A program made the position numbers and the translations under genes. This document shows positions 1 through 64,000 of a stretch of DNA of 64,000 nt, piece after piece. Below the pieces are notes generated by a model. That model was given only the letters and a program-made list of their open reading frames with translations, was not told the DNA's origin and made no database searches. The stretch is from Deltaproteobacteria bacterium (lineage in GTDB: Bacteria; Myxococcota_A; Polyangia; Polyangiales; JADJMO01), in contig JALHOE010000001.1 in assembly GCA_022843175.1 (NCBI GenBank), positions 70,988 to 134,987 on the forward strand, written 5' to 3'. How positions within the stretch are numbered: position 1 is the stretch's first letter; every line of letters starts with the position of its first letter.

Positions 1-89
1 CCGCAATCGCGAGAGCAGAGGTCTTCATTGCGCTCGACGTCTTGCCACGCGACACCGCTGACCGCAACGACGCATGCACAGATGCGTTA

Positions 90-106
90 GTGACCGCAGC
101 AGTCAC
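90..106. promoter_or_regulatory. GTGAC-N7-GTCAC dyad (copy 1), upstream of TonB receptor gene
   Basis: perfect dyad gtgaccgcagcagtcac read directly; intergenic. Confidence 0.6.
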
Positions 107-292
107 GGTACAACTTCGCTGGCGCACTCGCAGTTCATCGGCGATTGCAGGTGCAGCTGCGATCGTGTACGCGCGTTCTCGCCACCCAGCGTGCCGATGG
201 CGGCGACTCGATCGTCGAGTCGACCGTAGGCCGTTCGCGGTGGCGACCTGCGCGACGCCGCCGACAAGGTACGGGCGCATGTCGAGGCGTGC

Positions 293-2368
293 ATGGTTCC
301 CACTGTAAGGTTCCGCGTAACGATCGCGATCCTCGCGCTGAGCGGTGGACTCATGCGCACCGCAGCCGCCCACGAGCAGCCCCCGAGCGGCCCGACACCA
401 CCGCAGAAGCCCGCGGAGATCGTCGTGTCCGGCGACAAGGGCTACACCGCTGCCTCCGCCGACGAGGTTCGACACCGCGATCTGTCTCTTCGTCCCCGCG
501 TTCGTCCGGGCGACATCCTCTCGGTAGTGCCGGGATTGTTCGCCGTGCAGCACGCCGGGGGCGGCAAAGCGAACCAGTATTTCCTCCGCGGCTTCGACGC
601 GGACCACGGCACCGACATCGCGCTCTTCGTCGACGGCGTTCCGATCAACCTTCCGTCGCACGGTCACGGTCAGGGTTGGCTCGACATCCATTTCCTGATC
701 CCGGAGCTCGTCACGACGCTCTCGTCGAGCAAGGGGCCGTACCTGGCCCGGTACGGAGACTTTGCGACGGCCGGGGCCATCGACATCCGGCTGAGCGATC
801 ACATCCACGAGTCGAGCGTGCTCGTTCAGGGAGGAAGCTTCGGGTCCGCCCGTACGGTGTTCATGACTGCGCCGGAGCTCGGCGACGATTGGTCGACGAT
901 CGTCGCAGGCGAAGCGTCGACGTCGAACGGGCCGTTCCGCAATCCGGAACGTTTCCGCAAGCTCAACGTCTTCGGACGAGCGACGCGCCACCTCGGGCCC
1001 GGCGCGCTGTCGCTCACATGGATGTCGTACAGCGGCGGGTGGAACGCGTCGGGTCAGGTGCCGCTCCGCGCGATCGGCAAGGTGCCGGAGCTCCCCGACG
1101 AGTTCGGTACGATGGACCCGACGGAGGGAGGCAGCACGCAGCGGCATCAGTTGAGTGCGTCGTACGCGTATCGCCGCGGCGATGACGACACTCGCGCGGT
1201 CATCTACGCGACCCGTTACAACTTCGCGCTGTTCTCGAACTTCACGTTCTTCGCGCGCGACCCGGAGAACGGCGATCAGATCGCGCAGACCGATGGACGA
1301 ACCGTCGCCGGCGCCCATTGGTTCTACCGCCGCACGCGAGCCCTCGGCGGGTTGAAGCTCGCGAGCACCGTCGGCTTCCAAGCGCGCCACGACGCGATCC
1401 AGAACACACTCCACGAGACGCGAGCGCGCAAGAGCCTCGGCACCTCTGTCGACGCCGGCGTGTCGCAAACATCGATCGGCCTCTATGCCGAGGAGGACGC
1501 GACACTCCTTCCCTGGCTTCGCGTCATCGCGGGCCTCCGTGTGGATCGCTTCGATGTGTCGGTGCGCGACCGTCTCGAGCGCACGGATGGCGCGCAGACT
1601 TCCGGAATCGAGGGCGCCACGCTCGCCTCGCCGAAGCTCAGCGTGGTGCTGTCGCCCGCGCCGTTCATCAACATGTTTCTCAACTACGGCCGCGGCTTCC
1701 ACAGCAACGACGCGCGTGGTGCCGTGCGCCGTCTCGATCCGTCGTCGCCAGCGGTGACGCTCCTCGCTGTCGCAGACGGCTACGAAGCCGGCACGCGTCT
1801 CCGCCTGCTCGATCGTCTGGACATCGCCGCTGCCGTCTTCCGGCTCGACCTCCAGAGCGAGACCGTGTGGGTCGGCGACGAGGGAACGACCGAGGCCCGC
1901 GGTCCCACGCGGCGCATCGGTGCGGAGCTCGAGGCACGCGTGAAGCTCGCCAACTGGATCTTCGCCGACGCGGACGCGACGTTCACGAAGGCGACCTTCG
2001 TACAGAACGCGGGGAACGCCAACGCTGTCGCACTGGCACCGACGCGAACGTTCTCTGGCGGGATCGGCTTCAAGCATCCGCGCGGAACGTTCGGCAGCTT
2101 GCGTGTGCGATCGATCGCTGCGAGGCCGGCGACGGAGGATCGCGCGCTCGTCGCCGATGGCTGGACGGTGTTCGACGCCTCGCTCGGCCATCGTTTCGGT
2201 TGGCTCGAAGTCGCTGCGGACGTTCGGAACGTGCTGAACACGCGGTGGCGAGAGGTGCAGTTCGCGAACGAGTCGCGGCTCCGAACCGAGAGCGCCCCGG
2301 TCCGCGACATTCACTTCACGCCGGGCTGGCCGTTCACCGCTCTGGTGCGAGCCACAGCGTACTGGTGA
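293..2368 (+). CDS. TonB-dependent outer-membrane receptor
   Basis: 691-aa ORF. Signal peptide (AILALSGGLMRTAAAHE). Plug-type motifs (ILSVVPGLFAVQHAGGGKANQYFLRGFDADHGTD). Long beta-barrel region ending in aromatic ...ATAYW. Family call by motif recall only. Confidence 0.85.
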   Translation: MVPTVRFRVTIAILALSGGLMRTAAAHEQPPSGPTPPQKPAEIVVSGDKGYTAASADEVRHRDLSLRPRVRPGDILSVVPGLFAVQHAGGGKANQYFLRGFDADHGTDIALFVDGVPINLPSHGHGQGWLDIHFLIPELVTTLSSSKGPYLARYGDFATAGAIDIRLSDHIHESSVLVQGGSFGSARTVFMTAPELGDDWSTIVAGEASTSNGPFRNPERFRKLNVFGRATRHLGPGALSLTWMSYSGGWNASGQVPLRAIGKVPELPDEFGTMDPTEGGSTQRHQLSASYAYRRGDDDTRAVIYATRYNFALFSNFTFFARDPENGDQIAQTDGRTVAGAHWFYRRTRALGGLKLASTVGFQARHDAIQNTLHETRARKSLGTSVDAGVSQTSIGLYAEEDATLLPWLRVIAGLRVDRFDVSVRDRLERTDGAQTSGIEGATLASPKLSVVLSPAPFINMFLNYGRGFHSNDARGAVRRLDPSSPAVTLLAVADGYEAGTRLRLLDRLDIAAAVFRLDLQSETVWVGDEGTTEARGPTRRIGAELEARVKLANWIFADADATFTKATFVQNAGNANAVALAPTRTFSGGIGFKHPRGTFGSLRVRSIAARPATEDRALVADGWTVFDASLGHRFGWLEVAADVRNVLNTRWREVQFANESRLRTESAPVRDIHFTPGWPFTALVRATAYW

Positions 2369-2381
2369 CCGAGCCGGTCAC
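2365..2381. promoter_or_regulatory. GTGAC-N7-GTCAC dyad (copy 2)
   Basis: perfect gtgaccgagccggtcac; overlaps only the TGA stop of the TonB receptor gene; about 210 bp upstream of the micropeptide genes. Confidence 0.6.
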
Positions 2382-2589
2382 ATAGGTCTCCTGGCAGTCG
2401 CTCTGCCGGCCACTCGCACGCGGATCGTTCCGGGGTGCAGCGCACGCATTCGCTGCGATATCCGAACTGTGGTCGGCGCGGTCACGGTGCAACGTTGAGG
2501 TCAGCGCGCGGGCACTCGCCTTGCAGAAGCACGCGACGCCGCGGCACGAGGTCGCGGCGCTGTTAGACTCGTGACCTGGAGGTGCGCAC

Positions 2590-2667
2590 ATGAAGATTCG
2601 TATCCGCATTCGTCAGACCAACTGCAAGTTCTGCGGCGGAGCCTGCGGGTTCTTCTGCAACTGCTGA
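2590..2667 (+). CDS. unannotated 25-aa Cys-rich micropeptide (MKIRIRIRQTNCKFCGGACGFFCNC)
   Basis: ATG preceded by GGAGG 7 nt upstream. Five Cys in the last 14 residues. GC-rich third positions in the Cys-rich half. Below the 60-aa cutoff of the ORF track. Confidence 0.5.
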   Translation: MKIRIRIRQTNCKFCGGACGFFCNC

Positions 2668-2682
2668 TCGGAAGCCATCCCC

Positions 2683-2835
2683 GTGAAAGCTCTCCGTACG
2701 ACGAAGATCAAGAACGTGAAGGTTCGTCCTGCAGCCAAGACGCGCCTGCGTCACTGCGGCGATCCTCCGACGATGCGTCACTGCGGTGATCCGCCGATGC
2801 TTCGGCATTGCGGCGATCCGCCCGCTCGTCGCTGA
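2683..2835 (+). CDS. unannotated 50-aa peptide with three HCGDPP repeats (MKALRTTKIKNVKVRPAAKTRLRHCGDPPTMRHCGDPPMLRHCGDPPARR)
   Basis: GTG start fixed by an in-frame TGA five codons upstream and by alignment to the paralog at 47903-48052 (shared MK.LR....NVKV leader and HCGDPP repeats). Followed by a strong hairpin terminator. Confidence 0.6.
   Translation: MKALRTTKIKNVKVRPAAKTRLRHCGDPPTMRHCGDPPMLRHCGDPPARR
2749..2823 (+). repeat. 27-nt tandem repeat (about 2.8 copies) encoding R-H-C-G-D-P-P-x-x
   Basis: cgtcactgcggcgatcctccgacgatg / cgtcactgcggtgatccgccgatgctt / cggcattgcggcgatccgccc read directly. Confidence 0.8.
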
Positions 2836-2849
2836 CAAGCGGCCCTTGC

Positions 2850-2885
2850 ACGATGCCCCCGCACCGAAAGGAACGGGGGCATCGT
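2850..2885. terminator. bidirectional hairpin terminator between convergent genes
   Basis: perfect 11-bp stem acgatgccccc / gggggcatcgt with a 14-nt loop, followed by cttcttc; lies between the peptide gene (+) and the 2891-4759 gene (-). Confidence 0.6.
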
Positions 2886-2890
2886 CTTCT

Positions 2891-4759
2891 TCAGCGTCGT
2901 CGTCGCAGTGCGAGCGCGGTCACGACGGCCAACCACCCGAGCGATGGACCGAACTTCGTCGCTCCGGCGCCCATGCTGCAACCGCCACCATCGCTGCCGA
3001 CGTCGCCGTTCGGTCCCTGTGTCGCGCCGGGACTCCCGCCGCCGGAACCAGCGTCGCCGCCGGGCCCGGCCTCGGTGAACGTGCCGCCGTCCTTCTCGAC
3101 GGGATCCGGTTCTTCCTCCATCCCTGCGTCGAACAGACCACCATCCGGGGGTGCGGAGGGAGGCGGCGGCACCGTGGGGCCCGACCATCGTGTGAGCGCG
3201 TTGCGGATCATCGTCTCGTAGCGCGCGTCCTGGCTTCCCGCGAATCCGCCGCCCTTCGCGGCCCAGTCATCGAGCGCCCACGCCGTGAAGATCGCGCCCA
3301 TCGAAACGACCTCTGCGCCGGCCGGTGTACGGTAGAAGGCCGCCGAACCCTTGATCTTGCCGTCGGAGACTTGCTTGATCGCGCCAAGGACGCGCTGGCC
3401 AGGTGGCCGGAACTTGTCGAACTCGGGGCTGCTCGCGAGCGTAGAGTCGACTTCGTAACCGAAGACGTTGGCGATCTTGTCTCCGGCCTTCAGCCCAGTG
3501 CCGTCGTACAACCAGAACGTCGGATCGGTGACGATGAGATCCGCCCACGGGTAGAGACCGCCGTGCATCGGGTTGCCCGATGCATCGCGGATGATTCCTG
3601 CAGACTGCACGCCGGTGAGAAGCATGCCCGGACGACGCTCGTCGATCCCTGCTGCGGGATCGTACTCGAGGTTCTTCCACCCGCGCGTCACGAGGCGGTA
3701 CTTCGCCTTCGCCTCCTCGATCTTGCCAGCCGCTTTCAGCGAGTACGCTTCTTTCTGCATCGGGTCGCGCACCCAGCTCTCCTTGTACCCAACGATCGTG
3801 CTGCGCGGTCCGCCGGGACCCGCCTCGAAGCGCACCTGCCACGACCACGTGTCGCCCGAGAGGAAGAGGAAGTTCGCGCCGGCGTCGCGCGCACCCAGCG
3901 CGTTGTCATACATCGGCCGGCTTGTGTACTCCTCGTGTCCCGAGAACGTGATCACCTTGCGCCCCTTCGCGATCTCCGGATCGCGATCGAGGTCTTCATC
4001 GGTGCAATACGCGACCTCGTAGCCGTTCTTCTCGAGCCAGCGGATGAACGGGTACTCGTAGCCGCCGACGTCGGCGATACCGCCCCCAACGAGGAAGGGA
4101 CGATCGAGCGAGACCTTCACGGCCTGCGTCAACGTTCCGATCGATTCGCTCGGGTGCGCAGGGCTCGAGTTGAATCCGTAAAGGCTCTTGCCGCCGCGCT
4201 CCGGTCCCGGCCACGCGTTGTACACGGCGTGCGTCGCCAGTCCGACGACCAGGAGGATCGGCTGCTTCGCGGGCATCCCGTCGTCGCGCACGGTGAAGAA
4301 CGTGAGAGCCTGCTTGCCGCTCGCAGCCTCGACGCGCGCCACGTACAGGCCCGTGGTCCACGTCGAATCGGTCGGGACCGAGACCGAGTCCGGCCAACGC
4401 GCTTCCGCGATTCCGAACTTCTCGTCGGCCGCAGGGTAGCTCCGAGGCGACGCCGGTTGCGCGGTGATGACCTTCATCTCGCGCGCGCCGGTCCCGCCGT
4501 ACCACCCGAGTCGGAAGATCCGAACGTCGTATCCCGTCGTCGAATGGACCTTCAGCTTGACCGTATCGCCGCGTGCGATCGACCACTGCGCGGGGTAGAC
4601 GTCGACGACGCCGCCAAAGCGGGCCGTCCCATCGTTCACCACCGTCCAGCTTCCAGCGATGCCGCTCTTGCCGTTCTCTTCCGACACGACTCCGGCGTGC
4701 GCCACCGCGGATGAAGCGAGGGACGCGAGCACGAAGACCGAACCAACGACACGACGCAT
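2891..4759 (-). CDS. secreted N,N-dimethylformamidase beta-subunit-like (DUF6605-like) protein with a MYXO-CTERM sorting tag
   Basis: 622-aa ORF. Signal peptide (VFVLASLASSAVAHA). GAGGAGG Shine-Dalgarno before the ATG. Body resembles DMF-ase-like family by recall (RLGWYGG..., GLATHAVYNAW). C-terminus GGGCSMGAGATKFGPSLGWLAVVTALALRRRR is a Gly/Cys motif, a hydrophobic helix and an Arg cluster. Confidence 0.65.
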   Translation of the reverse strand: MRRVVGSVFVLASLASSAVAHAGVVSEENGKSGIAGSWTVVNDGTARFGGVVDVYPAQWSIARGDTVKLKVHSTTGYDVRIFRLGWYGGTGAREMKVITAQPASPRSYPAADEKFGIAEARWPDSVSVPTDSTWTTGLYVARVEAASGKQALTFFTVRDDGMPAKQPILLVVGLATHAVYNAWPGPERGGKSLYGFNSSPAHPSESIGTLTQAVKVSLDRPFLVGGGIADVGGYEYPFIRWLEKNGYEVAYCTDEDLDRDPEIAKGRKVITFSGHEEYTSRPMYDNALGARDAGANFLFLSGDTWSWQVRFEAGPGGPRSTIVGYKESWVRDPMQKEAYSLKAAGKIEEAKAKYRLVTRGWKNLEYDPAAGIDERRPGMLLTGVQSAGIIRDASGNPMHGGLYPWADLIVTDPTFWLYDGTGLKAGDKIANVFGYEVDSTLASSPEFDKFRPPGQRVLGAIKQVSDGKIKGSAAFYRTPAGAEVVSMGAIFTAWALDDWAAKGGGFAGSQDARYETMIRNALTRWSGPTVPPPPSAPPDGGLFDAGMEEEPDPVEKDGGTFTEAGPGGDAGSGGGSPGATQGPNGDVGSDGGGCSMGAGATKFGPSLGWLAVVTALALRRRR

Positions 4760-4867
4760 TGGGTGAACCTCCTCAAGCCGGCGTATGCCGGTCTGTCGCG
4801 GTCGTTCATCAAGCGTTGTGCCCTTCTCGGCTGTGCTGCCGCTTTACGGCAGACCCGGTCAGCGCCC

Positions 4868-4884
4868 GTGACTGCGTCGGTCAC
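4868..4884. promoter_or_regulatory. GTGAC-N7-GTCAC dyad (copy 3)
   Basis: perfect gtgactgcgtcggtcac; 109 bp upstream of the 4759 start (minus strand). Confidence 0.6.
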
Positions 4885-4965
4885 ACTTCTCGGAGCCGCT
4901 CCCAACCCGGTACACGGATCGTGGAGACGGCGATCCGAAGATCGGAGGCGTACAAGTTTCGCGTC

Positions 4966-4982
4966 GTGACCGGACGGGTCAC
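4966..4982. promoter_or_regulatory. GTGAC-N7-GTCAC dyad (copy 4)
   Basis: perfect gtgaccggacgggtcac; intergenic between lgt and the DMF-ase-like gene. Confidence 0.6.
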
Positions 4983-5000
4983 GTGCAGCCCGCGACCGCG

Positions 5001-5780
5001 TCATGCCGGTACGAGCGTGACGCGGTCGTTCTCGTCGCGACCACGGATCGCAACGAGCAGCACCACGCCGACGACGGCGAGCAACACGCTGCCGTACTGT
5101 GCCGGCGTCAGGCCCAGGTATCGAGCATCACCGACGCGAAGTGCGTCGAGCGCGAAGCGCACCGGAGCGTAGACCAGCGCAAGGAGTCCGGTGAAGAAGG
5201 CCGGCGGACGTCGACGACGACCGAGAACCGCGAAGAGAGCCGCGATGACGATCGTGTAGAGGGCCTCCTCAAGTCCGAGGTTGTGGCGAACGACGCCGTC
5301 GACGTACCGCTGACCGAGCACGAAGCTGGTGGCCCGCCCCACGTGATCGAACGCGAGCGCGCATCCGATTCGGCCGAAGATCCAGCCGAACGGAAAGGCG
5401 TACGCGATCGCGTCGACTTGACGCCACGAGTGTGCGGGCCGCCGACGCCAGATGTAGAGCGCAGCGCCCGCCACTGCGCCGACGAAGCCGCCGAAGGATC
5501 CGAGTCCGTCCCAGAGCCGAAACACACGCCATGGATCAGTGAGAAGCGTTCGCGGTTCGTAGAGCAGCAGATCGAGCACGTGGCCGCCGAGGAAGCCACC
5601 GAGCACCACCCAGGTCAGCATGCGGTCGATCTCTCCCGCGGGCAGCCCGATACGAACCGCGCGGCGGCGCGCGACCTCGGTTCCGACGAGCACCGCGATC
5701 GCAACGAGGACGCCGAAGGCGTAGATCGTCACCGGTCCGAGAGCGATCCGCGGCTGAGCAATGTACGGGAGCATTCGCAA
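5001..5780 (-). CDS. lgt: prolipoprotein diacylglyceryl transferase
   Basis: 259-aa polytopic membrane ORF with Lgt-type motifs (LGPVTIYAFGVLVAIA, GGFLGGHV, FGRIGCALAFDH, LGLTPAQYGS). Confidence 0.85.
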   Translation of the reverse strand: MRMLPYIAQPRIALGPVTIYAFGVLVAIAVLVGTEVARRRAVRIGLPAGEIDRMLTWVVLGGFLGGHVLDLLLYEPRTLLTDPWRVFRLWDGLGSFGGFVGAVAGAALYIWRRRPAHSWRQVDAIAYAFPFGWIFGRIGCALAFDHVGRATSFVLGQRYVDGVVRHNLGLEEALYTIVIAALFAVLGRRRRPPAFFTGLLALVYAPVRFALDALRVGDARYLGLTPAQYGSVLLAVVGVVLLVAIRGRDENDRVTLVPA

Positions 5781-5965
5781 GGTCTCCTTCTACGGGTACG
5801 TCCATGGAGACACGCGGTATCGATCGACGATTCCGCAAGCGCCGTGGGCGAGGCCGTTCGTGGAGAAGACGCAGCATCGCGCCGGCCATTACACGTGCCG
5901 CTACGGAAGAGACCGGCTCGTCGTGGCGTGTCGCTGGTGGTCATCGCCGAGGTTCCCGCATCTGC

Positions 5966-5982
5966 GTGACCGCGCGGGTCAC
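5966..5982. promoter_or_regulatory. GTGAC-N7-GTCAC dyad (copy 5), divergent lgt / Trx-lipoprotein region
   Basis: perfect gtgaccgcgcgggtcac. Confidence 0.6.
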
Positions 5983-6075
5983 GGTGCTCCCGGGGAACTT
6001 GATCCAGTCGACGAGACGCTTCTGGACGAACGTATCGATTCATGGGACGAACGTCGCGTCGCGGAGGGTGCTCTC

Positions 6076-6831
6076 ATGAAACGTCTCGCTGCTGTCGGCT
6101 GCATCTTCGTTCTCAATGCGTGTAGCTCGCCGAAGGATGCGGCGAATGCCGCCGACACCGCGCCGCCGGTCGAAGACACCGCGCCAGTCGAGGACACCGC
6201 TCCGTGGCTCACCTATCCGGAAGGCCCCTACGGACTGAAGGTTGGCGAGACGTTCCCGAACTTCTCGTTCAAGGGCTACAAGGACGGGACCGGCGAGTGG
6301 ACCGACATCTCGATGATCGACTACTACGATCCGGACGGCACGCGCGGGATCAACGGCATCTACTGGGTCGTGTCGGCGCAGTGGTGCCCGCCGTGCCGCG
6401 AGGAAGCGAAGATCCTGCCGGGGATGCTCGATCGCCTCTATCGCGCGCGCGGTGCGCGGTTCGCGACCGCGATGATTCAGGACAACAAGAGGAACCCCGC
6501 GACGCAGACGACGGTCGACCAGTGGCTCGCCGCGTACCGACTCAACTTTGACATCGTGCTCGACGACGAGCCGCAGACACTGCCTTCGAGCGGCAGCGTT
6601 GGCTTGCCGTACAACTACGTGATCAACCCGCGCGACATGAAGGTCTATCGCATCATCCAGGGCGTGAACCCTGACGCGACGACGATCCCGGCGCTCAGCA
6701 CGATGCTCACCAAGAACGGCGCGCCGCCCCTCGCGATGGATGCAGGGACGAGCTCAGACGCGGGAACGGCGACGGATACTGGCGCGACGACCGACACCGG
6801 AAGCTCCACGCCGGACACAGCCTCCGACTGA
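6076..6831 (+). CDS. thioredoxin-fold (TlpA/redoxin-like) lipoprotein, WCPPC active site
   Basis: ATG at 6076 with GGAGGG upstream. Lipobox FVLNAC. Motif SAQWCPPCREEAK. N-terminal YPEGPYG motif shared with the 7365-7973 paralog. The longer track ORF (5761) lacks a signal peptide. Confidence 0.85.
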   Translation: MKRLAAVGCIFVLNACSSPKDAANAADTAPPVEDTAPVEDTAPWLTYPEGPYGLKVGETFPNFSFKGYKDGTGEWTDISMIDYYDPDGTRGINGIYWVVSAQWCPPCREEAKILPGMLDRLYRARGARFATAMIQDNKRNPATQTTVDQWLAAYRLNFDIVLDDEPQTLPSSGSVGLPYNYVINPRDMKVYRIIQGVNPDATTIPALSTMLTKNGAPPLAMDAGTSSDAGTATDTGATTDTGSSTPDTASD

Positions 6832-6833
6832 GC

Positions 6834-7364
6834 GTGCGTCGGTACCTGCTGCCCTTAGCGCTTTCCATTGGTTGCGCGTCGAGTCCCGCGGCCGACCCCA
6901 GCGCGATGGACGCCGGACGCGCTCCCGTGAAGCATCGCTCGGTCGCCGAGACCTGCTCGCCCGATCCTCCAGCCTCCGATTGTTCGACCTGCAGCACATG
7001 CGCGGACGGCGCGATCTGCATGCAGGGCAAGCACATCTGCACGTGCAGGAAGGACGCGTGTTCGAACGACTCGCAGTGCGCGGACGGCGGCGTGTGCGCC
7101 TGTCGCACGACGGCGAAGGATGCGCGAGGGTTCAACATCTGTCTCGCCGGTAACTGTCGCGTGGACGCGGACTGCGGTGCCGGCGGCTACTGCTCGCCGA
7201 CGTGGGATCTCGCGTGCGGCGAGTCGAATGGCGTCGTCGGCTACTACTGCCACACGGCACGCGACGCCTGCGTCGACGACAGCGATTGCGTCGACGGCGG
7301 CAAGAGCGGGTACTGCGCGTGGTCCGTCGATCGGTGGAAGTGCGCCTACGCCGTGTGTCTGTAG
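6834..7364 (+). CDS. Cys-rich lipoprotein (Myxococcus-type cysteine-rich repeats)
   Basis: GTG start directly after the upstream stop. Lipobox LSIGC. Repeated C-x-x-D-x-(D/Q)-C-x-x-G-x-x-C units (CSNDSQCADGGVC, CRVDADCGAGGYC, CVDDSDCVDGG). Confidence 0.7.
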   Translation: MRRYLLPLALSIGCASSPAADPSAMDAGRAPVKHRSVAETCSPDPPASDCSTCSTCADGAICMQGKHICTCRKDACSNDSQCADGGVCACRTTAKDARGFNICLAGNCRVDADCGAGGYCSPTWDLACGESNGVVGYYCHTARDACVDDSDCVDGGKSGYCAWSVDRWKCAYAVCL

Positions 7365-7973
7365 CTACCCGCCGAGCAGGCGATCGAGATCGCCAGTGAT
7401 ACGCGGCAGGTCGGCGCCCACGACCTTCGTCACGATCTTCATCGTCTGCAGATCGATGATCATGTTCAGCGGCATTGCGCTCTTGTCGAAGAACTGCGTC
7501 ACGTACCCGTCGTCGTCGTTCGCGACCGGATAGGTGAGCCCGTACGTCTGAATCCAGAGGTCGACGTTCGCGTCCGTGGCCGGCTTGCGCGCCGCGTCCT
7601 CGAGAACGATCGTCAGGAACGCGACGCCCTTCGGGCCGTAGTTGGGCACGATGCGCGACTGCATCTCCTTCGCTTCCTCCTTACAGGGAGAGCACCAGAA
7701 GGCCGCCACGTTCAGCACCATGTAGCGCTTGCCCTCGTTGCGCATCGCGTAGTAGCTCGCGAGGTCGAAGGTTTCCCGAGGCGTCGCGAGCCCCCCCTTG
7801 TGGCCGCGAAACGCACCGTTCTCGACGACCTTCCCAACCTCGGTGCCGTATGGCCCGGCGGGATACGCGCCGCTCGCGGTCGTGCCGCTGTCCGGAGGGG
7901 TCTTGCCCAACGGCTCCGACGAGCAGGCGCTGGCGATCGCCAGGAGAACTACAACGATCCAACATGCGCGCAT
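7365..7973 (-). CDS. thioredoxin-fold (TlpA/redoxin-like) lipoprotein, WCSPC active site
   Basis: start at internal ATG 7973 (MRACWIVVVLLAIASAC lipobox); AAFWCSPCKEEAKEM; YPAGPYG motif. Confidence 0.85.
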   Translation of the reverse strand: MRACWIVVVLLAIASACSSEPLGKTPPDSGTTASGAYPAGPYGTEVGKVVENGAFRGHKGGLATPRETFDLASYYAMRNEGKRYMVLNVAAFWCSPCKEEAKEMQSRIVPNYGPKGVAFLTIVLEDAARKPATDANVDLWIQTYGLTYPVANDDDGYVTQFFDKSAMPLNMIIDLQTMKIVTKVVGADLPRITGDLDRLLGG

Positions 7974-8040
7974 CGGTGAGCATCTAGCGCTCTGTTCCGA
8001 TGACGACAACTCGGCTTGCGTGTTGCTCGCGCGGTCACAT

Positions 8041-8057
8041 GTGACTGCTGCGGTCAC
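8041..8057. promoter_or_regulatory. GTGAC-N7-GTCAC dyad (copy 6), divergent Trx / Trx region
   Basis: perfect gtgactgctgcggtcac; extra GTCAC half-sites at 8034 and 8060. Confidence 0.6.
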
Positions 8058-8096
8058 GCGTCACAGCGTCAAGATGGCGATAACCTGCCGCGCTTG

Positions 8097-8621
8097 ATGC
8101 GATCGATCTTCTTGCTCGGCTCACTCCTGCTGACGCTTGCCTGCGCGAGCGGCGGACCGTCTGGCACGACCTCGGCAACGCGCAACGACAGCAGCGCGGA
8201 CGCGATGGACTTCACGTTGACCGACGTCGAGGGCAAACAGGTCTCGCTCTCCGACTACCTCGGCAAGTGGGCGATCCTCGTCGACTTCTGGGCGACGTGG
8301 TGCAAGCCCTGCATCGCCGAGATGGTTCATCTCCAGAAGCTCTATGACAAGAAGAAGGCAGGTGGCTTCGTCGTCCTCGCAGTGTCGATCGACGGCCCCG
8401 AAACAGAGGCGCAGGTCGCGCCGTTCGTGAAGAACAAGGGCTTCACCTTTCCGGTGTTGCTCGATCCGGAGACGCGCGCGACAAGCCTCTACAACCCGCG
8501 GCGCGCCGCGCCCTACACGGTGCTGATCGATCGGAGCGGCAAGATCGTGGTGCGTCGCGAGGGATTCAATCCCGGCGACGAGGTGCAGCTCGAGAAAGAC
8601 GTCGACGCGGCGATGAAATAG
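8097..8621 (+). CDS. TlpA/ResA-family thiol:disulfide oxidoreductase lipoprotein, WCKPC
   Basis: ATG 8097 (MRSIFLLGSLLLTLAC lipobox); classic FWATWCKPCIAEMVHL and TFPVLLD motifs. Confidence 0.9.
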   Translation: MRSIFLLGSLLLTLACASGGPSGTTSATRNDSSADAMDFTLTDVEGKQVSLSDYLGKWAILVDFWATWCKPCIAEMVHLQKLYDKKKAGGFVVLAVSIDGPETEAQVAPFVKNKGFTFPVLLDPETRATSLYNPRRAAPYTVLIDRSGKIVVRREGFNPGDEVQLEKDVDAAMK

Positions 8622-8634
8622 GGCACGTCGAACG

Positions 8635-10461
8635 ATGCGCCTCGGAACGGCGGCCACGGTCGCTTTGTTGATCTCGTGCATGGGTGTCGCGCACGCCGCG
8701 GACGCCGGCAAGCTCGCGGGCTCGCCGGTGCGCGTCGACATCACCGAGACCTCGCTCCTCAATTGGCACGGCGACAATCTCAACGCGACGCGCCGGATCG
8801 ACGACAACTACGCCGAGTGGATCAACCGCTTCAACGTCCTCGCTGTGTGGCGCGCATGGCAGCTCGGTCTGCGGCTCGACACCGCGAAGTACTGGGGCGA
8901 GCCAAACCTCGCTGAGTTCACACAGGAGAACGGCTACACCCGCCTCGAAACGAGGGACGCGGCGCGACAGCTTCCGTATCGATACCGCGACACCTTCCTC
9001 GTTCAGGGGAACTACGTGCCCGGACCGCGCGATCCATCGATCTATCCGTCGAAGTATTTCCTCTCCTACGTGAAACCGAGCTTCGAGCTCACGCTCGGCG
9101 ACGCGTACGCAGCCTTCGGGCGTGGGTTCGTGCTCAACGTTCGCAAGTTCGACGAGATCGGTGCGGACACCACCATCCAGGGCGCGAAGGTCATCGCGCG
9201 CGCGGTCGGCCCGTTCACGTTCACGGGCGTGCTTGGTCTCTCCAACCCCACGCGCGTCGACGACGCGACCGGCTTCAAGCTCGCCGACGCGCCCACGGAT
9301 CCGTGGACGCAGACATGGAGCCGCGACGCGATCCTCGGTCTTCGCGCCGAGGCACGGGCCAAACGCACGACCATCGGCGTTCACGCCGCAAACATCCGCC
9401 GCCGCGACGATCTCTTCACCGACGACCCGTCGTTCGTGCGCGACGTGACCGGCGTCGGCGCGAACGTTGCGATCCCGAAGGTCTCCGACGCGTTCCCGCT
9501 CAACGTGTACTCCGAGATCGCGCTGCAACGACGCGAGCCGTTCCCGGAGCGCAACGAGCCGACCACCGACGGATACGCGGCCTACACCGCGCTGAGCTAC
9601 ACGTCCGGCATCCTCACCACGTCGGTCGAGGGCAAACACTACCGGCACATGAACCCGGTGCGGCTCAACGCCGACAAGTCGCGGTACTTCGCCTTCCAGG
9701 CGGTCCAGTACACGGCCAACCCGACCGTCGAGTTGATCACGCAGGACTCGCTCTTCGACAACTCATGCACGACCGGTGGCCGCGTGCGCTTCGACGTGAA
9801 GCCGGTGAAGTCCTACGCGGTCTATGCGTCGGTGGGTCGCTTCGCCAACTGGCAGCAGGGCTGCGGCGCGGAGCCGACCCTCGGGATCTCTCCGGTCCTC
9901 GATGTGACCGAGCGGCGCGACATCACCGACCTCTACATCGGGTTCGATCTCCGCTCCGGGCGCGACGCGTCGTACATCACGGTGCTGATGGGCACACGCC
10001 GCGAGAACCGCGCCGACGGCAGCAGCTACTACCGCGAGGGTTGGATCCAGGCCAACGGCAGCAAGGTGCTCACGGGGCTCTGGTCGCTCGAGGTCGACGC
10101 GTGGCACCGCAACCGTTACCTCAACCTCGAGCAGTGGCGGGAGGGGCAGACCTACGTTGCGCTCAAGTACGCGTCGAAGTGGTCCGGGGTCATCGGGCAC
10201 GAGTACTCGACCCGGCCCTCGCAGATCACGCCGGTAGGCGTGGGCTCTGGCAGCGACGATCCGCTGCGCGTGCTGCGGTTCCTTCCTAACGACGGCGTGC
10301 AGCACTTCGTGAACGTCGGCGGGCAGATCAAGTTCAGCGATGCGGTGATGTTGCGCTTCCTGTTCGGCGAGCAGCGCGCCGCGCTCAAGTGCGTCAGCGG
10401 CGTCTGCCGCTTCTTCCCGGCGTTCGCCGGCGTGCGCAGCGAGCTCATCGTGCGGTACTGA
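8635..10461 (+). CDS. putative outer-membrane beta-barrel protein, family unknown
   Basis: 608-aa ORF; signal peptide (ALLISCMGVAHAADA); Tyr/Gly/Arg-rich alternating segments; C-terminal ...SELIVRY aromatic terminus. Confidence 0.5.
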   Translation: MRLGTAATVALLISCMGVAHAADAGKLAGSPVRVDITETSLLNWHGDNLNATRRIDDNYAEWINRFNVLAVWRAWQLGLRLDTAKYWGEPNLAEFTQENGYTRLETRDAARQLPYRYRDTFLVQGNYVPGPRDPSIYPSKYFLSYVKPSFELTLGDAYAAFGRGFVLNVRKFDEIGADTTIQGAKVIARAVGPFTFTGVLGLSNPTRVDDATGFKLADAPTDPWTQTWSRDAILGLRAEARAKRTTIGVHAANIRRRDDLFTDDPSFVRDVTGVGANVAIPKVSDAFPLNVYSEIALQRREPFPERNEPTTDGYAAYTALSYTSGILTTSVEGKHYRHMNPVRLNADKSRYFAFQAVQYTANPTVELITQDSLFDNSCTTGGRVRFDVKPVKSYAVYASVGRFANWQQGCGAEPTLGISPVLDVTERRDITDLYIGFDLRSGRDASYITVLMGTRRENRADGSSYYREGWIQANGSKVLTGLWSLEVDAWHRNRYLNLEQWREGQTYVALKYASKWSGVIGHEYSTRPSQITPVGVGSGSDDPLRVLRFLPNDGVQHFVNVGGQIKFSDAVMLRFLFGEQRAALKCVSGVCRFFPAFAGVRSELIVRY

Positions 10462-10474
10462 CGTGCTCCGCTCT

Positions 10475-10491
10475 GTGACCGATGCAGTCAC
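10475..10491. promoter_or_regulatory. GTGAC-N7-GTCAC dyad (copy 7), 36 bp upstream of the multicopper oxidase
   Basis: perfect; arms extend to 9 bp (ctctgtgac cgatgca gtcacagag). Confidence 0.65.
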
Positions 10492-10526
10492 AGAGCGCCG
10501 TCCGCGCATTGTGTCAGAATCGAGCG

Positions 10527-12047
10527 ATGCGCCTGATGTGGGTCCGTATCGTCGCGTTCTTGTTCGCGCTCGTCGTCGTAATGGCGTCGAGCTGCAGCGC
10601 GCGCGACGACGACAGAGCGGCCATCGTCGACGACAACCCCGGCATCACGACAGCCGTCGACAAGAACCCGGATCCGAACGTGTTCGAGATGGACCTCGTC
10701 GCAAAGGTCGCGACGGTGGAGCTCACACCGGGCAAGAAGACCAGCGCGTGGACCTACAACGGAACGGTCCCCGGACCTCTCATCGACGTCGCGGTGGGCA
10801 CGCGCCTGGTCATTCACTTCAAGAATGAGCTGCCGCAGGGCACGACGATCCACTGGCACGGCCTGCGCCTGCCGAACTCGATGGACGGTGCGCTCGTCGT
10901 GCAGAGCCCGGTCATGCCCGGCGGCACGTTCGAGTACTCCTTCGTCGTCCGCGATCCGGGCCTGTACTGGTTCCATCCGCACCATCGATCGGACACCCAA
11001 ATCGAGCGCGGTCTGTACGGCGTGATTCGCGTGCGCGGACCGAACGAGCCGCGCGTAGATCACGAGCATGTGCTGGTGCTCGATGACATCCGCTTGCAGG
11101 GTGACGGCGCGCTCCCACCCGATCTCGACGACTACGCGCAGTTGCCGCTCGATCTGAAGCTGCACGGGCGTTGGAGCGACACGCTCCTGGTCAACGGCAG
11201 GACGGATCGCACGCTCACGCTTCAATCGGGAGCGGTCCACCGTTTCCGCTTCCTCAACACTGCGAACCTTCGGTACTTCAACCTCACCGTCCCCGGTCAC
11301 AAGTTCCGCGTGATCGGCACCGACGGCAGCCTGTTCGAGAGGCCGTATGACGCGACCCACATCCTGATCGGGCCGTCGGAGCGCTACGACGCGTTGCTCA
11401 TCCCCAACGCCGCCGTCGGTAAGGAGGTGTCTCTCACGAGCGACGCGTTCGAGCGCGCGGAGGATGATACGCCGCAGCCCTCGGTGACCGTGCTCAAGAC
11501 GAAAATCGGTTCGAGTGTCACCGGCCGCGCGCTGCCCGATGCGCTCCCTGGCGTTGGCGTTCCTCGGATCGCGGTGCCAGATGGCGAACCATCGCTCATC
11601 GAGTTCGATCAGGGCACCCAGGGCGGTCCGGAGGGCTACACCCTACCGCCCGAGGAGCACGATCCGATCGTCGGACAGAACGGCGATCCGATCTTCGTCA
11701 TCAACAAGAAGGCCGGCGCCGACATCCCGCCGATCGAGGTGAAGCTCGGCGAGACGAAGAAGTTCAAGATCCACAACGTCAGCCACCAGATCCACGTCTT
11801 CCACCTGCACGGGTTCTTCTTCCAGATCGTCGACACCGACGACCTCTACGATCCCGTCAAGAAGCCGTTCGCGCTGCGACGCGAGCTGATGGACCAGGCG
11901 CAGAAGGACTCCGTCACCGTGCGCAGCGGGTTCAGCGTGACGGTCGTCGCGAAGTTCGACGAGGAGCCCGGCCGCTGGATGTATCACTGCCACATCCCCG
12001 AGCACTCCGAGCGCGGGATGATGTCCGAGATCCGGGTGGTGAAGTAG
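10527..12047 (+). CDS. three-domain multicopper oxidase (CueO/CopA-like) lipoprotein
   Basis: copper-ligand motifs HWHGLRLP, WFHPHH, VFHLHGFFF, HCHIPEHSERGMM; lipobox MASSC after the internal ATG at 10527. Confidence 0.9.
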   Translation: MRLMWVRIVAFLFALVVVMASSCSARDDDRAAIVDDNPGITTAVDKNPDPNVFEMDLVAKVATVELTPGKKTSAWTYNGTVPGPLIDVAVGTRLVIHFKNELPQGTTIHWHGLRLPNSMDGALVVQSPVMPGGTFEYSFVVRDPGLYWFHPHHRSDTQIERGLYGVIRVRGPNEPRVDHEHVLVLDDIRLQGDGALPPDLDDYAQLPLDLKLHGRWSDTLLVNGRTDRTLTLQSGAVHRFRFLNTANLRYFNLTVPGHKFRVIGTDGSLFERPYDATHILIGPSERYDALLIPNAAVGKEVSLTSDAFERAEDDTPQPSVTVLKTKIGSSVTGRALPDALPGVGVPRIAVPDGEPSLIEFDQGTQGGPEGYTLPPEEHDPIVGQNGDPIFVINKKAGADIPPIEVKLGETKKFKIHNVSHQIHVFHLHGFFFQIVDTDDLYDPVKKPFALRRELMDQAQKDSVTVRSGFSVTVVAKFDEEPGRWMYHCHIPEHSERGMMSEIRVVK

Positions 12048-12062
12048 CACTGGGAGCTTCGC

Positions 12063-12578
12063 ATGAAGGGATCGCTGCAGCTCGCATTCACGCTTGTAAT
12101 CGTCGTACTCATTGCCGGCTGCGGCGGAGCCGTCGCGAACGATCTCGGCGGATCAGACGCCGCGATCGACACCGCGGACGCGAGCGATGGGTCGTCGAGG
12201 GGCGCCGTGCGCTGTGGGACGGCAACGTGCGCCAGCGGGGAGGTCTGCGCCGTAAGTGCCGATGGGTCGGGGCAGTGTTACGTGCGAGGCAGCGAGCCGC
12301 TCCCCGGCAAGGCGCCGTTCCCCTGGCCATCCATCCTGCTTTATTGCGACGGCGATGACGACTGCGCAGCGGGCACCCGGTGCGTGGTTTCCCACGGAGA
12401 GGTGTTCCGCGCCGAGTGCCTGCCGGAGAGCGGAACGTGCGCGGCGCACGCGGGGCACGTCTGTTCCGATGACCGCGATTGCCACACCTGTCCGAACCCT
12501 GGAGATCCCGACAACCGGTTCACCTGCAAGCCGCTGCGCGTCGCCGGCGCGCCCGACCTCCACGCCTGCTCGCTGTGA
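12063..12578 (+). CDS. Cys-rich lipoprotein (Myxococcus-type cysteine-rich repeats)
   Basis: lipobox LIAGC; motifs CDGDDDCAAGTRC and CSDDRDCHTC; GGGAG upstream of the ATG. Confidence 0.7.
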   Translation: MKGSLQLAFTLVIVVLIAGCGGAVANDLGGSDAAIDTADASDGSSRGAVRCGTATCASGEVCAVSADGSGQCYVRGSEPLPGKAPFPWPSILLYCDGDDDCAAGTRCVVSHGEVFRAECLPESGTCAAHAGHVCSDDRDCHTCPNPGDPDNRFTCKPLRVAGAPDLHACSL

Positions 12579-12590
12579 CGTTCACCTCGA

Positions 12591-13283
12591 TCAGTCCGGA
12601 AGCGCCTTCAGCTTCGGGATCATCTCGCGCTCGGTGATGCTCGGCGGCTTGCCCTTGGCGACGATCTTCATCGTCGCGCGCTCGACAATATAGGTGTTCA
12701 TCTTCACGCCGAGCGTCTTCTTGGCGTTGAAGTCGGCGCCGTCCGGATCGCGGACGACCGTGAACGGCAGCTTCAGGCCGTTGATCCAGCCGGACACCTG
12801 CGCCTTCGTCGTCGGGTTATCCGGCGTCGTGCCCTCGAGCAAGACATTCACGAACATCGCCTTGCCCATCAGCTCGGCGTACTGCGCGCCCCCAGAGGTC
12901 AACGTCTCGCCGGTCATCGGGTCCGTACCATGCGCCACCGAACTGGTGGCGTTGCGGCAGATGCCTCACCAATATGCCGACGTCCAGATGAACGCGTACT
13001 TCTGTGTGCCCTGCGCGACGATCTCGGAGAGCTTCGCCGAGATGTAGGGAGCTGACGTTGCCAGGCCCGTCGCGACGCCATCGCGCACGTAACCCTCGAG
13101 CGGGAGATCGCAGAGGATGTCGCCGACGTTGGTGCCGCACGCGGGAGGCGTCTCCTCGACCGCGACGTCCTCGGCCGGTGCGTCTTCCGCTGCCACTCCG
13201 GTATCGGTGCCGGGACCGCTCGGCGAGCTCGTGCCGCAGCTCATCAAAGCTGTGAAGGAGAGAGCGATGAACAGACGACGCAT
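12591..13283 (-). CDS. thioredoxin-fold lipoprotein with in-frame UGA at the CxxC position (W-U-G-I-C); probable selenoprotein
   Basis: Track ORFs 12966-13289 and 12591-12938 are in the same frame, separated only by TGA (12966-12968). Read-through gives ...KYAFIWTSAYW-U-GICRNATSS..., which aligns with ...RYMVLNVAAFWCSPCKEEAKEM... of the 7365 paralog. Downstream blocks also align (MFVNVLLEG / VAFLTIVLED; ATMKIVAKG / QTMKIVTKV). Lipobox ALMSC after ATG 13283. Confidence 0.75.
12926..12959 (-). promoter_or_regulatory. putative bacterial SECIS hairpin
   Basis: mRNA UGCC GCAA CGCCACC AGUUC GGUGGCG CAU GGUA. It forms a 7-bp GC-rich upper stem, a 5-nt loop with GU, an internal loop and a 4-bp lower stem. 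It starts 7 nt after the UGA, and the loop lies about 21 nt after the UGA. Confidence 0.6.
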
Positions 13284-13322
13284 GATCACTTCCTACCTCG
13301 CTTTCCGGGGTACAGCCACACG

Positions 13323-14231
13323 TCACGATTTCGGGCGAACGCCGATCCACGTGAGGAGAGTGATGCCCTCGCCGGCGTCGGTCTGGATCTTTCCGCCGAC
13401 CACCTTAGCGGTCGCCTGTGCGACCGCCTTGCCGGCCGTGCGATCCTTTACGAAGTCGCTGCCCAGCGCGAAGATCTCCACCGCGGTGCCCTCCGCCAGG
13501 CCGCCGTTGTTCGCGATGGTCACGCCCACCTTCTTGGAGAATTTCGCGTCGAACGGCATCGCGCCGTAGAGCAGCGCTGGCGCGGGCTCCTTGGCGAACG
13601 CGGGAGTGTCCTTCGCGGCGACCTTGACGATGCGGAGCTCCTCGCCCTTCTCCTTGAGCTCGATGTCCTCGAGATCGAGCTCGACGGCCGTGCCGGCCGG
13701 GAACGTCAGCGTCACCTCGGAGGACGTGACCGACGCCTCTGACAGCACCGTGCGCGACGCCGCGTCAATTGGAAGTCGCGGGCCGGTCATGGGAGGGATG
13801 GGAAGCACCATGAGCGTGGGCAGCACGATGGCGCGCGTTGGACCCAGGGGGAGCTTCTCGAAGAGTCCGACGTATTCGGGACGACCGTGCACGTATGCCG
13901 CGAAATTCGCGACGTTGATGAAGTTGTCGACCTTGGCGACGAACGTTCCGTCGGCGTTCGTCTGTGCGTAGAAGCAGACGCTCCCGCACACCGAGACCAC
14001 CTTCTTCGCGAGCGGCGCGCCGGTCGTGTCGATCGCCTTCCCGCTGACCGTCTCCACACACTGCGCGGCCGGATCATCGGACGGTTCCGAGCACGGCGGC
14101 GCGGGCGTTGAGTCGCGACCGGCATCGCGAGCATCGCCGCCCGCGTCTGTGTTCGAGGGCACAGCGGCATCCGGCGTCGAGCTGCAGCCAGCGAACACGA
14201 GCGCCGTTGCGAATGCGAGCGATGAACGCAT
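13323..14231 (-). CDS. lipoprotein of unknown function
   Basis: ATG at 14231 gives MRSSLAFATALVFAGC lipobox; long ORF with coding-like composition; directly upstream of the selenoprotein gene. Confidence 0.55.
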   Translation of the reverse strand: MRSSLAFATALVFAGCSSTPDAAVPSNTDAGGDARDAGRDSTPAPPCSEPSDDPAAQCVETVSGKAIDTTGAPLAKKVVSVCGSVCFYAQTNADGTFVAKVDNFINVANFAAYVHGRPEYVGLFEKLPLGPTRAIVLPTLMVLPIPPMTGPRLPIDAASRTVLSEASVTSSEVTLTFPAGTAVELDLEDIELKEKGEELRIVKVAAKDTPAFAKEPAPALLYGAMPFDAKFSKKVGVTIANNGGLAEGTAVEIFALGSDFVKDRTAGKAVAQATAKVVGGKIQTDAGEGITLLTWIGVRPKS

Positions 14232-14271
14232 GAGGAACGCGCAAGCTAGCACCTGCGATCCCCCGGCGTGA

Positions 14272-14288
14272 GTGACCGGATGGGTTAC
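14272..14288. promoter_or_regulatory. GTGAC-N7-GTTAC dyad (one mismatch)
   Basis: gtgaccggatgggttac; 41 bp upstream of ATG 14231 (minus strand). Confidence 0.4.
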
Positions 14289-14438
14289 ACGATCATCTCG
14301 CGCCGCGCTCGCGAACCTGCGCGATCACTAACTGCACGTTCGACAAGATCGTCCTCTGAAACCTCCTGCGAGTGCAGGGGCTCGTCACGGTGCGCGCGAC
14401 TGGGGACCACCCTCTCCCGCGCGGTGAATGCGTCGGGG

Positions 14439-15365
14439 TCAGCGGCTCACTTCGTAGTGCCCGATCATCCCGCCTTCCATGTGGTCGGGCACGTGGCAGT
14501 GGACCATCCACGTGCCGGGGTTGTCCTCGATCCACTCGAACGTTGAGAACGTTCCGGGACCGAGGTTGATGTTGTCGGTCATGACGCCGTCGTTGCCGAT
14601 CCAGCGATGACCGTGGACATGGAACGTGTGGAACTCGCGACCGATGCTCACGACGCCCCAGCGAACCTTCTGACCAACCTTCGCAGTGAAGGGGGGTACC
14701 CACTCCTCGTAGGCACGACCGTTCAACGTGTGCATGAAGCCGTGACCGCCGCGGAACTCACCGTCCGTGATGACGCCCGCGTCGTCGGCGGTGCCCGGGA
14801 TGGTCTTGTACCGATTCAGGTCCATGTCCATCAGCACGACCGCGTTGAACACGTCTGGTTTGTCGTCGGGCGGATGCACGACGAGCGCGCCGACGAGACC
14901 GGCGGTGAGGCCGCCGGACTCGCCCTCGCTGCCGCCGGCGTGATCGTGATAGGGGAACGTGCCCGCGAATGAGGCGTTCCAGACGACGGTGACGCGGCCG
15001 CCCGGTGGCGCCACGCCGCCCTTCACGCCGTCGCTGTTCGTATCGAACTCGACGATGTGCGTGTGCGCCGAGTGCGGCTCCTTCGTCTCGTTGATCAGCG
15101 TGATCTCGACGCGATCGCCGGCGGTGACCTCGAGCACGGGCCCTGGAACGCGCTTGTTGTACCCGATGGCCTGGTAGATCGCGCCGGGGGCGACCTCCCA
15201 GTCGAACTCAGAGATCGTCAACTCGAACTTCTTCGTCACGCCGGTCGACGGGTAGCGCTTCGTGTTGGTCCGGACGCCGTTGCCCTGAACCGGAGCAGTC
15301 TCCTTCTCGCCGTCACAAGCCGAGAGCGCGACGAAACACGCGAGGACGAGCGCGCGTCGCTTCAT
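14439..15365 (-). CDS. two-domain multicopper oxidase lipoprotein (small-laccase/NirK-like fold)
   Basis: MKRRALVLACFVALSAC lipobox; ligand motifs HSAHTH, YHDHAGG, HTFHVHGHRW, HCHVPDHMEGGM; its ATG overlaps the upstream stop (ATGA). Confidence 0.85.
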   Translation of the reverse strand: MKRRALVLACFVALSACDGEKETAPVQGNGVRTNTKRYPSTGVTKKFELTISEFDWEVAPGAIYQAIGYNKRVPGPVLEVTAGDRVEITLINETKEPHSAHTHIVEFDTNSDGVKGGVAPPGGRVTVVWNASFAGTFPYHDHAGGSEGESGGLTAGLVGALVVHPPDDKPDVFNAVVLMDMDLNRYKTIPGTADDAGVITDGEFRGGHGFMHTLNGRAYEEWVPPFTAKVGQKVRWGVVSIGREFHTFHVHGHRWIGNDGVMTDNINLGPGTFSTFEWIEDNPGTWMVHCHVPDHMEGGMIGHYEVSR

Positions 15366-15811
15366 TTGCTGCACTTCTCCGGCGATAGATCCGACGCCTC
15401 GGTGCCGCGGAACGTCTTCACCGTCCAGCAATACTTGACGGTCGTCCCGGGAGCGGCGGCGTCGTGCCAGTCCTTGGCCGTCCCGGCGAACGTCTTGACG
15501 AGGGTCGCCGCGGCTCCATCGTTGCTGCGCCACAGCTCGATCTTCGTGAGCGCGGTGTCGTTCGCGGCCCAGGTGACATGCCATGCCCCCGCCATCGGCA
15601 TCACGTTCGTGATGGTGGGCGTCGCGGGCTTTCCCGACGGCGCGTCGGCTGGCGCGCCGGTGTCCGACACGATCGCGGTGTCGTCGCTCGCACCGTCGGT
15701 GCCGACGTCCTCGACAGCGTGCGCAGCGTCGTGACCTTCGGTCGAGGGATCATGCGTGCTCGAGCAACCCATTGCCGCGACCAACACGATCAGCATCCAG
15801 TTCCCGGACAT
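15362..15811 (-). CDS. lipoprotein, possibly FN3/Ig-like, co-translated with the two-domain MCO
   Basis: internal ATG 15811 gives MSGNWMLIVLVAAMGC lipobox; C-terminal beta-rich domain (HVTWAANDTALTKIELWRSNDG); stop overlaps the MCO start. Confidence 0.5.
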   Translation of the reverse strand: MSGNWMLIVLVAAMGCSSTHDPSTEGHDAAHAVEDVGTDGASDDTAIVSDTGAPADAPSGKPATPTITNVMPMAGAWHVTWAANDTALTKIELWRSNDGAAATLVKTFAGTAKDWHDAAAPGTTVKYCWTVKTFRGTEASDLSPEKCSK

Positions 15812-15910
15812 GGCAACCACCTTGTGCAGCTCGATCGCAACGAACGTCGATGCGAAGCGGGGGCTCGTTATGCCGGTCGCTTCCCGCATGCGCAACCCTG
15901 CGGTTTGCAT

Positions 15911-15927
15911 GTGACCGTGTCAGTCAC
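15911..15927. promoter_or_regulatory. GTGAC-N7-GTCAC dyad (copy 8)
   Basis: perfect gtgaccgtgtcagtcac; 100 bp upstream of ATG 15811. Confidence 0.6.
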
Positions 15928-15943
15928 AACTCTTCGCCTGGTG

Positions 15944-17758
15944 TCACTCCGGCGCGGCGGTGAGTACCTGCATGAACGTCGTCAACTCGACGATGTGGCC
16001 GTCGACGAACTTACCCACCCATGGCTCGGTCTCGCCCGCCGTCCGAGGATCGTCGGCTTTCAGGCCGGCTGTGCTGTAGACCTTGATGACCTCTTCCATC
16101 GTCGCGAGGGAGCCGCCGTGCCCGTACGGTCCAGTTGATGTCGTCCCGCGAAGCGGCGGCGTCTTGAATGCACCGACGGCCCACGAGCCCGACTTCAGGA
16201 CTGCGAGCGATGGCCGTGCGCTCGGAGCGTCGCTGAACAGGCCGTCGCTGCGGAACTCGCTCGCGAGCAACGTTGCGATCCCGGGTGCCCGTCCCTCGTC
16301 GGGCTTACCGTCGCTCCGGCCGGTGGGAAACCGCACGATGTGAAACGCATCATCGGTGAGACGCGGTCCGTAATGGCACTGCACGCAACCGGCCGAGAAG
16401 AAGGTGCGCAGTCCGGCCTTCTGGTCCGGTGTCAGCGCGAGTGACTCGCCGTCGATATAGCGATCGAGAGCGTTCGGCTTCGCGCGGAGCGTCCGTTCGA
16501 ACGCGGCGATTGCTTTGGCTACGTTGGCGAAGACCCGCGTCGCGGCAGTCTGATCGCTCGCCGTCATCGCGGCCCACCCGGGATCGCCTGGTTTCCCGTT
16601 CGCTGGGAAACGCGTCGTGTCCGCGAGCGCGGGCAGCGGTCCGAACACGGCCTCGTACGCTGCGCGATATCGATCGTAGATCGCGTGCGCGACGAACAGC
16701 CGGTTCGATCCGAACTCTGCCGGGTTCTCGAACGGTCCCGTAGCCTGCGCCCACAGCGTGTCGGCGCGACCGTCCCAGAACTGCCAGCGCGCGTGGCTCG
16801 CGAAGAGGACCGAGGGGGAGTTGCGGTCCCCGGTGCCGACGCCAGTTGAACGACCGCGTCCATCCGCGAACGACTTCGCGGGATCGTGACATGTTGCGCA
16901 TGACACCGTTCCCGACGGCGAGAGCGATGCATCGGAGAAGAGCTGCCGGCCGAGCGTCGCGGCGGCCGGATCATCGGCCTTGCTGTTCGTCGGGTCGGGT
17001 GGAGGAGCGCCCGGCAATTTCATCTCGCGAAGAAGGTCCCACCGCTTCGGCGACAGACCATCGATGCGCGTCGGCAGCTTCGGGGACTCGGGTTTGCGCC
17101 CATCGAGCCGCGCCAGCTCCGAGCGAAGCCGGTCCACAATCTCCTCGCGATCGGGATCGTCCATCGCGACGAGTATCTTCATCGTGCGCGTGTCGATGAG
17201 GACGAACGTCGGCAGGGAGGCGGGCGACAGCCGCGCCGGCGCGAGTCGAAAGCTCGGGTCGATCCCTACGCGCGGCTGCGCGTCGAGCTGCGCGCGGTAG
17301 GCGGGGATGTCGGCAACGGTCGCCGGAACGTTGTCGTCGTTCGCGACCAACAGGTCGAGCAGCAGGACCCGATCGCTCACGTCGGAGGTCAGAAGTTCCT
17401 TCGTCCGCTTCGCGTCCCAGCGGCACGTTCCGCACCATCCAGCCATCACGCGGATGACGAGGAGACGCGATCGTGCCGCGCACGGCTCGAAGTACTCGCG
17501 AAGCGCGAACGAGCGGGGCGTCCCATCGGCGTCCGTGCCGTCGAACGTCATGTCCGGGATCACCGCGCCCATGGCCACCTGGTAGTCGGCGCGCGGATAC
17601 TCGCCGTCCACACTCTTGCCATCTACGCACAGAGCTCGAGGAGCATCTGTCCCGACGTCAACGCCGGTTTCCGCCGCGCCCGCATCGTTTGGCGCGGACG
17701 AAGAGTTGCCGCACGCGGCGGCGAGGATGCACGCGATGAGAGAAGCGAGAGCTCGCAC
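15944..17758 (-). CDS. fusion lipoprotein: N-terminal thioredoxin-fold domain (WCGTC) plus C-terminal di-heme cytochrome c peroxidase/MauG-family domain
   Basis: VMAGWCGTCRWDAKRT in the N-terminal third. Two CxxCH heme motifs (SCATCHDP, GCVQCHYGP) with CCP-like spacing. Start placed at GTG 17758 (MRALASLIACILAAAC lipobox). The track start at 17830 would cover the dyad. Confidence 0.8.
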   Translation of the reverse strand: MRALASLIACILAAACGNSSSAPNDAGAAETGVDVGTDAPRALCVDGKSVDGEYPRADYQVAMGAVIPDMTFDGTDADGTPRSFALREYFEPCAARSRLLVIRVMAGWCGTCRWDAKRTKELLTSDVSDRVLLLDLLVANDDNVPATVADIPAYRAQLDAQPRVGIDPSFRLAPARLSPASLPTFVLIDTRTMKILVAMDDPDREEIVDRLRSELARLDGRKPESPKLPTRIDGLSPKRWDLLREMKLPGAPPPDPTNSKADDPAAATLGRQLFSDASLSPSGTVSCATCHDPAKSFADGRGRSTGVGTGDRNSPSVLFASHARWQFWDGRADTLWAQATGPFENPAEFGSNRLFVAHAIYDRYRAAYEAVFGPLPALADTTRFPANGKPGDPGWAAMTASDQTAATRVFANVAKAIAAFERTLRAKPNALDRYIDGESLALTPDQKAGLRTFFSAGCVQCHYGPRLTDDAFHIVRFPTGRSDGKPDEGRAPGIATLLASEFRSDGLFSDAPSARPSLAVLKSGSWAVGAFKTPPLRGTTSTGPYGHGGSLATMEEVIKVYSTAGLKADDPRTAGETEPWVGKFVDGHIVELTTFMQVLTAAPE

Positions 17759-17806
17759 GGCCGCGAAAGCTACCGCGCTTCCGCGAGGTGCGCCCGCGTT
17801 GCCGGT

Positions 17807-17823
17807 GTGACCGGCGGGGTCAC
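17807..17823. promoter_or_regulatory. GTGAC-N7-GTCAC dyad (copy 9), centred in a divergent promoter region
   Basis: perfect gtgaccggcggggtcac; about 48 bp from both the 17758 (-) and 17872 (+) starts. Confidence 0.65.
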
Positions 17824-17871
17824 GTGCCAACGCTCCGACCGCTGCTACGGTTGACCTGGAGGTTGAAGGTC

Positions 17872-18528
17872 ATGCGTGGCTTCGCGATCGCGATCGCAGT
17901 CGTCGCCCTCGGATGCAGCGGTAACCCGGACGACGCCCAGAGCGCCCCGACACGGGGAACGCTCGGCGGCGTCTGCTACGGCAACGACACATGCAACGCG
18001 GGCCTCGTGTGCGTCTCGAAGACCTGCGTAGCGACCGCTGACGATGCTGGAATCGTGGCGGATGCTCCGATCTCGACGGAGGCGAGCACCGTCCCGAGCT
18101 TCGAGCGGGACATCATCCCGATCTTCGAGACGTCATGCGGAGCGAATAACAGCGAGTGTCACTCGCGGGTCGCGTACCACCCCAAACCGGAGAACGGCTG
18201 CCGCGGATGGCTCGCGCTCGAGAATGCCGCCATCGGTTCGAAAGCGCCGGCCGGGCCCGACATCGGCAAGCCGACTGGCTGCCCCGACATGGCGCTCTAC
18301 GATCGGCTGACGAAGCTCGATTCGTGGGAATGCGGCGACCCCTACTTCCCGATGTTCACGAAGAGAAAGTACGTCGAGCCCGGGAAGCCGGCGACGAGCC
18401 ACTTGCTCAACAAGATGAACGGCGGCCCGCAATGCGGTGTCCCCAATCCGATGCCCAAGGGCGGCAAGGCGAGCGCCGCCGACATCGATGTGCTCACGCG
18501 ATGGATCCAGGCCGGCGCGCCGCGCTGA
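17872..18528 (+). CDS. Cys-containing lipoprotein of unknown function
   Basis: GGAGG SD; MRGFAIAIAVVALGC lipobox; GGVCYGNDTCNAGLVCVSKTC module; FERDIIPIFETSCG..ECH resembles the planctomycete cytochrome-c-like domain but has no CxxCH. Confidence 0.6.
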   Translation: MRGFAIAIAVVALGCSGNPDDAQSAPTRGTLGGVCYGNDTCNAGLVCVSKTCVATADDAGIVADAPISTEASTVPSFERDIIPIFETSCGANNSECHSRVAYHPKPENGCRGWLALENAAIGSKAPAGPDIGKPTGCPDMALYDRLTKLDSWECGDPYFPMFTKRKYVEPGKPATSHLLNKMNGGPQCGVPNPMPKGGKASAADIDVLTRWIQAGAPR

Positions 18529-18541
18529 AGGAGCGACGACG

Positions 18542-19405
18542 ATGAAACATGTTCTCGCGATCGTGGTCCTCTCGATGGGGTGCGGCGGCTCATCGGCCTC
18601 GTTGGCGGACGATCAGCCGGCCGAGGGAACGCGCGGCGGGCCCTGCTATCCGAACAACACCTGCAACGCCGGACTCGCGTGCGTCGCGAGTGTCTGCACC
18701 GAGAGCGATGCTGCGGCCGAAGAGACTGTGGCCGACGACACGGGCGCGGCGAGCGTCGACTCCGGCGCGCCGGTGGACGCGGTATCTGCCGACGCCGACG
18801 CCGCGCCGTCGGGGCCCTATGCGCAGACAACGTTCGCCGCGGCGTGCGACACGCTGGGCGACGGCACGAACGTCGTGGGCGCGAACGGCGACGACGAGTC
18901 CTCGGCCAAGCTCCCACTTCCGTTCGCCTTCAAGTACTTCGGTGTTCCGGTGACCCAGTACTCGATGACCTCGAACGGCTTCGCGCAACTGTGGGACGCG
19001 CCCAGTGGTTCACCCAGCAAGACGCCCGACAACGTCGCGATCCCCGCGAGCGGCGGGCCGAGCGGCATGGTCGCGCCCTTCTGGGACGATCTCGTCCCGC
19101 AGTTCAGCGAGGCCCGAGCGGGCACGCTCGGTACTGCGCCGAATCGCAGGTTCGTCATCTCGTGGGTCCACTGGACGATCAAGAGCGAGACCTCAACCCG
19201 GCTGACGTTCCAAGCGAAGTTCTTCGAGACGACGAACGTGATCGAGTTCCACTACTGCGCGATGGCGCCCGATGGCAACGCGCGTGCGACCGGCTCCTCG
19301 GCGACCATCGGGCTGCAGAACCTCGCGGGCACGGCCGGCGTCCAGATTTCGTTGAACACTACTGGGGCCGCGCCGACGGGGCGTGCGCTGCGGTTTACAC
19401 CCTAG
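18542..19405 (+). CDS. lipoprotein of unknown function sharing the N-terminal Cys module with the 17872 gene
   Basis: MKHVLAIVVLSMGC lipobox; GGPCYPNNTCNAGLACVASVC module; beta-rich C-terminal domain. Confidence 0.6.
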   Translation: MKHVLAIVVLSMGCGGSSASLADDQPAEGTRGGPCYPNNTCNAGLACVASVCTESDAAAEETVADDTGAASVDSGAPVDAVSADADAAPSGPYAQTTFAAACDTLGDGTNVVGANGDDESSAKLPLPFAFKYFGVPVTQYSMTSNGFAQLWDAPSGSPSKTPDNVAIPASGGPSGMVAPFWDDLVPQFSEARAGTLGTAPNRRFVISWVHWTIKSETSTRLTFQAKFFETTNVIEFHYCAMAPDGNARATGSSATIGLQNLAGTAGVQISLNTTGAAPTGRALRFTP

Positions 19406-19923
19406 AGATCGCTCGGCGGGGACCACACGCCACCGACGACGGTCGTCACGGGGGCGACGGCGACGCGGGCGCGGGAATCACCCGCGACGCGGACGACGCC
19501 ACCGATCGCGAGACGGTCGCCCACGTTTGCCGGCACGCTGAAGTGGATACAGCCACCGCCCGGCCCGATCTGATTGGCGCCCGTGAAGTCCTCGCGCGCG
19601 AGCACGCGGAGGACATCGCGGCCCGTCGATCGATCGACATAGACCATCGCGACGATGAACTCGTCGTCGTTGTGAGGATCGGGATCTGTCGGCTGCTGTT
19701 GGAGGGCGGTCGTCGCGACGTCCACCATCGTCACCCCGCGCGCCGCGTCGTACGTCGCGCGTGCGTACAAGAGGTGCTGCCCCTTTGGGCTCGAGGACGA
19801 CGATAGTGCTGCCTGCGCCGTGCCGACGAGCGCATCGTCGGGGTCTTCGGTCGCTGCTGCGCACGAAGACGTGCCGACCAAGAAGACGGCAAGTGCTGAA
19901 CGGAGCGTCGTAGAAGCGGCCAT
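19402..19923 (-). CDS. lipoprotein of unknown function
   Basis: MAASTTLRSALAVFLVGTSSC lipobox; 173-aa ORF. Confidence 0.5.
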   Translation of the reverse strand: MAASTTLRSALAVFLVGTSSCAAATEDPDDALVGTAQAALSSSSSPKGQHLLYARATYDAARGVTMVDVATTALQQQPTDPDPHNDDEFIVAMVYVDRSTGRDVLRVLAREDFTGANQIGPGGGCIHFSVPANVGDRLAIGGVVRVAGDSRARVAVAPVTTVVGGVWSPPSDL

Positions 19924-19993
19924 GCGATCACCTCGCGACAGGGTGGACTCAGCATAGCTGCCGCGTCAGCGAGTGCACGCGCTCGCTGTCGGT

Positions 19994-20010
19994 GTGACCT
20001 CGCGGGTCAC
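19994..20010. promoter_or_regulatory. GTGAC-N7-GTCAC dyad (copy 10)
   Basis: perfect gtgacctcgcgggtcac; 71 bp upstream of ATG 19923 (minus strand). Confidence 0.6.
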
Positions 20011-20023
20011 GCGTGGCCGCCAC

Positions 20024-21028
20024 TTACTCGATGCGCGCCATCATCACGGTCTTGTAGACCGCGGTCGGGCTGGTGCCGCCGGTCCAGTAATACGCGCGGG
20101 GCGCACCGGTCGAGTCGATCTTGAGGCCGATCGAGCCCTGTCCCACACCGGTGGAGGAGGTCCCGCGGCTGTCCCACGCCTTGTACGCGTGCGGCGTCGA
20201 GGTGCTGTCGATGATGGGAACGATCCACTCGCTACGGTCGGCCCGACCCGCGCGCGGGTAGTCCCGCACGATCATGATGTGACCGGTGTTCGGATTGTCC
20301 GAACCGTACTTCCACACGACCATGTCGCCCGGCTTCAAGTTCTTGACGGAGGTGATCCGTCGCCAGCGCGCCGACGTCTGCGTCGAAGCGCTCGTGTAGC
20401 GCGTCGCGATGTAGTTGAAGTAGTCCTCCGCGAGTGGCTTCGATCGCCAGCTCGGGAACGGCACCTTGTCGTACGCCTCGCGAAGCACGCGTTTGAGCAT
20501 GTAGCCCGTGAGGCCAGAGCAGTCCGTGCGGCGCGTGCCCGTGGACTCGTTCATGTACGTCGTGTGCGAGTAGTACGAGCTCGAGCGGTTCAGAAAGTCG
20601 GCGATGCGCTGCGCCTCGTTCTTCAGGATCGTGCCGCGCGTGCCGAGGAGAGCGTCGCTCGTTTGAGCGATGCCGCCCCCGACGTCGCCGTCGGTGTCAG
20701 CGACCGTTGGCGGACGATCCTGTCCGCCGACCGCCTCCGCGTAGCCGGGATCCCCCGCCTCCGTTCCCTCCACCTTCGTGTCATTCTCGAGCTCGCTGAG
20801 CGGAACGCCGTCCGCATTGAGGGCGACCTCGTCGTTCGGACCATTCTCGCCCGCAGCGATCGGAGCGTCGCCCGCACTCTCGTTGGCGGACGCGGGCGGG
20901 GTCGCTTCGCTGCTTGCGGTCGACGGCTGCGCGCCGTCGTTGGAGCCATCGCCACCACCGCACGCCACGAGAGCGACGCAGGGGACCGCGACGATCAGAG
21001 AACGGAAGAGTGTGTCGAAGGGCCTCAT
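20024..21028 (-). CDS. lipoprotein with a C-terminal NlpC/P60-like (papain-fold) domain
   Basis: lipobox ALVAC; acidic low-complexity linker; candidate catalytic RRTDCSGLTGY (Cys) and NTGHIMIV (His). Confidence 0.5.
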   Translation of the reverse strand: MRPFDTLFRSLIVAVPCVALVACGGGDGSNDGAQPSTASSEATPPASANESAGDAPIAAGENGPNDEVALNADGVPLSELENDTKVEGTEAGDPGYAEAVGGQDRPPTVADTDGDVGGGIAQTSDALLGTRGTILKNEAQRIADFLNRSSSYYSHTTYMNESTGTRRTDCSGLTGYMLKRVLREAYDKVPFPSWRSKPLAEDYFNYIATRYTSASTQTSARWRRITSVKNLKPGDMVVWKYGSDNPNTGHIMIVRDYPRAGRADRSEWIVPIIDSTSTPHAYKAWDSRGTSSTGVGQGSIGLKIDSTGAPRAYYWTGGTSPTAVYKTVMMARIE

Positions 21029-21144
21029 GCGGTGTCTCTAAAACGACAGCCGCAGGCCGAAAGGGAGCAGAGGTGCGCACGTACGGAACAAGTGCGCCTC
21101 GACAGTCGATGACCTCGAGTGCGCAGCTTCCCGAGCCCGACCAC

Positions 21145-21176
21145 TTGACCCTGTACCAATGTACGGGCGCTACAGT
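21145..21176 (+). promoter_or_regulatory. MerR-type promoter/operator (TTGACC - 20 bp with TGTAC-N4-GTACg dyad - TACAGT)
   Basis: cttgaccctgtaccaatgtacgggcgctacagt closely resembles the classic mer operator layout (TTGACT ccgtacatgagtacggaag TAAGGT, from memory) and the promoter at 40493-40523. Confidence 0.5.
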
Positions 21177-21281
21177 CTTCCCAATGGGAATTTCCGCACG
21201 GGCGAGGTTACACGAGCAGCAGGGGTCAACGTCCAAACGCTGCGGTTCTATGAGCGCGAGGGCATCCTTCCGCCTCCGCGC
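21159..21281 (+). pseudogene. truncated merR-family gene (N-terminal HTH only)
   Basis: encodes ...FRTGEVTRAAGVNVQTLRFYEREGILPPPR, matching the HTH of the intact MerR at 40070-40483; the family signature then stops and the frame degenerates. Confidence 0.5.
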
Positions 21282-21454
21282 GCTCGAGCATCTTCTCGAT
21301 GTCGGCCTCGACCTGCGCGTGCCTCTCGCCGATGTGTGTGAACCGTCCGACGACGAAGCCGACGGATAGACTCGCGATGGCGACGACGCCCGCGATGACG
21401 ATGGTACGCGACACACGCCTGGCGTAAACCGGCTCGCCTGCGCCGGAAAGCGCC

Positions 21455-22390
21455 TCAGCGGCGGAGACGGTCGAGTGGCACCAGCGGCGGCGCCGGTGAC
21501 TCCGGTTGGATCGTGACGTGCTCGATCGCGTGCTGCGCGCGGATGCGATCGACGACCGCGCCCGCGACCTCGACGCCGTGGTTGCCCGGCTTCAGCACGA
21601 CGTGCGCGCTCACGAGCGGATAGCCATCCGCGATCGACCACGCGTGGAGATCGTGCACCTCGGCCACACCGGGCGTTTCCCGGATGGTCTTCTCGATCTC
21701 GACCGGGTCGACTCCGTGTGGAGTCGTCTCGAGGAGCACGAGCGTCGTGCCACGAACGAGCCCCCACGACCCCCACAAGATCAGGAGCGAGATTATGATC
21801 GACACGATCGGATCGGCCCGCGTCCACCCGAACCACACGACGGCCGCGCCCGCGATCATCGCTGCTACCGAGCCGGCGGCATCGGCAAGCACGTGAGCGA
21901 GCGCAGCACGGAGGTTGGCGCTGTGTTGGCCGCGCGAAAGCACCCACGCCGAGATCAGATTGATGACGAGGCCCGTGGATGCGACGACGAGCATCCACCC
22001 TCCGGCGACGACCGGCGGGGCGCGAAATCGCCTCACTGCCTCGACGATGACCCACACGGCGCTCACGCCGAGGACCACACCGTTGACGAGCGCGGCGAGC
22101 GTCTCCGCGCGGCGTAGACCGAACGTGTACTTCGCCGTGCGAGGTCGATCCGCGAGGCGCTGCGCGAGGACCGCAATCCCGAGCGCAGCGGCGTCCGTCA
22201 ACATGTGGCCGGCGTCCGAGAGGAGCGCGAGGCTGCCCGTGAGCCATCCCGCGATCGCTTCGACCACGAGGAACGTCGTGGTGAGTGCGAGCGCCGTCAG
22301 TAGACGCGAGGCCGGCGACTGCGCATGCGAGTGCGGGCCATGGCTGTGAGCGCCCTGATCGTGATCGTGCGCGGAGTCGTGCTCTCCCAT
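21455..22390 (-). CDS. czcD: cation diffusion facilitator (CzcD/ZitB-like) with a His-rich N-terminus
   Basis: HDHDQGAHSHGPHSH tail; CDF motifs LLSDAGHMLTDAAAL and HVLADAAGS; C-terminal HDLHAWS domain. Confidence 0.9.
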   Translation of the reverse strand: MGEHDSAHDHDQGAHSHGPHSHAQSPASRLLTALALTTTFLVVEAIAGWLTGSLALLSDAGHMLTDAAALGIAVLAQRLADRPRTAKYTFGLRRAETLAALVNGVVLGVSAVWVIVEAVRRFRAPPVVAGGWMLVVASTGLVINLISAWVLSRGQHSANLRAALAHVLADAAGSVAAMIAGAAVVWFGWTRADPIVSIIISLLILWGSWGLVRGTTLVLLETTPHGVDPVEIEKTIRETPGVAEVHDLHAWSIADGYPLVSAHVVLKPGNHGVEVAGAVVDRIRAQHAIEHVTIQPESPAPPLVPLDRLRR

Positions 22391-22391
22391 A

Positions 22392-25300
22392 TCAGCCTCC
22401 TTCCTGCACGCGAGGAGGTCTCGCGAGCGCCGCGTAGACGACCGGCAGCACGAGCAGGGTGAGAACGGTCGCGGAGATCAGCCCGCCGATGACGACGGTC
22501 GCGAGAGGCCGCTGCACCTCGCTCCCCGGCGCGGTGGACAGTGCCATCGGAACGAACCCGAGGGACGCGACCAAGGCCGTCATGAGGACCGGGCGCAGTC
22601 GCATCTCGGATGCCTGTCGAATCGCCTGCACATGATCGACGCCCTCGGCCTCGAGGTGCCGCGCGAACGACACGAGGACGAGGCCGTTGAGCACGGCGAC
22701 ACCGAAGAGCGCGATGAACCCGACACCGGCCGAGATCGAGAACGGAATACTCCGCAACCACAGCGCGAAGACTCCACCGACGATCGCAAACGGCACGTTG
22801 ATGAAGATGAGCGCTCCCGCACGGAGGTCGCGGAATGCCAGCCACAGCATGAACATGATCAGACCGAGCGCGAGGGGAACGACGAGTGTCAGGCGATCGC
22901 GCGCCTCGGTGTAGTGCTCGAACTGCCCGCCCCACTCGACGTGGTACGCGGTGGGCAGCTTGATCTCGCGCTGCACGGCGGCCTGCGCCTCGCCGACAAC
23001 CGATAACAGGTCCCGCTTACGCACGTTGAACTCGACGGTGATGCGCCGCGACTGCTTCTCGCGGCTGATCTGCGCCGGGCCCGTGGTGAACTTGAGATCG
23101 GCGAGGTCGCCAAGGGGTACGACCTGTCCGGTCACCGATCGCAGCGGCAGAGACAGCAGTGACTCCATGCTGTCGGCGACGGAGTGCTGCGTCTTGATGA
23201 CGATCCCGAAGCGGCGCTCTCCCTCGAGCACCTCGCCCACGTGATGACCCACGGCGAGCGTCTCGGTGACGATGTTCACGTCCTCGATCGTGAGTCCGTA
23301 GCGGGCGAGCTTCGCGCGATCGGGCTGCACGCGCAGGTACTGGAGACCAGCCACCTGCTCGAGGCGGACATCGGTCGCTCCGGGGATCTTGCGCACCACG
23401 TCCGCGATTTTCGAGCCGATCGTGGCCAGCTCCGCGAGATCGCGACCGTAGACCAGGACCGCGACGTCGGAGCGGATCCCGGCAACGAGCTCGTTGGTGC
23501 GCATCTGGATGGGCTGCGACACCGCACCAGCGATCTCGGGCACGTCATGCTCGACGATCTCGGAGATCTGTTTCGCGAGTGACTCCTTGGTGACGCCCGC
23601 GCGCCACTCCTTCGGTGGCTTGAGGGTCACGTACACATCCGACTGCTCGACGCCCATCGGATCCGTCGCGACCTCGGGCGCGCCCGCGCGACTGACAACG
23701 GCCGCGACCTCGGGGATCTTCTTGATCGCCGCTTCGAGACGAAGGTCGGTCGCGACGGTGTTGCTGAGCGCAATGCCCGGAAGGCGGCGCGCTTCGACGA
23801 GCAGGTCGCCCTCATCGAGCTGCGGCACGAACTCAGCGCCGACGTGGCCGAAGAGCAGGCTCGCGACCGCGAGCGCCGCGACCGCGCCGGCCAATGGGAT
23901 CCATCGTCGTCTCAGTGCAGCGTCGAGGATCGGCGCGTAGACGGCGCGTGCACGACGAATCAGCCATGTCTCGTGCGAGCCCGGCTTCGGTCGCACGAAG
24001 AAGCTCGTGAGCACGGGAACGACTGTGAGCGAGAGCACGAACGCGCCGGCGAGCGCGAAGAGCACCGTGATGGCCATCGGCCGGAACAGCTTCCCCTCGA
24101 CACCCGTGAGCGCGAGGATCGGCAGGTACACGATCGCGATGATCGCCTCGCCAAAGACGCTCGCGGAACGAACCTCCAGCGTCGACGCGCGCACAACGTC
24201 GATCCTTTCCTCGTTATCGAGAGGCCGTCCGAGCTCGCCCGCGCGTTCTCCCAGCCTACGCACTGCGTTCTCCACGATGATCACGGCGCCGTCGACGATC
24301 AAACCGAAGTCGATCGCGCCGAGACTCATCAGGTTCCCCGATTGCCCCGTCGCGTTCATGAGGATGACGGCGAAGAGCATCGCCAGCGGGATGGTGGTCG
24401 CGACCACGAGTCCGGCGCGCAGATCGCCGAGGAGGACGAGCAGCACGAAGATGACGAGCGCCGCGCCCTCTGCGAGATTCTTCGCCACCGTCTTGATCGT
24501 GCGCTCGACGAGGACCGATCGATCGTAGAAGGACTCGATCTTCGTTCCCGCCGGCAACGTCGACTCGATGGCGGCGAGCTTCGTCTTGACCGCCTCGGTG
24601 ACGACGCGGGAGTTCTCGCCCATGAGCATCAACGCGACACCGATGACCACCTCGCCCTTTCCGTTCATCGACGCGGCGCCACGGCGGAGCCTCGCGCCAA
24701 AACGGATGTCGCCGACGGTCGCGAGCGTGATCGGAACCCCTTGCGAGGTCGCGCCGATCACGACGTTTCGCAGATCGTCGAGATCCTTGACGAGCCCTGT
24801 GGTGCCAATGACGAACTGCTCGCCCTCGTGTTCGATGTAGCCGCCGCCAGCGTTCGCGTTCGACTTCTCGAGCGCCTCGGCGACCTGCGTGATCGAGACA
24901 CCGGCGGCCTGCAGCCGCTTCGGGTCGAGGATGATCTGGTACTGGCGATCCTCGCCACCGAAGCTGTTCACCTCGACGACCCCCGGCACGGTGCGGAGCT
25001 GCGGCGCGATCTGCCAGTCGAGCACCTCCTCGACCTGCATGAGCGTCATGTGCTCGTTGCGCACGACGAACTGGTAGACCTCGCCGAGGCCCGTCGTGAT
25101 AGGCCCCATGTCCGGCCGTCCGTAGCGCGATGGCACCTTCTCCTGCGCCTCGCGGATCCTCTCGCCGACGAGCTGCCGCGCAAAGTAGATGTTCACGTCG
25201 TCGCGGAAAACGACCGTGACCACGCTGAGACCGTACTTCGACACGCTCCGAACCTGTGTCGATCCGGGGATGCCGGCCATCGAACGCTCGACCGGCACGG

Positions 25301-25505
25301 TGACGTACTGCTCGACCTCGAGCGGCGAGAGCGCGGGCGCCGCGGTGATGACCTGGACCTGGACGTTCGTGACGTCCGGCACCGCGTCGATCGGCAGCGT
25401 GAGCGCGGATCGAATGCCGAGCACGATGAGCAAGAGCGTCGCGAGCGTCACGACGGCGCGATTGCGCAGCGACCATTCGACGATTGCGGCGAGGAAGCGC
25501 ATCAC
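22392..25505 (-). CDS. czcA: HME-RND efflux pump, CzcA-type (divalent cation)
   Basis: 1037 aa with 12-TM RND architecture; signature GAIDFGLIVDGAVIIVEN typical of CzcA-type pumps. Confidence 0.9.
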   Translation of the reverse strand: MMRFLAAIVEWSLRNRAVVTLATLLLIVLGIRSALTLPIDAVPDVTNVQVQVITAAPALSPLEVEQYVTVPVERSMAGIPGSTQVRSVSKYGLSVVTVVFRDDVNIYFARQLVGERIREAQEKVPSRYGRPDMGPITTGLGEVYQFVVRNEHMTLMQVEEVLDWQIAPQLRTVPGVVEVNSFGGEDRQYQIILDPKRLQAAGVSITQVAEALEKSNANAGGGYIEHEGEQFVIGTTGLVKDLDDLRNVVIGATSQGVPITLATVGDIRFGARLRRGAASMNGKGEVVIGVALMLMGENSRVVTEAVKTKLAAIESTLPAGTKIESFYDRSVLVERTIKTVAKNLAEGAALVIFVLLVLLGDLRAGLVVATTIPLAMLFAVILMNATGQSGNLMSLGAIDFGLIVDGAVIIVENAVRRLGERAGELGRPLDNEERIDVVRASTLEVRSASVFGEAIIAIVYLPILALTGVEGKLFRPMAITVLFALAGAFVLSLTVVPVLTSFFVRPKPGSHETWLIRRARAVYAPILDAALRRRWIPLAGAVAALAVASLLFGHVGAEFVPQLDEGDLLVEARRLPGIALSNTVATDLRLEAAIKKIPEVAAVVSRAGAPEVATDPMGVEQSDVYVTLKPPKEWRAGVTKESLAKQISEIVEHDVPEIAGAVSQPIQMRTNELVAGIRSDVAVLVYGRDLAELATIGSKIADVVRKIPGATDVRLEQVAGLQYLRVQPDRAKLARYGLTIEDVNIVTETLAVGHHVGEVLEGERRFGIVIKTQHSVADSMESLLSLPLRSVTGQVVPLGDLADLKFTTGPAQISREKQSRRITVEFNVRKRDLLSVVGEAQAAVQREIKLPTAYHVEWGGQFEHYTEARDRLTLVVPLALGLIMFMLWLAFRDLRAGALIFINVPFAIVGGVFALWLRSIPFSISAGVGFIALFGVAVLNGLVLVSFARHLEAEGVDHVQAIRQASEMRLRPVLMTALVASLGFVPMALSTAPGSEVQRPLATVVIGGLISATVLTLLVLPVVYAALARPPRVQEGG

Positions 25506-26722
25506 TCCTCCTCCGCGAACGTCGATTTCAGCACGGCGCTCTTCAGCGTGAAGACGCCGCTAATGACGACCTGCTCGCCCTCGCGGAGGCCGGCGAGGAC
25601 TTCGACCTTTCCGATGCCCGACGTACCGAGGACGACCTCGTGCAGCTCGAAGTCGTCGTCTGGATGACGGACGAACACCACGCTCTTCCCGCCGATCTGG
25701 GTGACCGCGCTCCTCGGGACGACGAGCGTGGGCGGCTTGTCGACGGTCTCCTGCGTCGCGACGTGAGCGACTCCGAACAGCCCGATGCGCAGCTTGGCGT
25801 CGGCGTTCGCGAGCTTGATCCGCGCCGTCACCGTACGCGCCGCCGGATCGACCTGGAAGCCGACGACGTCGAGCGATCCGGGAAAGCGAACGCCGGGGTG
25901 GGCGTTCAGCTCGATCTCGGCGGGCGCTCCGATCGCGACCTGATGGAGGTCGTGTTCGAAGAGGCGCGCGATGAACCACACTTCCTTGAGATCCGCGATC
26001 GAGCCGACGCTCTCGTCGGCGGTGATGGGCTGGCCGACGACGGCGTTGCGCGCCAGCACCGTGCCGTCGATCGGAGCGCGAAGCGTGAGCTTCACGGCGC
26101 CGGTCGCACCTCCCATCGCGGCTAGTTCCGCGCCGAGCGCGGAAGCTTCGGCCTCGAGCGACGTTGCTTCAGCCTCGGCCTCGGCGAGCGCCTTTTTCGA
26201 GGCAATGCCCTCGCCCTCGAGCTCCTTCAGGCGTGTCGCCTGCGCCCGCGCGGCCTTTGCTCGCGCCATCGCGGATACATGCGCGGCACGAATGCGCGCG
26301 AGCTCGGGCACGCGGATGACGACGAGCGGATCGCCCTTCTTGACGTTCGCGCCGTCGAGGAACGTGACCTCTTCGATCCTTCCTGCGACCGGCGCCGCGA
26401 TCCTCGCCGACCTGTCCGGGTGCGCGGCAATCTCGCCGGGGAGCTCGACCTGCGCGCGCAGGACTTCCTTCTTCACGGGCTCGTTGCGGATCCCCGCCGC
26501 AGTGATCACCTGCGGCTGAAGCCTCACCCGTTTCGCCAGCCCGGCATGCGCGGGCTCGTCGTCGTGTTCGGGTTCAGAAGCGGCCGGCGCAGGGACGACA
26601 TTGGGCGCGGCGCGGTATCCGGCGCGATAGGCGATGACGCCTGTGGCAGCCATCGCGAGGAGAAGAACGACGCCGAGCGCGTTCATGCGCGCGCGGGAGA
26701 CTCGGATGTCGTCGTCGCTCAT
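25502..26722 (-). CDS. czcB: RND membrane fusion protein (CzcB-like)
   Basis: 406 aa; TM anchor, coiled-coil hairpin (AKAARAQATRLKELEGEG..AEAEATSLEAEA), beta-barrel domains; 4-nt overlaps with neighbours. Confidence 0.85.
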   Translation of the reverse strand: MSDDDIRVSRARMNALGVVLLLAMAATGVIAYRAGYRAAPNVVPAPAASEPEHDDEPAHAGLAKRVRLQPQVITAAGIRNEPVKKEVLRAQVELPGEIAAHPDRSARIAAPVAGRIEEVTFLDGANVKKGDPLVVIRVPELARIRAAHVSAMARAKAARAQATRLKELEGEGIASKKALAEAEAEATSLEAEASALGAELAAMGGATGAVKLTLRAPIDGTVLARNAVVGQPITADESVGSIADLKEVWFIARLFEHDLHQVAIGAPAEIELNAHPGVRFPGSLDVVGFQVDPAARTVTARIKLANADAKLRIGLFGVAHVATQETVDKPPTLVVPRSAVTQIGGKSVVFVRHPDDDFELHEVVLGTSGIGKVEVLAGLREGEQVVISGVFTLKSAVLKSTFAEEE

Positions 26723-27945
26723 GGCAGCGTTCCGGCCGCGGCGTCGAGCTCGATGCGTGCTTCAGCGAGCGCGAGCTCCGCGTCGAGCGCCTCTGTCGAT
26801 GCGTCTTGCAGCGTCTTGCGGAGAAGGAGGACGTCCGTGACGTTGCTGCTTCCGACGTCGTAGGCCTTGACCGCACGCGCGACGGCAACATCCGCGAGCG
26901 TCGCGACCTTCGCGAGCGCGTCGTGCGAGTCGCGCGCCGACGTCCAGCTGGCGTATGCCGCCTTGAGCTCCCCGATGGCCAGCGCACGAACGGCCGCGAG
27001 ATCGGCCTGGGCGGCGGCGACCTTGGCGTTCGCCGTCGCGATCGCGGTCTTGTTCGTGTTGAACAACGGCAACGGCAGTGACACGCCGACCGTCACGAAG
27101 TTCGTCGACTCGTGGTACTCGTAATTGCCGACGATGCCGAGCGTCGGCCACGCGTCTGACTTGGCGAGTCCGACCTGCGACCCGGCCGCGGTGACCGCTG
27201 CGGCGGCAGCCTGCACATCGGCGCGCTTGTCGATCGATGCGAGCAGCGTGTCGAGCGACTGAGGTGCGGAGATCGCGACGAGGTCACCTCCGACGCGGGC
27301 ATCCTCGGGAGCGCCGATGTACGCGACGAGAAGCGCTCGCTTCGCCGCGACGAGGCCATCGGCCGCCGACAGGCGTGCGTCCTCGCGCCCGAGCTCGATC
27401 TCGAACACGCTGGTGTCACCCTTCGCGATGTCGCCGGTCGCGGCGCGGCGCTTCGCGATGACCAGCAGGTTCGATGCGACCTCCTTGCGTGTCTTGGCGA
27501 GCGCGACGCCTCGCTGCGCACGGAGCGCGCGTGCCCAGCGAAGAAGCGCCTCGCGAACGACTCCGCGAAGACCGTCCGCGGCGCTCGCTTTCGCGGCGTC
27601 GACGTTCGTCGCGGCAGCGTCCGATCTTGCCTTCGGTCGTCCGCCGAGATCGAAGGGGATCAGCAAACTCGCGTTTGCCTCCGGGGTCTTCGGATCGCCG
27701 AAGCGCACTCCGCCCATCGCGGTCAGCGTGGGATTCGTCTGCGACACGATGCCCACGCCGACGGTGCCCGCCTTCGCGACGTCGACCTTCGTGGCGTTCG
27801 CCTTCGCGACGGGCGACTCGGTGCGCGCGTACTTCGCGACGCTCTCGCGATCGAGCACGACCGCCGCGTTGGCGACCTCGGCGTACGAACACAGCACGGC
27901 TCCGGCGAGCGCGATGCTCACCGACGAAGCGATCCAACCAGACAT
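26719..27945 (-). CDS. czcC: TolC-family outer-membrane factor (CzcC-like)
   Basis: ATG 27945 preceded by GAGGAGGAGG; signal peptide; two-repeat TolC-like helical pattern. Confidence 0.85.
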   Translation of the reverse strand: MSGWIASSVSIALAGAVLCSYAEVANAAVVLDRESVAKYARTESPVAKANATKVDVAKAGTVGVGIVSQTNPTLTAMGGVRFGDPKTPEANASLLIPFDLGGRPKARSDAAATNVDAAKASAADGLRGVVREALLRWARALRAQRGVALAKTRKEVASNLLVIAKRRAATGDIAKGDTSVFEIELGREDARLSAADGLVAAKRALLVAYIGAPEDARVGGDLVAISAPQSLDTLLASIDKRADVQAAAAAVTAAGSQVGLAKSDAWPTLGIVGNYEYHESTNFVTVGVSLPLPLFNTNKTAIATANAKVAAAQADLAAVRALAIGELKAAYASWTSARDSHDALAKVATLADVAVARAVKAYDVGSSNVTDVLLLRKTLQDASTEALDAELALAEARIELDAAAGTLP

Positions 27946-28102
27946 GAGAACCTCCTCCTCGGAGGCCCGCGGGCGTTGCCGCGGGCGAGCGCTACGCTCC
28001 AATTGCGGAGGTCAGCGCACTTCCAACGGACAAACTCGTCGCGCGCACGCGACGACGATGCGCCCCACCTGAGGGACGCCGCTGTTCACGGACGAGGAGA
28101 GA

Positions 28103-28435
28103 TCACGCGCGCGGTGGACGGTACGGTGGAGAGCGCGGACGCGATGGAGCCTTCTGGATCGGCTCGAACGCGACATCGACACGAGCCGCCGCGGCGACGC
28201 GCTCGATCTCCGGCGCGCCGATCACGACTGGCAGCGCGTGCGTCACGTGATGGCACTCGGGGCAGCCCGGTGGGCAATCGGCGTCGCTATCGTCGCGGCC
28301 ACCGCCCGTTCGCTCCTGCTCGACGTGGCTCGCGAGCGTCTCGGCGAACACAGCATCCGCGAACACGTGCGCCGCACCGGTGATCTGCAGCGCGATCAAG
28401 GCAACGAGCACACGGAGCGCGCGCATGACACGCAT
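28103..28435 (-). CDS. small secreted Cys/His protein at the head of the czc operon (CzcI-like position)
   Basis: MRVMRALRVLVALIALQITGAAHVFA signal; CPPGCPECHHVTH motif; no family recognised. Confidence 0.4.
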   Translation of the reverse strand: MRVMRALRVLVALIALQITGAAHVFADAVFAETLASHVEQERTGGGRDDSDADCPPGCPECHHVTHALPVVIGAPEIERVAAAARVDVAFEPIQKAPSRPRSPPYRPPRA

Positions 28436-28614
28436 CCGGCCCCGCCAGGACCGAAGCGTTCGCAGGTGCACGCCGCGCGACACGCGCCAAGGTTAGCACG
28501 CGGCCTCGGCGGCAGCCCGGCTCCGCGAGTCGTAGGCTTGCCCGGTGAACCGGCCTCCCCGGTTTCGGTGTCCCGTTCGCGTCCTGCCGCGCCTATGAGA
28601 GGCAGGAGGTCACG

Positions 28615-29280
28615 ATGGAACGGAAGCCGGGCCGCGGGGCAAGCGTCGGAGCTGTGTTCGGACTGGGCGCGCTCGCGTGCATCGGGTGCTGCGCCGCCCC
28701 GTTGTTGATCGCGCTCGGACTCTCGGCAAGCGCCAGCGCGGCAATCGCGATGTGGACGGAGCGTGCCGCGCAGGTCGCCCTCATCGCAGTGCTGGTTGGT
28801 GCGGCGCTCTGGTTCGTGCGACGTCGTTTGCGAGCGCGCGCGGCTGCGTCGGCGTGCGCAGACGCATGCGCCGTGGATCGATCGTGCGGCTGCGCGACCG
28901 GGGCGAGCGGTGCGTCGTCCGGTTGCACGTTGCCGCGCGAGGACGCGCCGAAGCGGATGGATGCATTTCGCGAGCTCTTCGACTCCGGCCTGCGTCGCAC
29001 CGAGCGACGCGCCGGCTCGGTTGCATTCATCTTCGACGACGACGAAGCAACCGCAACTCGCGTGCGTGCGCTGATCGAGCAAGAGAGCCGATGCTGCTCG
29101 TTCCTCGCCTTCGAAGTGAAGCGCGCCGCTGGCGAGCTGCGGTGGACCACGCGCGCGGGCACAGAGCACTCCGACGTCCTCGAGACATGGGCTGAGCTGC
29201 CGTCGCTCGCCAGGCCGCCCGAAGGCGTCGCGAACGCCATCGAGCGCCTCGGCTTACGGGAGGGCGGCCTCGCCGCATGA
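28615..29280 (+). CDS. Cys-rich membrane protein with a MerT-like GCC transmembrane motif
   Basis: LGALACIGCCAAPLLIALGLSAS (compare the MerT CC-x-x-P helix); second TM; Cys cluster ASACADACAVDRSCGCATG...GC; GGAGG SD. Confidence 0.5.
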   Translation: MERKPGRGASVGAVFGLGALACIGCCAAPLLIALGLSASASAAIAMWTERAAQVALIAVLVGAALWFVRRRLRARAAASACADACAVDRSCGCATGASGASSGCTLPREDAPKRMDAFRELFDSGLRRTERRAGSVAFIFDDDEATATRVRALIEQESRCCSFLAFEVKRAAGELRWTTRAGTEHSDVLETWAELPSLARPPEGVANAIERLGLREGGLAA

Positions 29281-29281
29281 G

Positions 29282-29812
29282 ATGACGCCGGCGGAGCGCG
29301 CGGAGCTCAATCGTCTGCTCGTACGGTTCTCCGACGGGGATCGGTCCGTCTTCGCGTCGCTCTTCGAGCGACTCTGGCCGCCAACTCTCGCGATCGCGCG
29401 TCGAATCACGAAGCACGAGGCGGACGCGGAGGACGCCGCGCAGCAAGGAGTCCTCAAGATCTTCGACTCGATTGCAGACCTCGATCCGACGCGCAACGCC
29501 GTTGCATGGGCGTTCTCGATCGCGACCTACGAGGCGCTCACGGCGCGGCGTCGACGCCAGCGTCGCGCGGAGATCGCCAACGCCGATGACCATGACCGAC
29601 GGGATGATCGACCGCTCGCCGACGAGCAGGTGATCGAGGCAGAGGCACGCGCGGCGCTCTTCGAGATGGTCGGCTCGATGGCCGATAGGGATCGCGCCGC
29701 GCTCGCCCACCTGTGGACGGGCGACGCACCGCCGACGGACGAAACGTCACGAAAGAGGAGGCTCCGCGCGGTCGATCGCCTTCGCGCTGCCTGGAGGAAG
29801 CTCTATGGTTGA
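29282..29812 (+). CDS. ECF-type RNA polymerase sigma factor
   Basis: region 2 (DAEDAAQQGVLKIF) and region 4 (DRAALAHLW...SRKRRLRAVDRLR) patterns; starts 2 nt after the upstream stop. Confidence 0.75.
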   Translation: MTPAERAELNRLLVRFSDGDRSVFASLFERLWPPTLAIARRITKHEADAEDAAQQGVLKIFDSIADLDPTRNAVAWAFSIATYEALTARRRRQRRAEIANADDHDRRDDRPLADEQVIEAEARAALFEMVGSMADRDRAALAHLWTGDAPPTDETSRKRRLRAVDRLRAAWRKLYG

Positions 29813-30341
29813 TCTCGATCTCCTTGCTCGGCGCGCGCGGCGCGTCTCCGAGGTCGCGCGTCTGCGCGTCGCGACACGGATGGCGCCGGCTGCGCTGGTG
29901 TTCACGATCGCCGGTGCGGTCATTGCGGGAGCGCTGACTCCGCGTGTCGTGATTGCTTCCGCGGTGTTGATGGCGCTCGTCGTCGTTCTCCGGTGGCGGA
30001 GCCGAACGGCGGGTAACGGTGCGACAGCTGGCCTGATCGCAGGAGCCGCCCCGATCGCAACGGTGTTCGTCGTCCGCGCGCTGTGCGGTCCGGACTCAAT
30101 TGGCGAGTGTGGTGTGTACTGCTCGGCGATCGGGTTTGCAGCGGGAGCGATCGTTACAGCGCTGCACGCGAAGTCACTGCGCTCCAACTCCGGGTGGCTC
30201 GCCGCGGCGGTGACCGCGGTTGCCGCGATCGCAGTTGGCTGCGCGGGACTGGGCCTTGGCGTTGCTGTCGCGGTCGGCACGGTGCTGCTCGCGGGTGTCT
30301 TCGCCGGTTGGGGCGTGTCTCGGGCGCTGGCGGCTTCGTAG
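29805..30341 (+). CDS. polytopic membrane protein, candidate anti-sigma factor
   Basis: overlaps the sigma gene by 8 nt; short cytoplasmic N-terminus then 4-5 hydrophobic helices; CGPDSIGECGVYC motif. Confidence 0.4.
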   Translation: MVDLDLLARRARRVSEVARLRVATRMAPAALVFTIAGAVIAGALTPRVVIASAVLMALVVVLRWRSRTAGNGATAGLIAGAAPIATVFVVRALCGPDSIGECGVYCSAIGFAAGAIVTALHAKSLRSNSGWLAAAVTAVAAIAVGCAGLGLGVAVAVGTVLLAGVFAGWGVSRALAAS

Positions 30342-30346
30342 ATCGT

Positions 30347-30685
30347 TCAGCGTGGCGCGAACGCCATGATTGCCATCCCCAGGATGGCGACCGACGCGCC
30401 GATCAGATCCCAGCTGTCGGGCTGCTGCTTGTCGACGAGGAACGCCCACGCGACGGCGACCGCAACGTACACGCCGCCGTACATCGCGTACGTGCGGCCA
30501 GCCGACGTCGGGTGCAACGTGAGCAACCATGCAAACGCCGACAGACTGAGTGCGGCCGGCAGAACGAGCCACAGCGATCCGCCGCGACGCAGCCAGAGAT
30601 ATGGCAGGTAGCACCCCACGATCTCGGCGAGCGCGGTCGCGACGAAGAGCGCGAACGTTCGAGCGATGGGCAACGGTGCTGACAT
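30347..30685 (-). CDS. ynfA: YnfA/UPF0060 family small membrane protein
   Basis: 112 aa; four TM helices; [13 protein letters not shown] and YGGVYVA motifs. Confidence 0.75.
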
Positions 30686-30701
30686 CTGCTTCGGTCCGAG
30701 A

Positions 30702-31424
30702 CTACTCCTTCGGACCGACGCCGAGCGCCGGCTTCAACGCGCCGAGCTGCCTTCGCTCCTTTTCTTCCGAATAGCGAGTCGTGAGGACATCGACCTGCGT
30801 CCGCAGGAGAAGGGTCATGCGGAACAGCTCCTCCATCACGTCGACAACGCGGTCCCGATAGCTCGAGGGCTTCATCCGCCCCTCTTGGTCGAACTCATCG
30901 AAGGCCTTCGGCACCGACGACTGGTTCGGGATGGTGAACATCCGCATCCACCGTCCGAGCACGCGCATCTGGTTCACCGCGTTGAAGGACTGGCTTCCTC
31001 CGGACACCTCGAGGACAGCGAGCGTTCGTCCCTGCGTTGGACGAACCGCGCCCGTGTTCAACGGCAGCCAGTCGATCTGGTTCTTGAACGCTGCGGTCAT
31101 CGCGCCGTGCTGCTCGGGCGACACCCAGACGTGCGCCTCGGACCAATCGCTCAGCTCGCGGAGCTCGCGCACCTTCGGAAGATCGAACGACTGTCGATCG
31201 AACACCGGCAACCCGCGCGGATCGAACAGGCGGACCTCCGCGCCGAAGCGAGTGAGAACGCGGACGCACTCCTCGGCGAGGTAGCGGCTGAAGCTCTTCT
31301 CGCGGAGGGAGCCGTACAAGACGAGCACGCGCGGCGGATGGGTCGGCAGCGGAGTCCGCGCGAAGCTCGCGAGCGTGGATTCGATGGTGTGCGGCGGCAG
31401 GTCGTCGTCGATCCGGTCGGGCAT
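30702..31424 (-). CDS. arsH: arsenical resistance protein ArsH (NADPH-dependent FMN reductase)
   Basis: [56 protein letters not shown] motifs. Confidence 0.85.
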
Positions 31425-31451
31425 GTGGTCGCTAGGTTGGTCGCAGAGCGA

Positions 31452-32699
31452 TCAGTCGGCCAGCTCGATCTTCGTGTCGGCCGCGAGCGCGATGGGCTCC
31501 CGCTGGGGCAGGAGCACCGAGATAGCGGTCGTGATCACCGTGAAGGCGAGCGTGCCGTAGAGGCAGCCCGCAATGCCGCCGATCTGGAAGAGCGCGCCCG
31601 AGAGCAGCGTGCCCACGAGCCGGCCCGCGGCGTTGGCCATGTAATAGAAGCCGACGTTCGTCGCGACCTTGTCGCCGTCGGAATAGGACAAGATCAGGTA
31701 CGAGTGCACGGCGGAGTTCAGCGCGAAGACGACGCCGAACACTCCGAGCCCGCCGATCAACAGCACAGCCGGCGGTACACCGGAGAGCAGTCCGAATGCC
31801 ATCGCCGCGGACGTGATCGTGAGAAGCAACGCGAGCACCTGCGCGGCTCGCCCCTGCGGCGCGTGACCACCGGTGAAGCGCACGAGCACCGTGGGGGTCA
31901 GCGACTGCACGGCGCCGTAGCCCACGACCCAGAGCGCGAGGAACGCGCCCACCTGTGTGAACGACCACCCGAGCTTTGCGCTGAGGAAGACCGGGACGCC
32001 GACGACGAACCAGATGTCGCGCGCGCCGAAGAGGAAGAGACGCGCCGCGGAGAGCGCGTTGATGTCGCGCGACTTCGAAAGGAGATGTTTGAACTTCGTT
32101 TTCGCCTTGGCCTTGCCCATCTCCGCCGGCAGCGACAGCACACACGCGACGAGGACCACGACGAGCGCGCCGGCCATGCCCCAGAGCGAGCCGCGGAACC
32201 CGGCGAGGGCTAGGAGCAACCCTCCGAGGAAGAAGCCCGCGCCCTTCAGCGCGTTCTTCGAACCGGTCAAGATCGCAACCCACTTGAAGAGCGCCGAGTG
32301 CGCGTCCTCGGGAAGGAGCACCTTGATCGAGCTCTTCGAGCTCATCTTCGTCAGATCCTTCGCGATGCCGGAGAGCGCCTGCGCCGCCATCACGTACGCG
32401 ACCGACACCGCCTTTGACCAGGTGGGGACGAGCAGCGACAACATGACAAGCGCGACGACCTGCATCGCAAGGCCCGAGAACAACGTGACCTTCAGGCCCA
32501 TGCGCGACGCAATCCACCCGCCGAGCAGGTTCGTGACGACGCCGAAGAACTCGTAGAAGAGGAACAGGAACGCGAGCTGGACGGGCGTGTAGCCGAGCTC
32601 GTGGAAGTGGAGCACCACGAGCATGCGGAGCGCGCCGTCGGTCAACGTGAACGCCCAGTACGCGAGCGTGACGAGGACGTAGTTCCGCAGCGCGCTCAT
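31452..32699 (-). CDS. arsJ: MFS transporter ArsJ (1-arseno-3-phosphoglycerate efflux)
   Basis: LRNYVLVTLAYWAFTLTDGALRMLVVLHFHELGY N-terminus typical of ArsJ; adjacent to gapdh. Confidence 0.8.
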   Translation of the reverse strand: MSALRNYVLVTLAYWAFTLTDGALRMLVVLHFHELGYTPVQLAFLFLFYEFFGVVTNLLGGWIASRMGLKVTLFSGLAMQVVALVMLSLLVPTWSKAVSVAYVMAAQALSGIAKDLTKMSSKSSIKVLLPEDAHSALFKWVAILTGSKNALKGAGFFLGGLLLALAGFRGSLWGMAGALVVVLVACVLSLPAEMGKAKAKTKFKHLLSKSRDINALSAARLFLFGARDIWFVVGVPVFLSAKLGWSFTQVGAFLALWVVGYGAVQSLTPTVLVRFTGGHAPQGRAAQVLALLLTITSAAMAFGLLSGVPPAVLLIGGLGVFGVVFALNSAVHSYLILSYSDGDKVATNVGFYYMANAAGRLVGTLLSGALFQIGGIAGCLYGTLAFTVITTAISVLLPQREPIALAADTKIELAD

Positions 32700-32709
32700 T
32701 CCGCGAGCA

Positions 32710-33720
32710 TCAACGGAGGCCGGCGCCGACCTTGCGCGCGAGATCGATCATGCGATGCACGTACCCGATCTCGTTGTCGTACCACGCGAGAATCTTCACC
32801 GACGTGCCGTCGACCACCATCGTGGAGAGCGCATCGATGATCGAGGAGTGCGGATCGTCCTTGAAGTCGATCGAGACCAACGGGCGCGTCTCGTAGGCAA
32901 GGATGCCCTTGAGCGGTCCCTCCGCCGCGCCCTTGAGGAGCGCGTTGACCTCTTCGACCGTGGTCGGCCGCGCCACCTCGAACACGCAGTCGGTGAGCGA
33001 CGCGTTGAGGAGCGGAACGCGCACCGCGAGGCCGTTCAACTTTCCCTTCAGCTCCGGGTAGATCATCGTGATCGCCGTTGCCGAGCCAGTGGTCGTCGGG
33101 ATGAGCGACATGCCCGAAGCGCGCGCGCGTCGGAGATCCTTGTGAGGAGCATCGACCACTGTCTGCGTGTTCGTCAGGTCGTGGATCGTCGTGATGACGC
33201 CATGCTTGATGCCGAGCCCCTCGTGGATGACCTTTACCACCGGCGCCAGGCAGTTCGTCGTGCACGACGCCGCTGTGAGCAGGTGATGCTCGGTCGGCTT
33301 GTACTCGTGATCGTTGACGCCGTAGACGATGTTCAGCGCCCCCTCCTTCACGGGAGCGGCGACGATGACCTTTTTCACGCCCTTCTCGAAGTAGGGAGCG
33401 AGCGTTTGCGGAGTGCGGAACTTGCCCGAGCACTCGAGCACGATATCGACGCCGGCGTCGCGCCAGGGAACCTCGCCTGGCGCCGCGCGATCGGTGAACC
33501 CGAGGCGCTTGCCCGCGATCTCGACCGCGCCCTCCCGCGCGTCGACCTTGTGCGGCCACCGGCCGTGCACCGAATCGAACGTGAGAAGGTGGGCTGCCGT
33601 CTCCGGCCCGCCCTTCGGCTCGTTGATGTGCACGAACTCGAGGTCCGGAGCTCCCCATCCCGCGCGAAGCGCGAGCCGCCCCATCCGACCGAACCCGTTG
33701 ATGCCGATGCGCACGCTCAA
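32710..33720 (-). CDS. gap: glyceraldehyde-3-phosphate dehydrogenase (ars-associated)
   Basis: [18 protein letters not shown] active site, WYDNEIGY; start is TTG 33720 or GTG 33714. Confidence 0.95.
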
Positions 33721-34154
33721 TGGTCACCGCCTTCCTCGACAATCATCAGCAACCGAATGCGACGTTCAAGACCGATCATCACGTCGTGAAACCGCTTCGC
33801 CATCGTGGCCTCGTCGAGGTCACCTTCGGCGGGGTCGCCGAACGACCAATGCGCCACGTGATCGCCGCGCATCGCGCCACACTCGCTCGTGGCACGGTCG
33901 CAGAGCGAGATGACGTAGTCGAAGTGCTGGCCGGCATAGCGCGACAGGTCCTTCGGCTCCTGCCCGCTCATGGAGATGCCGAGATCGGCGACGGCTTTGC
34001 GCGCGAGCGGATGGATATCGGGCCGCGGGCTCGTGCCCGCACTGAAGACCTCGAACCGGTCCCCGCCGATGTGCCGCAGCAGCGCCTCCGCCATCTGGCT
34101 GCGCGCCGAGTTGCCGGTGCAGACGAACAGAACGCGGATGGGTGCGGCGCTCAT
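33717..34154 (-). CDS. arsC: arsenate reductase, LMW-PTPase/thioredoxin-coupled type
   Basis: [18 protein letters not shown]-loop; ISLCD and SECG downstream Cys residues. Confidence 0.9.
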
Positions 34155-34246
34155 GCCGCCGGTTCTTCCAGATTTGCTTGCATGATGCAAGTACCTGTTG
34201 CGGGCGCCGCGATCCGTGTATCGTGCAAGCATCTGCCGGAGGCGTC

Positions 34247-34864
34247 ATGGGTATGCGCAGGAAGGACACGCGGTTCTTCGATGCGTTCGCGAGTCACGCG
34301 AACGTGACCTTGAAGGCCGCCCGCCTCGTCCGATCGATGTTCGACGATCTCGGTAGAGCGCAGGAGATCTCCGCCACGGTCAGCGCGGCGGAGAAGGAAG
34401 GCGACGAGATCACCCACGGGGTGATCCGCATGATCCACGAGACCTGGATCACGCCGATCGATCGACCGGACATCCATCGCCTCATCACCCGCATGGACGA
34501 CGTTCTCGACTTCGCTGAGGCCGTAGCCGAGCGGATCGTCCTCTTCGAGATCCGCGAGACACGCCCCGACGCGAAGGAGCTCGCGGACGTGCTCGTGAAG
34601 TGTTGCGAGTCCATCCAGAAGACGATGCAGCTCCTCCCGAAGATGCCGCGCGTCGAGCTGCTCGAGTGCTGCGGCGCGATCGGCGCCCTCGAAGATCTTG
34701 CAGACGACGTCTACCGGCGTGCGATCGCGACGCTCTTCAAGGCACCGGATGATCCGCTCATCGTGCTCAAGTGGCGCGACATCTACGACGCGCTCGAGAA
34801 CGCGACCGGCCGATGCGCCGACGTCGCGAACAACATCGAGGGCATCGTCCTCGAAGAGGCCTGA
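34247..34864 (+). CDS. DUF47 (PhoU-like, TIGR00153-type) protein
   Basis: FFDAF..HA, EKEGDEITH, IDRPDIHRL, WRDIYDALENATGRC motifs. Confidence 0.8.
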   Translation: MGMRRKDTRFFDAFASHANVTLKAARLVRSMFDDLGRAQEISATVSAAEKEGDEITHGVIRMIHETWITPIDRPDIHRLITRMDDVLDFAEAVAERIVLFEIRETRPDAKELADVLVKCCESIQKTMQLLPKMPRVELLECCGAIGALEDLADDVYRRAIATLFKAPDDPLIVLKWRDIYDALENATGRCADVANNIEGIVLEEA

Positions 34865-34900
34865 GGACGCGCTTGACCAGGCGGCGCGAGACGGACAACC

Positions 34901-35398
34901 TTGGCGGCGAACGTGGCTTCGAAGACTGATTTCGCATCGGCCCTGCGCCGCCTCGTGCGCGGCGTGAGTCGTCTCGAAAGGGACGTCGTGTGCTGCGATG
35001 TAACGTTGCAGCAGTTCGACACGATGAGGCTCCTCGCCGACGGTCCGCGCTTGAACACCGACCTGGCGCAGGCGCTCGGGATCGACCTCTCCACGGCGAG
35101 CCGGAATCTCGCCAAGCTGGAGGACGCCGGTTACGTGGAGCGAGTGGCGGTCGCCGAGGATGGGCGCGCCGTGGCGAACCGTCTCACGCGCAAGGGCAAG
35201 AAGTGCCTCGAGTCGCTGGTGTGCGACGAGCGCTTGGTGCTTGGCGGACTCGCGAACCGGCTACCGCCGGAGCGCCGCGACCTCGCAGCGGAAGTGCTGC
35301 GTGACCTCGCAGCGGCAGTCGACGCCGAGATCGCGGAGCGGACGTCCACGTGCACGACATGCGAGCCCGCGGCAAAGCCGCGCCGCAACGCTCGGTAG
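34901..35398 (+). CDS. MarR-family transcriptional regulator with a C-terminal CxxC
   Basis: winged-helix core LTDLAQALGIDLSTASRNLAKLEDAGYVERV...DGRAVANRLT; start codon uncertain (TTG 34901 or GTG 34913). Confidence 0.75.
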   Translation: MAANVASKTDFASALRRLVRGVSRLERDVVCCDVTLQQFDTMRLLADGPRLNTDLAQALGIDLSTASRNLAKLEDAGYVERVAVAEDGRAVANRLTRKGKKCLESLVCDERLVLGGLANRLPPERRDLAAEVLRDLAAAVDAEIAERTSTCTTCEPAAKPRRNAR

Positions 35399-35410
35399 GT
35401 CGTGGGAACC

Positions 35411-35830
35411 TCACCGCGCGAAGTACTTCGTTGCGCGCTTCTCACCCTTCTTGCGAACGAGATTCTTCGCGAGCGCATGCGACATCGGCCGCGGGAGGTC
35501 CTTGCGGGAAAGCCCAAGCTCCTTTTGGATCTGTTCGGCGCGGAGGCCGTCCGGGTGCTTCTTCAGGAGCTCGACGACCGCGGTGGTGATCTTCTCGAAG
35601 TCCGCAGCAGTGCGGCGCTCACCCGCGCGTGCGCGCGCGAGCCGGGGCGTCGCCTTCAACGCACTCGCCGCGGGCATCGTCGAAGCGGAACGACGCCCAC
35701 CGCGGCTTGGAGCCGGTGCATCAGCGGAGATCGCACTCAGATCGGACAGCGAGGCACCGCGAAGCGCGGCGAGGATCTGGGACGCGAAGTCTTCGGCGAG
35801 ACGCGAAATCGTGGAGCGCAGTGCGGACAT
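35411..35830 (-). CDS. hypothetical protein with a basic, winged-helix-like C-terminal domain
   Basis: ORF with coding-like composition; FEKITTAVVELLKKHPDGLRAEQIQKELGLSRKDL...; no family recognised. Confidence 0.35.
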   Translation of the reverse strand: MSALRSTISRLAEDFASQILAALRGASLSDLSAISADAPAPSRGGRRSASTMPAASALKATPRLARARAGERRTAADFEKITTAVVELLKKHPDGLRAEQIQKELGLSRKDLPRPMSHALAKNLVRKKGEKRATKYFAR

Positions 35831-35902
35831 GGTTGCCAGTGATACGAGACCGTTGATCAACAGTCCACTCGCTCCCGCTATCTGTCTCGGCGCGGCCTTT
35901 CG

Positions 35903-36457
35903 TTAGCAGCTCTTGCAGGGCGCCGAGGCCTTTGGCGTGCACGCGACGACATTGCCACGTCGATCCATTTCGAAGTCACAGCAGGCGCGAACGATCTCCT
36001 CGAACATCTTCCGAGCGCGCTGCACGCGAGACTTGGCGCCCGAGAACGAAAGGCCCGTGCGCTCCGCGAGCTCGCGCTGGCTGAGGCCCTGCATCTCTGT
36101 GAGCTCGAGCGCCTCGCGGTACTCGTCCGGCATCGAGGCCATCAGCGTGCGGAACGAGCTCGCCATCTCGGCGTTGAAGTTCCTCTCGGGCTCCTCGGTC
36201 GACGGCTCTTCGGCATGGTCGAGCGACGCGTGATCGCGGCGGCGGCGGAGGTGATCGGTGACGACGCTGCGGGCGATCCTGAACAGCCAGGGAACGACAC
36301 GCGACTCGTCGCGGAGCTCGTCGGCGTGCTGCTTCATGCGCACGAAGATCTCCTGCGAAAGATCGTCGACGGCGTCCGGCCGGACGCGGCGGGCAACGAA
36401 CTGCCGCACGTCCGTCTGAAGTGCCAGGTACGCCTGCTCGATCTGCTCCATACCCAT
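35903..36457 (-). CDS. ECF sigma factor with a C-terminal Cys-rich extension (CorE-like)
   Basis: regions 2 and 4 (DDLSQEIFVRM, EMQGLSQRELAERTGLSFSGAKSRVQRARK), then ACCDFEMDRRGNVVACTPKASAPCKSC; no adjacent anti-sigma gene. Confidence 0.75.
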   Translation of the reverse strand: MGMEQIEQAYLALQTDVRQFVARRVRPDAVDDLSQEIFVRMKQHADELRDESRVVPWLFRIARSVVTDHLRRRRDHASLDHAEEPSTEEPERNFNAEMASSFRTLMASMPDEYREALELTEMQGLSQRELAERTGLSFSGAKSRVQRARKMFEEIVRACCDFEMDRRGNVVACTPKASAPCKSC

Positions 36458-36493
36458 GAAGACGCACTCGCTGCCAAAAGGACGCAGGAAAAG

Positions 36494-37630
36494 TTAACGG
36501 ACCGTCCTCTGCGGAGCCAGCTCGAGGTTCAAGGCGCCGGCGGCGAGCGCCAGCAACAGGGCCAGGCTGGAGAACGCGACCTTCGCGCCAAAGTGTGCCC
36601 GTGCCCAGCCGAGAACGAACGGAGCTGCTGCGCGCACGATCAGCCCGACGCGCGCGATGCGACCGCTGTTCTCGCCATAATGGTCGCGCCCGTACCGCTC
36701 GGCCACGATCGTCACACGCTCGATCGTGACCAGGCCGTTGCTCAGGCCGAAGACAACGACGCCGAACAGAGCCGCACCCGACCCGATCGCGACGAGCGCG
36801 ACACTCTGAGCGCCGAGCAACACCGTCATTCGCGCGGCCGCGCTCATCGTGCGCATCGCCGATGCTGTCAGCCGGCCGGCGACCTGTGCGACTCCCAACG
36901 TCCCTGCGATCGCTGCCGCGCGTGTAATAGACGCCCCCGTCTCGACGAGGTGCGCGACGAGCTGCACCGCCAGCCCGGTCGATGCGAACGCGTGCGCGGC
37001 AAACACCCAGGACAGCATGCGCACGTCGTCGTGAGCGGTTGATCGTGCGCGCGGGGTCGCACGCGTCGCGGGTAGCGAGGCATGGATCGGCGTCACGACG
37101 AGCAGCACCATTGCGGCCATCGCGACCACCGTGAGTCGCCAGCCGAATGCGCTGGTCGCACGGGCGATCAACGGACCGAAGATCGTGCTCGCGAATCCCG
37201 CGACCAGCGTGACGCCAACGATCGCGCGCAACCGGTCACGGTCGCTCTCGAACCACGACGTGATCGCCGCAAACGCGGGTTCGTACAGCACTGCTGCCTG
37301 CGCCACGCCGATGATTGCCCATGCGAGGTAGAGCGTCGCCACGCCGCGGGCACCGGCAAGCAGGAGCAACGCGACCGTCGCCGCACATGCGCCGGCGGTC
37401 ATCACCGCGCGCGCACCGTGCCGATCGAGCGCGCGTCCGATCGGTGCAGCGGCCAGGCCTCCAGCGAGGAGCGCGATCGAGTACGCGCCCGCGACGACGA
37501 CCTCCGAGGTGCCGAGGTCCTTCGCGATCGGCGCGAGGAGGATCCCGAACCCGTAGTGCAGGATCCCCCACGACGCCGTCTCCGCAATCGCGAGCGCGAC
37601 GACCGCGCGCACCGGGCTCACGCGCAACAA
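36494..37630 (-). CDS. MFS transporter
   Basis: 378 aa; 10-12 hydrophobic helices; GRALDRHGAR loop motif; overlaps the upstream flavoprotein gene by 13 nt. Confidence 0.75.
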   Translation of the reverse strand: MLRVSPVRAVVALAIAETASWGILHYGFGILLAPIAKDLGTSEVVVAGAYSIALLAGGLAAAPIGRALDRHGARAVMTAGACAATVALLLLAGARGVATLYLAWAIIGVAQAAVLYEPAFAAITSWFESDRDRLRAIVGVTLVAGFASTIFGPLIARATSAFGWRLTVVAMAAMVLLVVTPIHASLPATRATPRARSTAHDDVRMLSWVFAAHAFASTGLAVQLVAHLVETGASITRAAAIAGTLGVAQVAGRLTASAMRTMSAAARMTVLLGAQSVALVAIGSGAALFGVVVFGLSNGLVTIERVTIVAERYGRDHYGENSGRIARVGLIVRAAAPFVLGWARAHFGAKVAFSSLALLLALAAGALNLELAPQRTVR

Positions 37631-38820
37631 CCCGCTTCGCCGACGTTGCAGACGCCGGTCTCCGGCAGGTCGAGCTCGACGCGCATCGCCGCTTCGCGAT
37701 CGCCCGCGATCATCGCTGCGACGGAGCGCGCCTGCTCGTATCCAGTTGCGAGGAGGAACGTCGGCGCGCGGCCGTAGCTCTTGCTTCCGATCGTGTAGAA
37801 GCCCGGCTCGGGGTGCGCGAGCTCGATCGCTCCGTGCGGTCGCACCGTGCCGCAGCTGTGCTCATTGGGGTCGATGAGGGGACCGAGCTTCTCCGAGCAC
37901 TCGAGCCACGGATCGATCGCGAGGCGGAGCTCGCGTGTGATCGACAGGTCCGGCCGCTGTCCGGTCGCTGCGATGATCGTGTCAATCCCGCGCACGGCCC
38001 GCTCGACGCCGCGCTGCATTCCGATCACCACGAGCTTTCCGTTGTCGTCGCGAAGCTCGCGGATTGCGAACCCACTGATCCACTTCACGGCCTTTTTGTC
38101 GATGAGCGAGCGGAGGTCGGTCCCGAGCTTGCTGCGCGCGGGCAGTCCGTCGGCCGCTCCACCGCCGAGCACGCGCTTCGCGTCGTCGCTGCGGGTCATC
38201 CAGACCACGCTGGCGCGCATCGCCGCGAGCGCGAGGATCGAGTTCGCGGCGGAGTGCCCCGCACCGACCACCAGCGTGGTTCCGTCGGCGTGATGCACGT
38301 TGGGAATCCCGTAGAAAATCCGGCTCGCGAAGCGCGCCTCGCCGAGCACCGGAAGTCCCGATGCGCCGAGCGGATTAGGCGTTCGCCACGTTCCGGACGC
38401 GTCGATGACTGCGCGTGCCAGCATGTCCTCGTCGCCGATGCGCACGACAAACGGTGCGGCTGCGCGGTCGCGCGTACGTACCTTGTCCATGTTCGCACGA
38501 GAGATCGCGGTGACCCGTGCGCCGACCCGAACGTCGAGGCGGCGCGCGAGGGGCCGGAGATACCGGTCGACGAGATCGCGGCCGGTCGGCAGCTCCTCGG
38601 GATCGGGTGCGTCCCAACCCTCGAGCAGCTGCGCCGCGACGCGATCGACGTTGTAGCGCCACGGCGAGAACAGCCGCACGTGGCCCCACTCGAGGATGCT
38701 CGATCCGACGCTGTCGCCGGCCTCGAGCACGACGCTGCGAATGCCGCGATGGTGCAGGTGCGCCGCGGCGGCGAGCCCGACGGGCCCGCCGCCGATCACG
38801 AGCACGGGGAGCTCGTTCAT
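37618..38820 (-). CDS. CzcO-like FAD/NAD(P)-binding oxidoreductase ending in a vicinal Cys pair (GEAGCCA)
   Basis: ATG 38820. VLVIGGGPVGLAAA and LVVGAGHSAAN dinucleotide-binding motifs. No CxxxxC redox disulfide seen. C-terminal ...TGVCNVGEAGCCA. Confidence 0.75.
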   Translation of the reverse strand: MNELPVLVIGGGPVGLAAAAHLHHRGIRSVVLEAGDSVGSSILEWGHVRLFSPWRYNVDRVAAQLLEGWDAPDPEELPTGRDLVDRYLRPLARRLDVRVGARVTAISRANMDKVRTRDRAAAPFVVRIGDEDMLARAVIDASGTWRTPNPLGASGLPVLGEARFASRIFYGIPNVHHADGTTLVVGAGHSAANSILALAAMRASVVWMTRSDDAKRVLGGGAADGLPARSKLGTDLRSLIDKKAVKWISGFAIRELRDDNGKLVVIGMQRGVERAVRGIDTIIAATGQRPDLSITRELRLAIDPWLECSEKLGPLIDPNEHSCGTVRPHGAIELAHPEPGFYTIGSKSYGRAPTFLLATGYEQARSVAAMIAGDREAAMRVELDLPETGVCNVGEAGCCA

Positions 38821-38821
38821 C

Positions 38822-38980
38822 TCAGCACCCGCAGCTCTTCGGCGGCTTCTTGGTGTCCGTTGTGCCGCAGCACGACGACTTCGCCTCGGGTGCGCAGCAG
38901 CTCTCGGCCTTCTCCGAGTCGCAGCAGCTCTCCTCGGCCTCGGGGATCTCGGCGAGCGTCTTCTCTTCTTCGTTCTGCAT
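38822..38980 (-). CDS. unannotated 52-aa Cys-rich peptide (MQNEEEKTLAEIPEAEESCCDSEKAESCCAPEAKSSCCGTTDTKKPPKSCGC)
   Basis: AAGGAGG 5 nt before the ATG; three SCC repeats plus a terminal CGC; its stop lies 1 nt before the flavoprotein ATG; below the track cutoff. Confidence 0.6.
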   Translation of the reverse strand: MQNEEEKTLAEIPEAEESCCDSEKAESCCAPEAKSSCCGTTDTKKPPKSCGC

Positions 38981-39065
38981 GATGACCTCCTTCGGCACCG
39001 GTCCGGTGCTCTCGGAAGTACAGACGCAGACCGGGATCGGAAGGACGCAGGAAACCCGAAGGACG

Positions 39066-39368
39066 TCAGGTCGGGGTGAAGCCGAGCCGCACGATCTCGT
39101 TCTTGATCGAGGCCGCCGAGGTGCGGCTGGCGTCGTACGAGACGACGACGTCCTTCTTTGCGACGTCGACCTGTACGTCGCTCACGCCGTCGAGCTTCCG
39201 CAATCCATCGCGCAGGCGGTTCGCGCACGCGGAGCACGCGATGCCGTCCACGTGAAATCGCGCGACTGCCGCCTGGACTGCGGATCCGTGCGTACTCGTG
39301 TCGGCGCTCGCCCTCGCACAGCCGGCGAGGGCGAGCGTCACCGTGACCAGCCACGGCGCGACGCGCAT
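39066..39368 (-). CDS. heavy-metal-associated (HMA) domain lipoprotein (MerP/CopZ-like)
   Basis: lipobox ALAGC; GIACSACANRL metal-binding loop; ferredoxin-like fold pattern. Confidence 0.85.
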   Translation of the reverse strand: MRVAPWLVTVTLALAGCARASADTSTHGSAVQAAVARFHVDGIACSACANRLRDGLRKLDGVSDVQVDVAKKDVVVSYDASRTSAASIKNEIVRLGFTPT

Positions 39369-39622
39369 CAGCCCGCCCCGAGGCCCATCTCGCGCAGCAC
39401 CGCGATATCGATCCCGCCCGCCGCGCAGCAGTCGGCGAGCTTCCCGTCGATGACGACGGCGGGAACACGCTTGATGCCAAACTTCTTGGCATCCGCAGCG
39501 ACCGCCGGGTCGTTCATGTCACGCACCGACACGGTGCAGTTCACACAAGCAGCCTGCTTCACCGCGGCGATCGCCTCGTCGCAGCAGGGGCACCCAGCAC
39601 TGAAAATCTGAACGTCAGCCAT
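39368..39622 (-). CDS. small glutaredoxin/thioredoxin-like protein (CPCC)
   Basis: MADVQIFSAGCPCCDEA...VPAVVIDGK pattern of redox-active disulfide protein 2 type; ATGA overlaps at both ends. Confidence 0.7.
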   Translation of the reverse strand: MADVQIFSAGCPCCDEAIAAVKQAACVNCTVSVRDMNDPAVAADAKKFGIKRVPAVVIDGKLADCCAAGGIDIAVLREMGLGAG

Positions 39623-40035
39623 CACACACCTCCACGCTTCAAACGGATTTGCACGAGCGGCGCCCACGGGTGCCGACGCGCCCACCAATCACTGACGAGC
39701 GCCGCGACGAGGAGCACCATGCCCACGTACAGGACGATCTCGTTGAGCAAGAACCGTCCGGTCATCGTCACGACGGCCGCCGTCGCACCGACGCCGATCG
39801 TCCACCATCGACGATGCCGTCGAGCCGACAGCACGAAGCCGATCAACCCGATGGTCAACGTGATGGCGAGGATCCAGCGCACGTTGCGCTCGACCAAGAG
39901 GAACCCGAGACCGAGCGAAGCGAGGATGCCGCCGGAAGTCGCGATGCAGATGGGGCAGAGCCCCTTCGGCACGATGACGGCGAGAACCGTTCCGACGGAT
40001 GACAGCCAGCGCGATCGCGAGAGGTCGTTGGCCAT
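39622..40035 (-). CDS. MerC-like metal transporter
   Basis: first TM motif GLCPICIATSGGILASLGLGFL (compare MerC GCAACFPALASFGAAIGLGFL); four predicted helices. Confidence 0.6.
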   Translation of the reverse strand: MANDLSRSRWLSSVGTVLAVIVPKGLCPICIATSGGILASLGLGFLLVERNVRWILAITLTIGLIGFVLSARRHRRWWTIGVGATAAVVTMTGRFLLNEIVLYVGMVLLVAALVSDWWARRHPWAPLVQIRLKRGGV

Positions 40036-40069
40036 GACCACACCTTGAGGTCTGTACGTAGATACCGAG

Positions 40070-40483
40070 TCAAGAGGGGTTCGGAGTTTTTTCGAGCGCC
40101 TCAAGGATGGGGCACGTCACCGCCCCGCCCGTCGCGCACGCGCACGCCTCCGCAAGCGACGAAAGTGCGGCGCGCATCGCGCTGAGGTCGCGGATCTTCT
40201 CATCGATGTCGGCGAGCTTTGCGGTCGCGGCTGCACGCGCAGCAGGGGCTCGCTTGGGTCCCGCCGACCTCAATCGCAGCAGCTCCTTTGCATCACGCAA
40301 CGTGAACCCGAGCTCCTGCGCGCGCTTCACGAACGTAACGATTCGAACGGCTTCGTCGGTGTACTGCCGGTAGCCCGACGTCGCGCGACGAGGAGCAGGA
40401 AGGATGCCCTCGCGCTCGTAGTACCGAAGCGTCTGCACGTTCACGCCCGCGGCCTTCGCGACATCACTGGTTCGGAGCGCCAT
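40070..40483 (-). CDS. MerR-family metal-responsive regulator
   Basis: HTH VAKAAGVNVQTLRYYEREGIL; C-terminal LAEACACATGGAVTCPILEAL parallels MerR [20 protein letters not shown]; ATG at 40483. Confidence 0.9.
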   Translation of the reverse strand: MALRTSDVAKAAGVNVQTLRYYEREGILPAPRRATSGYRQYTDEAVRIVTFVKRAQELGFTLRDAKELLRLRSAGPKRAPAARAAATAKLADIDEKIRDLSAMRAALSSLAEACACATGGAVTCPILEALEKTPNPS

Positions 40484-40492
40484 CGTCCCCAA

Positions 40493-40523
40493 GCGTAAGG
40501 CTTGTACCCAGGTACAGGGTCAA
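40493..40523 (-). promoter_or_regulatory. MerR-type promoter/operator (TTGACC - 19 bp containing TGTAC-CTGG-GTACA - TTACGC)
   Basis: read on the minus strand: cttgaccctgtacctgggtacaagccttacgct; the -10 lies about 10 nt from ATG 40483, so the transcript may be leaderless. Confidence 0.5.
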
Positions 40524-40789
40524 GCTTCAGCCCACGGAACAGCCCATCGCGGCTGACGCCGCAGATCTTCGGGTCCCCGCCCAGCCCGGCTGGGCTGGAC
40601 CACGTGTGATCGCGGACTTGGCGACCGCCCCGATGGGGACACCCGCACACCCGATCGCGGATCGACCGGGATTTCTCGCGCAACCTCTCGAAACTTCGCC
40701 TTCGAATCCCGTTGGGGACGCTGCTCTAACCTGCTCTGACCTCCCGCGATGCTCGGAGTCCCGGCCGGGATCGTCGCGGGATTTTTTCG

Positions 40790-41739
40790 TTCGCGGCGGC
40801 GCTCGTCGCGGAGAACGAACTGCTTCGGCTGCAGCTCGCGGTCGCGAAGCGGCGGCTCGAGGGGAAGCGGGTGCGCGCGTTCCCAACGCAGCGGTGGACC
40901 GTTGGGGTCCTGTCGCGGTTCACGTCGACGTGGCGGTCCGCGGTGACGTTGTTCGAGCCGGCGACCGTGCTGCGATGGCATCGCGAAGGGTTCAGGGTGT
41001 TCTGGCGATGGCGTTCGAGGAGGTCGGCGACCGAGGTCGCATGCGGCGACGATGCGCGACATGACCGCGAAGAACCCGAGGTGGGGCGCGGAGCGGATCC
41101 GCGGCGAGCTGCTCAAGCTTGGCATCCGTGTCTCGAAGCGCACGATCCAGCGGTACATGCAGGTGGCGCGCAAGCCGGGTGACGGACAGCGTTGGCGAAC
41201 GTTCATCAAGAACCATGCGACGTGGGCCTGCGATTTCATGCAGACGTTCGATGCGCTGTTCAGGCCGATCTTCATCCTGTTCTGCATCGACCTGAAGCGA
41301 CGCCGGATCGTGCACGCAGCGGTCACGTACCACCTAACGGACGACTGGTGCGCGCAGCAGGCGCGCAACGTGATGATGGACGGGCAGCCCGAGGTGTTGA
41401 TCGTCGATCGCCACAGCAAGCTCGGCGGGAAGTCCGCGACCATGTTCAAGGCCGTCGGCGTGCGCGTCGTGCGCACTGTGATCCGCGCACCCCTCATGAA
41501 TGCGTTCGCGGAGCGGTTCGTCGGCACGCTCCGACGCGAGCTGCTCGATCACGTCCTGATCCTCGGCGATGAACATCTCGCGCGGCTCGTTCGCGAGTAC
41601 GTCCCGTTCTACAACGAGGGGCGACCGCATCAGGCGCTCGATCAACAGCAGCCTGTGCCGCGAGCGCCGGAGACGACCGGCGGGATCGTTTCCCTGCCGT
41701 CCTCGGGGGTCTTCATACGACTACCGCCGAGTGGCATGA
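40790..41739 (+). mobile_element. frameshifted IS transposase (rve/integrase-core type), decayed
   Basis: N-terminus ENELLRLQLAVAKRR...VLRWHREGFRVFWRWRS in one frame. Core MTAKNPRWGAERIRGELLKLG...DRHSKLGG...FYNEGRPHQALD in a second frame. Tail VLGGLH / YDYRRVA* in two further frames. This gives at least three frameshifts. Confidence 0.75.
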
Positions 41740-42236
41740 CGCGCCCCTACGACGCGCGCGGCGAAAGTAGCCATCACACGTGCGCCGGCGACGGCGTTCG
41801 TCCAGAATTGGAGGAGCCTCGGTTCCTGTCGCACTGGCGGCCATCATCATCGCGTGCGGCGCCAGCGGCGATCACACCGCGACGACGCCGCGACCTACGA
41901 CAAGGAAATCGCGTTCCGCGATCTCGAGGTCGTCGGGTTCCTTGATCGGAACGCGGACGAGAATTGTCGCCGGAGGAATACGGGCCGTTCCGCGTGAGTG
42001 ATGTCGTCGCTGGGTCCCCCGACTATCCACTTGTGCACGTCGCGTTTCGGGTGTTGCGAGTGGTGCTGGGGGGAAGCGAAGGAGCAGATTCGCTGGTTAC
42101 GCGGCTACGGCGGTCGGCTGCGCGTGCTTCGGGTGTACGTCGATGACCTGCGCGGCCAGCGCGCGGACCGCGCGGACGTCGTCGGCCAGGATCGTCCATG
42201 TGTACGCCCGAACCTTCACCTGGATCGCGCCTCGGC

Positions 42237-42253
42237 GTGACCGAGACGGTCAC
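42237..42253. promoter_or_regulatory. GTGAC-N7-GTCAC dyad (copy 11), upstream of DUF326-GH15
   Basis: perfect gtgaccgagacggtcac; 94 bp upstream of ATG 42347. Confidence 0.6.
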
Positions 42254-42346
42254 TCCGCAACGCGGGTGCGCGGAGGCCATCCACCCACCGCCGCTCGACA
42301 CGCTGTCGAGCGGGAGTGACGCCCGCTCGCGCCCGGAGGACCGACG

Positions 42347-42757
42347 ATGAACCACCTGGAAATGCTGAAGACCCACCCGCGGAAGACGATGGTCGATCCG
42401 AAGGTCCTGTCGGACTGCATCGAGGAGTGCCTCGCTTGCGTCGACGCCTGCAACAGCTGCGCGGACGCTTGCCTCGGCGAGCAGCAGATCGACATGCTCC
42501 GGCGGTGCATTCGACTCAACCTCGACTGCGCTGACGCGTGCCAGTCCGCGGCGCGCATGCTCGCGCGGCAGACCGAGCCCGCTTGGCTGCTGATCCGTGC
42601 GCAGGTCCAGGCGATGGAGCTCGCATGTCGCCTGTGCGCCGAGGAGTGCGAGAAGCACGCGAAGAAGCACGAGCACTGCCGGATCTGCGCGGAGGCGTGT
42701 CGCCGCTGCGAGGCCGCGTGTCGTCGGATCATGTCGCTGTTGCCGGCGCAGGCCTGA
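42347..42757 (+). CDS. four-helix-bundle Cys-rich copper-binding protein (DUF326/Csp3-like), copy 1
   Basis: 136 aa with 19 Cys in repeated C-x-x-x-C / C-x-x-C helical spacing (CIEECLACVDACNSCADAC...CRICAEACRRCEAAC). Confidence 0.85.
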   Translation: MNHLEMLKTHPRKTMVDPKVLSDCIEECLACVDACNSCADACLGEQQIDMLRRCIRLNLDCADACQSAARMLARQTEPAWLLIRAQVQAMELACRLCAEECEKHAKKHEHCRICAEACRRCEAACRRIMSLLPAQA

Positions 42758-42770
42758 GCCACGACAAACG

Positions 42771-44615
42771 ATGCGCCGCATCGCGGTCGAACGCACCATT
42801 GGCGACTACGCGGCGATCGGTGACACGCACACGGTCGCGCTGATCGGTCGCGATGGGTCGATCGACTGGTGTTGTCTCCCCCGGTTCGACTCGGCCGCGG
42901 TCTTCCTCCGCCTCCTGGATGAAGATCGCGGCGGGTCGTTCCGCGTCGCGCCCGTCGAAGCAAGCGACGCACGAAGGGAGTACGTCACCGGTACGAACGT
43001 CCTCGACACGACGTTCTCCTCACCGCGCGGTCTCGTTCGGCTGCGCGACTGGATGCCGTGGCACGGAGCGCACCTCCTCGGCGAGGAGCGGCACGCGATC
43101 GTCCGCGACATCAGCGGTGTCTCCGGCACCTGCAATGTCGAGATCACGTTTCGTCCGACGTTCGACTTCGCACGCCGCAACGCGATCATCGAGCGCTTCG
43201 ACGACGGTGTCGTTGCGATCGAAGGATCTGGCGCGCTCGCGCTCTTTGCCCCGGGGGTGGCGTTCACTGCGCTGGGCGATCGGGCGCGAGGAGCGCTCGA
43301 CGTGCGGCCGGGATCCAGTCAGCGGGTCGTCGCCGCGTTCGCATTGCGCGCGGAGGAAGCGACCGCCGTCGCGCGAGCTGTCTACGAGGAGTCGATCGAC
43401 GACACCATCGCGACGTGGCGCGCCTGGTCCGGCCGGTGTGCGTACGACGGGCCTTACCGCGATGCCGTGCTGCGAAGCGCACTCACGCTGAAGCTCATGA
43501 CGTTCGGCCCGAGCGGCGCGCTCGTCGCGGCGCCCACGACGTCGCTGCCCGAAGCGCGCGGCGGCGTGCGGAACTGGGACTATCGATATGCATGGTTGCG
43601 CGACGCCTCCATCGCGCTGCATTCCTTGATGGCACTCGGGTATCACGACGAGGCGCTGCGGTTCTGGGACTGGCTCGAGATCCTCGGCGAGGGTTGGGAA
43701 TGCGGGATGCCGGTTCGGATCATGTACACGCTCGATGGTGAGGTCGTACCCACCGAGTCAACGCTCGATCACCTCGCAGGATTTGGTGGCGCGCGGCCGG
43801 TGCGCATCGGGAACAACGCGTCCGAGCAGCTCCAGCTGGATGTCCTCGGAGAGGTTCTTCACGCCGCGGACACCTGCCACGCGGCGCTCGGATGGGAGCG
43901 GCCGCGTTTGCTCCGCGCGCTCGCTTGTCTCGCCGAGATGGCGGCGAACGAGTGGCGCAGGCCCGATGCCGGTATCTGGGAAATGCGAACCGCGCCCGCG
44001 CACCATGTGAACTCGAAGTTGTTCTGCTGGGTCGCGCTCGATCGCGCGCTTCTCTTGTCGCGCCGCGCTGGGCTGCACGGCGATACGGCGAAGTGGCAGC
44101 GCGAGGCCGATGCGATCCGCGACGCGATCCTGAGCGATGGATTCTCGCCGGCGCTCGGGTCGTTCACGCAGACGTTGGGCGGAAGCGCCATCGACGCGAG
44201 CGCCTTGCGCATACCGCTATTGCATCTGCTTCCACCCACGGACCCACGGGTCGTGTCGACGGTCGAGCGCATCGAGCGCGATCTGACCCGCGGGGGCCTC
44301 GTGCTCAGGTACCGCGCCGACGACGGCCTGCCGGGTGACGAAGGAACGTTCGCGTTGTGCACCCTCTGGCTCGCGAACGTCCTCGCGCGCATCGGGCAGC
44401 CCGAGCGCGCCCGTGCGTACCTCGATCGGGTGCTCGCGGCAGCCAACGACGTCCGTCTGCTATCGGAGGAAATCGACGCCGACTCCAGTGAGCTCCTGGG
44501 CAACTTCCCGCAGGCGTTCACGCACCTCGGTGTGATCGACGCAGCGCTTGCGATCGCGAAGGCGGAACGAACGCGCGCGGGAGGCGCTGCCTTTCAACCG
44601 ACGCGATCGAGGTAG
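42771..44615 (+). CDS. glycoside hydrolase family 15 (glucoamylase/trehalase-like), copy 1
   Basis: IGDYAAIGDTHTVALIGRDGSIDWCCLPRFDS N-terminus; VRNWDYRYAWLRDAS, LSEEID...LGNFPQAFTHLGVI motifs. Confidence 0.85.
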   Translation: MRRIAVERTIGDYAAIGDTHTVALIGRDGSIDWCCLPRFDSAAVFLRLLDEDRGGSFRVAPVEASDARREYVTGTNVLDTTFSSPRGLVRLRDWMPWHGAHLLGEERHAIVRDISGVSGTCNVEITFRPTFDFARRNAIIERFDDGVVAIEGSGALALFAPGVAFTALGDRARGALDVRPGSSQRVVAAFALRAEEATAVARAVYEESIDDTIATWRAWSGRCAYDGPYRDAVLRSALTLKLMTFGPSGALVAAPTTSLPEARGGVRNWDYRYAWLRDASIALHSLMALGYHDEALRFWDWLEILGEGWECGMPVRIMYTLDGEVVPTESTLDHLAGFGGARPVRIGNNASEQLQLDVLGEVLHAADTCHAALGWERPRLLRALACLAEMAANEWRRPDAGIWEMRTAPAHHVNSKLFCWVALDRALLLSRRAGLHGDTAKWQREADAIRDAILSDGFSPALGSFTQTLGGSAIDASALRIPLLHLLPPTDPRVVSTVERIERDLTRGGLVLRYRADDGLPGDEGTFALCTLWLANVLARIGQPERARAYLDRVLAAANDVRLLSEEIDADSSELLGNFPQAFTHLGVIDAALAIAKAERTRAGGAAFQPTRSR

Positions 44616-44635
44616 CGTCCGATGTTGTCGGCCGC
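44594..44635. repeat. 42-nt direct repeat, copy A (duplicate of the GMC gene 3' end)
   Basis: tcaaccgacgcgatcgaggtagcgtccgatgttgtcggccgc; 41/42 identical to 46412-46453. Confidence 0.85.
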
Positions 44636-44742
44636 ACGTCCAACAAGAGATCGCAGGCCAGGCCGCTTTGCGAAACGACCAGCGCCCGCGTCGGCGCGTG
44701 CTAAGGGCAAGGACCGTTTGATCGCTCTTCGCGAGGAGTACC

Positions 44743-45012
44743 GTGAGGTTCATCGTCTCTTTCGTCGTCGCAACCGTGATCAGCTGTGGTGGCGCCGCAG
44801 CAAGCAGCACCACGCATACCCCGTCCACTACGCAGGCAAGCGAAGCGTCCACTTGCGCCGAAATCGCGCGTGCCTGTCATCCGCACGAGAGCCACAGTGC
44901 GTTGGCATCCGAATGTCACCATCTGGGGCACAAGGCTCCGTCGGAGGAGGCATGCGGGGCACGCAAACAAGAGTGCTTGGCTGCATGCCCGGCTGCCGCC
45001 GCGAGTCACTGA
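44743..45012 (+). CDS. small Cys/His-rich lipoprotein
   Basis: GTG start with GAGGAG SD; lipobox VISC; CAEIARACHPHESH...ECHHLGH...CGARKQECLAAC. Confidence 0.55.
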   Translation: MRFIVSFVVATVISCGGAAASSTTHTPSTTQASEASTCAEIARACHPHESHSALASECHHLGHKAPSEEACGARKQECLAACPAAAASH

Positions 45013-45028
45013 TAACCACGACCTGAAG

Positions 45029-45045
45029 CTGCGTCGAGGTGACCG
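45029..45045. promoter_or_regulatory. GTGAC-N7-GTCAC dyad (copy 12), upstream of DUF305
   Basis: perfect gtgaccgctccggtcac; followed by a second inverted repeat tcgcgtcac-N16-gtgacgcga (45054-45087). Confidence 0.6.
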
Positions 45046-45140
45046 CTCCGGTCACGCGGGAACTCGCGTCACGCGAGCGCGCCGATAGGTGACGCGACCG
45101 CCGTCCCGTTCGGTGGCGCGCTCGTTGCTGCTTGGGTGGT

Positions 45141-46259
45141 ATGGACACAACGAAGACCGCCCGGGTTCTGGCCGTGATTGTAGGACTCGCGCTCGGGGGA
45201 TGCGGCAGCGACGACGCACCGAACACGACGCCCGTGACGGAGGTGTCGAACAATCCTCCGCCGTCGGCGCTCGGTGACAAGCGCGTGCCCTTCACGCCCG
45301 CAAACGACGTCGAGTTCATCGACTTCTTCGTTGGACACCACCGCGCCGCCATCGAGATGGCGCAGATGGTGGTCGCGAAGGGCGAACGCGCTGACGTGGG
45401 TGAAATGGCCCAGAGAATGATTGCCGCGCAGACCGCCGAGCTCGAGAAGATGCGTGCCGCGCGATCGGCGCTGACGGGCACAGCCGAATCGCAACCGCTC
45501 CCGCCGGATCAGCACATGATGGCGGACATGGAGCACATGAAGACGATGAGCGGCAGCATGCTCGATGAGATGTTCCTCGCGGAGATGATCGGTCACCACG
45601 CGGCCGGTATCGCGCCAGCGAAGCGCGCGATACCGAACCTTGCGCGCGATGACATGAGGACGCTCGCCCGGAGCATCGCCGCCAATCAGGCGAAGGAAGT
45701 CGGTGAGATGAACGAGATGCGGACGACGAGGCCCGAAGAACCGAAGGCAGGAGGCGAGGTGTCGCTCGATGGGGATCGGCGGGTGCCGCTCACACCGGGG
45801 AGCGACGTCGTATTCATCGACTTCTTCGTCCCGCATCACATGATGGCCGTCCAGATGGCGCAAATGGTGGTCGAACGAGGTCGCAGCGAGCGCGTGCGCG
45901 CCATCGCGAGGAACATCGTCGACAACCAGACTCGCGAGATTGCGACGATGAAGGAAGCGCGACTTGCGCTGACCGGCTCCGATGCGATCAGCATGCCGAC
46001 CGACGCTCAGATGGAGGCCGACATGCAAAGGATGATGGCCGCCAGCGCCGAGGCTCTCGACGCGATGTTCATCACCGAGATGATTCCGCATCACGCCGCC
46101 GGACTGTCGCCTGCGATGCGCGCGACGCCCTACCTCGCGCGCGACGACATGCGGAAGATGTCGAACGACATCTTCGAGGCGCAAGCGAAGGAGATCGGCG
46201 AGTTGTCATCCATCGCGAAGACGGAGGGCATCAGCGAGCTCCAGCCGACGACGCCGTGA
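45141..46259 (+). CDS. tandem DUF305 (ferritin-like, copper-resistance-associated) lipoprotein
   Basis: lipobox ALGGC; two repeats of FIDFFV.HH..A..MAQMVV...EMI.HHAAG. Confidence 0.8.
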   Translation: MDTTKTARVLAVIVGLALGGCGSDDAPNTTPVTEVSNNPPPSALGDKRVPFTPANDVEFIDFFVGHHRAAIEMAQMVVAKGERADVGEMAQRMIAAQTAELEKMRAARSALTGTAESQPLPPDQHMMADMEHMKTMSGSMLDEMFLAEMIGHHAAGIAPAKRAIPNLARDDMRTLARSIAANQAKEVGEMNEMRTTRPEEPKAGGEVSLDGDRRVPLTPGSDVVFIDFFVPHHMMAVQMAQMVVERGRSERVRAIARNIVDNQTREIATMKEARLALTGSDAISMPTDAQMEADMQRMMAASAEALDAMFITEMIPHHAAGLSPAMRATPYLARDDMRKMSNDIFEAQAKEIGELSSIAKTEGISELQPTTP

Positions 46260-46411
46260 GGACCACACCTTGGACTGCCGGGTGCTGTTCGTCGGAGTCG
46301 CGTCGTGCGACGGGGAGCAGCGCACCGGGAACCGTGAGCAGCACGCATTCATCAATGCTGCGCTCGACGTCGGGTCCGATCCAGCAGACGACGCGCGAAA
46401 GGCGCGGCCGC

Positions 46412-46453
46412 TCAACCGACGCGATCGAGATAGCGTCCGATGTTGTCGGCCGC
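46412..46453. repeat. 42-nt direct repeat, copy B (authentic 3' end of the GMC gene)
   Basis: tcaaccgacgcgatcgagatagcgtccgatgttgtcggccgc. Confidence 0.85.
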
Positions 46454-47773
46454 GCGCAGCGCGTGGGCGAGCACCGTCAGCGTGGGGTGTCGATCTCCGG
46501 CGGTCGGCATCACCGACGCGTCGGCGATCCAGACGTTCTCGAGCGCGCGCAGTCGTCCGAAGGGATCGCACACCGAACTCTCATCAAGTCCCATCGCACA
46601 GGTGCCCGCCTCGTGCCCCGCGCCCGGCTGCAGCGGATCGAGGAAGGGGATGAGCTTGCTGCCGGGAATGGCGATCGCGTCGGCGAGCGCTACGCACGCA
46701 CGGCGCATGTCCGCCGCCATCCGTCGTTCAGCGGCGGACCACGCGAGGTGGATCCGCGGGACTCGGCGGCCGAGCGCGTCACGCTCGTTCGGATCGAGAT
46801 CGACGTACCGCTTCGCGTGCGGAAACATCTCGCCTATCGCGTGGATCTGCGTGGCCGACCATCGGTCCTCCTCGCCACCCGGCACCATCCGTTCGACACC
46901 GAGCGGCGCGAGTGGCAACGGTCCGGTGACTTCGATCGAAACGCCGCCGGGATATGACTCCCGGTCGCCGGGGCCCGTGTTGACCAGACCGTGCGCGAGG
47001 ACCGATCCCGGGAACGGTCCTCGCGCGGCCGTCGCCGAGGGCACGGGGGACGGTTCGAGCAGCAACCAGCTCGCGACCATGTGATCGACGAGCCCATGAC
47101 CGATGCGTCGCGCGCCGACGTCGCTGCTCAGCAGAATGCGTGCCGTCTCGACGGGCGAGGCGGCAAGCACGAAGGCACGCGCGCGAAGCTCTTCGCGGGT
47201 CTCGCGCATGAGGTTCAGCACGGAGAGCGCTTGGGCACGCTTGGCGGTGTGCTCGAGGTGGAGTGCAGCGCGGTAGCAGCGCGCCTTTCGCGCGACCTCG
47301 TGGGCGAGCGGGGTCCACAGGCGGCGACTGCCCGTGCCCGCACGAAGCGCGCCGCGCTTCGCCGCGAACCGGATCGCGAGTGTGCGCGCCACCCGACGAT
47401 AGCGTTCGTCGATCTGTCCCTCGACGACACCCAGCGTGCGTTCGACCGCTGCGTAGTGCGGGGCGAGGGCCGACGCGCCGTAGGGCCACTTCCCGCGGCG
47501 GAAGACCACGTCGGGAAACCGGTACGACCATCCGCCCCAGAGAAGCGCTCGACCGCCCACGGCGCGGACGCGATACCAATCGAACGAGCTGCCCACGGCG
47601 CGATACGCCCAAGCGCGTCGATCGACTTCCGGGGTCCGCTCGCCGTCGCGCAGCCGTGGCCCCGCATCCAACAAGAGAACGCGATAGCCCCGCGAGATAA
47701 GTCGGTCGGCAGCGATCGTCCCCGCGGGACCGGCGCCGACAACGACGACGTCCCACGCGGTCACTGGAGGCAC
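46412..47773 (-). CDS. GMC-family FAD-dependent oxidoreductase
   Basis: VVVVGAGPAGTIAA Rossmann motif; C-terminal GAGHEAGTCAMG...NVWIADASVMPT.G..HPTLT. Confidence 0.8.
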   Translation of the reverse strand: MPPVTAWDVVVVGAGPAGTIAADRLISRGYRVLLLDAGPRLRDGERTPEVDRRAWAYRAVGSSFDWYRVRAVGGRALLWGGWSYRFPDVVFRRGKWPYGASALAPHYAAVERTLGVVEGQIDERYRRVARTLAIRFAAKRGALRAGTGSRRLWTPLAHEVARKARCYRAALHLEHTAKRAQALSVLNLMRETREELRARAFVLAASPVETARILLSSDVGARRIGHGLVDHMVASWLLLEPSPVPSATAARGPFPGSVLAHGLVNTGPGDRESYPGGVSIEVTGPLPLAPLGVERMVPGGEEDRWSATQIHAIGEMFPHAKRYVDLDPNERDALGRRVPRIHLAWSAAERRMAADMRRACVALADAIAIPGSKLIPFLDPLQPGAGHEAGTCAMGLDESSVCDPFGRLRALENVWIADASVMPTAGDRHPTLTVLAHALRAADNIGRYLDRVG

Positions 47774-47902
47774 CTTGGTCTCGAGGAGTGCATGACTTTG
47801 CTCACGACGGGTCGTCGTTCACGAGGAGTGGGCATCGCGTTTGCTCTCGTTCGCGCGACGGCAGTTCGTAGTGAACCGCCGCATCCGAGAAACGAGGCAC
47901 GC

Positions 47903-48052
47903 ATGAAGAATCTTCGTCCCATCGAATTGCAGAACGTCAAGGTCACCCGACGTTCCGCGAAGGTGCGGGATAGCCATTGCGGCGATCCCCCGGCGGCCCG
48001 CCATTGCGGCGATCCGCCTTCTCATAGCGGCGCAGCGACCGAACGTCGCTAG
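47903..48052 (+). CDS. unannotated 49-aa HCGDPP-repeat peptide (MKNLRPIELQNVKVTRRSAKVRDSHCGDPPAARHCGDPPSHSGAATERR)
   Basis: ATG with GAGG upstream; paralog of 2683-2835; two intact repeats plus one degenerate (HSGAAT); followed by a hairpin and a T-rich run. Confidence 0.6.
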   Translation: MKNLRPIELQNVKVTRRSAKVRDSHCGDPPAARHCGDPPSHSGAATERR

Positions 48053-48060
48053 CCGGACGC

Positions 48061-48100
48061 CGAGTCCCTCGCCGGTCCGAGTCTCGACCAGCGCGGGACT
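48061..48100 (+). terminator. hairpin terminator after the peptide gene
   Basis: gagtccc...gggactc outer stem with further inner pairing (ggtc/gacc), followed by atttgttct. Confidence 0.5.
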
Positions 48101-48113
48101 CATTTGTTCTGCG

Positions 48114-48130
48114 TGTGACCGGCGAGGTCA
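48114..48130. promoter_or_regulatory. GTGAC-N7-GTCAC dyad (copy 13)
   Basis: perfect gtgaccggcgaggtcac; the only copy with no obvious gene start within about 200 bp. Confidence 0.5.
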
Positions 48131-48244
48131 CGTGCGCCAATTCACGGAGAGCGCGCGGCGGCGCGTCAATATCGTGGCAGTCGACCTGATCAACTTGGGC
48201 AGTCCGCATCCAACCGATGCGAGGCGAGTTTGTGTCTGCAACGG

Positions 48245-48580
48245 TCACTTGACCAGCCGTGCGACGACGGCACGCGTGAGGAACGACGCGCTGCCGAGCC
48301 GCGCTGCGACGCGGTCCGCGAATCTCGGAAGCACCAACGTCTGCCGGCCTCGCTGTCGCAGCGACGCATCGACGACTTGATCCGGCGTGCGCCAGACGAA
48401 GGAAGGGAGCCGCCCCATGTCGAGCTCTCGATACTCGACCGTGGTGGCGAAGCGAAAGAGACCTTCGCCGCTCGCCCTCCCTGCCGCGACGATTCGCGCC
48501 CGCTCGGCCCCCGTCCGGTGTTTCGCCATGCCCGCGTCGTCGCACGCGCGCGAGGTGTCCGCAACGTGGGGTTCGTGCAC
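48245..48580 (-). pseudogene. possible orphan C-terminal fragment of a short-chain dehydrogenase
   Basis: ...FVWRTPDQVVDASLRQRGRQTLVLPRFADRVAARL... resembles an SDR C-terminal tail; no Rossmann N-terminus present. Confidence 0.3.
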
Positions 48581-48661
48581 CGGTTACGAAGAATCACGTA
48601 CCTCTCGCTCATAACCCAACGGGTCCATAAACCCGTTGGGGACGACTCTTGTCGCCCCAGA

Positions 48662-49417
48662 TCAGAAGGGTCGATACTGCACTGCGACTGCAGCTCGAAA
48701 CGCAGGCGAGTCGGCGCCGATCCCCACGCCGCCACCCACCGCCGCTACGAGCAGCGGCGTCAGCTGCATCCGGAACCCGAGCTCGGCGAGGTTCTGGACC
48801 TTGCCGGTCTGCATTCGCTGCTCGTGAGCGAAGTCGGCGATCCCCATGATCCAACTCGACACGCGAAACGAATACGCGCCGATCAGTCGGTAGCGTCCGC
48901 TTCGCTCCATCTCGTCGCGCCGCACGTTGAATTGCCAGACGCCGTTGAAGTGAAGCGCATGGAGGAACGTGGTCCCCGGCAAGTGCTTCGTGACGTTGAG
49001 CCGCACGGCGGGGTCGAAGCCCTTGCGGCGCGACTCGGCACCCGTTGGTGCTTCGATCATGCCGCCGAGCGCGAACGCCGGCACGGTCAAAGTCTCCTGA
49101 TTGAAGTTGTAGAGCGCGTCCGCTGCGACGCGACCGATGTCCACGTGCTTCCCGGTCTCGAGCACGACGGGCACCCGCACCGCGACCTGCCCGTTCCGGA
49201 TGACGCCCCATTCGAAGCGCGGATCGAGCGTCACCTTGGACGTGCGCTCCCTGCTGTATTCGTAGCGCGTGAGCGCCTGCACCTCGCGGCTGTAGTGACC
49301 GACGACGTACGCGTCGGCTGCTTCGACCGGGAGCCCCTCTTCGAGGTTTGTGTGATCGGCCGCGAGCGCCGTCGTCGGGATCAGCGTGACCGCGAGAAAG
49401 AGAGCGCCGCGCATCAT
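48662..49417 (-). CDS. outer-membrane beta-barrel protein (MetA/phenol-degradation-like transporter family)
   Basis: MMRGALFLAVTLIPTTALA signal; alternating beta-strand pattern; C-terminal ...AVAVQYRPF; its ATG overlaps the upstream stop. Confidence 0.6.
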   Translation of the reverse strand: MMRGALFLAVTLIPTTALAADHTNLEEGLPVEAADAYVVGHYSREVQALTRYEYSRERTSKVTLDPRFEWGVIRNGQVAVRVPVVLETGKHVDIGRVAADALYNFNQETLTVPAFALGGMIEAPTGAESRRKGFDPAVRLNVTKHLPGTTFLHALHFNGVWQFNVRRDEMERSGRYRLIGAYSFRVSSWIMGIADFAHEQRMQTGKVQNLAELGFRMQLTPLLVAAVGGGVGIGADSPAFRAAVAVQYRPF

Positions 49418-50724
49418 TTCGCGGCCCCGTCGGTCATCGGGAACGGCTCGACGTTCGGCATGCCCTGCGCCTTGTCGAGCCACTCCTTCGTCGCCATGGC
49501 AGCGTGTTTCGGCGTCGCGCCAGGCTTCATGCCCTCCTTGTCCATCTTCATGTTGGGCACGAGCTTCATCACCGCGTCGTGCAGCGAGCCGGGGAGCTCA
49601 CCGGGTTGCGTCGCCGGCGAGAGCTTCATCTTGAGTTGCTCGCGCACCTCGGGAGGCACCTCCTTGCTCCCGTCGGGGCTCATCATCGGCCACATGCCCT
49701 CGAACATCTCCTCCATCATCTTGTTCATCGGGCCCTCGTAGCCACGCATCCACGGCTCGTAGCGGCGCGGATCGACGTCGGGGTGCTCGATCGCGAACTT
49801 TCGCGCGAGCTCGCGGTCACCGGGCTGCGCGCTCATCGCCTCGACGACGCGATAGAGCTCGGCGCGCTTCTCGTCGATCGTCCAACCGTCGTACGCGAGG
49901 ATCGCGTAGGCGATCCCGTGCAGCATGTGCAGGTTGTCGAAGATGTTCGCGGACTCCGGCGACATGCGCGAGTAGCGCGGCATGATCTCGCGGGAGAGCA
50001 GCATTCGTTGTGGTCGGTTCGCCAGCACCTCCGTCGAGGTCGCGTGCGTCGCATCGACGATCGCGTCCTGCTCGGACCCGTTGCCGCCGAGCATCTGCGC
50101 TTCGTAGATCGCGGGGTGCCACCAGTGCGCGTAGTAGAAGAACGTCGCCGAGCGAGGATGGTTGTTCCGATAGACGCCGAAGTACGGCTTCATCATCACC
50201 ATCGCGCGGCGCATCGTGAGCTCGAGGGGCGCCGGACTTCGCGCAGCCCTCGGCAAGTTCTCGAGGTAGTAGTCCACCGCGTCGCGGGTCACCTCCGCCT
50301 TCTTGCTCCAGGGGATGTCACGATCCGACAGGATGTCGTAGGTCTGCTCGTGGTGGATGTGCGTCCAGTCGATCGCCTGGTACAGCCGCCACGCAGCCTG
50401 ACCGACGTGCGGCCCGTACGTCATCATCGTCGGCTCCATGCGCGGTGGATCACGGAACCACGCGAGGCACTCCGCCTCGAAGTCCCGATCGATCTCGGCG
50501 GCATGCGCGAGCGTCCCGAGCTGTAGAACGTCGTGCTGCTTTCCGTGCGCGAAGTGGATCGCCCCGCTCGTCCGGAACTGGGTGTTGTGACGCCAGAAGA
50601 ACGCGTTGTTGTAGCTGCGGCGGCGCGAGGCGACCGCGTCGCGCTGCTCCAGATGGAGCGAGCACGCGCTTGTCGCCGTGGTCGCGAGCAGGGCGAAGCA
50701 CAGCGTGGCTCGGGCGAATCTCAT
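49414..50724 (-). CDS. lipoprotein of unknown function with a Met-rich C-terminal region
   Basis: MRFARATLCFALLATTATSAC lipobox; His/Trp-rich core (YYAHWWHPAIYE); C-terminus MNKMMEEMFEGMWPMMSPDG...NMKMDKEGMKPG. Confidence 0.6.
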   Translation of the reverse strand: MRFARATLCFALLATTATSACSLHLEQRDAVASRRRSYNNAFFWRHNTQFRTSGAIHFAHGKQHDVLQLGTLAHAAEIDRDFEAECLAWFRDPPRMEPTMMTYGPHVGQAAWRLYQAIDWTHIHHEQTYDILSDRDIPWSKKAEVTRDAVDYYLENLPRAARSPAPLELTMRRAMVMMKPYFGVYRNNHPRSATFFYYAHWWHPAIYEAQMLGGNGSEQDAIVDATHATSTEVLANRPQRMLLSREIMPRYSRMSPESANIFDNLHMLHGIAYAILAYDGWTIDEKRAELYRVVEAMSAQPGDRELARKFAIEHPDVDPRRYEPWMRGYEGPMNKMMEEMFEGMWPMMSPDGSKEVPPEVREQLKMKLSPATQPGELPGSLHDAVMKLVPNMKMDKEGMKPGATPKHAAMATKEWLDKAQGMPNVEPFPMTDGAAK

Positions 50725-50725
50725 G

Positions 50726-51136
50726 TCACGCCTGCGCCGGCAACGACGACATGAGTCGCGTGCACGCCGCCTCGCAGCGCCGGCAGGCCTCCGCGCAGAT
50801 TCGGCAGTGCTCGTGCTGCTTGCCGTGCTTCTCGCACTCCTCGGCGCAGAGGCGGCACGCGAGCTCCATCGCCTGAACCTGCGCGCGGAGCAGCGCCCAC
50901 GACGGCTCGGTCTGCCGCGCGAGCATCCGCGCTGCGGCCTGACACGCATCGGCGCAATCGAGGTTCGTGCGGATGCAGCGCCGCAGCATGTCGATCTGCT
51001 GCTCGCCGAGGCAGGCGTCCGCGCAGCTGTTGCAGGCGTCGAGGCAGGCGAGACACTCCTCGATGCAGTCCGAGAGGACCTTCGGATCGATCGTGGTATT
51101 GCGCGGGTGGGTCTTGAGCATGTCGAGGTGGTTCAT
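50726..51136 (-). CDS. four-helix-bundle Cys-rich copper-binding protein (DUF326/Csp3-like), copy 2
   Basis: 136 aa; roughly 85-90% identical by eye to copy 1; its stop lies 1 nt before the next ATG. Confidence 0.85.
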   Translation of the reverse strand: MNHLDMLKTHPRNTTIDPKVLSDCIEECLACLDACNSCADACLGEQQIDMLRRCIRTNLDCADACQAAARMLARQTEPSWALLRAQVQAMELACRLCAEECEKHGKQHEHCRICAEACRRCEAACTRLMSSLPAQA

Positions 51137-51642
51137 GGTGAGGTCTCCGACGAATGCGGGACGCGCGCATGCTGCGTGCGTTCAATCGATTCGGACAAGC
51201 GTCGATGACCCGTGCGTCACGGCATCGCGGCGCCACCTTCAAAAAACACATCCAAAGCCGGCGCGAGTACACATCTGTCACGCGGCGCGAACGCCCCGGT
51301 AAGCAACGGTCACGGGGCGCCGTGTCTTCTCTTCCTACGGCGCCATGGGCATTACCGTACGAGTATTGACTTCCCCGATCGAGCAGGTCGCGGTTATCGG
51401 CGGTATCGGCGGACTCCACCGCCACTCGTTCGGAGACGCGCCGATCGACGCAGTGGTCAACCCGCTGTACGCCGGCGCGACATCGATGTCGCACGCGCGC
51501 CCGCGGACTCCTCGTGTTGCGCGCCACTGGTGTTCTTCGAACCGTTCGCGAAGTGCTCGCAACTTCTCTTTCGCCGACTCCAGCGCGCGCCGCCCTTCGG
51601 CGTGATCGAACACAGGCGACGATAGCGCCGGATGGTGTCGCC

Positions 51643-52638
51643 TCACGCGCGCGCGAAGCGCGATCCCACGTACGCCACGCCGGCCACTGCAAGGAACGAC
51701 GCGGCCGCGATGAGTAGCGGCCGCCGCTTCTCGAGCTCGAACCCGAGACTCATCGACCGCGCCGAGTTGTCGAACGTTCCGTGCGCGCCGGCGTCCCCGG
51801 TGAGCGGCTCATACAGGTTGTCTCGGCGCTCCCGCTCGATCGGCTCGTCGGTCTGCTGACCGTCGTAGGCATGCTCGGCGAGGTAGCGATCGGCGAACCC
51901 GGGAGCGAGCTTCTCACCCGCAATCGCCTTCACCACCGGCCAGCCGACGAGGATCTCACGGCGACGATGCTCGGCCGCGAAGACGATTGCCTCGGCCGCG
52001 ACCTCCGGCTGGAAGATCGGCGGCACGGGCATCGGCTTGTTCGGGAGCTTCGCGCGCGACCACGCGAACTGCGGCGTGTTCAACGCCGGCATCTGCACCT
52101 CCGTGACATGCACGTTGCTCCGATCGTGAATCAGCTCCGAGCGAAGCGATTCGGTGAAGCCGTGCACCGCGTGTTTCGCGGCGCAGTACGCCGACTGCAA
52201 GGGGATCGATCGGACCGCCAGCGCGGAGCCGACCTGGACGATCACGCCGCGATCACGCGTTCGCATTCGGCGAAGTGCCGAGAGCGTGCCGTGAACGTAA
52301 CCGAGATAGGTTACCTCGGTGACGCGGCGATACTCTTCCGGCGTCGTCTCGACGACCGGCGCGAACACCGACACCATCGCGTTGTTCACCCACACGTCGA
52401 TCGGACCGAGCTCGCTCTCGACGCGCGCCGCTGCCGCGTCCACTGCGGCCGCATCGGCGACGTCGCACGGGACAGCGAGCGCGCGACGTCCGGCTGCCTG
52501 GACCTCTCGGCGAGCGCCCTCGAGCCCATCGAGACCGCGCGCGACCAACCCGACGTCGTAACCGCGCTCCGCGAACGCGCGCACGGCCGCCCGGCCCACT
52601 CCTGCGGATGCCCCCGTGACGACCACGATCTTCGACAT
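51643..52638 (-). CDS. short-chain dehydrogenase/reductase with a C-terminal membrane-anchor extension
   Basis: VVVTGASAGVGRA, NNAMV, S...YCAAKHA catalytic pattern; extra tail of about 90 aa ending in a hydrophobic helix. Confidence 0.85.
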   Translation of the reverse strand: MSKIVVVTGASAGVGRAAVRAFAERGYDVGLVARGLDGLEGARREVQAAGRRALAVPCDVADAAAVDAAAARVESELGPIDVWVNNAMVSVFAPVVETTPEEYRRVTEVTYLGYVHGTLSALRRMRTRDRGVIVQVGSALAVRSIPLQSAYCAAKHAVHGFTESLRSELIHDRSNVHVTEVQMPALNTPQFAWSRAKLPNKPMPVPPIFQPEVAAEAIVFAAEHRRREILVGWPVVKAIAGEKLAPGFADRYLAEHAYDGQQTDEPIERERRDNLYEPLTGDAGAHGTFDNSARSMSLGFELEKRRPLLIAAASFLAVAGVAYVGSRFARA

Positions 52639-52841
52639 GTTGAGCTCTCCGATGCCGGAGCGACTGCTGCAATCGCTGTGAACGAACGCTGCCCCCGGAC
52701 CCTTGAACGTCTGTGTCACGTTGGCACTGGCCCATCTGTGGAGGTTGCTTCCAATCTCGCAAAACTACCGTGCGTCCGGCACGTGATGCTCTCGCCGCTC
52801 GAGGCGATACCGCGGCCGGGGCAGCGTTACGGTCGAGGCGC

Positions 52842-54638
52842 TCAGCGCGCAGCAGTCGCTTCGGCGATCGCGAGCGCTGCGTCGATGACACCGAGATGCG
52901 TGAACGCTTGGGGGAAGTTCCCGAGGAGCTCGCCGGTCGCAGCGTCGATCTCCTCCGAGAGAAGACCAACGTCGTTGGCCGCAGAGAGCACTCGGTCGAG
53001 ATATCCGCGGGCGTCTTCGACGTCCGCCATGCGCGCGCGGACGTTCGCCATCCACAGGCTGCAGAGCGCGAACGTCGCTTCCGTTCCCGGCAGGGCGTCG
53101 ACGGTGCGGTACCTCAGCACCAATCCCGATCGGGTGAGGTCGTGCTCGATCCGAGCGATGGTCGATTGAACGCGCGGGTCGGTCACCGGCAATAGTCGCG
53201 TCAGCGGGATCCGAAGCGCGCTCGCATCAAGAGCGCTTCCGCCGAGGGTCTGCGTGAACGCACCGACCTCGCGAGAGTATCCCTTCTCGACGATGACGGC
53301 GCGGATCGTATCGGCCTCATGTTGCCATCGTGCGGTGTCGGCGCGTAGGCCGGTTGCGCGCGCGAGACGAACGCCACGATCGAGAGCGACCCAGCAAAGC
53401 AACTTCGAGTTCAGGTGATGTGCCGGAGGGCCGCGCATCTCCCACAAACCCGCGTCGGGTTTGCGCCAGTTGTCGGCGGCGTAGTCGACGAGGTGTCCGA
53501 GCGCGCGGAGCAGCTGCGGTCGATCCCACCCCATCGCGCAGTAGCATGTGTGCGCCGCGTGCAGAACCTCACCGACGATGTCGAGCTGAATCTGCTCGTG
53601 CGCGTCGTTGCCGATTCGAACCGGTCGCGAGTCGGCGAAGCCGCGCAGGTGCTCCAGCGTCGTCTCGCACGGCACCGCCGTGCCGTCGAGCGTGTACATG
53701 ATCCGGATCGGCGCGCCGCGCTCCCACTCGTGGCCGAGTCGCTCAATCCAGTTGAAGAAGCGAAGCGACTCGTCGTGGTAGCCGAGTCCCATCAGCGCGT
53801 AGACGGCGAGCGAGGCGTCACGGAGCCACGCATATCGGTAGTCCCAGTTGCGGACGCCGCCGAGATCCTCCGGCAGCGACGTCGTCGGCGCGGCAACCAA
53901 CGCGCCAGTCGGCGCGAATGTCAGCATCTTGAGCGTCAACGCGCTGCGCAGCACGGCCGCGCGGTAGGGGCCGTCGTAGCAGCATCGATTCGACCAGCTT
54001 CGCCAAGCGTCGATCGTTGCGTCGACAGGTTCGCCGTAGATGGCGCGTGCTGCGGCGATCGCTTCCTCCGGACGGTCCCCGAATCCGGCGACGAAACGCC
54101 GCTGGTCGCCGGCTCGAAGCTCGGCGGTGCCTCGCACGCCACTGTGCCCGACCGTCAGCGATAGGTCGGGAGCGAACAGGGCGAGCGCGGAATCCGACGT
54201 GTGCGCGACGACGCCGCGGTCAAATCGATCGAAGCGCGCGGCAGCCCGTGCGTAATCGAACGTCGGGTCGAAGACGACCTCCGCGCTGCATCGCCCCGAG
54301 ACGACATGAATGTCGCGCACGATCGCACGGGCAGCTGTGCTTTCGTCACTGCCGCGCCATGGCATCCAGTCGCGTAGCGTCGTGACGCCGCCGTCGGTCG
54401 AGAAGGTCGTCTCGAGCACGTTCGTTCCCGCGAGGTACTCCCGCGCGACGGCGCCGCCGTTCGCGGGTCGGACCGAGAAGGCTCCGCCCCTATCGTCGTC
54501 GAGCAGCCGCACGAACACCGCTGGGGCGTCGAACCGCGGCAGGCACCACCACTCGATGGAACCGTCCCGGGCGATCAGCGCGATCGTGTGGGTATCGCCG
54601 ACGACCGCGTAATCGCCGATGGAGCGCCGTGCCGACAT
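52842..54638 (-). CDS. glycoside hydrolase family 15, copy 2
   Basis: ATG 54638 (MSARRSIGDYAVVGDTHTIALIARDGSIEWWCLPRFDA); same motifs as copy 1. Confidence 0.85.
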   Translation of the reverse strand: MSARRSIGDYAVVGDTHTIALIARDGSIEWWCLPRFDAPAVFVRLLDDDRGGAFSVRPANGGAVAREYLAGTNVLETTFSTDGGVTTLRDWMPWRGSDESTAARAIVRDIHVVSGRCSAEVVFDPTFDYARAAARFDRFDRGVVAHTSDSALALFAPDLSLTVGHSGVRGTAELRAGDQRRFVAGFGDRPEEAIAAARAIYGEPVDATIDAWRSWSNRCCYDGPYRAAVLRSALTLKMLTFAPTGALVAAPTTSLPEDLGGVRNWDYRYAWLRDASLAVYALMGLGYHDESLRFFNWIERLGHEWERGAPIRIMYTLDGTAVPCETTLEHLRGFADSRPVRIGNDAHEQIQLDIVGEVLHAAHTCYCAMGWDRPQLLRALGHLVDYAADNWRKPDAGLWEMRGPPAHHLNSKLLCWVALDRGVRLARATGLRADTARWQHEADTIRAVIVEKGYSREVGAFTQTLGGSALDASALRIPLTRLLPVTDPRVQSTIARIEHDLTRSGLVLRYRTVDALPGTEATFALCSLWMANVRARMADVEDARGYLDRVLSAANDVGLLSEEIDAATGELLGNFPQAFTHLGVIDAALAIAEATAAR

Positions 54639-54699
54639 TTCAGTTCGTGCGGACGTTGCAAGTGCGGCGCCCACGTGGATCGCACGGTACGGCGATCGC

Positions 54700-56211
54700 A
54701 TGGAACGCCACGAGGCGCCCATGAACCACTCCGATTCTCAGCACGACGGCATGATGGGGCAGAACGCTGGCATGATGGGACGCGGTGCGACGCGGCCGAT
54801 GATGCCCGGCGACAGCGACGTGGATCGCGGCAAGATGCTCGAGAAGCATCACACCAAGACCCTCTGGGTCTGGTGGACCGTCATCCTCCTCGGCGTCTGG
54901 GTACTCGTGGCGCCGCTGACATTCGGATACGGCACGGGCGTCGTCGACGCGAGCGGCGGCCGTGAGCTCTGGCTGACCACGACGGCGCGCATCGCGGCCA
55001 TGAAGTGGAGCGACATCGTCACCGGCGCGCTCATCGCGTTCTTCGGCTGGCGATCGCTCACGCCGAACCGTCCCGTCAGCATGTGGATCTGTTGCTTCCT
55101 CGGATGCTGGCTCACGTTCGCGCCGGTCCTGTTCTGGGCGCCCACGGCCGCGGCGTACATGAACGACACCATCGTCGGGATGCTGGTCATTTCGCTCACG
55201 ATCCTCGTTCCCGGCATGCCGAACATGGTCGCGTTCATGAAGATGGGCGGCGACGTCCCGCGGGGTTGGTCGTACAACCCGTCGTCGTGGGCGCAGCGCT
55301 CGATCATGATCGCGCTCGCGTTCGTGGGCTTCGTGGTCTCGCGGTATCTCGCCGCCTACCAGCTCGGCTACATCGACCACGTGTGGGATCCGTTCTTCGG
55401 CGGCGGCAGCCGCCGCGTGCTCGACTCAGCGATGTCACACAGCCTGCCCGTGTCGGACGCGGCCCTCGGTGCGCTCGCCTATACGTTCGAGTTTCTCATG
55501 GGCTTCATGGGCGCGACGTCGCGGTGGCGAACGATGCCGTGGATGGTGACGTTCTTCGGGATCCTCGTCCTGCCGCTCGGGCTCGTGCACATCTTCCTCG
55601 TGATCTCGCAGCCGGTGATCGTTGGGTCGTGGTGCACGCTCTGTCTCGTCGCCGCGGCGATCATGCTTCCGATGTTGCCGCTCGAGGCCGACGAGGTCGT
55701 CGCGATGGGGCAGCACATGGTCGAGTCGAAGCGCAAGGGACACCGACTTTGGTCCGTGTTCTGGAAGGGCGGTCCGGCCGGTGACGCGTTGGACGACGAA
55801 CGTTCCCCGAAGCTCATGGCGCTGCCGAAGGAGCCGCGCGCGGTCGTCAACGCCGCGACGTGGGGGATGAGTGTGCCGTGGACGCTCGTCGCGGCGACGC
55901 TGCTCGGGGTGGCGCTCACGTTCACTCCGACGTTCTTCGGGCTCGCGAAGGCGGCGTCCGACGCGCCGCACCTGCTCGGCCTGCTCACCGTGACGTTCGC
56001 CGTCATTGCGATGGGTGAGCCGCTGCGCCCGCTGCGGTTTCTCAACGTCCTATTGGGACTCGCGGCCGCGGTCGCGCCCTGGGTCTTCGGACACGCGCCG
56101 CTGGGCGCGAAGGTCATGCAGGTCGCACTCGGCGTCGCGATCGTTGTGCTGTCGCTCCCGCGTGGACCGAAGAAGGAGCAGTACGGGCTCTGGGACCGCT
56201 TCGTCGTATGA
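54700..56211 (+). CDS. vitamin K epoxide reductase (VKOR)-family membrane protein with a Met/His-rich N-terminus
   Basis: MNHSDSQHDGMMGQNAGMMGRGATRPMMPG tail; multiple TM helices; VKOR-type GSWCTLCLVAAAIM motif. Confidence 0.7.
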   Translation: MERHEAPMNHSDSQHDGMMGQNAGMMGRGATRPMMPGDSDVDRGKMLEKHHTKTLWVWWTVILLGVWVLVAPLTFGYGTGVVDASGGRELWLTTTARIAAMKWSDIVTGALIAFFGWRSLTPNRPVSMWICCFLGCWLTFAPVLFWAPTAAAYMNDTIVGMLVISLTILVPGMPNMVAFMKMGGDVPRGWSYNPSSWAQRSIMIALAFVGFVVSRYLAAYQLGYIDHVWDPFFGGGSRRVLDSAMSHSLPVSDAALGALAYTFEFLMGFMGATSRWRTMPWMVTFFGILVLPLGLVHIFLVISQPVIVGSWCTLCLVAAAIMLPMLPLEADEVVAMGQHMVESKRKGHRLWSVFWKGGPAGDALDDERSPKLMALPKEPRAVVNAATWGMSVPWTLVAATLLGVALTFTPTFFGLAKAASDAPHLLGLLTVTFAVIAMGEPLRPLRFLNVLLGLAAAVAPWVFGHAPLGAKVMQVALGVAIVVLSLPRGPKKEQYGLWDRFVV

Positions 56212-56493
56212 ACTCCGGCAGTCCACACCTCCTCCACGTTCGTCGTCTGCTCGTCTTCGTGGTGACTACGCGAAGCGCGGACGCGGATGCCCTCCTCACG
56301 CACACTGTTCTCGACTGCACGAACAACGAGGGCCGTGGCCTTGGGATCGAGGGGCCCCGCGCGTCCCGGGTCGCCGAAGAGTGCGTGGCCGCTCTCGACG
56401 CAGTGCCCCATCAGCCCGCACTTCTTCGTGTGCTCTATGCTCATCGACCGGGTAGTGACGAACGCACATCAGATCGACGACGTGCGCCCGGTG

Positions 56494-56560
56494 GCGCTCG
56501 ATCAACAGCAGCCCTCGCCGCGAGCGCCGGAGACGACCGGCGCGATCGTCGCCCTGCCGG
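56494..56560 (+). mobile_element. solo fragment of the 3' end of the same IS family as 40790-41739
   Basis: gcgctcgatcaacagcagcc..ccgcgagcgccggagacgaccggcg.gatcgt..ccctgccg matches 41635-41700 almost base for base. Confidence 0.6.
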
Positions 56561-56579
56561 TCCTCGCGGGCCGCTGCTC

Positions 56580-56972
56580 GCCTGCACGCCGCGCGATCAT
56601 CGCGGGCAACACCGCGCGCGACAGCGCCATCGCCGCCAGGACGTGCAGTCGTACCATCGCGAGCTGCTTCTCGAGATCGGCCTCCGCGAACGGCGCGGAT
56701 GTGCCGAAGCCCGCCGCGTTGATCAACGTGCCGACGTCCTCGATCGCACGCACGTGAGCCGCAACATCTCGCCACTGCTCGGCGAGATCGGCGACGACGA
56801 TCTCCGGCGAGGCGCCCCGGCCACGCAGCTCGTTCGCAAGTGCCTCGAGCCGTTCGCGCCGGCGCGCGATGATGACCACGCGTCGACCGTCGTACGCGAG
56901 GGCTCGCGCGAATGCCCATCCGATTCCGCTCGACGCTCCCGTCACCACAGCTGTCCCTGAGGGCGCGCTCAC
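56580..56972 (-). pseudogene. 3'-truncated short-chain dehydrogenase translationally coupled to cusA
   Basis: GTG 56972 overlaps the cusA stop (GTGA). It encodes MSAPSGTAVVTGASSGIGWAFARAL...LPAMIARRAG, then runs into antisense IS-fragment sequence; the catalytic S/YxxxK half is missing. Confidence 0.55.
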
Positions 56973-59900
56973 GCCCGCTCCGTCGCCTGCGGGCGAAGCT
57001 GTTGCGTGCGCCACACTACCCACGCAGCTGGGATCACGAGCAGCGTGAGGATCGTGAGCGACACGAGGCCACCCCACATCGGCGCGGCGATGCGCTTGGC
57101 GACGTCGGCTCCGACGCCGGTGTCGAGCAGGACCGGGAGCAAGCCGAAGATGTTCGTCATCACCGTCATGAGAAGCGGGCGCACGCGCTTGCTGCCGGCG
57201 TCGATGGCGGCGTCGACGAGGTCGCTCGTGCTCGTGAAACCAGCGGAACCACCGCGGGCCTCCCACGCTTCGTCGAGATATACGACCATCACGCTCGCAG
57301 TCTCGGCGGCGACACCGAGCAGCGCGATCATGCCGACCCACACGGCGATAGAGGTGTTGAACTTCGCGAACCACAACGTCCACACGGCGCCGACGGCAGC
57401 GAACGGCACGGCGGTCATGACCAGGAGCGTCTGCGTCACGCCGCGGAAGTTCATGTAGAGAATCAAGAACACGATGCCGAGGGTCAAGGGGATGACGTAA
57501 GCCATTCGCTCGCGGACGCGCTCGAGGAGCTCGTATTGGCCCGTCCATTTGATCATGTATCCGGGAGGCAGCTTCACCTCGCGCGCGACGACCTCCTTCG
57601 CATCGGCCACGTAACCGCCGACATCGCGCCCGTCGAGATCGACGTAGATCCAGCCGGTGAGTTGGCCAACCTCGCTCTTGATCATCGGCGGTCCCATGAC
57701 GGTCTCGACTCTGGCGAGCTGACCGAGTGGGACGAATGCTGCTGGCCTCGCCGGTGTTGCGGACGCACCGTTGGCCATTCCGCTGCCCATGCCGTCGTCG
57801 CCGGCCGGCGCAGCCGCTGTCATCGCGTCACCCGAAGCCATCTCGTCACCGCCGGTGCTGCCGCCGCGCACGGCGCTCGCGTTCCACACCGCGTTGACGG
57901 GACGCTTTCCGGGCGTGGCCCGCACCGGAACGAGGACCTCGCGGAGTGAAGCAAGATCTTGCCGGAGGTCGCGCGGGTATCGAACGTTGATCCGATATCG
58001 TTCGCGACCCTCGATGGTCGTGCTCACGTCCATGCCGCCGATCGCGCTCTCGACGACGTCGAGGACATCGCGAACGGTCACGCCGTACCGGGCGATCGCC
58101 TCGCGATCGGGTGTGATGTCGAGGAAGTAGCCGCCGAGCTCTCGCTCCGCGTAGACGCTGCGGGTGCCGCGGACCTTGCGCAGCGCCATCTCGATCTGAT
58201 CGTTAACGGCGACGATCCCTTCGAGCCCGGGGCCGAACACCTTGACGCCTATCGGCGTACGAATGCCGGTCGAGAGCATGTCGATGCGTGCCTTGATCGG
58301 CATCGTCCACGCACCCTGGATACCCGGAAGCGACGCCTTCGCCTCGAGCTCCGCGATGACCTTCTCCATGGTCATGCCGCTGCGCCATTGCTCGCGCGGC
58401 TTGAGTCGGATGACTGTCTCGAACATCGAGAGCGGCGCGGGGTCGAGTGCAGTCTCGGCTCGGCCCGTCTTGCCGAAGACCTGCTCCACCTCGGGAACGC
58501 TCTTGATCTGGGCATCCTGCCAGCGGAGCAATCGGCGCGCCTCCTCGATCGGAATCGAGGGCACGGAGATCGGCATGTACAGCAAGTCTCCCTCGTACAG
58601 CGGCGGCATGAACTCCGAGCCGAGGCGGACGAACGGCCACGCGGTGCCGACACTCAATCCGATCGCAGCGAGTAGAACGACCCAGCGGCCGCGGAGGCAG
58701 GCACGGAGCAGGGGACGGTACGCGTTGACGCAGAATCGGTTGATCGGGTTCTGCGCTTCTGGCCGGATCTTCCCACGGAGAAACCACACCATGAGCGCCG
58801 GCACGAGGGTGACGGCGAGAACCGACGAGAAGGCCATGGACGCCGTCTTCGCCAGCGCGAGTGGGCGGAACAGTCGGCCCTCCTCGCCCTCGAGCACGAA
58901 CACGGGCAGGAACGCGATCGTGAGGACGAGCAGCGCCCCGAACATCGACGGACCGAGGTCGCGCGCCGCGCCGATCACGAGCTCTTTCCGGTCGACGTTC
59001 GAGCCCTCCCGCTCGGCCTCCTCGATCTTCTTGTGTGCGTTCTCCACGAGGACGACGGCGGAATCGACCATGTCGCCGAGCGCGAGGATCACGCCCGCAA
59101 GCGACATGATGTTGATCGTCATCTTCAGCGCCCAGAACGCGATGAACGATCCGATGGTCGCGACGATGAGCGTGATGACGCTCACGAGCGACGAGCGGAA
59201 GTGGAAAAGGAAGACGGCGATCACGATCAGGACCACGCCGATGATCTGCGCGACGTTGACACCGAGCGTGCGGACCGATTCGTTGATCAGCTGGCTGCGA
59301 TCGTAGACCGGCACGACCTTCACGCCCGGCGGTAGCGAGCCCTGGACCTCGGCGAGCTTGGCCTTGACGCGCTTGATCACATCGAGCGCGTTCTCTCCGT
59401 ACCGCATCACGACGATGCCGCCGACCACCTCGCCGCGGCCGTCGAGATCGACGAGCCCACGACGGATATTTCCGCCGATCACTACGGTGGCGACATCTTG
59501 GATCCGGATCGGCGTGCCGTCCGCCCTGGTCGCGATGACCGCAAGCTCGATGGCGCGCTTGTCCTGCACGTAGCCGCGTCCGCGGACGGCATGTTCGTGC
59601 TGCGCGATCTCGACCACGCGGCCCCCGACCTCGTCGTTCGAGCCGCGAATCGCGCCGGCAACCTGCGCGACGGTGATCCCGAACGCCTTCATGCGCACGG
59701 GGTCCATCTCGACCTGGTATTCCTTCTCGAAGCCGCCGACGCTCGCGACCTCGGCCACTCCCTCGACGCTCTGTAGCCAGTAACGCAGGTACCAGTCCTG
59801 GAACGATCGCAGCTGCTGCAGATCGTTCTTCCCGCTCTCGTCGACGAGCGCGTACTGGAACACCCACCCGACGCTCGTCGCGTCCGGACCGAGCTGGGGG

Positions 59901-60301
59901 GTCACGCCGGGGGGCAGCTTCTCCCGGACCTTCGAGAGGTACTCGAGCACGCGCGAGCGCGCCCAATACACGTCGGTGCCGTCCTTGAAGATGACGTAGA
60001 CGAACGACATCCCGAACATCGTGAATCCACGGACGGTCTTCACGTTCGGCGCGCCGAGGAATGTCGTCACGATCGGATAAGTGACCTGATCCTCGATGAC
60101 GGTCGGGTTGCGGCCCATCCACTCGGTCGCGACGATGACCTGTGTGTCCGAGAGATCGGGCAGCGCATCGAGCGGCGTGTTTCGCGCGGACCATACGCCG
60201 AACACGGTGATGGCGAGTGCGGCGAGCACGACGAGAAACCGCTGTCGTCCCGAGAAGTCGATGATGCGAGCGATGACGCCGAGGCGCGGCTCAGTGGCCA
60301 C
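56969..60301 (-). CDS. cusA: HME-RND efflux pump, CusA-type (Cu/Ag)
   Basis: 1110 aa; LALGDMVDSAVVLVENAHKK signature (compare CusA AIGAMVDAAIVMIENAHK); about 55-aa Met/Asp/Gly-rich insertion. Confidence 0.9.
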   Translation of the reverse strand: MATEPRLGVIARIIDFSGRQRFLVVLAALAITVFGVWSARNTPLDALPDLSDTQVIVATEWMGRNPTVIEDQVTYPIVTTFLGAPNVKTVRGFTMFGMSFVYVIFKDGTDVYWARSRVLEYLSKVREKLPPGVTPQLGPDATSVGWVFQYALVDESGKNDLQQLRSFQDWYLRYWLQSVEGVAEVASVGGFEKEYQVEMDPVRMKAFGITVAQVAGAIRGSNDEVGGRVVEIAQHEHAVRGRGYVQDKRAIELAVIATRADGTPIRIQDVATVVIGGNIRRGLVDLDGRGEVVGGIVVMRYGENALDVIKRVKAKLAEVQGSLPPGVKVVPVYDRSQLINESVRTLGVNVAQIIGVVLIVIAVFLFHFRSSLVSVITLIVATIGSFIAFWALKMTINIMSLAGVILALGDMVDSAVVLVENAHKKIEEAEREGSNVDRKELVIGAARDLGPSMFGALLVLTIAFLPVFVLEGEEGRLFRPLALAKTASMAFSSVLAVTLVPALMVWFLRGKIRPEAQNPINRFCVNAYRPLLRACLRGRWVVLLAAIGLSVGTAWPFVRLGSEFMPPLYEGDLLYMPISVPSIPIEEARRLLRWQDAQIKSVPEVEQVFGKTGRAETALDPAPLSMFETVIRLKPREQWRSGMTMEKVIAELEAKASLPGIQGAWTMPIKARIDMLSTGIRTPIGVKVFGPGLEGIVAVNDQIEMALRKVRGTRSVYAERELGGYFLDITPDREAIARYGVTVRDVLDVVESAIGGMDVSTTIEGRERYRINVRYPRDLRQDLASLREVLVPVRATPGKRPVNAVWNASAVRGGSTGGDEMASGDAMTAAAPAGDDGMGSGMANGASATPARPAAFVPLGQLARVETVMGPPMIKSEVGQLTGWIYVDLDGRDVGGYVADAKEVVAREVKLPPGYMIKWTGQYELLERVRERMAYVIPLTLGIVFLILYMNFRGVTQTLLVMTAVPFAAVGAVWTLWFAKFNTSIAVWVGMIALLGVAAETASVMVVYLDEAWEARGGSAGFTSTSDLVDAAIDAGSKRVRPLLMTVMTNIFGLLPVLLDTGVGADVAKRIAAPMWGGLVSLTILTLLVIPAAWVVWRTQQLRPQATERA

Positions 60302-61520
60302 TGTGACCTCCGGGGCCGCCAGATGTCGCCCGAAGGCGACTCTCCGAGTCGATCAGGAACTGCGCGCTCGTCGCGACGACATCGCCGGCGGCGAGGCCAC
60401 TCGTCACGCGAAAGTGCCCGGCGACCTGCGGGCCGAGCACCACTTCGCGCGGCACGATGTGCGCGCCACCGTCTGCCGCCGAGTGCACCACGAACACGAT
60501 CTTCCGCGTGCCGGCGTGAACGACCGAGGTTTCGGGGACGGCGAGTCCGCGACCCAGCGGCAGATCGAGCTCCGCGGTCGCGAACGCGCCCGGTTTCAGC
60601 TTGCCGGTCGTATTCGGCACGTCGAGGCGAACCTTCAGCGTGCGCGTCGCCTCGTTGATCACCGGTGAGATGAACGTGACTTTGGCGGCGAGCGGATCGG
60701 CGATCCCTTCGACGGTGAGTCGTGCCGACTGGCCGAGGGCCACATGGGGAACGTCGGCCTCGTAGACATCGATGAGGGTCCACAGATTCGACAGGTCGGA
60801 GATCGTGAACAGCTCCGCCCCTGGCTCCACGTAGTTGCCGAACACTGCCTGCTTCGCCACGAGGACGCCGGCACGCGGCGAGGCGATGGCGTAGGTGCGC
60901 TGCGGCTCGAGCGTCTTCTCGAGCCGATCGATCTGGGCGCGCGGCACGTCCCAGAGAAGCAGCCGGCGGCGCGACGCTTCGAGGATCTTCTCGCGCGACT
61001 TGCTCTCGGCGTCGTCGGCGATGGGGTCGCCGAGTGACAGCCGTGGTTGCTTGAGGAATGCCAAGTACTCGAGCTGCGCCGCGTACACGGTTTGGCTATA
61101 AATCGCGGCGAGCACCTCGCCCTTCGTCACGGTCTTCCCGACGAAGTCGGCGGGAAGCGCCTCGATGAAACCCTTCACCTTCGCGTGCACGTGTGCGGTT
61201 CGCCTCTCGTCGAGTGCGACGATGCCGACCGTGCGGAGGTTCCTCGTGAAGTCCCTCTCCTCGACCTTGGCGGTGGCGAGCCCGAGTGGTCCGACGCGCG
61301 AGGGATCGATCGTAATCGGCACGTACCCGCTCGGCGCGCCGGCCGGCGCGTGATCGGCGTGGCTGCCGCCGTCGAGTGAGGGCGCCGGGGACGGCGCCAC
61401 GCTCGCTACCGGAGCATGTGCGGCGTGGCCAGCGTGATCGGTGCCCTGTGCACACTGCCCGCCGAGGCCCAGCGCCGCGAACAGCGTCGCACCGAGCGCG
61501 CCGAGGGCCCGCCTCGTCAT
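60291..61520 (-). CDS. cusB: RND membrane fusion protein (CusB-like) with His-rich termini
   Basis: ATG 61520 overlaps the cusC stop; HAGHAAHAP...SHADHAP N-terminus and GGHSGH C-terminus; the 873-aa track ORF is an out-of-frame extension over cusC. Confidence 0.85.
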   Translation of the reverse strand: MTRRALGALGATLFAALGLGGQCAQGTDHAGHAAHAPVASVAPSPAPSLDGGSHADHAPAGAPSGYVPITIDPSRVGPLGLATAKVEERDFTRNLRTVGIVALDERRTAHVHAKVKGFIEALPADFVGKTVTKGEVLAAIYSQTVYAAQLEYLAFLKQPRLSLGDPIADDAESKSREKILEASRRRLLLWDVPRAQIDRLEKTLEPQRTYAIASPRAGVLVAKQAVFGNYVEPGAELFTISDLSNLWTLIDVYEADVPHVALGQSARLTVEGIADPLAAKVTFISPVINEATRTLKVRLDVPNTTGKLKPGAFATAELDLPLGRGLAVPETSVVHAGTRKIVFVVHSAADGGAHIVPREVVLGPQVAGHFRVTSGLAAGDVVATSAQFLIDSESRLRATSGGPGGHSGH

Positions 61521-62788
61521 GACGGCACCGCGACCCGGGGGGTGCCAACAGCACGTCCGAGCTTGACCCAGGTGATCGCGAGCCGGATCTCCGACACCAC
61601 CTGCTCCATCCGGGTCATCCGCAACATCGCGAGAGAATCGAGCACCGACACGAGCGGTGCCTGGCCGGTCCCATAGCTCGCGAGTTGGAGTGAGACCGCC
61701 TGCCTGGCGATCGGCACCAACTTGTCGCGCGTCGTCTCGAAGCGGATTTTGGCCGCGACGACTGCGCCGCGCGCGCTCGCCACCTCGCCCTCGATCATCT
61801 TCCGCATGGCGGCGGTCTCGGCGTCGACCATCGTCGACATCTGCGTCGCTTCGGCGACTCCCGCACCGAGCTTCTCTCGCCAGAGCGGCACGCTGACGCC
61901 GACCATGAGCATCACGCCGGGGCCATCCGCCATCGTGTACGACGGGCCCGTCCGGACGAAGGCCATCGGGTTGTACATCGACTTCATGACCGCGATGTCG
62001 GCCTGCGCCTTTTCGAGCTTGAACTTCATCACGGTCAATTCGGGGCGCTTCGCAATTGCGAGCGTGACGAGCTTGGGGTTGTCCGGTGGCTCGCTCGTAG
62101 GCACCGTGAGCGCGGTCTCCGGGACGCTCGCTTCGACCGAACGTGCGAGTGTCGCGTTGAGCATGCCCTTCGCCGCGACGAGCTCGGCATCGACGGCCGT
62201 GCGCTCGCTCGTGAGTCGTGCGACGTCGAGCCGCGCGCGCACGACGTCGCCGGCGCTGCCGGTGCCACCCTCGAGTCGGGCGAGCGTCGCTTCGACGATG
62301 GCCTTCGCGGTCGCAATCTGTTCGTCGAGCACGGCCTGCATCCGCTCGCGCTCGACGACCATCAGGTAAGCGACCAACGCCTCCACTTCGACGTCGAGAG
62401 CGACGCGACCCACGTCCGCGCCAGCTGCGCGAGCGTCGGCCTCGGCGGAGGCCTTCTTGTTCCCGAGGACGCCCGACAATGGAAAGTCCTGCTGCACAAG
62501 CAGGGTCGCGTCGACGCCGGTCAGCTTGAGCGGCAGATGATCCATGGAGACCATGACCATCGGATCGGGCAACGCAGAAACCACCTTCGGCGTCTCCGCG
62601 AGCGCGCCCGCCTTTGCCTTCGCCGCCGCGATCTCCGCTCGGTGCGCTTTCGCCCACGTGACCACGTCGTCCGGATGGAGCGGCGATGGGAGTGCCGCAG
62701 GTGCCTGTGCGTGTGCGTTCGTTGCGCCGAGTGCGATGGAGGCGGCGACAGCAATGAGCGGGAGCCAATGAGGTCGGCGAGAGCGCAT
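61517..62788 (-). CDS. cusC: TolC-family outer-membrane factor (CusC-like)
   Basis: ATG 62788 gives signal peptide MRSRRPHWLPLIAVAASIALGATNAHA; TolC-like repeat helices. Confidence 0.85.
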   Translation of the reverse strand: MRSRRPHWLPLIAVAASIALGATNAHAQAPAALPSPLHPDDVVTWAKAHRAEIAAAKAKAGALAETPKVVSALPDPMVMVSMDHLPLKLTGVDATLLVQQDFPLSGVLGNKKASAEADARAAGADVGRVALDVEVEALVAYLMVVERERMQAVLDEQIATAKAIVEATLARLEGGTGSAGDVVRARLDVARLTSERTAVDAELVAAKGMLNATLARSVEASVPETALTVPTSEPPDNPKLVTLAIAKRPELTVMKFKLEKAQADIAVMKSMYNPMAFVRTGPSYTMADGPGVMLMVGVSVPLWREKLGAGVAEATQMSTMVDAETAAMRKMIEGEVASARGAVVAAKIRFETTRDKLVPIARQAVSLQLASYGTGQAPLVSVLDSLAMLRMTRMEQVVSEIRLAITWVKLGRAVGTPRVAVPS

Positions 62789-62895
62789 GCTCGACTGCAA
62801 CAGCAATCTGCAGGCCGCGCGAGAGTTGCGGATGTCCTCGAACTTCAGCGATTTTGGCGGCGCGAATCGCGTGCGCGGCGGTGCAGCTTCTGCGA

Positions 62896-62912
62896 GTGAC
62901 CGGCACGGACAC
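62896..62912. promoter_or_regulatory. GTGAC-N7-GACAC dyad (one mismatch), upstream of cusCBA
   Basis: gtgaccggcacggacac. Confidence 0.4.
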
Positions 62913-62962
62913 AGGTTTGCCCGGCGTTTCGACAGCGCGTCCTTTGCACCGTGTCCGCGTTG

Positions 62963-62979
62963 GTCACGATCGCGGTGAC
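62963..62979. promoter_or_regulatory. everted GTCAC-N7-GTGAC dyad
   Basis: gtcacgatcgcggtgac, between cusC and the beta-propeller gene. Confidence 0.3.
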
Positions 62980-63055
62980 ATCGCTCACGGTTCACCGGGG
63001 TGCCGCGGCCTAGTGTTCGTGCGTGCGCGACACGCGCCCCAAAGAAAGGCCAGCC

Positions 63056-64000
63056 ATGAAGCAGACCCTGATCGCCTCAGTCGCTATCACTCTCGCCGCG
63101 TGCGGATCCACGGAGGAGCAACCGAAGTCGGCCGCGACCGCCGACGCAGTCAAGATCTATGTAGCCGTCGAGGAGGGTGCGGCTATCGCCGTACTCGATG
63201 GACGCGATCTCCGGACGCTCAAGGAGATCGCACTTCCCGAATACATGCCGCACAACGTCCAGGTCGCACCGGACGGAAGGTCGGTTTGGTCGGCGAACGT
63301 CGCGATGGAGGGCATGGGCATGCAGGACCAGCTCGTCCAGATCGATCCGACGACGGACGAGATCGTCGCGCGCATCGACCTCGGCGCCGAGGTCCACCCT
63401 GCGCACGTCGTCGTTACGCCGGACTCGAAGACGGTGCTCGTGACTGGTGCCGAGAAGAACGAGGTCATTCGCATCGACGCGGCGTCGCGCAAGATCCTCG
63501 ATCGCATCGTGTTGGGACACGGCTCGGGCGTTCACGGCGCGCGGATCTCGGTCGACGGCGGCGCGATCTGGGCTGCCGAGATCGACGGCAAGTGCGCGGC
63601 GCGCGTCGAGCTGGCGACGGGCAAGCAGGATCATGTCGACCTCGAAGGGCAGGCCGTTCAAATGGCGGTCTCGCGTGATGGTCGGTACGCCTTCGCGTCG
63701 CAGTACGACACGAAGAAGGTCGCGCGCATCGACCTCGCGTCGCGCGCTGTGAGCTACGTTGCGTTGCCGCCCGAGTCGCAGGGGCCAGTCCAGCTGTATC
63801 CGGCGGCCGGCGGTCGATCGATGCTCGTCGCCGACCAGGGGATCCTCGCGGGGCGCCCGGCCTCGAACAAGCTCTACGTGGTCGACATCGAGGGGCTGTC
63901 GGTAACGGCGACCATCGACGTGGGAGTCGGCGCGCATGGCGTCGTCGCGCACGACAACCGCGCGTACGTGACGGCGATCGGCGACGACACGGTGACTGCG
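63056..64000 (+). CDS. YVTN-type beta-propeller lipoprotein (3' partial, runs off the window)
   Basis: Not in the ORF track (open-ended). I translated it manually: MKQTLIASVAITLAACGS lipobox, then repeated ...D..T..V...I.VG..PH.V.V.PDG... blades with no stop to position 64000. Confidence 0.7.
   Translation, partial: MKQTLIASVAITLAACGSTEEQPKSAATADAVKIYVAVEEGAAIAVLDGRDLRTLKEIALPEYMPHNVQVAPDGRSVWSANVAMEGMGMQDQLVQIDPTTDEIVARIDLGAEVHPAHVVVTPDSKTVLVTGAEKNEVIRIDAASRKILDRIVLGHGSGVHGARISVDGGAIWAAEIDGKCAARVELATGKQDHVDLEGQAVQMAVSRDGRYAFASQYDTKKVARIDLASRAVSYVALPPESQGPVQLYPAAGGRSMLVADQGILAGRPASNKLYVVDIEGLSVTATIDVGVGAHGVVAHDNRAYVTAIGDDTVTA

Follow-up and report, generated by a model that had tools for sequence, protein, structure and literature searches.

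The window, a 64,000-nucleotide stretch of DNA, carries a cluster of co-directional genes between positions 40523 and 35903. All of the genes and motifs listed in the preliminary description were found on the minus strand, including its seven co-directional genes, and an eighth gene, encoding a SigZ-type ECF sigma factor (36457-35903), is part of the cluster. The features, in the direction of transcription, are as follows.

40492..40523, minus strand: P1, MerR-type promoter upstream of merR (read from sequence; conserved in L083 and L090)
40070..40483, minus strand: MerR-family metal-sensing regulator, 137 aa (Pfam MerR_1, MerR-DNA-bind)
40042..40073, minus strand: P2, second MerR-type promoter, overlapping the merR stop codon (read from sequence)
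39622..40035, minus strand: MerC-family membrane protein, 137 aa, CPIC motif in helix 1 (Pfam PF03203)
39368..39622, minus strand: minimal thioredoxin-fold protein, 84 aa (Pfam Thioredoxin_3)
39066..39368, minus strand: HMA-domain lipoprotein, 100 aa, lipobox LAGC, metal motif GIACSAC (Pfam HMA, 5e-15)
39022..39049, minus strand: P3, putative ECF (SigZ-type) promoter TGCGTCCTTCC-N-TGCGTCT upstream of the CC peptide (motif match)
38995..39009, minus strand: small hairpin in the CC peptide 5′ UTR, just ahead of the GAAGGAGG ribosome-binding site (stem conservation)
38822..38980, minus strand: CC-rich peptide, 52 aa, three CC pairs and a C-terminal CGC (strong ribosome-binding site; GC3 0.91)
37618..38820, minus strand: putative ArsV-type two-dinucleotide-binding flavoprotein, 400 aa (Pfam Pyr_redox_3)
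36494..37621, minus strand: ArsK-like MFS transporter, 375 aa (NCBIfam ArsK is the best model)
36460..36486, minus strand: P4, putative ECF (SigZ-type) promoter TGCGTCCTTTT-N-GCGTCT immediately upstream of sigZ (motif match)
35903..36457, minus strand: SigZ-type (ECF238-like) sigma factor with Cys-rich C-terminal extension ACCDFEMDRRGNVVACTPKASAPCKSC (NCBIfam SigZ models)

The genes probably form two units on the minus strand. Module A (40523-39066) comprises the merR-like regulator, the MerC-family membrane protein, the small thioredoxin-fold protein and the HMA lipoprotein, and module B (39049-35903) the CC peptide, the flavoprotein, the MFS transporter and the sigma factor. Overlaps had been described at most junctions of the seven genes, but only three of the six overlap: TGATG occurs twice, once where the HMA start meets the trx stop, and GTGA once, where the GTG start of the MFS gene overlaps the flavoprotein stop. 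One other junction is a 1-nt gap, and the intergenic gaps between merR and merC (34 nt) and between the HMA and CC peptide genes (85 nt) each contain a conserved promoter. Directly downstream in the window lie arsH, arsJ, an ArsJ-associated GAPDH gene and arsC-like genes.

The mer-type promoter proposed upstream of merR is borne out. P1 consists of a -35 TTGACC (40523-40518), a dyad TGTACC-TG-GGTACA (40516-40503) and a -10 TACGCT (40497-40492), with a spacer of 19 or 20 bp depending on the choice of hexamers. A standard sigma-70 scan at 16-18 nt spacing gave no match at P1, as expected because MerR-type spacers are 19-20 bp. P2 (TTGACT, GGTAT-CTAC-GTACA, CAAGGT) is conserved in L083, as GGTAC-TTGG-GTACA, and in L090. 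The merR ATG lies 8 nt past the P1 -10, making the previously suggested leaderless merR mRNA plausible, and the merC ATG lies 6 nt downstream of P2; both promoters probably yield leaderless mRNAs.

The closest solved structures to the regulator are Tn501 MerR, Bacillus MerR and CueR, and its scores against the NCBIfam MerR, ZntR and CueR models all fall under cut-off. The protein carries Cys114, Cys116 and Cys124 and ends in ACACATGGAVTCP. Alignment to solved structures confirms the loss of the third cysteine noted earlier: Ala79 occupies the position held by Cys79 in MerR and Ser77 in CueR. The regulator would be a MerR-type activator with a two-thiolate site (Cys114/116 plus Cys124) and alanine in place of the third ligand, and binding of a thiophilic metal is predicted to remodel the long-spacer promoters P1 and P2.

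The remaining module A proteins could form a metal relay. The MerC-family protein scores 40.2 bits against PF03203 (cut-off 27.6) and 24.8 against the NCBIfam MerC equivalog, under its cut-off of 140; the HMA lipoprotein is under cut-off for all CopZ and MerP equivalogs. The thioredoxin-like protein has about 800 homologues and carries C11xxC14, C26xxC29 and C65C66, among which invariant cysteines were identified; its AF2 model (pLDDT 84.5) best matches 2k8s, the NE0084 thioredoxin-like protein, in the PDB. The glutaredoxin-like 'CPCC' motif described for it is present but amounts to CxxC, with the middle Cys conserved in just 66%. Metal could pass from the periplasmic HMA lipoprotein to the CxxC of the MerC-family protein and on to the cytoplasmic thioredoxin-fold protein with its six conserved cysteines.

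For the metal handled by module A, Cu(I), Ag(I) or Au(I) seems somewhat likelier than Hg(II). Alternatively, the module could be a minimal mercury system in which a MerR variant senses Hg(II), and uptake is followed by cytoplasmic sequestration instead of reduction. MerR supplies the regulator's top HMM and PDB matches, the membrane protein exceeds the Pfam MerC threshold with a CxxC that aligns by eye with the MerC Cys pair, and the module A operator is GTAC-N4-GTAC, which we take to resemble the Tn501 mer operator. Against these points, alanine replaces the third Hg ligand Cys79, the window lacks MerA, and none of the MerR, MerC and MerP equivalog cut-offs is reached. Moreover, in L083 and L084 the merR-merC-trx triad has Cus-type efflux genes on one side and a multicopper oxidase on the other, and the window encodes a Csp-like copper-storage homologue at a distance of 1.8 kb. 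A mercury function is accordingly a possibility that we rate as unlikely.

The flavoprotein of module B has the features ascribed to it previously: two Rossmann motifs, no CxxxxC and a C-terminus of GEAGCCA. It differs from MerA, which carries a CxxxxC redox disulfide, while keeping a C-terminal CC. This CC is a conserved family feature (116 of 120 homologues); C323 and C391 are invariant and the C398-C399 tail nearly so. Among 80 flavoprotein loci, 62 lie among ars genes or markers and 40 have an adjoining MFS gene after the flavoprotein, which in Ensifer is a true ArsK. In Ensifer the order is arsR, flavoprotein and a PGAP-named arsK, the Ensifer flavoprotein being 50% identical to that of the window. 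A Roseateles gene called arsV in a published study is 60% identical; that study draws marR upstream of arsV on contig NZ_NIOF01000003.1, and the gene there is the flavoprotein homologue. Achromobacter arsV, induced by As and Sb, bears the same PGAP name as the flavoprotein here, 'FAD-dependent oxidoreductase'. An accession given in the legend of a published figure, the order of the genes and the product names from PGAP lead us to a putative assignment of the flavoprotein as ArsV-type; it scores 70.7 against the ArsO model (cut-off 425). The family is thus a metalloid one with a conserved tail, rather than a non-metal family in which the CC varies.

According to published work, ArsV is an NADPH/FAD enzyme whose oxidase activity acts on methylarsenite, roxarsone(III) and Sb(III). 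It is described as an NADPH-dependent flavin monooxygenase that turns MAs(III) into MAs(V), and in E. coli it makes cells resistant to MAs(III) and Rox(III). By this published chemistry, the enzyme here would oxidize methylarsenite, aromatic As(III) compounds or Sb(III), and the ArsK-like transporter would export substrate or product. The transporter scores 169 bits against NCBIfam ArsK, under the cut-off of 400, and is 32% identical to the PGAP-named ArsK of Ensifer. Because the family is the ArsV of ars islands, paired with ArsK-type pumps, the flavoprotein/MFS core does not represent the undescribed pathway first envisaged.

By Foldseek, the solved folds closest to the flavoprotein include disulfide reductases (YpdA/Bdr, TrxR) no less than FMOs, with bacillithiol disulfide reductase (7a76, 7a7b) and low-Mr TrxRs as top matches; the C323 loop and C-terminal tail are modelled at low confidence. 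These matches raise the possibility of a thiol-based reductase with a C-terminal redox tail, in which NADPH would reduce a disulfide or metalloid-thiol adduct on the CC tail or CC peptide and the 'oxidase' phenotype would be indirect. The invariant or nearly invariant cysteines, the fusion of the CC peptide to the enzyme in P0104 and the lack, by eye, of an obvious FMO motif FxGxxxHxxxY in the family consensus agree with such a reductase. The highest identity to solved structures, however, is to SMFMO-type monooxygenases (23%), and the published account of MAs(III) oxidation by ArsV speaks for oxidase chemistry, making a reductase improbable.

Module B appears to be under the control of its own specialised sigma factor. 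The window SigZ falls just under the cut-offs of two NCBIfam SigZ models (177.9 versus 212 and 166.2 versus 168.65), a CC directly after region 4 is invariant, and no partner anti-sigma gene accompanies it; the ECF238 literature favours metal sensing by a Cys-rich tail, with no anti-sigma factor involved. The motif TGCGTCCTT-N-GCGTCT has three exact matches in the window (0.09 expected). P3 is conserved in L081 and L082, with a site equivalent to P4 in L082, and from these motif matches module B is predicted to be driven by the two copies P3 and P4. A trivalent metalloid may activate SigZ directly through the CC and further cysteines after region 4, and active SigZ would then transcribe from the motif before sigZ itself and before the CC peptide.

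This promoter recurs beyond the window. The 426 kb of 80 metagenome loci centred on SigZ contain 56 copies of the motif, almost all of them oriented like sigZ, against a background of about 1.2 per 100 kb in 70 non-SigZ flavoprotein loci. Genes downstream of the motifs (n = 53) include 24 ArsM, 16 SigZ, 2 ArsI and 4 ArsP-like permeases; in 17 metagenome loci, sigZ itself is preceded by the motif. Specific ars markers occur in 30 of 41 SigZ loci of at least 4 kb. The same promoter before arsM, arsI, arsP-like genes and sigZ suggests that these ECF sigma factors form a family linked to arsenic, in which the CC motif is invariant; our literature search found no paper describing arsenic control through a dedicated sigma factor. 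As none of the 41 long SigZ loci contains the flavoprotein, ArsV is a minority member of the SigZ regulon.

Collectively, these results support the original view that the cluster handles metals or metalloids, and we consider it probable that the region comprises two independently regulated resistance modules, arranged head to tail within a metal(loid) island: module A is a soft-metal unit under a mercury-type switch and module B an arsenic/antimony unit. Three flavoprotein relatives at 72-87% identity retain the CC peptide, flavoprotein and MFS genes in every case and sigZ in two, and all three lack merR, merC, trx and HMA. Conversely, merR/trx relatives above 90% identity retain merR-merC-trx with different genes after it, the triad recurs in other genomes without the flavoprotein, and the 80 flavoprotein loci include MerR three times, HMA twice and MerC never.

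The preliminary description instead proposed one MerR-controlled seven-gene operon, running from the HMA lipoprotein through MerC to the Grx-like protein and CC peptide and then to the flavoprotein as a replacement for MerA, reducing Hg, Au, Te/Se or Cu. The genes are indeed co-directional and closely spaced, the flavoprotein shares with MerA a conserved CC at its C-terminus, and MerA (8k41) is among its distant fold matches. A terminator scan found no minus-strand terminator-like site within the cluster, hence none between the HMA gene and the CC peptide, so that MerR-driven read-through into module B is possible. This single relay is not supported, because the two halves occur independently and are never together in the relatives examined; the 85-nt gap holds a conserved, independent ECF promoter, the flavoprotein family resides in ars islands under ArsR, MarR_ars or SigZ control, and a MerA-type motif is found neither in the flavoprotein, which lacks the redox disulfide, nor elsewhere in the window. 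We regard one operon as highly improbable and retain the two-module arrangement.

Within module B, the CC peptide matches nothing in Pfam or NCBIfam. It is conserved in L081 and L082, and SigZ loci of Nonomuraea and Bacteroidota encode comparable peptides. In P0104 it is fused to the flavoprotein N-terminus; other flavoprotein homologues are fused with ArsR, an ArsN-like GNAT, MFS or SigZ. The trivalent substrate could be caught as a thiolate by the enzyme's mobile CC tail together with the CC peptide in its free form, and so be delivered to the active site. CC peptides were seen only in SigZ-linked loci (8 of about 13, versus 0 of about 70 other flavoprotein loci), and in Nonomuraea and Bacteroidota the peptide adjoins sigZ and not the flavoprotein, as would befit a thiol-rich anti-sigma factor or co-sensor that, on taking up As(III) or Sb(III), frees or activates SigZ. 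Such a sensing partner is nonetheless doubtful at best, given that ECF238 members are described as anti-sigma-independent, most metagenome SigZ loci show no peptide of this kind, the P0104 fusion joins the peptide to the enzyme, and the peptide is similar both to the long CC tails found on other ArsV homologues and to Cys-rich ArsM N-termini. The stem of the 5′ UTR hairpin ahead of the CC peptide is maintained through differing sequences in the window, L081 and L082.

Eight co-directional genes make up the cluster, and domain scans agree with the gene labels assigned in the preliminary description. The eighth, which was absent from that list, encodes a SigZ-type ECF sigma factor and begins 37 nt beyond the MFS gene.

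Genes of the cluster (window coordinates, strand, gene and domain or other feature)
40483-40070, minus strand: merR, with MerR_1 and MerR-DNA-bind domains
40035-39622, minus strand: merC-like gene, product above the Pfam MerC gathering score
39622-39368, minus strand: thioredoxin-fold gene, 84 aa, Thioredoxin_3
39368-39066, minus strand: HMA lipoprotein gene, HMA domain
38980-38822, minus strand: Cys-rich (CC) peptide gene, 52 aa, with a strong ribosome-binding site, GAAGGAGG
38820-37618, minus strand: flavoprotein gene, 400 aa, Pyr_redox_3
37621-36494, minus strand: MFS gene, MFS_1
36457-35903, minus strand: SigZ-type ECF sigma gene

What had been read directly from the DNA was confirmed, with one correction. 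Most junctions had been described as overlapping; three of the six do overlap, and the rest do not, with gaps of 34 and 85 nt that each hold one promoter. The mer-type promoter proposed 5′ of merR (here P1) is real, comprising TTGACC, the dyad TGTACC-TG-GGTACA and TACGCT with the merR ATG 8 nt downstream, and the flavoprotein indeed has no CxxxxC and ends in GEAGCCA.

The preliminary description had joined the first seven of these genes into a single MerR-driven operon, with a relay in which the flavoprotein replaces MerA. Comparison with other genomes reveals instead that two modules of ordinary type have come together by accretion: module A, comprising the merR, merC-like, trx-like and HMA lipoprotein genes (40523-39066), and module B, comprising the CC peptide, flavoprotein, MFS and sigZ genes (39049-35903). 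In flavoprotein relatives at 87%, 84% and 72% identity, a CC peptide of 51-54 aa, the flavoprotein and the MFS transporter are kept together and an ECF sigma gene then follows in two of the three; none of the three carries merR, merC, trx or HMA genes upstream of the flavoprotein module. Among 80 species-level genome loci with a flavoprotein homologue, MerR-like genes occurred three times, HMA genes twice and MerC genes never. In the contexts examined, the gene for the Trx-like protein is accompanied by merR and merC or HMA genes. One copy of the merR-merC-trx triad has Cus-type efflux genes on one side and a multicopper oxidase gene on the other, another lies beside czc and ars genes, and in a relative whose MerR and Trx are more than 90% identical the triad is followed by unrelated genes.

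The two halves also carry promoters of their own. Module A has two MerR-type promoters of the long-spacer kind (19-20 bp), in which a dyad operator separates the -35 element from the -10 element. The second, P2, overlaps the merR stop codon (TTGACT, GGTAT-CTAC-GTACA, CAAGGT) and precedes the merC ATG by 6 nt; both are conserved in relatives. In module B an ECF promoter, P3, occupies the 85-nt gap 5′ of the CC-peptide gene (TGCGTCCTTCC-N-TGCGTCT), and the same motif lies directly upstream of sigZ (P4). The exact ECF pattern matches three times in 64 kb against 0.09 expected, and a T-rich stretch follows the first element in two of the three, the CC-peptide and sigZ sites only. The motif is kept 5′ of the CC peptide in the compared loci L081 and L082 and 5′ of the sigma gene in L082. 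The third exact match, GCGTCC-N15-GCGTCT at 12155-12181 (minus strand), is probably a chance occurrence, since it lies antisense inside another gene and has no T-run. Scanning the cluster revealed no sigma-70 promoters with 16-18 nt spacing and, in Rfam, nothing credible. A further scan found no terminator-like sites on the minus strand, so read-through from the MerR promoters is possible. With halves that separate in relatives, separate promoters and a flavoprotein typical of ars islands, the single relay with a MerA substitute is unsupported; the broader label of metal(loid) handling was right. Gene order alone had pointed to a new mercury-like pathway, and comparative context averts that mislabelling.

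The flavoprotein belongs to a family of more than 8,000 word-sharing matches (about 609 clusters at 50% identity with E ≤ 1e-30) spread over many phyla, with relatives that include entries annotated as Polyangiaceae, Kofleriaceae and Nannocystaceae. C323 of HSCG and C391 of ETGVC are invariant positions, and C398 and C399 nearly so. One to five CC motifs follow ETGVC in 116 of 120 close homologues; the C-terminal CC tail singled out at the start is thus a conserved property of the family. At least one ars-type marker lies within 8 kb in 62 of the 80 flavoprotein loci, and ACR3, ArsH, ArsJ or ArsC in 42. An MFS gene is directly downstream in half of these loci (40 of 80), and the candidate regulators nearby are ArsR (50), SigZ (11) and MarR_ars (7).

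ArsV genes are typically located in ars operons, often ahead of an exporter of ArsK or ArsW type, and individual loci place the flavoprotein family among described arsenic genes. An Ensifer adhaerens plasmid carries arsR, a flavoprotein gene (tail CC..CC..GCGC) and then a PGAP-named arsK, and the window flavoprotein is 50% identical over its full length to the product of that middle gene. Bosea sp. AS-1 has arsR-arsC-arsC-acr3-arsR, the flavoprotein and then an MFS gene. The study of MarR_ars reported marR upstream of arsV in Roseateles aquatilis NZ_NIOF01000003.1; in this accession, our locus L001, the gene after the Cys-bearing marR is a flavoprotein homologue (60% identical) preceded by a GNAT segment. 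According to that study, ArsV is a flavin monooxygenase, inducible by As(III) and Sb(III), that makes E. coli resistant to MAs(III) and Rox(III). Achromobacter arsV and members of the flavoprotein family share the PGAP name 'FAD-dependent oxidoreductase'. Fusions of the flavoprotein with ArsR, GNAT, MFS, SigZ and CC-peptide segments agree with an ars link.

Classification placed the flavoprotein with Pyr_redox_3 and FMO/TrxR-like groups, and a MerA-like enzyme was rejected on three grounds: there is no CxxxxC, the context is an ars island and the gene lies outside the MerR unit. The AF2 model (pLDDT 79.7) is a two-dinucleotide-binding flavoprotein, closest among solved folds to YpdA/Bdr, TrxR, TrxR-like FNR and SMFMO-type FMOs, with the highest identity, 23%, to FMOs. 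Because pLDDT stays below 50 in both the C323 loop and the tail, the cysteine geometry is not readable from this model. Membership of ArsO (NF040505) was also rejected, at 70.7 bits against a cut-off of 425 and with a partial match to profile positions 3-192.

For the MFS transporter, the best-matching family is NCBIfam ArsK (NF033733), at 169.3 bits and below the cut-off of 400; by sequence it is an ArsK-like protein under the equivalog threshold. Together, flavoprotein and transporter form a predicted ArsV/ArsK-type pair, in which the flavoprotein by homology would use NADPH and FAD to oxidize MAs(III), Rox(III) or Sb(III); the ArsV link is drawn from the accession labelled arsV in the MarR_ars study, gene order and PGAP names. 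Closest to this pair are the arsV-arsK and arsR-arsV modules known from Ensifer adhaerens, Achromobacter sp. As-55 and Paracoccus sp. SY, which probably have the same flavoprotein family and also have the downstream ArsK-type MFS and the ars island in common with it. They differ in having ArsR or MarR_ars as regulator where the window has a SigZ-type ECF sigma factor, and a long Cys-rich tail that is here reduced to a single CC, with a separate CC-peptide gene upstream; the MFS protein here is also only 32% identical to PGAP-named ArsK. The core of module B is probably of a known kind, and what is new is the putative SigZ control and the CC peptide. C323, C391, the CC tail and the sometimes detached CC peptide offer direct mutagenesis targets in a widespread ArsV-type family.

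Several fused homologues were recorded. P0104, P0113, P0266, P0269, P0278 and P0307 carry a CC-rich peptide at the N terminus or SigZ, GNAT (ArsN-like), ArsR HTH or MFS domains, and some of these could be gene-calling read-throughs. In Roseateles aquatilis (L001, 7493-9404) the GNAT (ArsN-like) reading frame changes phase where it passes into that of the flavoprotein; the two are either fused, with a frameshift from sequencing, or are separate genes that overlap.

The CC peptide is conserved among close relatives and has no family match in Pfam or NCBIfam. Sequence search retrieved only five close clusters of homologues, as the peptide is short and of low complexity, and a pattern search was used instead. 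It detected comparable peptides, carrying three or four CC pairs, in SigZ-linked loci only. Their genes lie 5′ of the flavoprotein gene in L081 and L082 as in the window itself, 5′ of sigZ in two Nonomuraea loci and 3′ of sigZ in three Bacteroidota loci. The main alternative for its role, that the peptide is a co-sensor for SigZ, is to be weighed beside this distribution. Enzyme tails bear on the other reading: the window clade has the shortest, with one CC, while most homologues have longer, peptide-like tails with two or three CC, and in P0104 a peptide-like segment stands at the flavoprotein N terminus. We favour the reading in which the CC peptide would be a detached, trans-acting form of the Cys-rich tail, serving as a metalloid carrier or buffer.

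Flexible vicinal cysteines beside a flavoenzyme or arsenic enzyme are a feature of the MerA CC, the GCUG/SCCS of high-Mr TrxR, the CC pairs of ArsD and the Cys-rich N termini of ArsM, and by analogy cysteines of this kind could capture a soft substrate. The CC peptides and CC tails described here show no homology to any of these and share only the logic of the motif; they resemble CC-x-CC segments of ArsM from SigZ loci, and many ArsM proteins of the SigZ metagenome loci have such CC-peptide-like N termini. The CC-peptide gene has a short hairpin in its 5′ UTR, just before the ribosome-binding site (window 38995-39009, minus strand; L081 about 5465-5480; L082 about 7805-7825), and this hairpin is kept through different stems (GCACC/GGTGC, GCGCC/GGCGC, GCGCTC/GAGCGC).

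The window sigma factor falls just under the cut-offs of both SigZ models (PRK09637, 177.9 against 212; TIGR02959, 166.2 against 168.65). It ends in a Cys-rich extension, ACCDFEMDRRGNVVACTPKASAPCKSC, and the CC directly after region 4 is invariant among 11 flavoprotein-linked SigZ relatives. Published classification places SigZ and CorE2 in ECF238, a group with a Cys-rich C-terminal extension of about 20 aa and no anti-sigma factors; CorE and CorE2 sense Cu or Cd/Zn directly, and SigZ function is described as little studied. Like CorE, CorE2 and SigZ (ECF44/ECF238), the window sigma has an ECF core with a Cys-rich extension, of about 25 aa, and no adjoining anti-sigma gene, its neighbours being the MFS gene and a 149-aa ORF; a promoter of its own type 5′ of the gene suggests partial autoregulation. 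In contrast to ECF44, its linker is without Cys and lacks the CxC signature of CorE-like factors, and whereas CorE and CorE2 are associated with copper, zinc or cadmium genes, the genes here are arsenic genes (arsV in the window; elsewhere arsM, arsI, arsC and acr3). The neighbouring 149-aa ORF 3′ of sigZ (35411-35860, minus strand) has a GC3 of 0.76, a moderate coding signal, no family match and a basic C terminus that resembles a winged helix.

Conversely, metagenome contigs searched with the SigZ alignment yielded 80 loci (L092-L171), 41 of them at least 4 kb long. None of these 41 contained the flavoprotein, and 30 contained a specific ars marker. The promoter motif TGCGTCCTTTT-N10-nCGTCT occurred 56 times in 426 kb of these loci, almost always in the orientation of sigZ and 5′ of sigZ or of its neighbour, against a background of about 1.2 per 100 kb in 70 non-SigZ flavoprotein loci. 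The genes 3′ of the motifs (n = 53) included 24 ArsM, 16 SigZ, four ArsP-like permeases, two ArsI/CadI and two members of the DF family; six ArsM calls were checked and all six exceeded the NF008823 cut-off. Because the motif precedes arsM and other ars-type genes, and because ars markers accompany 30 of the 41 long loci, the data point to this SigZ subgroup as an arsenic-island regulator with a recognizable promoter. The window shows a variant in which SigZ putatively controls an ArsV module.

The data point to an ECF sigma family whose recognizable promoter is linked with genes of arsenic methylation, demethylation, oxidation and efflux in many phyla. If confirmed, this would help to predict arsenic-responsive regulons from metagenomes, offer a compact part for sensing and hint at the role of SigZ-like sigma factors. 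Tentatively, and with somewhat less than even confidence, we extend this to a general proposal: SigZ-type ECF238 factors with CC after region 4 and a TGCGTCCTTTT-N10-CGTCT promoter would be widespread, phylum-crossing one-protein As/Sb sensors that need neither ArsR nor an anti-sigma factor to switch on arsM, arsI, arsC, arsP-like and arsV genes, and locus-specific CC-repeat peptides would act as metalloid carriers or co-sensors. If true, this would assign a function to the long-uncharacterized SigZ group and place it beside ArsR, MarR_ars and AioR-type systems as the fourth kind of ars regulator. An arsenic link of CorE, CorE2 or SigZ sigmas was not found in the papers searched, and the full-text literature contained neither an ECF sigma factor with arsM nor SigZ with arsenite. 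This blank is weak evidence of novelty, because subscription papers and supplements lie outside its coverage; the cluster gains in interest if the SigZ-arsenic link is both real and undescribed.

Module A is a separate soft-metal system. Its regulator is closest to MerR and below every equivalog cut-off (TIGR02051, 117 against 150.85; CueR, 106 against 147). MerR binds Hg through three ligands, Cys79 of one subunit and Cys114 and Cys123 of its partner. Aligned with solved structures of MerR and CueR, the regulator has the C-terminal Cys pair and, as the preliminary description had observed, no third Cys: Ala79 occupies the position of MerR Cys79, as seen in the alignments to 5crl and 4ua1, and of CueR Ser77. 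The C116-x7-C124 spacing is that of CueR. The membrane protein passes Pfam MerC (40.2 against a cut-off of 27.6) and falls short of the NCBIfam MerC equivalog (24.8 against 140), as the HMA lipoprotein does of the MerP equivalog (42.4 against 92.55). The Trx-like protein, with about 800 homologues, has invariant C11xxC14 and C65C66 and a C26xxC29 that is 90% conserved; its fold is a minimal thioredoxin, with the uncharacterized NE0084 as best PDB match. Metal would pass from the HMA lipoprotein to the MerC CxxC and on to the cytoplasmic Trx thiols.

Which metal this would be is a matter of two sets of likenesses. Mercury is a possible answer: as in Tn501/Tn21 merRTPCAD, there is a MerR activator with a Cys pair at its C terminus, a GTAC-N4-GTAC dyad within a long-spacer promoter, a MerC-like membrane protein and a periplasmic HMA protein that would stand in for MerP. 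Unlike those operons, module A has no MerA, MerT or MerD, Ala in place of Cys79, a lipoprotein as its HMA protein, an extra thioredoxin-fold protein and a second MerR-type promoter between merR and merC; a pattern search of every frame of the window found no match to the MerA active-site motif. The Cu(I)/Ag(I)/Au(I) sensors CueR and GolS share with the regulator a two-Cys loop and a non-thiol residue at 77/79, and relatives of the triad beside Cus and multicopper-oxidase genes liken module A to their systems, whereas Ala in place of Ser, an extra Cys that creates a MerR-like CAC pattern, and the mer-type operator set it apart from them. We lean towards copper, silver or gold because of the Cus, multicopper oxidase and redoxin neighbours elsewhere and a nearby Csp-like gene. 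We found no characterized member of the merR-merC-trx triad and nothing specific in the literature on a module of MerC and thioredoxin; the triad is a recurrent soft-metal module.

After trx in the compared locus L083 (about 5250-5400) the sequence resembles a decayed HMA lipoprotein gene, with LALAGS for LALAGC and the metal motif lost, and this suggests that merR-merC-trx-HMA is the older arrangement. An IS3/IS481-type transposase fragment (41052-41945, plus strand), matching only the C-terminal part of the profiles, abuts the MerR promoter, which fits a gain of module A by insertion.

Directly beyond sigZ is an arsenic island (30347-34232, minus strand) of ynfA, arsH, arsJ, an ArsJ-associated GAPDH gene and an arsC-like LMW phosphatase gene, the first four all above NCBIfam cut-offs. 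Divergent from arsC are a DUF47/TIGR00153-like gene and a MarR gene (34247-35398, plus strand). MarR_ars is defined by conserved Cys36 and Cys37 and a C-terminal Cys; the product of the window gene (34901-35398, plus strand) has CC at residues 31-32, aligned with the CC of Roseateles MarR_ars at an identity of only 27%, and C-terminal cysteines are present. This MarR probably regulates the arsC-gapdh-arsJ-arsH unit.

Taken as a whole, the window resembles a resistance island for metals and metalloids. At 21455-28002 (minus strand) a CDF transporter gene, identified by family scan, is followed by three ORFs that by size would form a czcCBA-type RND efflux set, and a second ORF of RND size (1110 aa) lies at 56969-60301 (minus strand). 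Two paralogous pairs, each of a DUF326/Csp-like Cys-rich four-helix-bundle gene and a GH15 glucoamylase-like gene, stand in opposite orientation at 42347-44615 (plus strand) and 50726-54722 (minus strand) and look like an inverted duplicated segment.

Follow-up and report, generated by a model that had tools for sequence, protein, structure and literature searches.

The DNA analysed here, a window of 64,000 nucleotides with a GC content of 66.7%, contains two short genes for peptides built on repeated (R)HCG units. It is a metal-resistance region, with two multicopper oxidases, three redoxins, DUF305, Csp, two RND systems, a CDF transporter, MerR/MerC and an ars-like block. A MYXO-CTERM protein is also encoded in it, which marks the DNA as that of a member of the Myxococcota. 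The features of the first peptide locus are as follows.

293–2368, plus strand: TonB-dependent receptor, 5' of the locus; its match to an NCBIfam TonB-siderophore subfamily lies below the cutoff
2365–2381, no strand assigned: dyad GTGACCGAGCCGGTCAC, about 130 nt 5' of the sigma54-like element at 2511–2525
2511–2525, plus strand: sigma54-type promoter-like element GGCACTCGCCTTGCA, 10/10 positions, 64 nt 5' of the mini-ORF ATG
2590–2667, plus strand: Cys-rich mini-ORF MKIRIRIRQTNCKFCGGACGFFCNC with a GGAGG Shine-Dalgarno sequence, 15 nt 5' of peptide gene 1
2683–2835, plus strand: RHCG-repeat peptide gene 1 (the paralog), 50 aa, three units, GTG start
2850–2893, plus strand: terminator hairpin with a 12-bp GC-rich stem, then UCUUCUUC, 3' of peptide gene 1

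The second locus, 45 kb away, pairs the other peptide gene with a flavoprotein gene of the GMC family.

46412–47773, minus strand: FAD oxidoreductase of the GMC family, 453 aa, compact and cytoplasmic; conserved partner, and a candidate for the modifying enzyme
47831–47845, plus strand: sigma54-type −24/−12 promoter-like element GGCATCGCGTTTGCT, 9/10 positions, 57 nt 5' of the ATG
47894–47897, plus strand: Shine-Dalgarno GAGG, separated from the ATG by 5 nt, evident from the sequence itself
47903–48052, plus strand: RHCG-repeat peptide gene 2, 49 aa, two HCG units and one decayed unit (HSG)
48062–48111, plus strand: terminator-like hairpin with a U-rich tail, then AUUUGUUCUG, 3' of the peptide gene 2 stop codon
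48115–48131, no strand assigned: dyad GTGACCGGCGAGGTCAC, present in 13 exact copies across the window

Translation of 47903–48052 on the plus strand gives MKNLRPIELQNVKVTRRSAKVRDSHCGDPPAARHCGDPPSHSGAATERR, exactly the product given for this gene in a preliminary description of the DNA; translation of 2683–2835, also on the plus strand, gives VKALRTTKIKNVKVRPAAKTRLRHCGDPPTMRHCGDPPMLRHCGDPPARR. The 64 kb contain the degenerate HCGDPP pattern CAYTGYGGNGAYCCNCC five times, each time as an exact match inside one of the two peptide ORFs, and the 18-nt repeat cores (n = 5) differ only at third codon positions. The third repeat of peptide gene 2, described earlier as decayed, indeed reads CAT AGC GGC (His-Ser-Gly), a single base away from CAT TGC GGC. 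This HSG unit is a lineage-specific loss; the closest relative of peptide gene 2 stops after two units.

The flanking signals named in the preliminary description are likewise in place. The GMC gene diverges from peptide gene 2 across an intergenic region of 129 nt. The terminator hairpin is present with its U-rich tail, and the segment 48053–48135 folds with a minimum free energy of −42.7 kcal/mol (z = −3.47); the corresponding values for the peptide gene 1 terminator are −32.3 kcal/mol and z = −3.65. Both peptide genes end in terminators, with no gene downstream on the same strand. The GTGAC-N7-GTCAC dyad lies at 48115–48131 and is also found 63–90 nt past the stop codon of the orthologous peptide genes in three related loci (L041, L046 and L047). 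At the first locus, a homologue of the Cys-rich mini-ORF, MKIRIRIRETQCKFCGGACGESGCGCRR, occupies the equivalent position in L041 and L042; a likeness between this mini-ORF and the N-terminus of the peptide was considered and was not supported by a leader-only HMM.

Peptide genes 1 and 2 differ from each other with a dN/dS of 0.31 at a dS near 1, as a codon-aware comparison of the two paralogs should give under purifying selection on the peptide frame. Comparisons with or between orthologues gave dN/dS values of 0.10 (peptide gene 1 and L041a), 0.17 (L043 and L058) and 0.27 (peptide gene 2 and its L047 orthologue), with differences mostly at codon position 3. As a control, pN/pS was pooled for all six frames of the same alignments. 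The peptide frame had the lowest value of the six (0.35), followed by the frame with shared third positions (0.54), the frame of a 94-aa antisense ORF (47819–48103, minus strand; 1.01) and the other three frames (1.2–2.1). The peptide ORF goes beyond chance because it has relatives elsewhere and because the six-frame test favours its frame. Both peptide ORFs of the window are thus real genes under purifying selection on the peptide frame, and the earlier claim that they are real, selected coding sequences is borne out by the paralog comparison, by the orthologues (0.10–0.27) and by the occurrence of the family in other genomes.

Other products of the same DNA did not survive these comparisons. 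The antisense frame is open across the peptide gene in nearly all loci, but open antisense frames carry no weight because they are expected at about 67% GC, and the 94-aa antisense ORF was rejected as a selected product on its pN/pS of about 1. An in-frame upstream ATG, raised in the preliminary description, would add 37 aa to the product of peptide gene 2. This extension is ruled out by stop codons, which leave only 10 open in-frame codons upstream in the L047 orthologue and 5 in the paralog.

An exhaustive HMMER search, made with a profile of the two paralogs and then in a second round with an enlarged alignment, answered the need for further family members with about a dozen unannotated relatives of 33–55 aa, from Polyangia/Myxococcota metagenomes. 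Examples are MKKLGSIQLKNVKVRRRSAKVRGSHCGDAPAVRHCGDSTLLA, MNRLLSIKPKNVKIRRTAKVRGRHCGDSTAVRHCGDSTVRHCGDSTVAR, MKNLFQTKPKNLKVERPKTVRARHCGNPPTMRHCGNVRHCGNPPAV, MKILRSKNLKNVTVGTRRRVSKRHCGQITRHCGAPPRHCGAPPTR and MLFDETKPKNLRVDALVDARKQRDLRHCGNPPRHCGNPPRARHCGHLTHCGHLPR. Their database labels are unnamed or hypothetical, and most are uncalled or hypothetical. The family HMM matches peptide gene 1 at E = 1.6e-26 and peptide gene 2 at E = 1.5e-22. The family is marked by a conserved N-terminus, MKxLxxxxxKN[VL]K[VL], followed by a basic linker and then two to four (R)HCG units, with spacers between them that differ in length. M1, L4, N11 and the HCG units are conserved, and the number of units and the spacers vary. 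Within the units, the Gly after the Cys is invariant and the residue before it is His. Each peptide has two to four Cys and a net charge of +5 to +12. No hydrophobic N-terminus or signal peptide is visible in the peptide sequences, and there is no membrane segment. In combining a conserved N-terminal region with a C-terminal core that varies, these short ORFs fit the generic pattern of a RiPP precursor.

Of the HCGDPP repeat proposed in the preliminary description, the HCG part stands, the conserved unit being (R)HCG, whereas the DPP tail varies within the family. DNA scans for two CGDPP units returned 35 loci in species genomes and 5 in metagenomes, all of them simple repeats or out of frame; these scans missed the relatives because the family does not keep the DPP tail. 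Pfam and NCBIfam scans of the two window peptides gave no match (E ≤ 1), and a word-indexed protein search with a single peptide as the query returned nothing. We found no literature on the RHCG peptide family, on its pairing with a GMC enzyme or on GMC enzymes in the copper responses of myxobacteria.

Six peptide genes or operons have a sigma54-type element (GGCAC-N5-TTGCW, with 9–10 of the 10 specified positions matched) 47–75 nt upstream, against a background of 0.011 per 200 nt. These are the two window sites (2511–2525 and 47831–47845), L041 peptide 2, L046, L047 and L060. The element at 47831–47845 is conserved in L047 as GGCATCGCGCTTGCT. That these elements work as promoters is inferred; a scan for sigma-70 promoters found nothing in either window locus.

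The preliminary description could not name a shared modifying enzyme and used the GMC gene as a landmark only. Our search for conserved neighbours identified this gene as the conserved partner: an orthologue adjoins the peptide gene in all seven contexts in which both flanks are available, and the GMC proteins of the peptide loci are 56–89% identical. That the enzyme modifies the peptide is an inference. The contexts are arranged as follows.

Window, L047 and L055: GMC gene and peptide gene as a divergent pair
L050 and L058: GMC gene divergent from MFS-peptide
L043: GMC gene divergent from histidine kinase, sigma54 regulator, MFS and peptide
L041: MFS, Cys-rich mini-ORF, peptide 1, convergent GMC gene, divergent peptide 2, then CusCBA

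L041 is thus a compact cluster, and the window has the same parts split between 2590–2835 and 46412–48052. No GMC gene was seen in L046 and L052, where the contig sequence ends just past the peptide gene. An orthologous MFS gene lies directly 5' of the peptide gene in the same operon in L041, L043, L050 and L058. A histidine kinase and a sigma54 response regulator are adjacent in L043, L046 and L055 (3 of about 10 contexts), and in L043 and L046 an HK-RR(-MFS) operon ends with the peptide gene. The 64-kb window has no orthologue of the MFS, kinase or sigma54 regulator. No leader peptidase is encoded in the RHCG loci, apart from an S8 peptidase beside the L060 variant, and no recognisable peptide-recognition domain occurs in a protein of any locus. 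The 64 kb contain no radical SAM, MNIO, YcaO or lanthionine synthetase gene.

Copper genes are present in every context of at least 9 kb, be they for multicopper oxidases, Cus/Czc pumps, Csp (DUF326), YHS or cupredoxin. The copper link of the peptide family rests on this gene neighbourhood alone. Proximity to outer-membrane protein genes, pointed out earlier for both window loci, does not hold as a family feature. The TonB receptor gene has no counterpart in any related locus, and the barrel gene occurs only in the window and in the syntenic L047. The receptor at 293–2368 is a possible, window-specific uptake partner of the first locus.

The window enzyme is a bona fide GMC flavoprotein, as indicated by its FAD motif (VVVVGAGPAG, residues 9–18), its C-terminal domain (Pfam GMC_oxred_C, 68.8 bits), a His/His pair and a two-domain fold. 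H387 (GAGHEAGT) and H429 (GDRHPTLT) are invariant across 41 orthologues. The AlphaFold model has a pLDDT of 91.7 and a GMC fold, and Foldseek matched it to the fructose dehydrogenase large subunit, FAD-GDH alpha and bacterial pyranose/C-glycoside oxidases (TM 0.7–0.8, about 20% identity). No signal peptide was found. An exact-sequence look-up returned no record of the protein, and its best matches are named Polyangiaceae or Polyangia. Orthologues fall into at least 173 clusters, which far outnumber the called peptides and come without exception from Polyangia, Myxococcota or "Deltaproteobacteria" assemblies.

To check the linkage from the side of the enzyme, we examined three more distant GMC orthologues. 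Directly 5' of the first (L060, 51% identity), on the same strand, is an uncalled ORF, MKLLQKVRLKNIKVMTALNKSLKVRHCQIRCCK, with the N-terminus of the RHCG family and a single RHC core (family HMM E = 1.7e-8); the S8 peptidase gene adjoins this variant. In the other two (L062 and L063, 45–46%), the GMC gene is translationally coupled to a LanB dehydratase gene, whose end overlaps the GMC start codon by 4 nt. These clusters also hold precursor arrays, LanC, a luciferase-like oxidoreductase and a C39-ABC exporter. His-Cys is present in three of four precursor cores read from the LanB-coupled clusters (THHCA, CHCE and CHCS). Because of the RHC peptide of L060 and the lanthipeptide clusters of L062 and L063, we conclude that this GMC lineage is consistently found with Cys-containing ribosomal peptides. 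A resemblance between the N-terminus of the RHCG peptides and the KKENLxxLKV leaders of the LanB-coupled precursors was not supported by the leader-only HMM.

The RHCG peptide probably gives rise, through modification by an enzyme, to a copper-binding peptide of a kind not yet described. The reading in the preliminary description, a probably modified, metal-related Cys/His-repeat peptide, is supported, with a neighbourhood dominated by copper genes; modification and binding themselves are inferred. More specifically, we consider the chances about even that the peptide is the ribosomal precursor, or at least a dedicated substrate, of the neighbouring GMC flavoprotein, whose catalysis of the modification is likewise inferred. 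In favour of this substrate reading, the GMC linkage persists despite varied gene order and orientation. The ribosomal peptides found with more distant orthologues of the enzyme, the ThaO/TheO precedent, the sigma54 elements and the copper genes count on the same side. Several points weigh against it. There is no experiment behind the enzyme-peptide link, and co-regulation alone could account for the linkage; the enzyme is not orthologous to ThaO/TheO, the GMC enzymes described below, and acts, if at all, on a Cys preceded by His; leader peptidase and peptide-recognition protein are both lacking; and in the window there are no orthologues of the MFS, kinase and regulator, and paralog 1 lies 45 kb from the enzyme gene.

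ThaO and TheO are GMC-family enzymes that form a thiazole from the Cys of Gly-Cys-Gly in lanthipeptide-type precursors, with a change of −20 Da and without YcaO (PMC13083261). Their precursors, ThaA and TheA, belong to RiPPs of Thermoanaerobaculia (Nature 2026; PMC13083261). The proposed route is FAD-dependent conversion of Cys to a thioaldehyde, thioenolisation, ring closure onto the preceding carbonyl and loss of water; the substitutions G(−1)A and G(+1)A in TheA both impaired the reaction, and TheO was active without lanthionine synthetase (PMC13083261). A later chemistry paper states that GMC oxidases can turn thiols into thioaldehydes (PMC13638132).

By analogy, the FAD enzyme would oxidise the Cys thiol of each H-C-G unit to a thioaldehyde, as proposed for ThaO/TheO. 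The thioaldehyde may then cyclise onto the preceding (His) carbonyl with loss of water to give a thiazole, or may be trapped in some other way. The result would be a peptide with several imidazole-thiazole chelating units, which is envisaged to bind copper and then to be exported, putatively by the MFS protein in the relatives and by an unidentified exporter in the window. Expression would follow copper stress through the two-component system and sigma54. We hold the specific thiazole chemistry and the copper-binding role with less confidence than the substrate reading.

The main rival is an unmodified small cytoplasmic peptide that binds Cu/Zn through His, Cys and sometimes Asp ligands, as a mini-metallothionein or chaperone, with the GMC gene merely co-regulated. 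The consistent copper-gene neighbourhood fits it, as does the presence of both His and Cys in every unit; the variable spacing suggests independent flexible binding units, and a maturation protease or recognition protein is missing from every RHCG locus, the S8 peptidase beside L060 apart. Two to four Cys are few for a metallothionein, however, and metal binding would not explain the conserved 14-residue N-terminal segment or the invariant Gly after the Cys. Nor would it explain why adjacency to one enzyme survives several rearrangements, why an MFS exporter gene lies directly 5' in the same operon in four loci, or why the enzyme family accompanies lanthipeptide precursors. We regard the unmodified peptide as rather unlikely, yet as the principal alternative.

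Small proteins that modulate kinases are known, for example MgrB, and the RHCG peptide might be a feedback modulator of the adjacent kinase and sigma54 regulator, sensing copper through its His-Cys units, or else bind the GMC enzyme as its partner or inhibitor. Its gene has a sigma54-type promoter and is the last of the HK-RR(-MFS) operon in L046 and L043, which would suit such a role. We think this improbable: only 3 of about 10 contexts have the kinase and regulator next to the peptide gene, and neither occurs in the 64-kb window, whereas the GMC gene is present in all seven two-flank contexts; the peptide has no membrane segment; and a variable repeat number is unusual for a specific protein-protein regulator. 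We give very little credence to the proposal that selection acts on something other than the peptide, be it an antisense ORF, a protein with a longer N-terminus, an RNA element or non-coding repeat, or a leader peptide that stalls at prolines and so regulates a gene downstream. In its favour, the antisense frame stays open in nearly all loci, the in-frame ORF extends far upstream in the window, and DPP motifs are known ribosome-stalling sequences. Yet the antisense pN/pS is about 1.0, compared with 0.35 for the frame of the peptide, DNA of 67% GC is expected to have open antisense frames, and the upstream extension is closed by stops in L047 and the paralog. A proline-stalling leader peptide was rejected, since the PP tail is not conserved in the family and no same-strand gene lies downstream of the terminators.

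The action of GMC flavoenzymes on ribosomal peptides was first demonstrated in 2026, for a single Acidobacteriota lineage. The window enzyme points to a separate and much larger GMC lineage, of at least 173 clusters in Polyangia/Myxococcota, that is paired with its own unannotated precursor family and whose more distant members occur with LanB dehydratases. Should the pairing prove catalytic, it would widen the known enzymology of ATP-independent Cys heterocyclisation with a compact enzyme and a very short repeated recognition unit (H-C-G), and would add a new type of copper-stress peptide beside methanobactins and bufferins. In its broadest form, the proposal is that a second, independently evolved GMC lineage acts on ribosomal peptides in Myxococcota, yielding from the RHCG-repeat precursors a new class of metallophore with several His-thiazole (or other oxidised His-Cys) chelating units without YcaO, MNIO or lanthionine synthetase under sigma54 copper-stress control, and that this lineage also tailors class I lanthipeptides. 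We advance it only tentatively and think it somewhat unlikely to hold as a whole. Genes for 40–50 aa in metal-resistance regions are systematically missed by annotation, as most of the relatives found here were uncalled or hypothetical.

Several known systems resemble the RHCG loci in part. Bacterial metallothioneins are Cys-rich proteins, typically with 9 or more Cys; with two to four Cys and no Pfam/NCBIfam match at E ≤ 1, the RHCG peptides were rejected as members. Like the window enzyme, MftG of the mycofactocin system is a GMC-family enzyme tied genetically to a product derived from a ribosomal peptide, and the NCBIfam MftG models match the window enzyme weakly (E = 7e-17, far below the cutoff). 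In contrast to the role considered here, MftG re-oxidises a finished cofactor and does not modify the precursor, and mftA, mftB and mftC genes are not present. In aminovinyl-cysteine formation, LanD/EpiD flavoproteins begin by oxidising the thiol of a peptidyl Cys to a thioaldehyde. Flavin-dependent oxidation of Cys is what we propose for the window enzyme; LanD/EpiD, however, have the HFCD fold and act only on a C-terminal Cys, with decarboxylation, whereas the RHCG Cys is internal and the enzyme has the GMC fold.

Methanobactins (MbnA, MbnBC and the TonB-dependent MbnT) also start from a short ribosomal precursor, with X-Cys units that would correspond to N-heterocycle and sulfur copper ligands. 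A TonB receptor gene stands beside one window copy, and an exporter gene is found in the clusters of the relatives. Unlike methanobactin loci, the 64 kb contain no MNIO (DUF692) or MbnC gene, and the candidate enzyme is a flavoprotein. The RHCG neighbourhood points to copper detoxification rather than acquisition, and the TonB receptor is not conserved in the family. Identity with methanobactin was rejected for lack of DUF692 in Pfam scans of the 67 window ORFs. Bufferins are MNIO-modified ribosomal metallophores that protect against copper stress (PMC11626156). The likeness lies in a ribosomal peptide, modified Cys proposed to buffer copper, copper-stress loci and a wide occurrence in environmental bacteria (PMC11626156). 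Bufferin precursors have signal peptides and are encoded with MNIO and a partner protein, whereas RHCG peptides are strongly basic, have no signal peptide and occur with a GMC flavoprotein and MFS. Identity with bufferins (DUF2282 or BUF_6/12Cys, MNIO, DUF2063 partner) was rejected, as there was no Pfam/NCBIfam match and no MNIO.

The window enzyme can also be set beside ThaO/TheO. In both cases, a GMC FAD enzyme is encoded with a short Cys-containing precursor and without YcaO or another ATP-dependent cyclodehydratase, and the nearest solved relatives (FAD-glucose dehydrogenase alpha and the fructose dehydrogenase large subunit) are the same. The two are nevertheless not orthologues. BLASTP of the window protein against TheO residues 1–399 aligned no more than the N-terminal 140 residues, at 30% identity (E = 1e-9). 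The window protein is shorter by about 100 residues and has no counterpart of the Cys-rich insertion of TheO, CVYCDACAGYGC. The RHCG precursors differ in their short, unrelated N-terminus and in their two to four repeated units. Their loci have no lanthionine synthetase, C39 exporter or small TheB-like subunit; LanB and LanC occur only with the 45–46% GMC orthologues and not in the window or the RHCG loci. The phylum is a different one, and the setting is one of copper stress and sigma54 control. At the unit itself, the invariant Gly after the Cys fits the Gly requirement of ThaO/TheO, whereas the residue before the Cys is His, not Gly. This invariant His suggests either that the enzyme tolerates other substrates or that the reaction ends differently, for instance in an imidazole-thiazole chelator or a His-Cys link.

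The window is a composite metal-resistance region throughout its length (1-64000). Its redox genes encode two multicopper oxidases, three redoxins, a di-haem peroxidase and VKOR-SPW, and its transport genes a CDF transporter and two RND/MFP/OEP systems. LMW phosphatase, GAPDH, MFS and FMN reductase genes form an ars-like block, and MerR/MerC, DUF305, Csp/DUF326, DUF6029 and two GH15 genes are also present, together with a transposase:

41052-41945, rve-family transposase

We found 13 exact copies of the dyad GTGACCG-N3-CGGTCAC (GTGAC-N7-GTCAC) in the window, nearly all of them intergenic and adjoining copper-handling genes:

90, 2365, 4868, 4966, 5966, 8041, 10475, 15911, 17807, 19994, 42237, 45039 and 48115, dyad copies of 17 nt each

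When one mismatch was allowed, 18 copies were observed against 3.65 expected, and comparison with unrelated high-GC loci indicated an approximately 50-fold enrichment in the window. No copy lies between 20010 and 42237. The dyad also occurs in five related loci from other genomes that contain RHCG peptide genes, which encode short His-Cys-Gly repeat peptides (L041, L043, L046, L047 and L055). Its candidate roles are that of an operator or enhancer recognized by a regulator specific to the clade, or that of a REP-like hairpin.

Two further genes form a pair:

48662-49483, minus strand, weak Phenol_MetA_deg-like barrel protein
49414-50949, minus strand, 511-aa protein without a family match

The C-terminal part of the 511-aa protein includes a stretch rich in Met (MNKMMEEMFEGMWPMMSPDG). 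In L047 the pair is kept (76-87% identity) and adjoins the pair of GMC oxidoreductase and peptide genes, the latter pair being inverted relative to it. Both genes look copper-related and are uncharacterized.

Immediately upstream of the paralogous RHCG gene, separated by a gap of 15 nt, is a mini-ORF with a strong GGAGG ribosome-binding site:

2590-2667, plus strand, Cys-rich mini-ORF of 25 aa, MKIRIRIRQTNCKFCGGACGFFCNC

A homologue, MKIRIRIRETQCKFCGGACGESGCGCRR, occupies the equivalent position in L041 (about 9948-10034) and in another related locus, L042. The mini-ORF also contains x-Cys-Gly motifs and may represent a second substrate.

A variant of the peptide and an ORF with one RHCG unit were identified in two other loci:

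L060 9821-9922, plus strand, uncalled family variant of 33 aa, MKLLQKVRLKNIKVMTALNKSLKVRHCQIRCCK
L043 17397-17603, plus strand, 66-aa ORF with the C-terminal end ...SPTMRHCGNPSAA

The L060 variant lies immediately 5' of the gene for a GMC orthologue (51% identity); on its own upstream side are a sigma54-type element matching at 10/10 positions and an S8 peptidase gene. The L043 ORF, flanked by methyltransferase and multicopper oxidase genes, combines one RHCG unit with an N-terminus unrelated to that of the family, and could have arisen by duplication and decay of the peptide gene. P0005 belongs to a 90%-identity cluster of 46-aa peptides that also lists P0023, a protein of 432 aa unrelated to them in sequence; its listing is most likely a database clustering artefact.

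More distant GMC orthologues (45-46% identity to the window's enzyme) are encoded in class I lanthipeptide-type clusters:

L062 6066-11353, cluster with a GMC flavoprotein
L063 3568-11332, cluster with a GMC flavoprotein
L064, cluster with a GMC flavoprotein

The flavoprotein genes in these clusters overlap the LanB stop by 4 nt. The L063 cluster additionally encodes three related precursors with KKENLQHLKVRTDLKGG leaders, LanC, a luciferase-like enzyme and a C39-ABC exporter. A GMC tailoring enzyme coupled to LanB appears to be undescribed so far.
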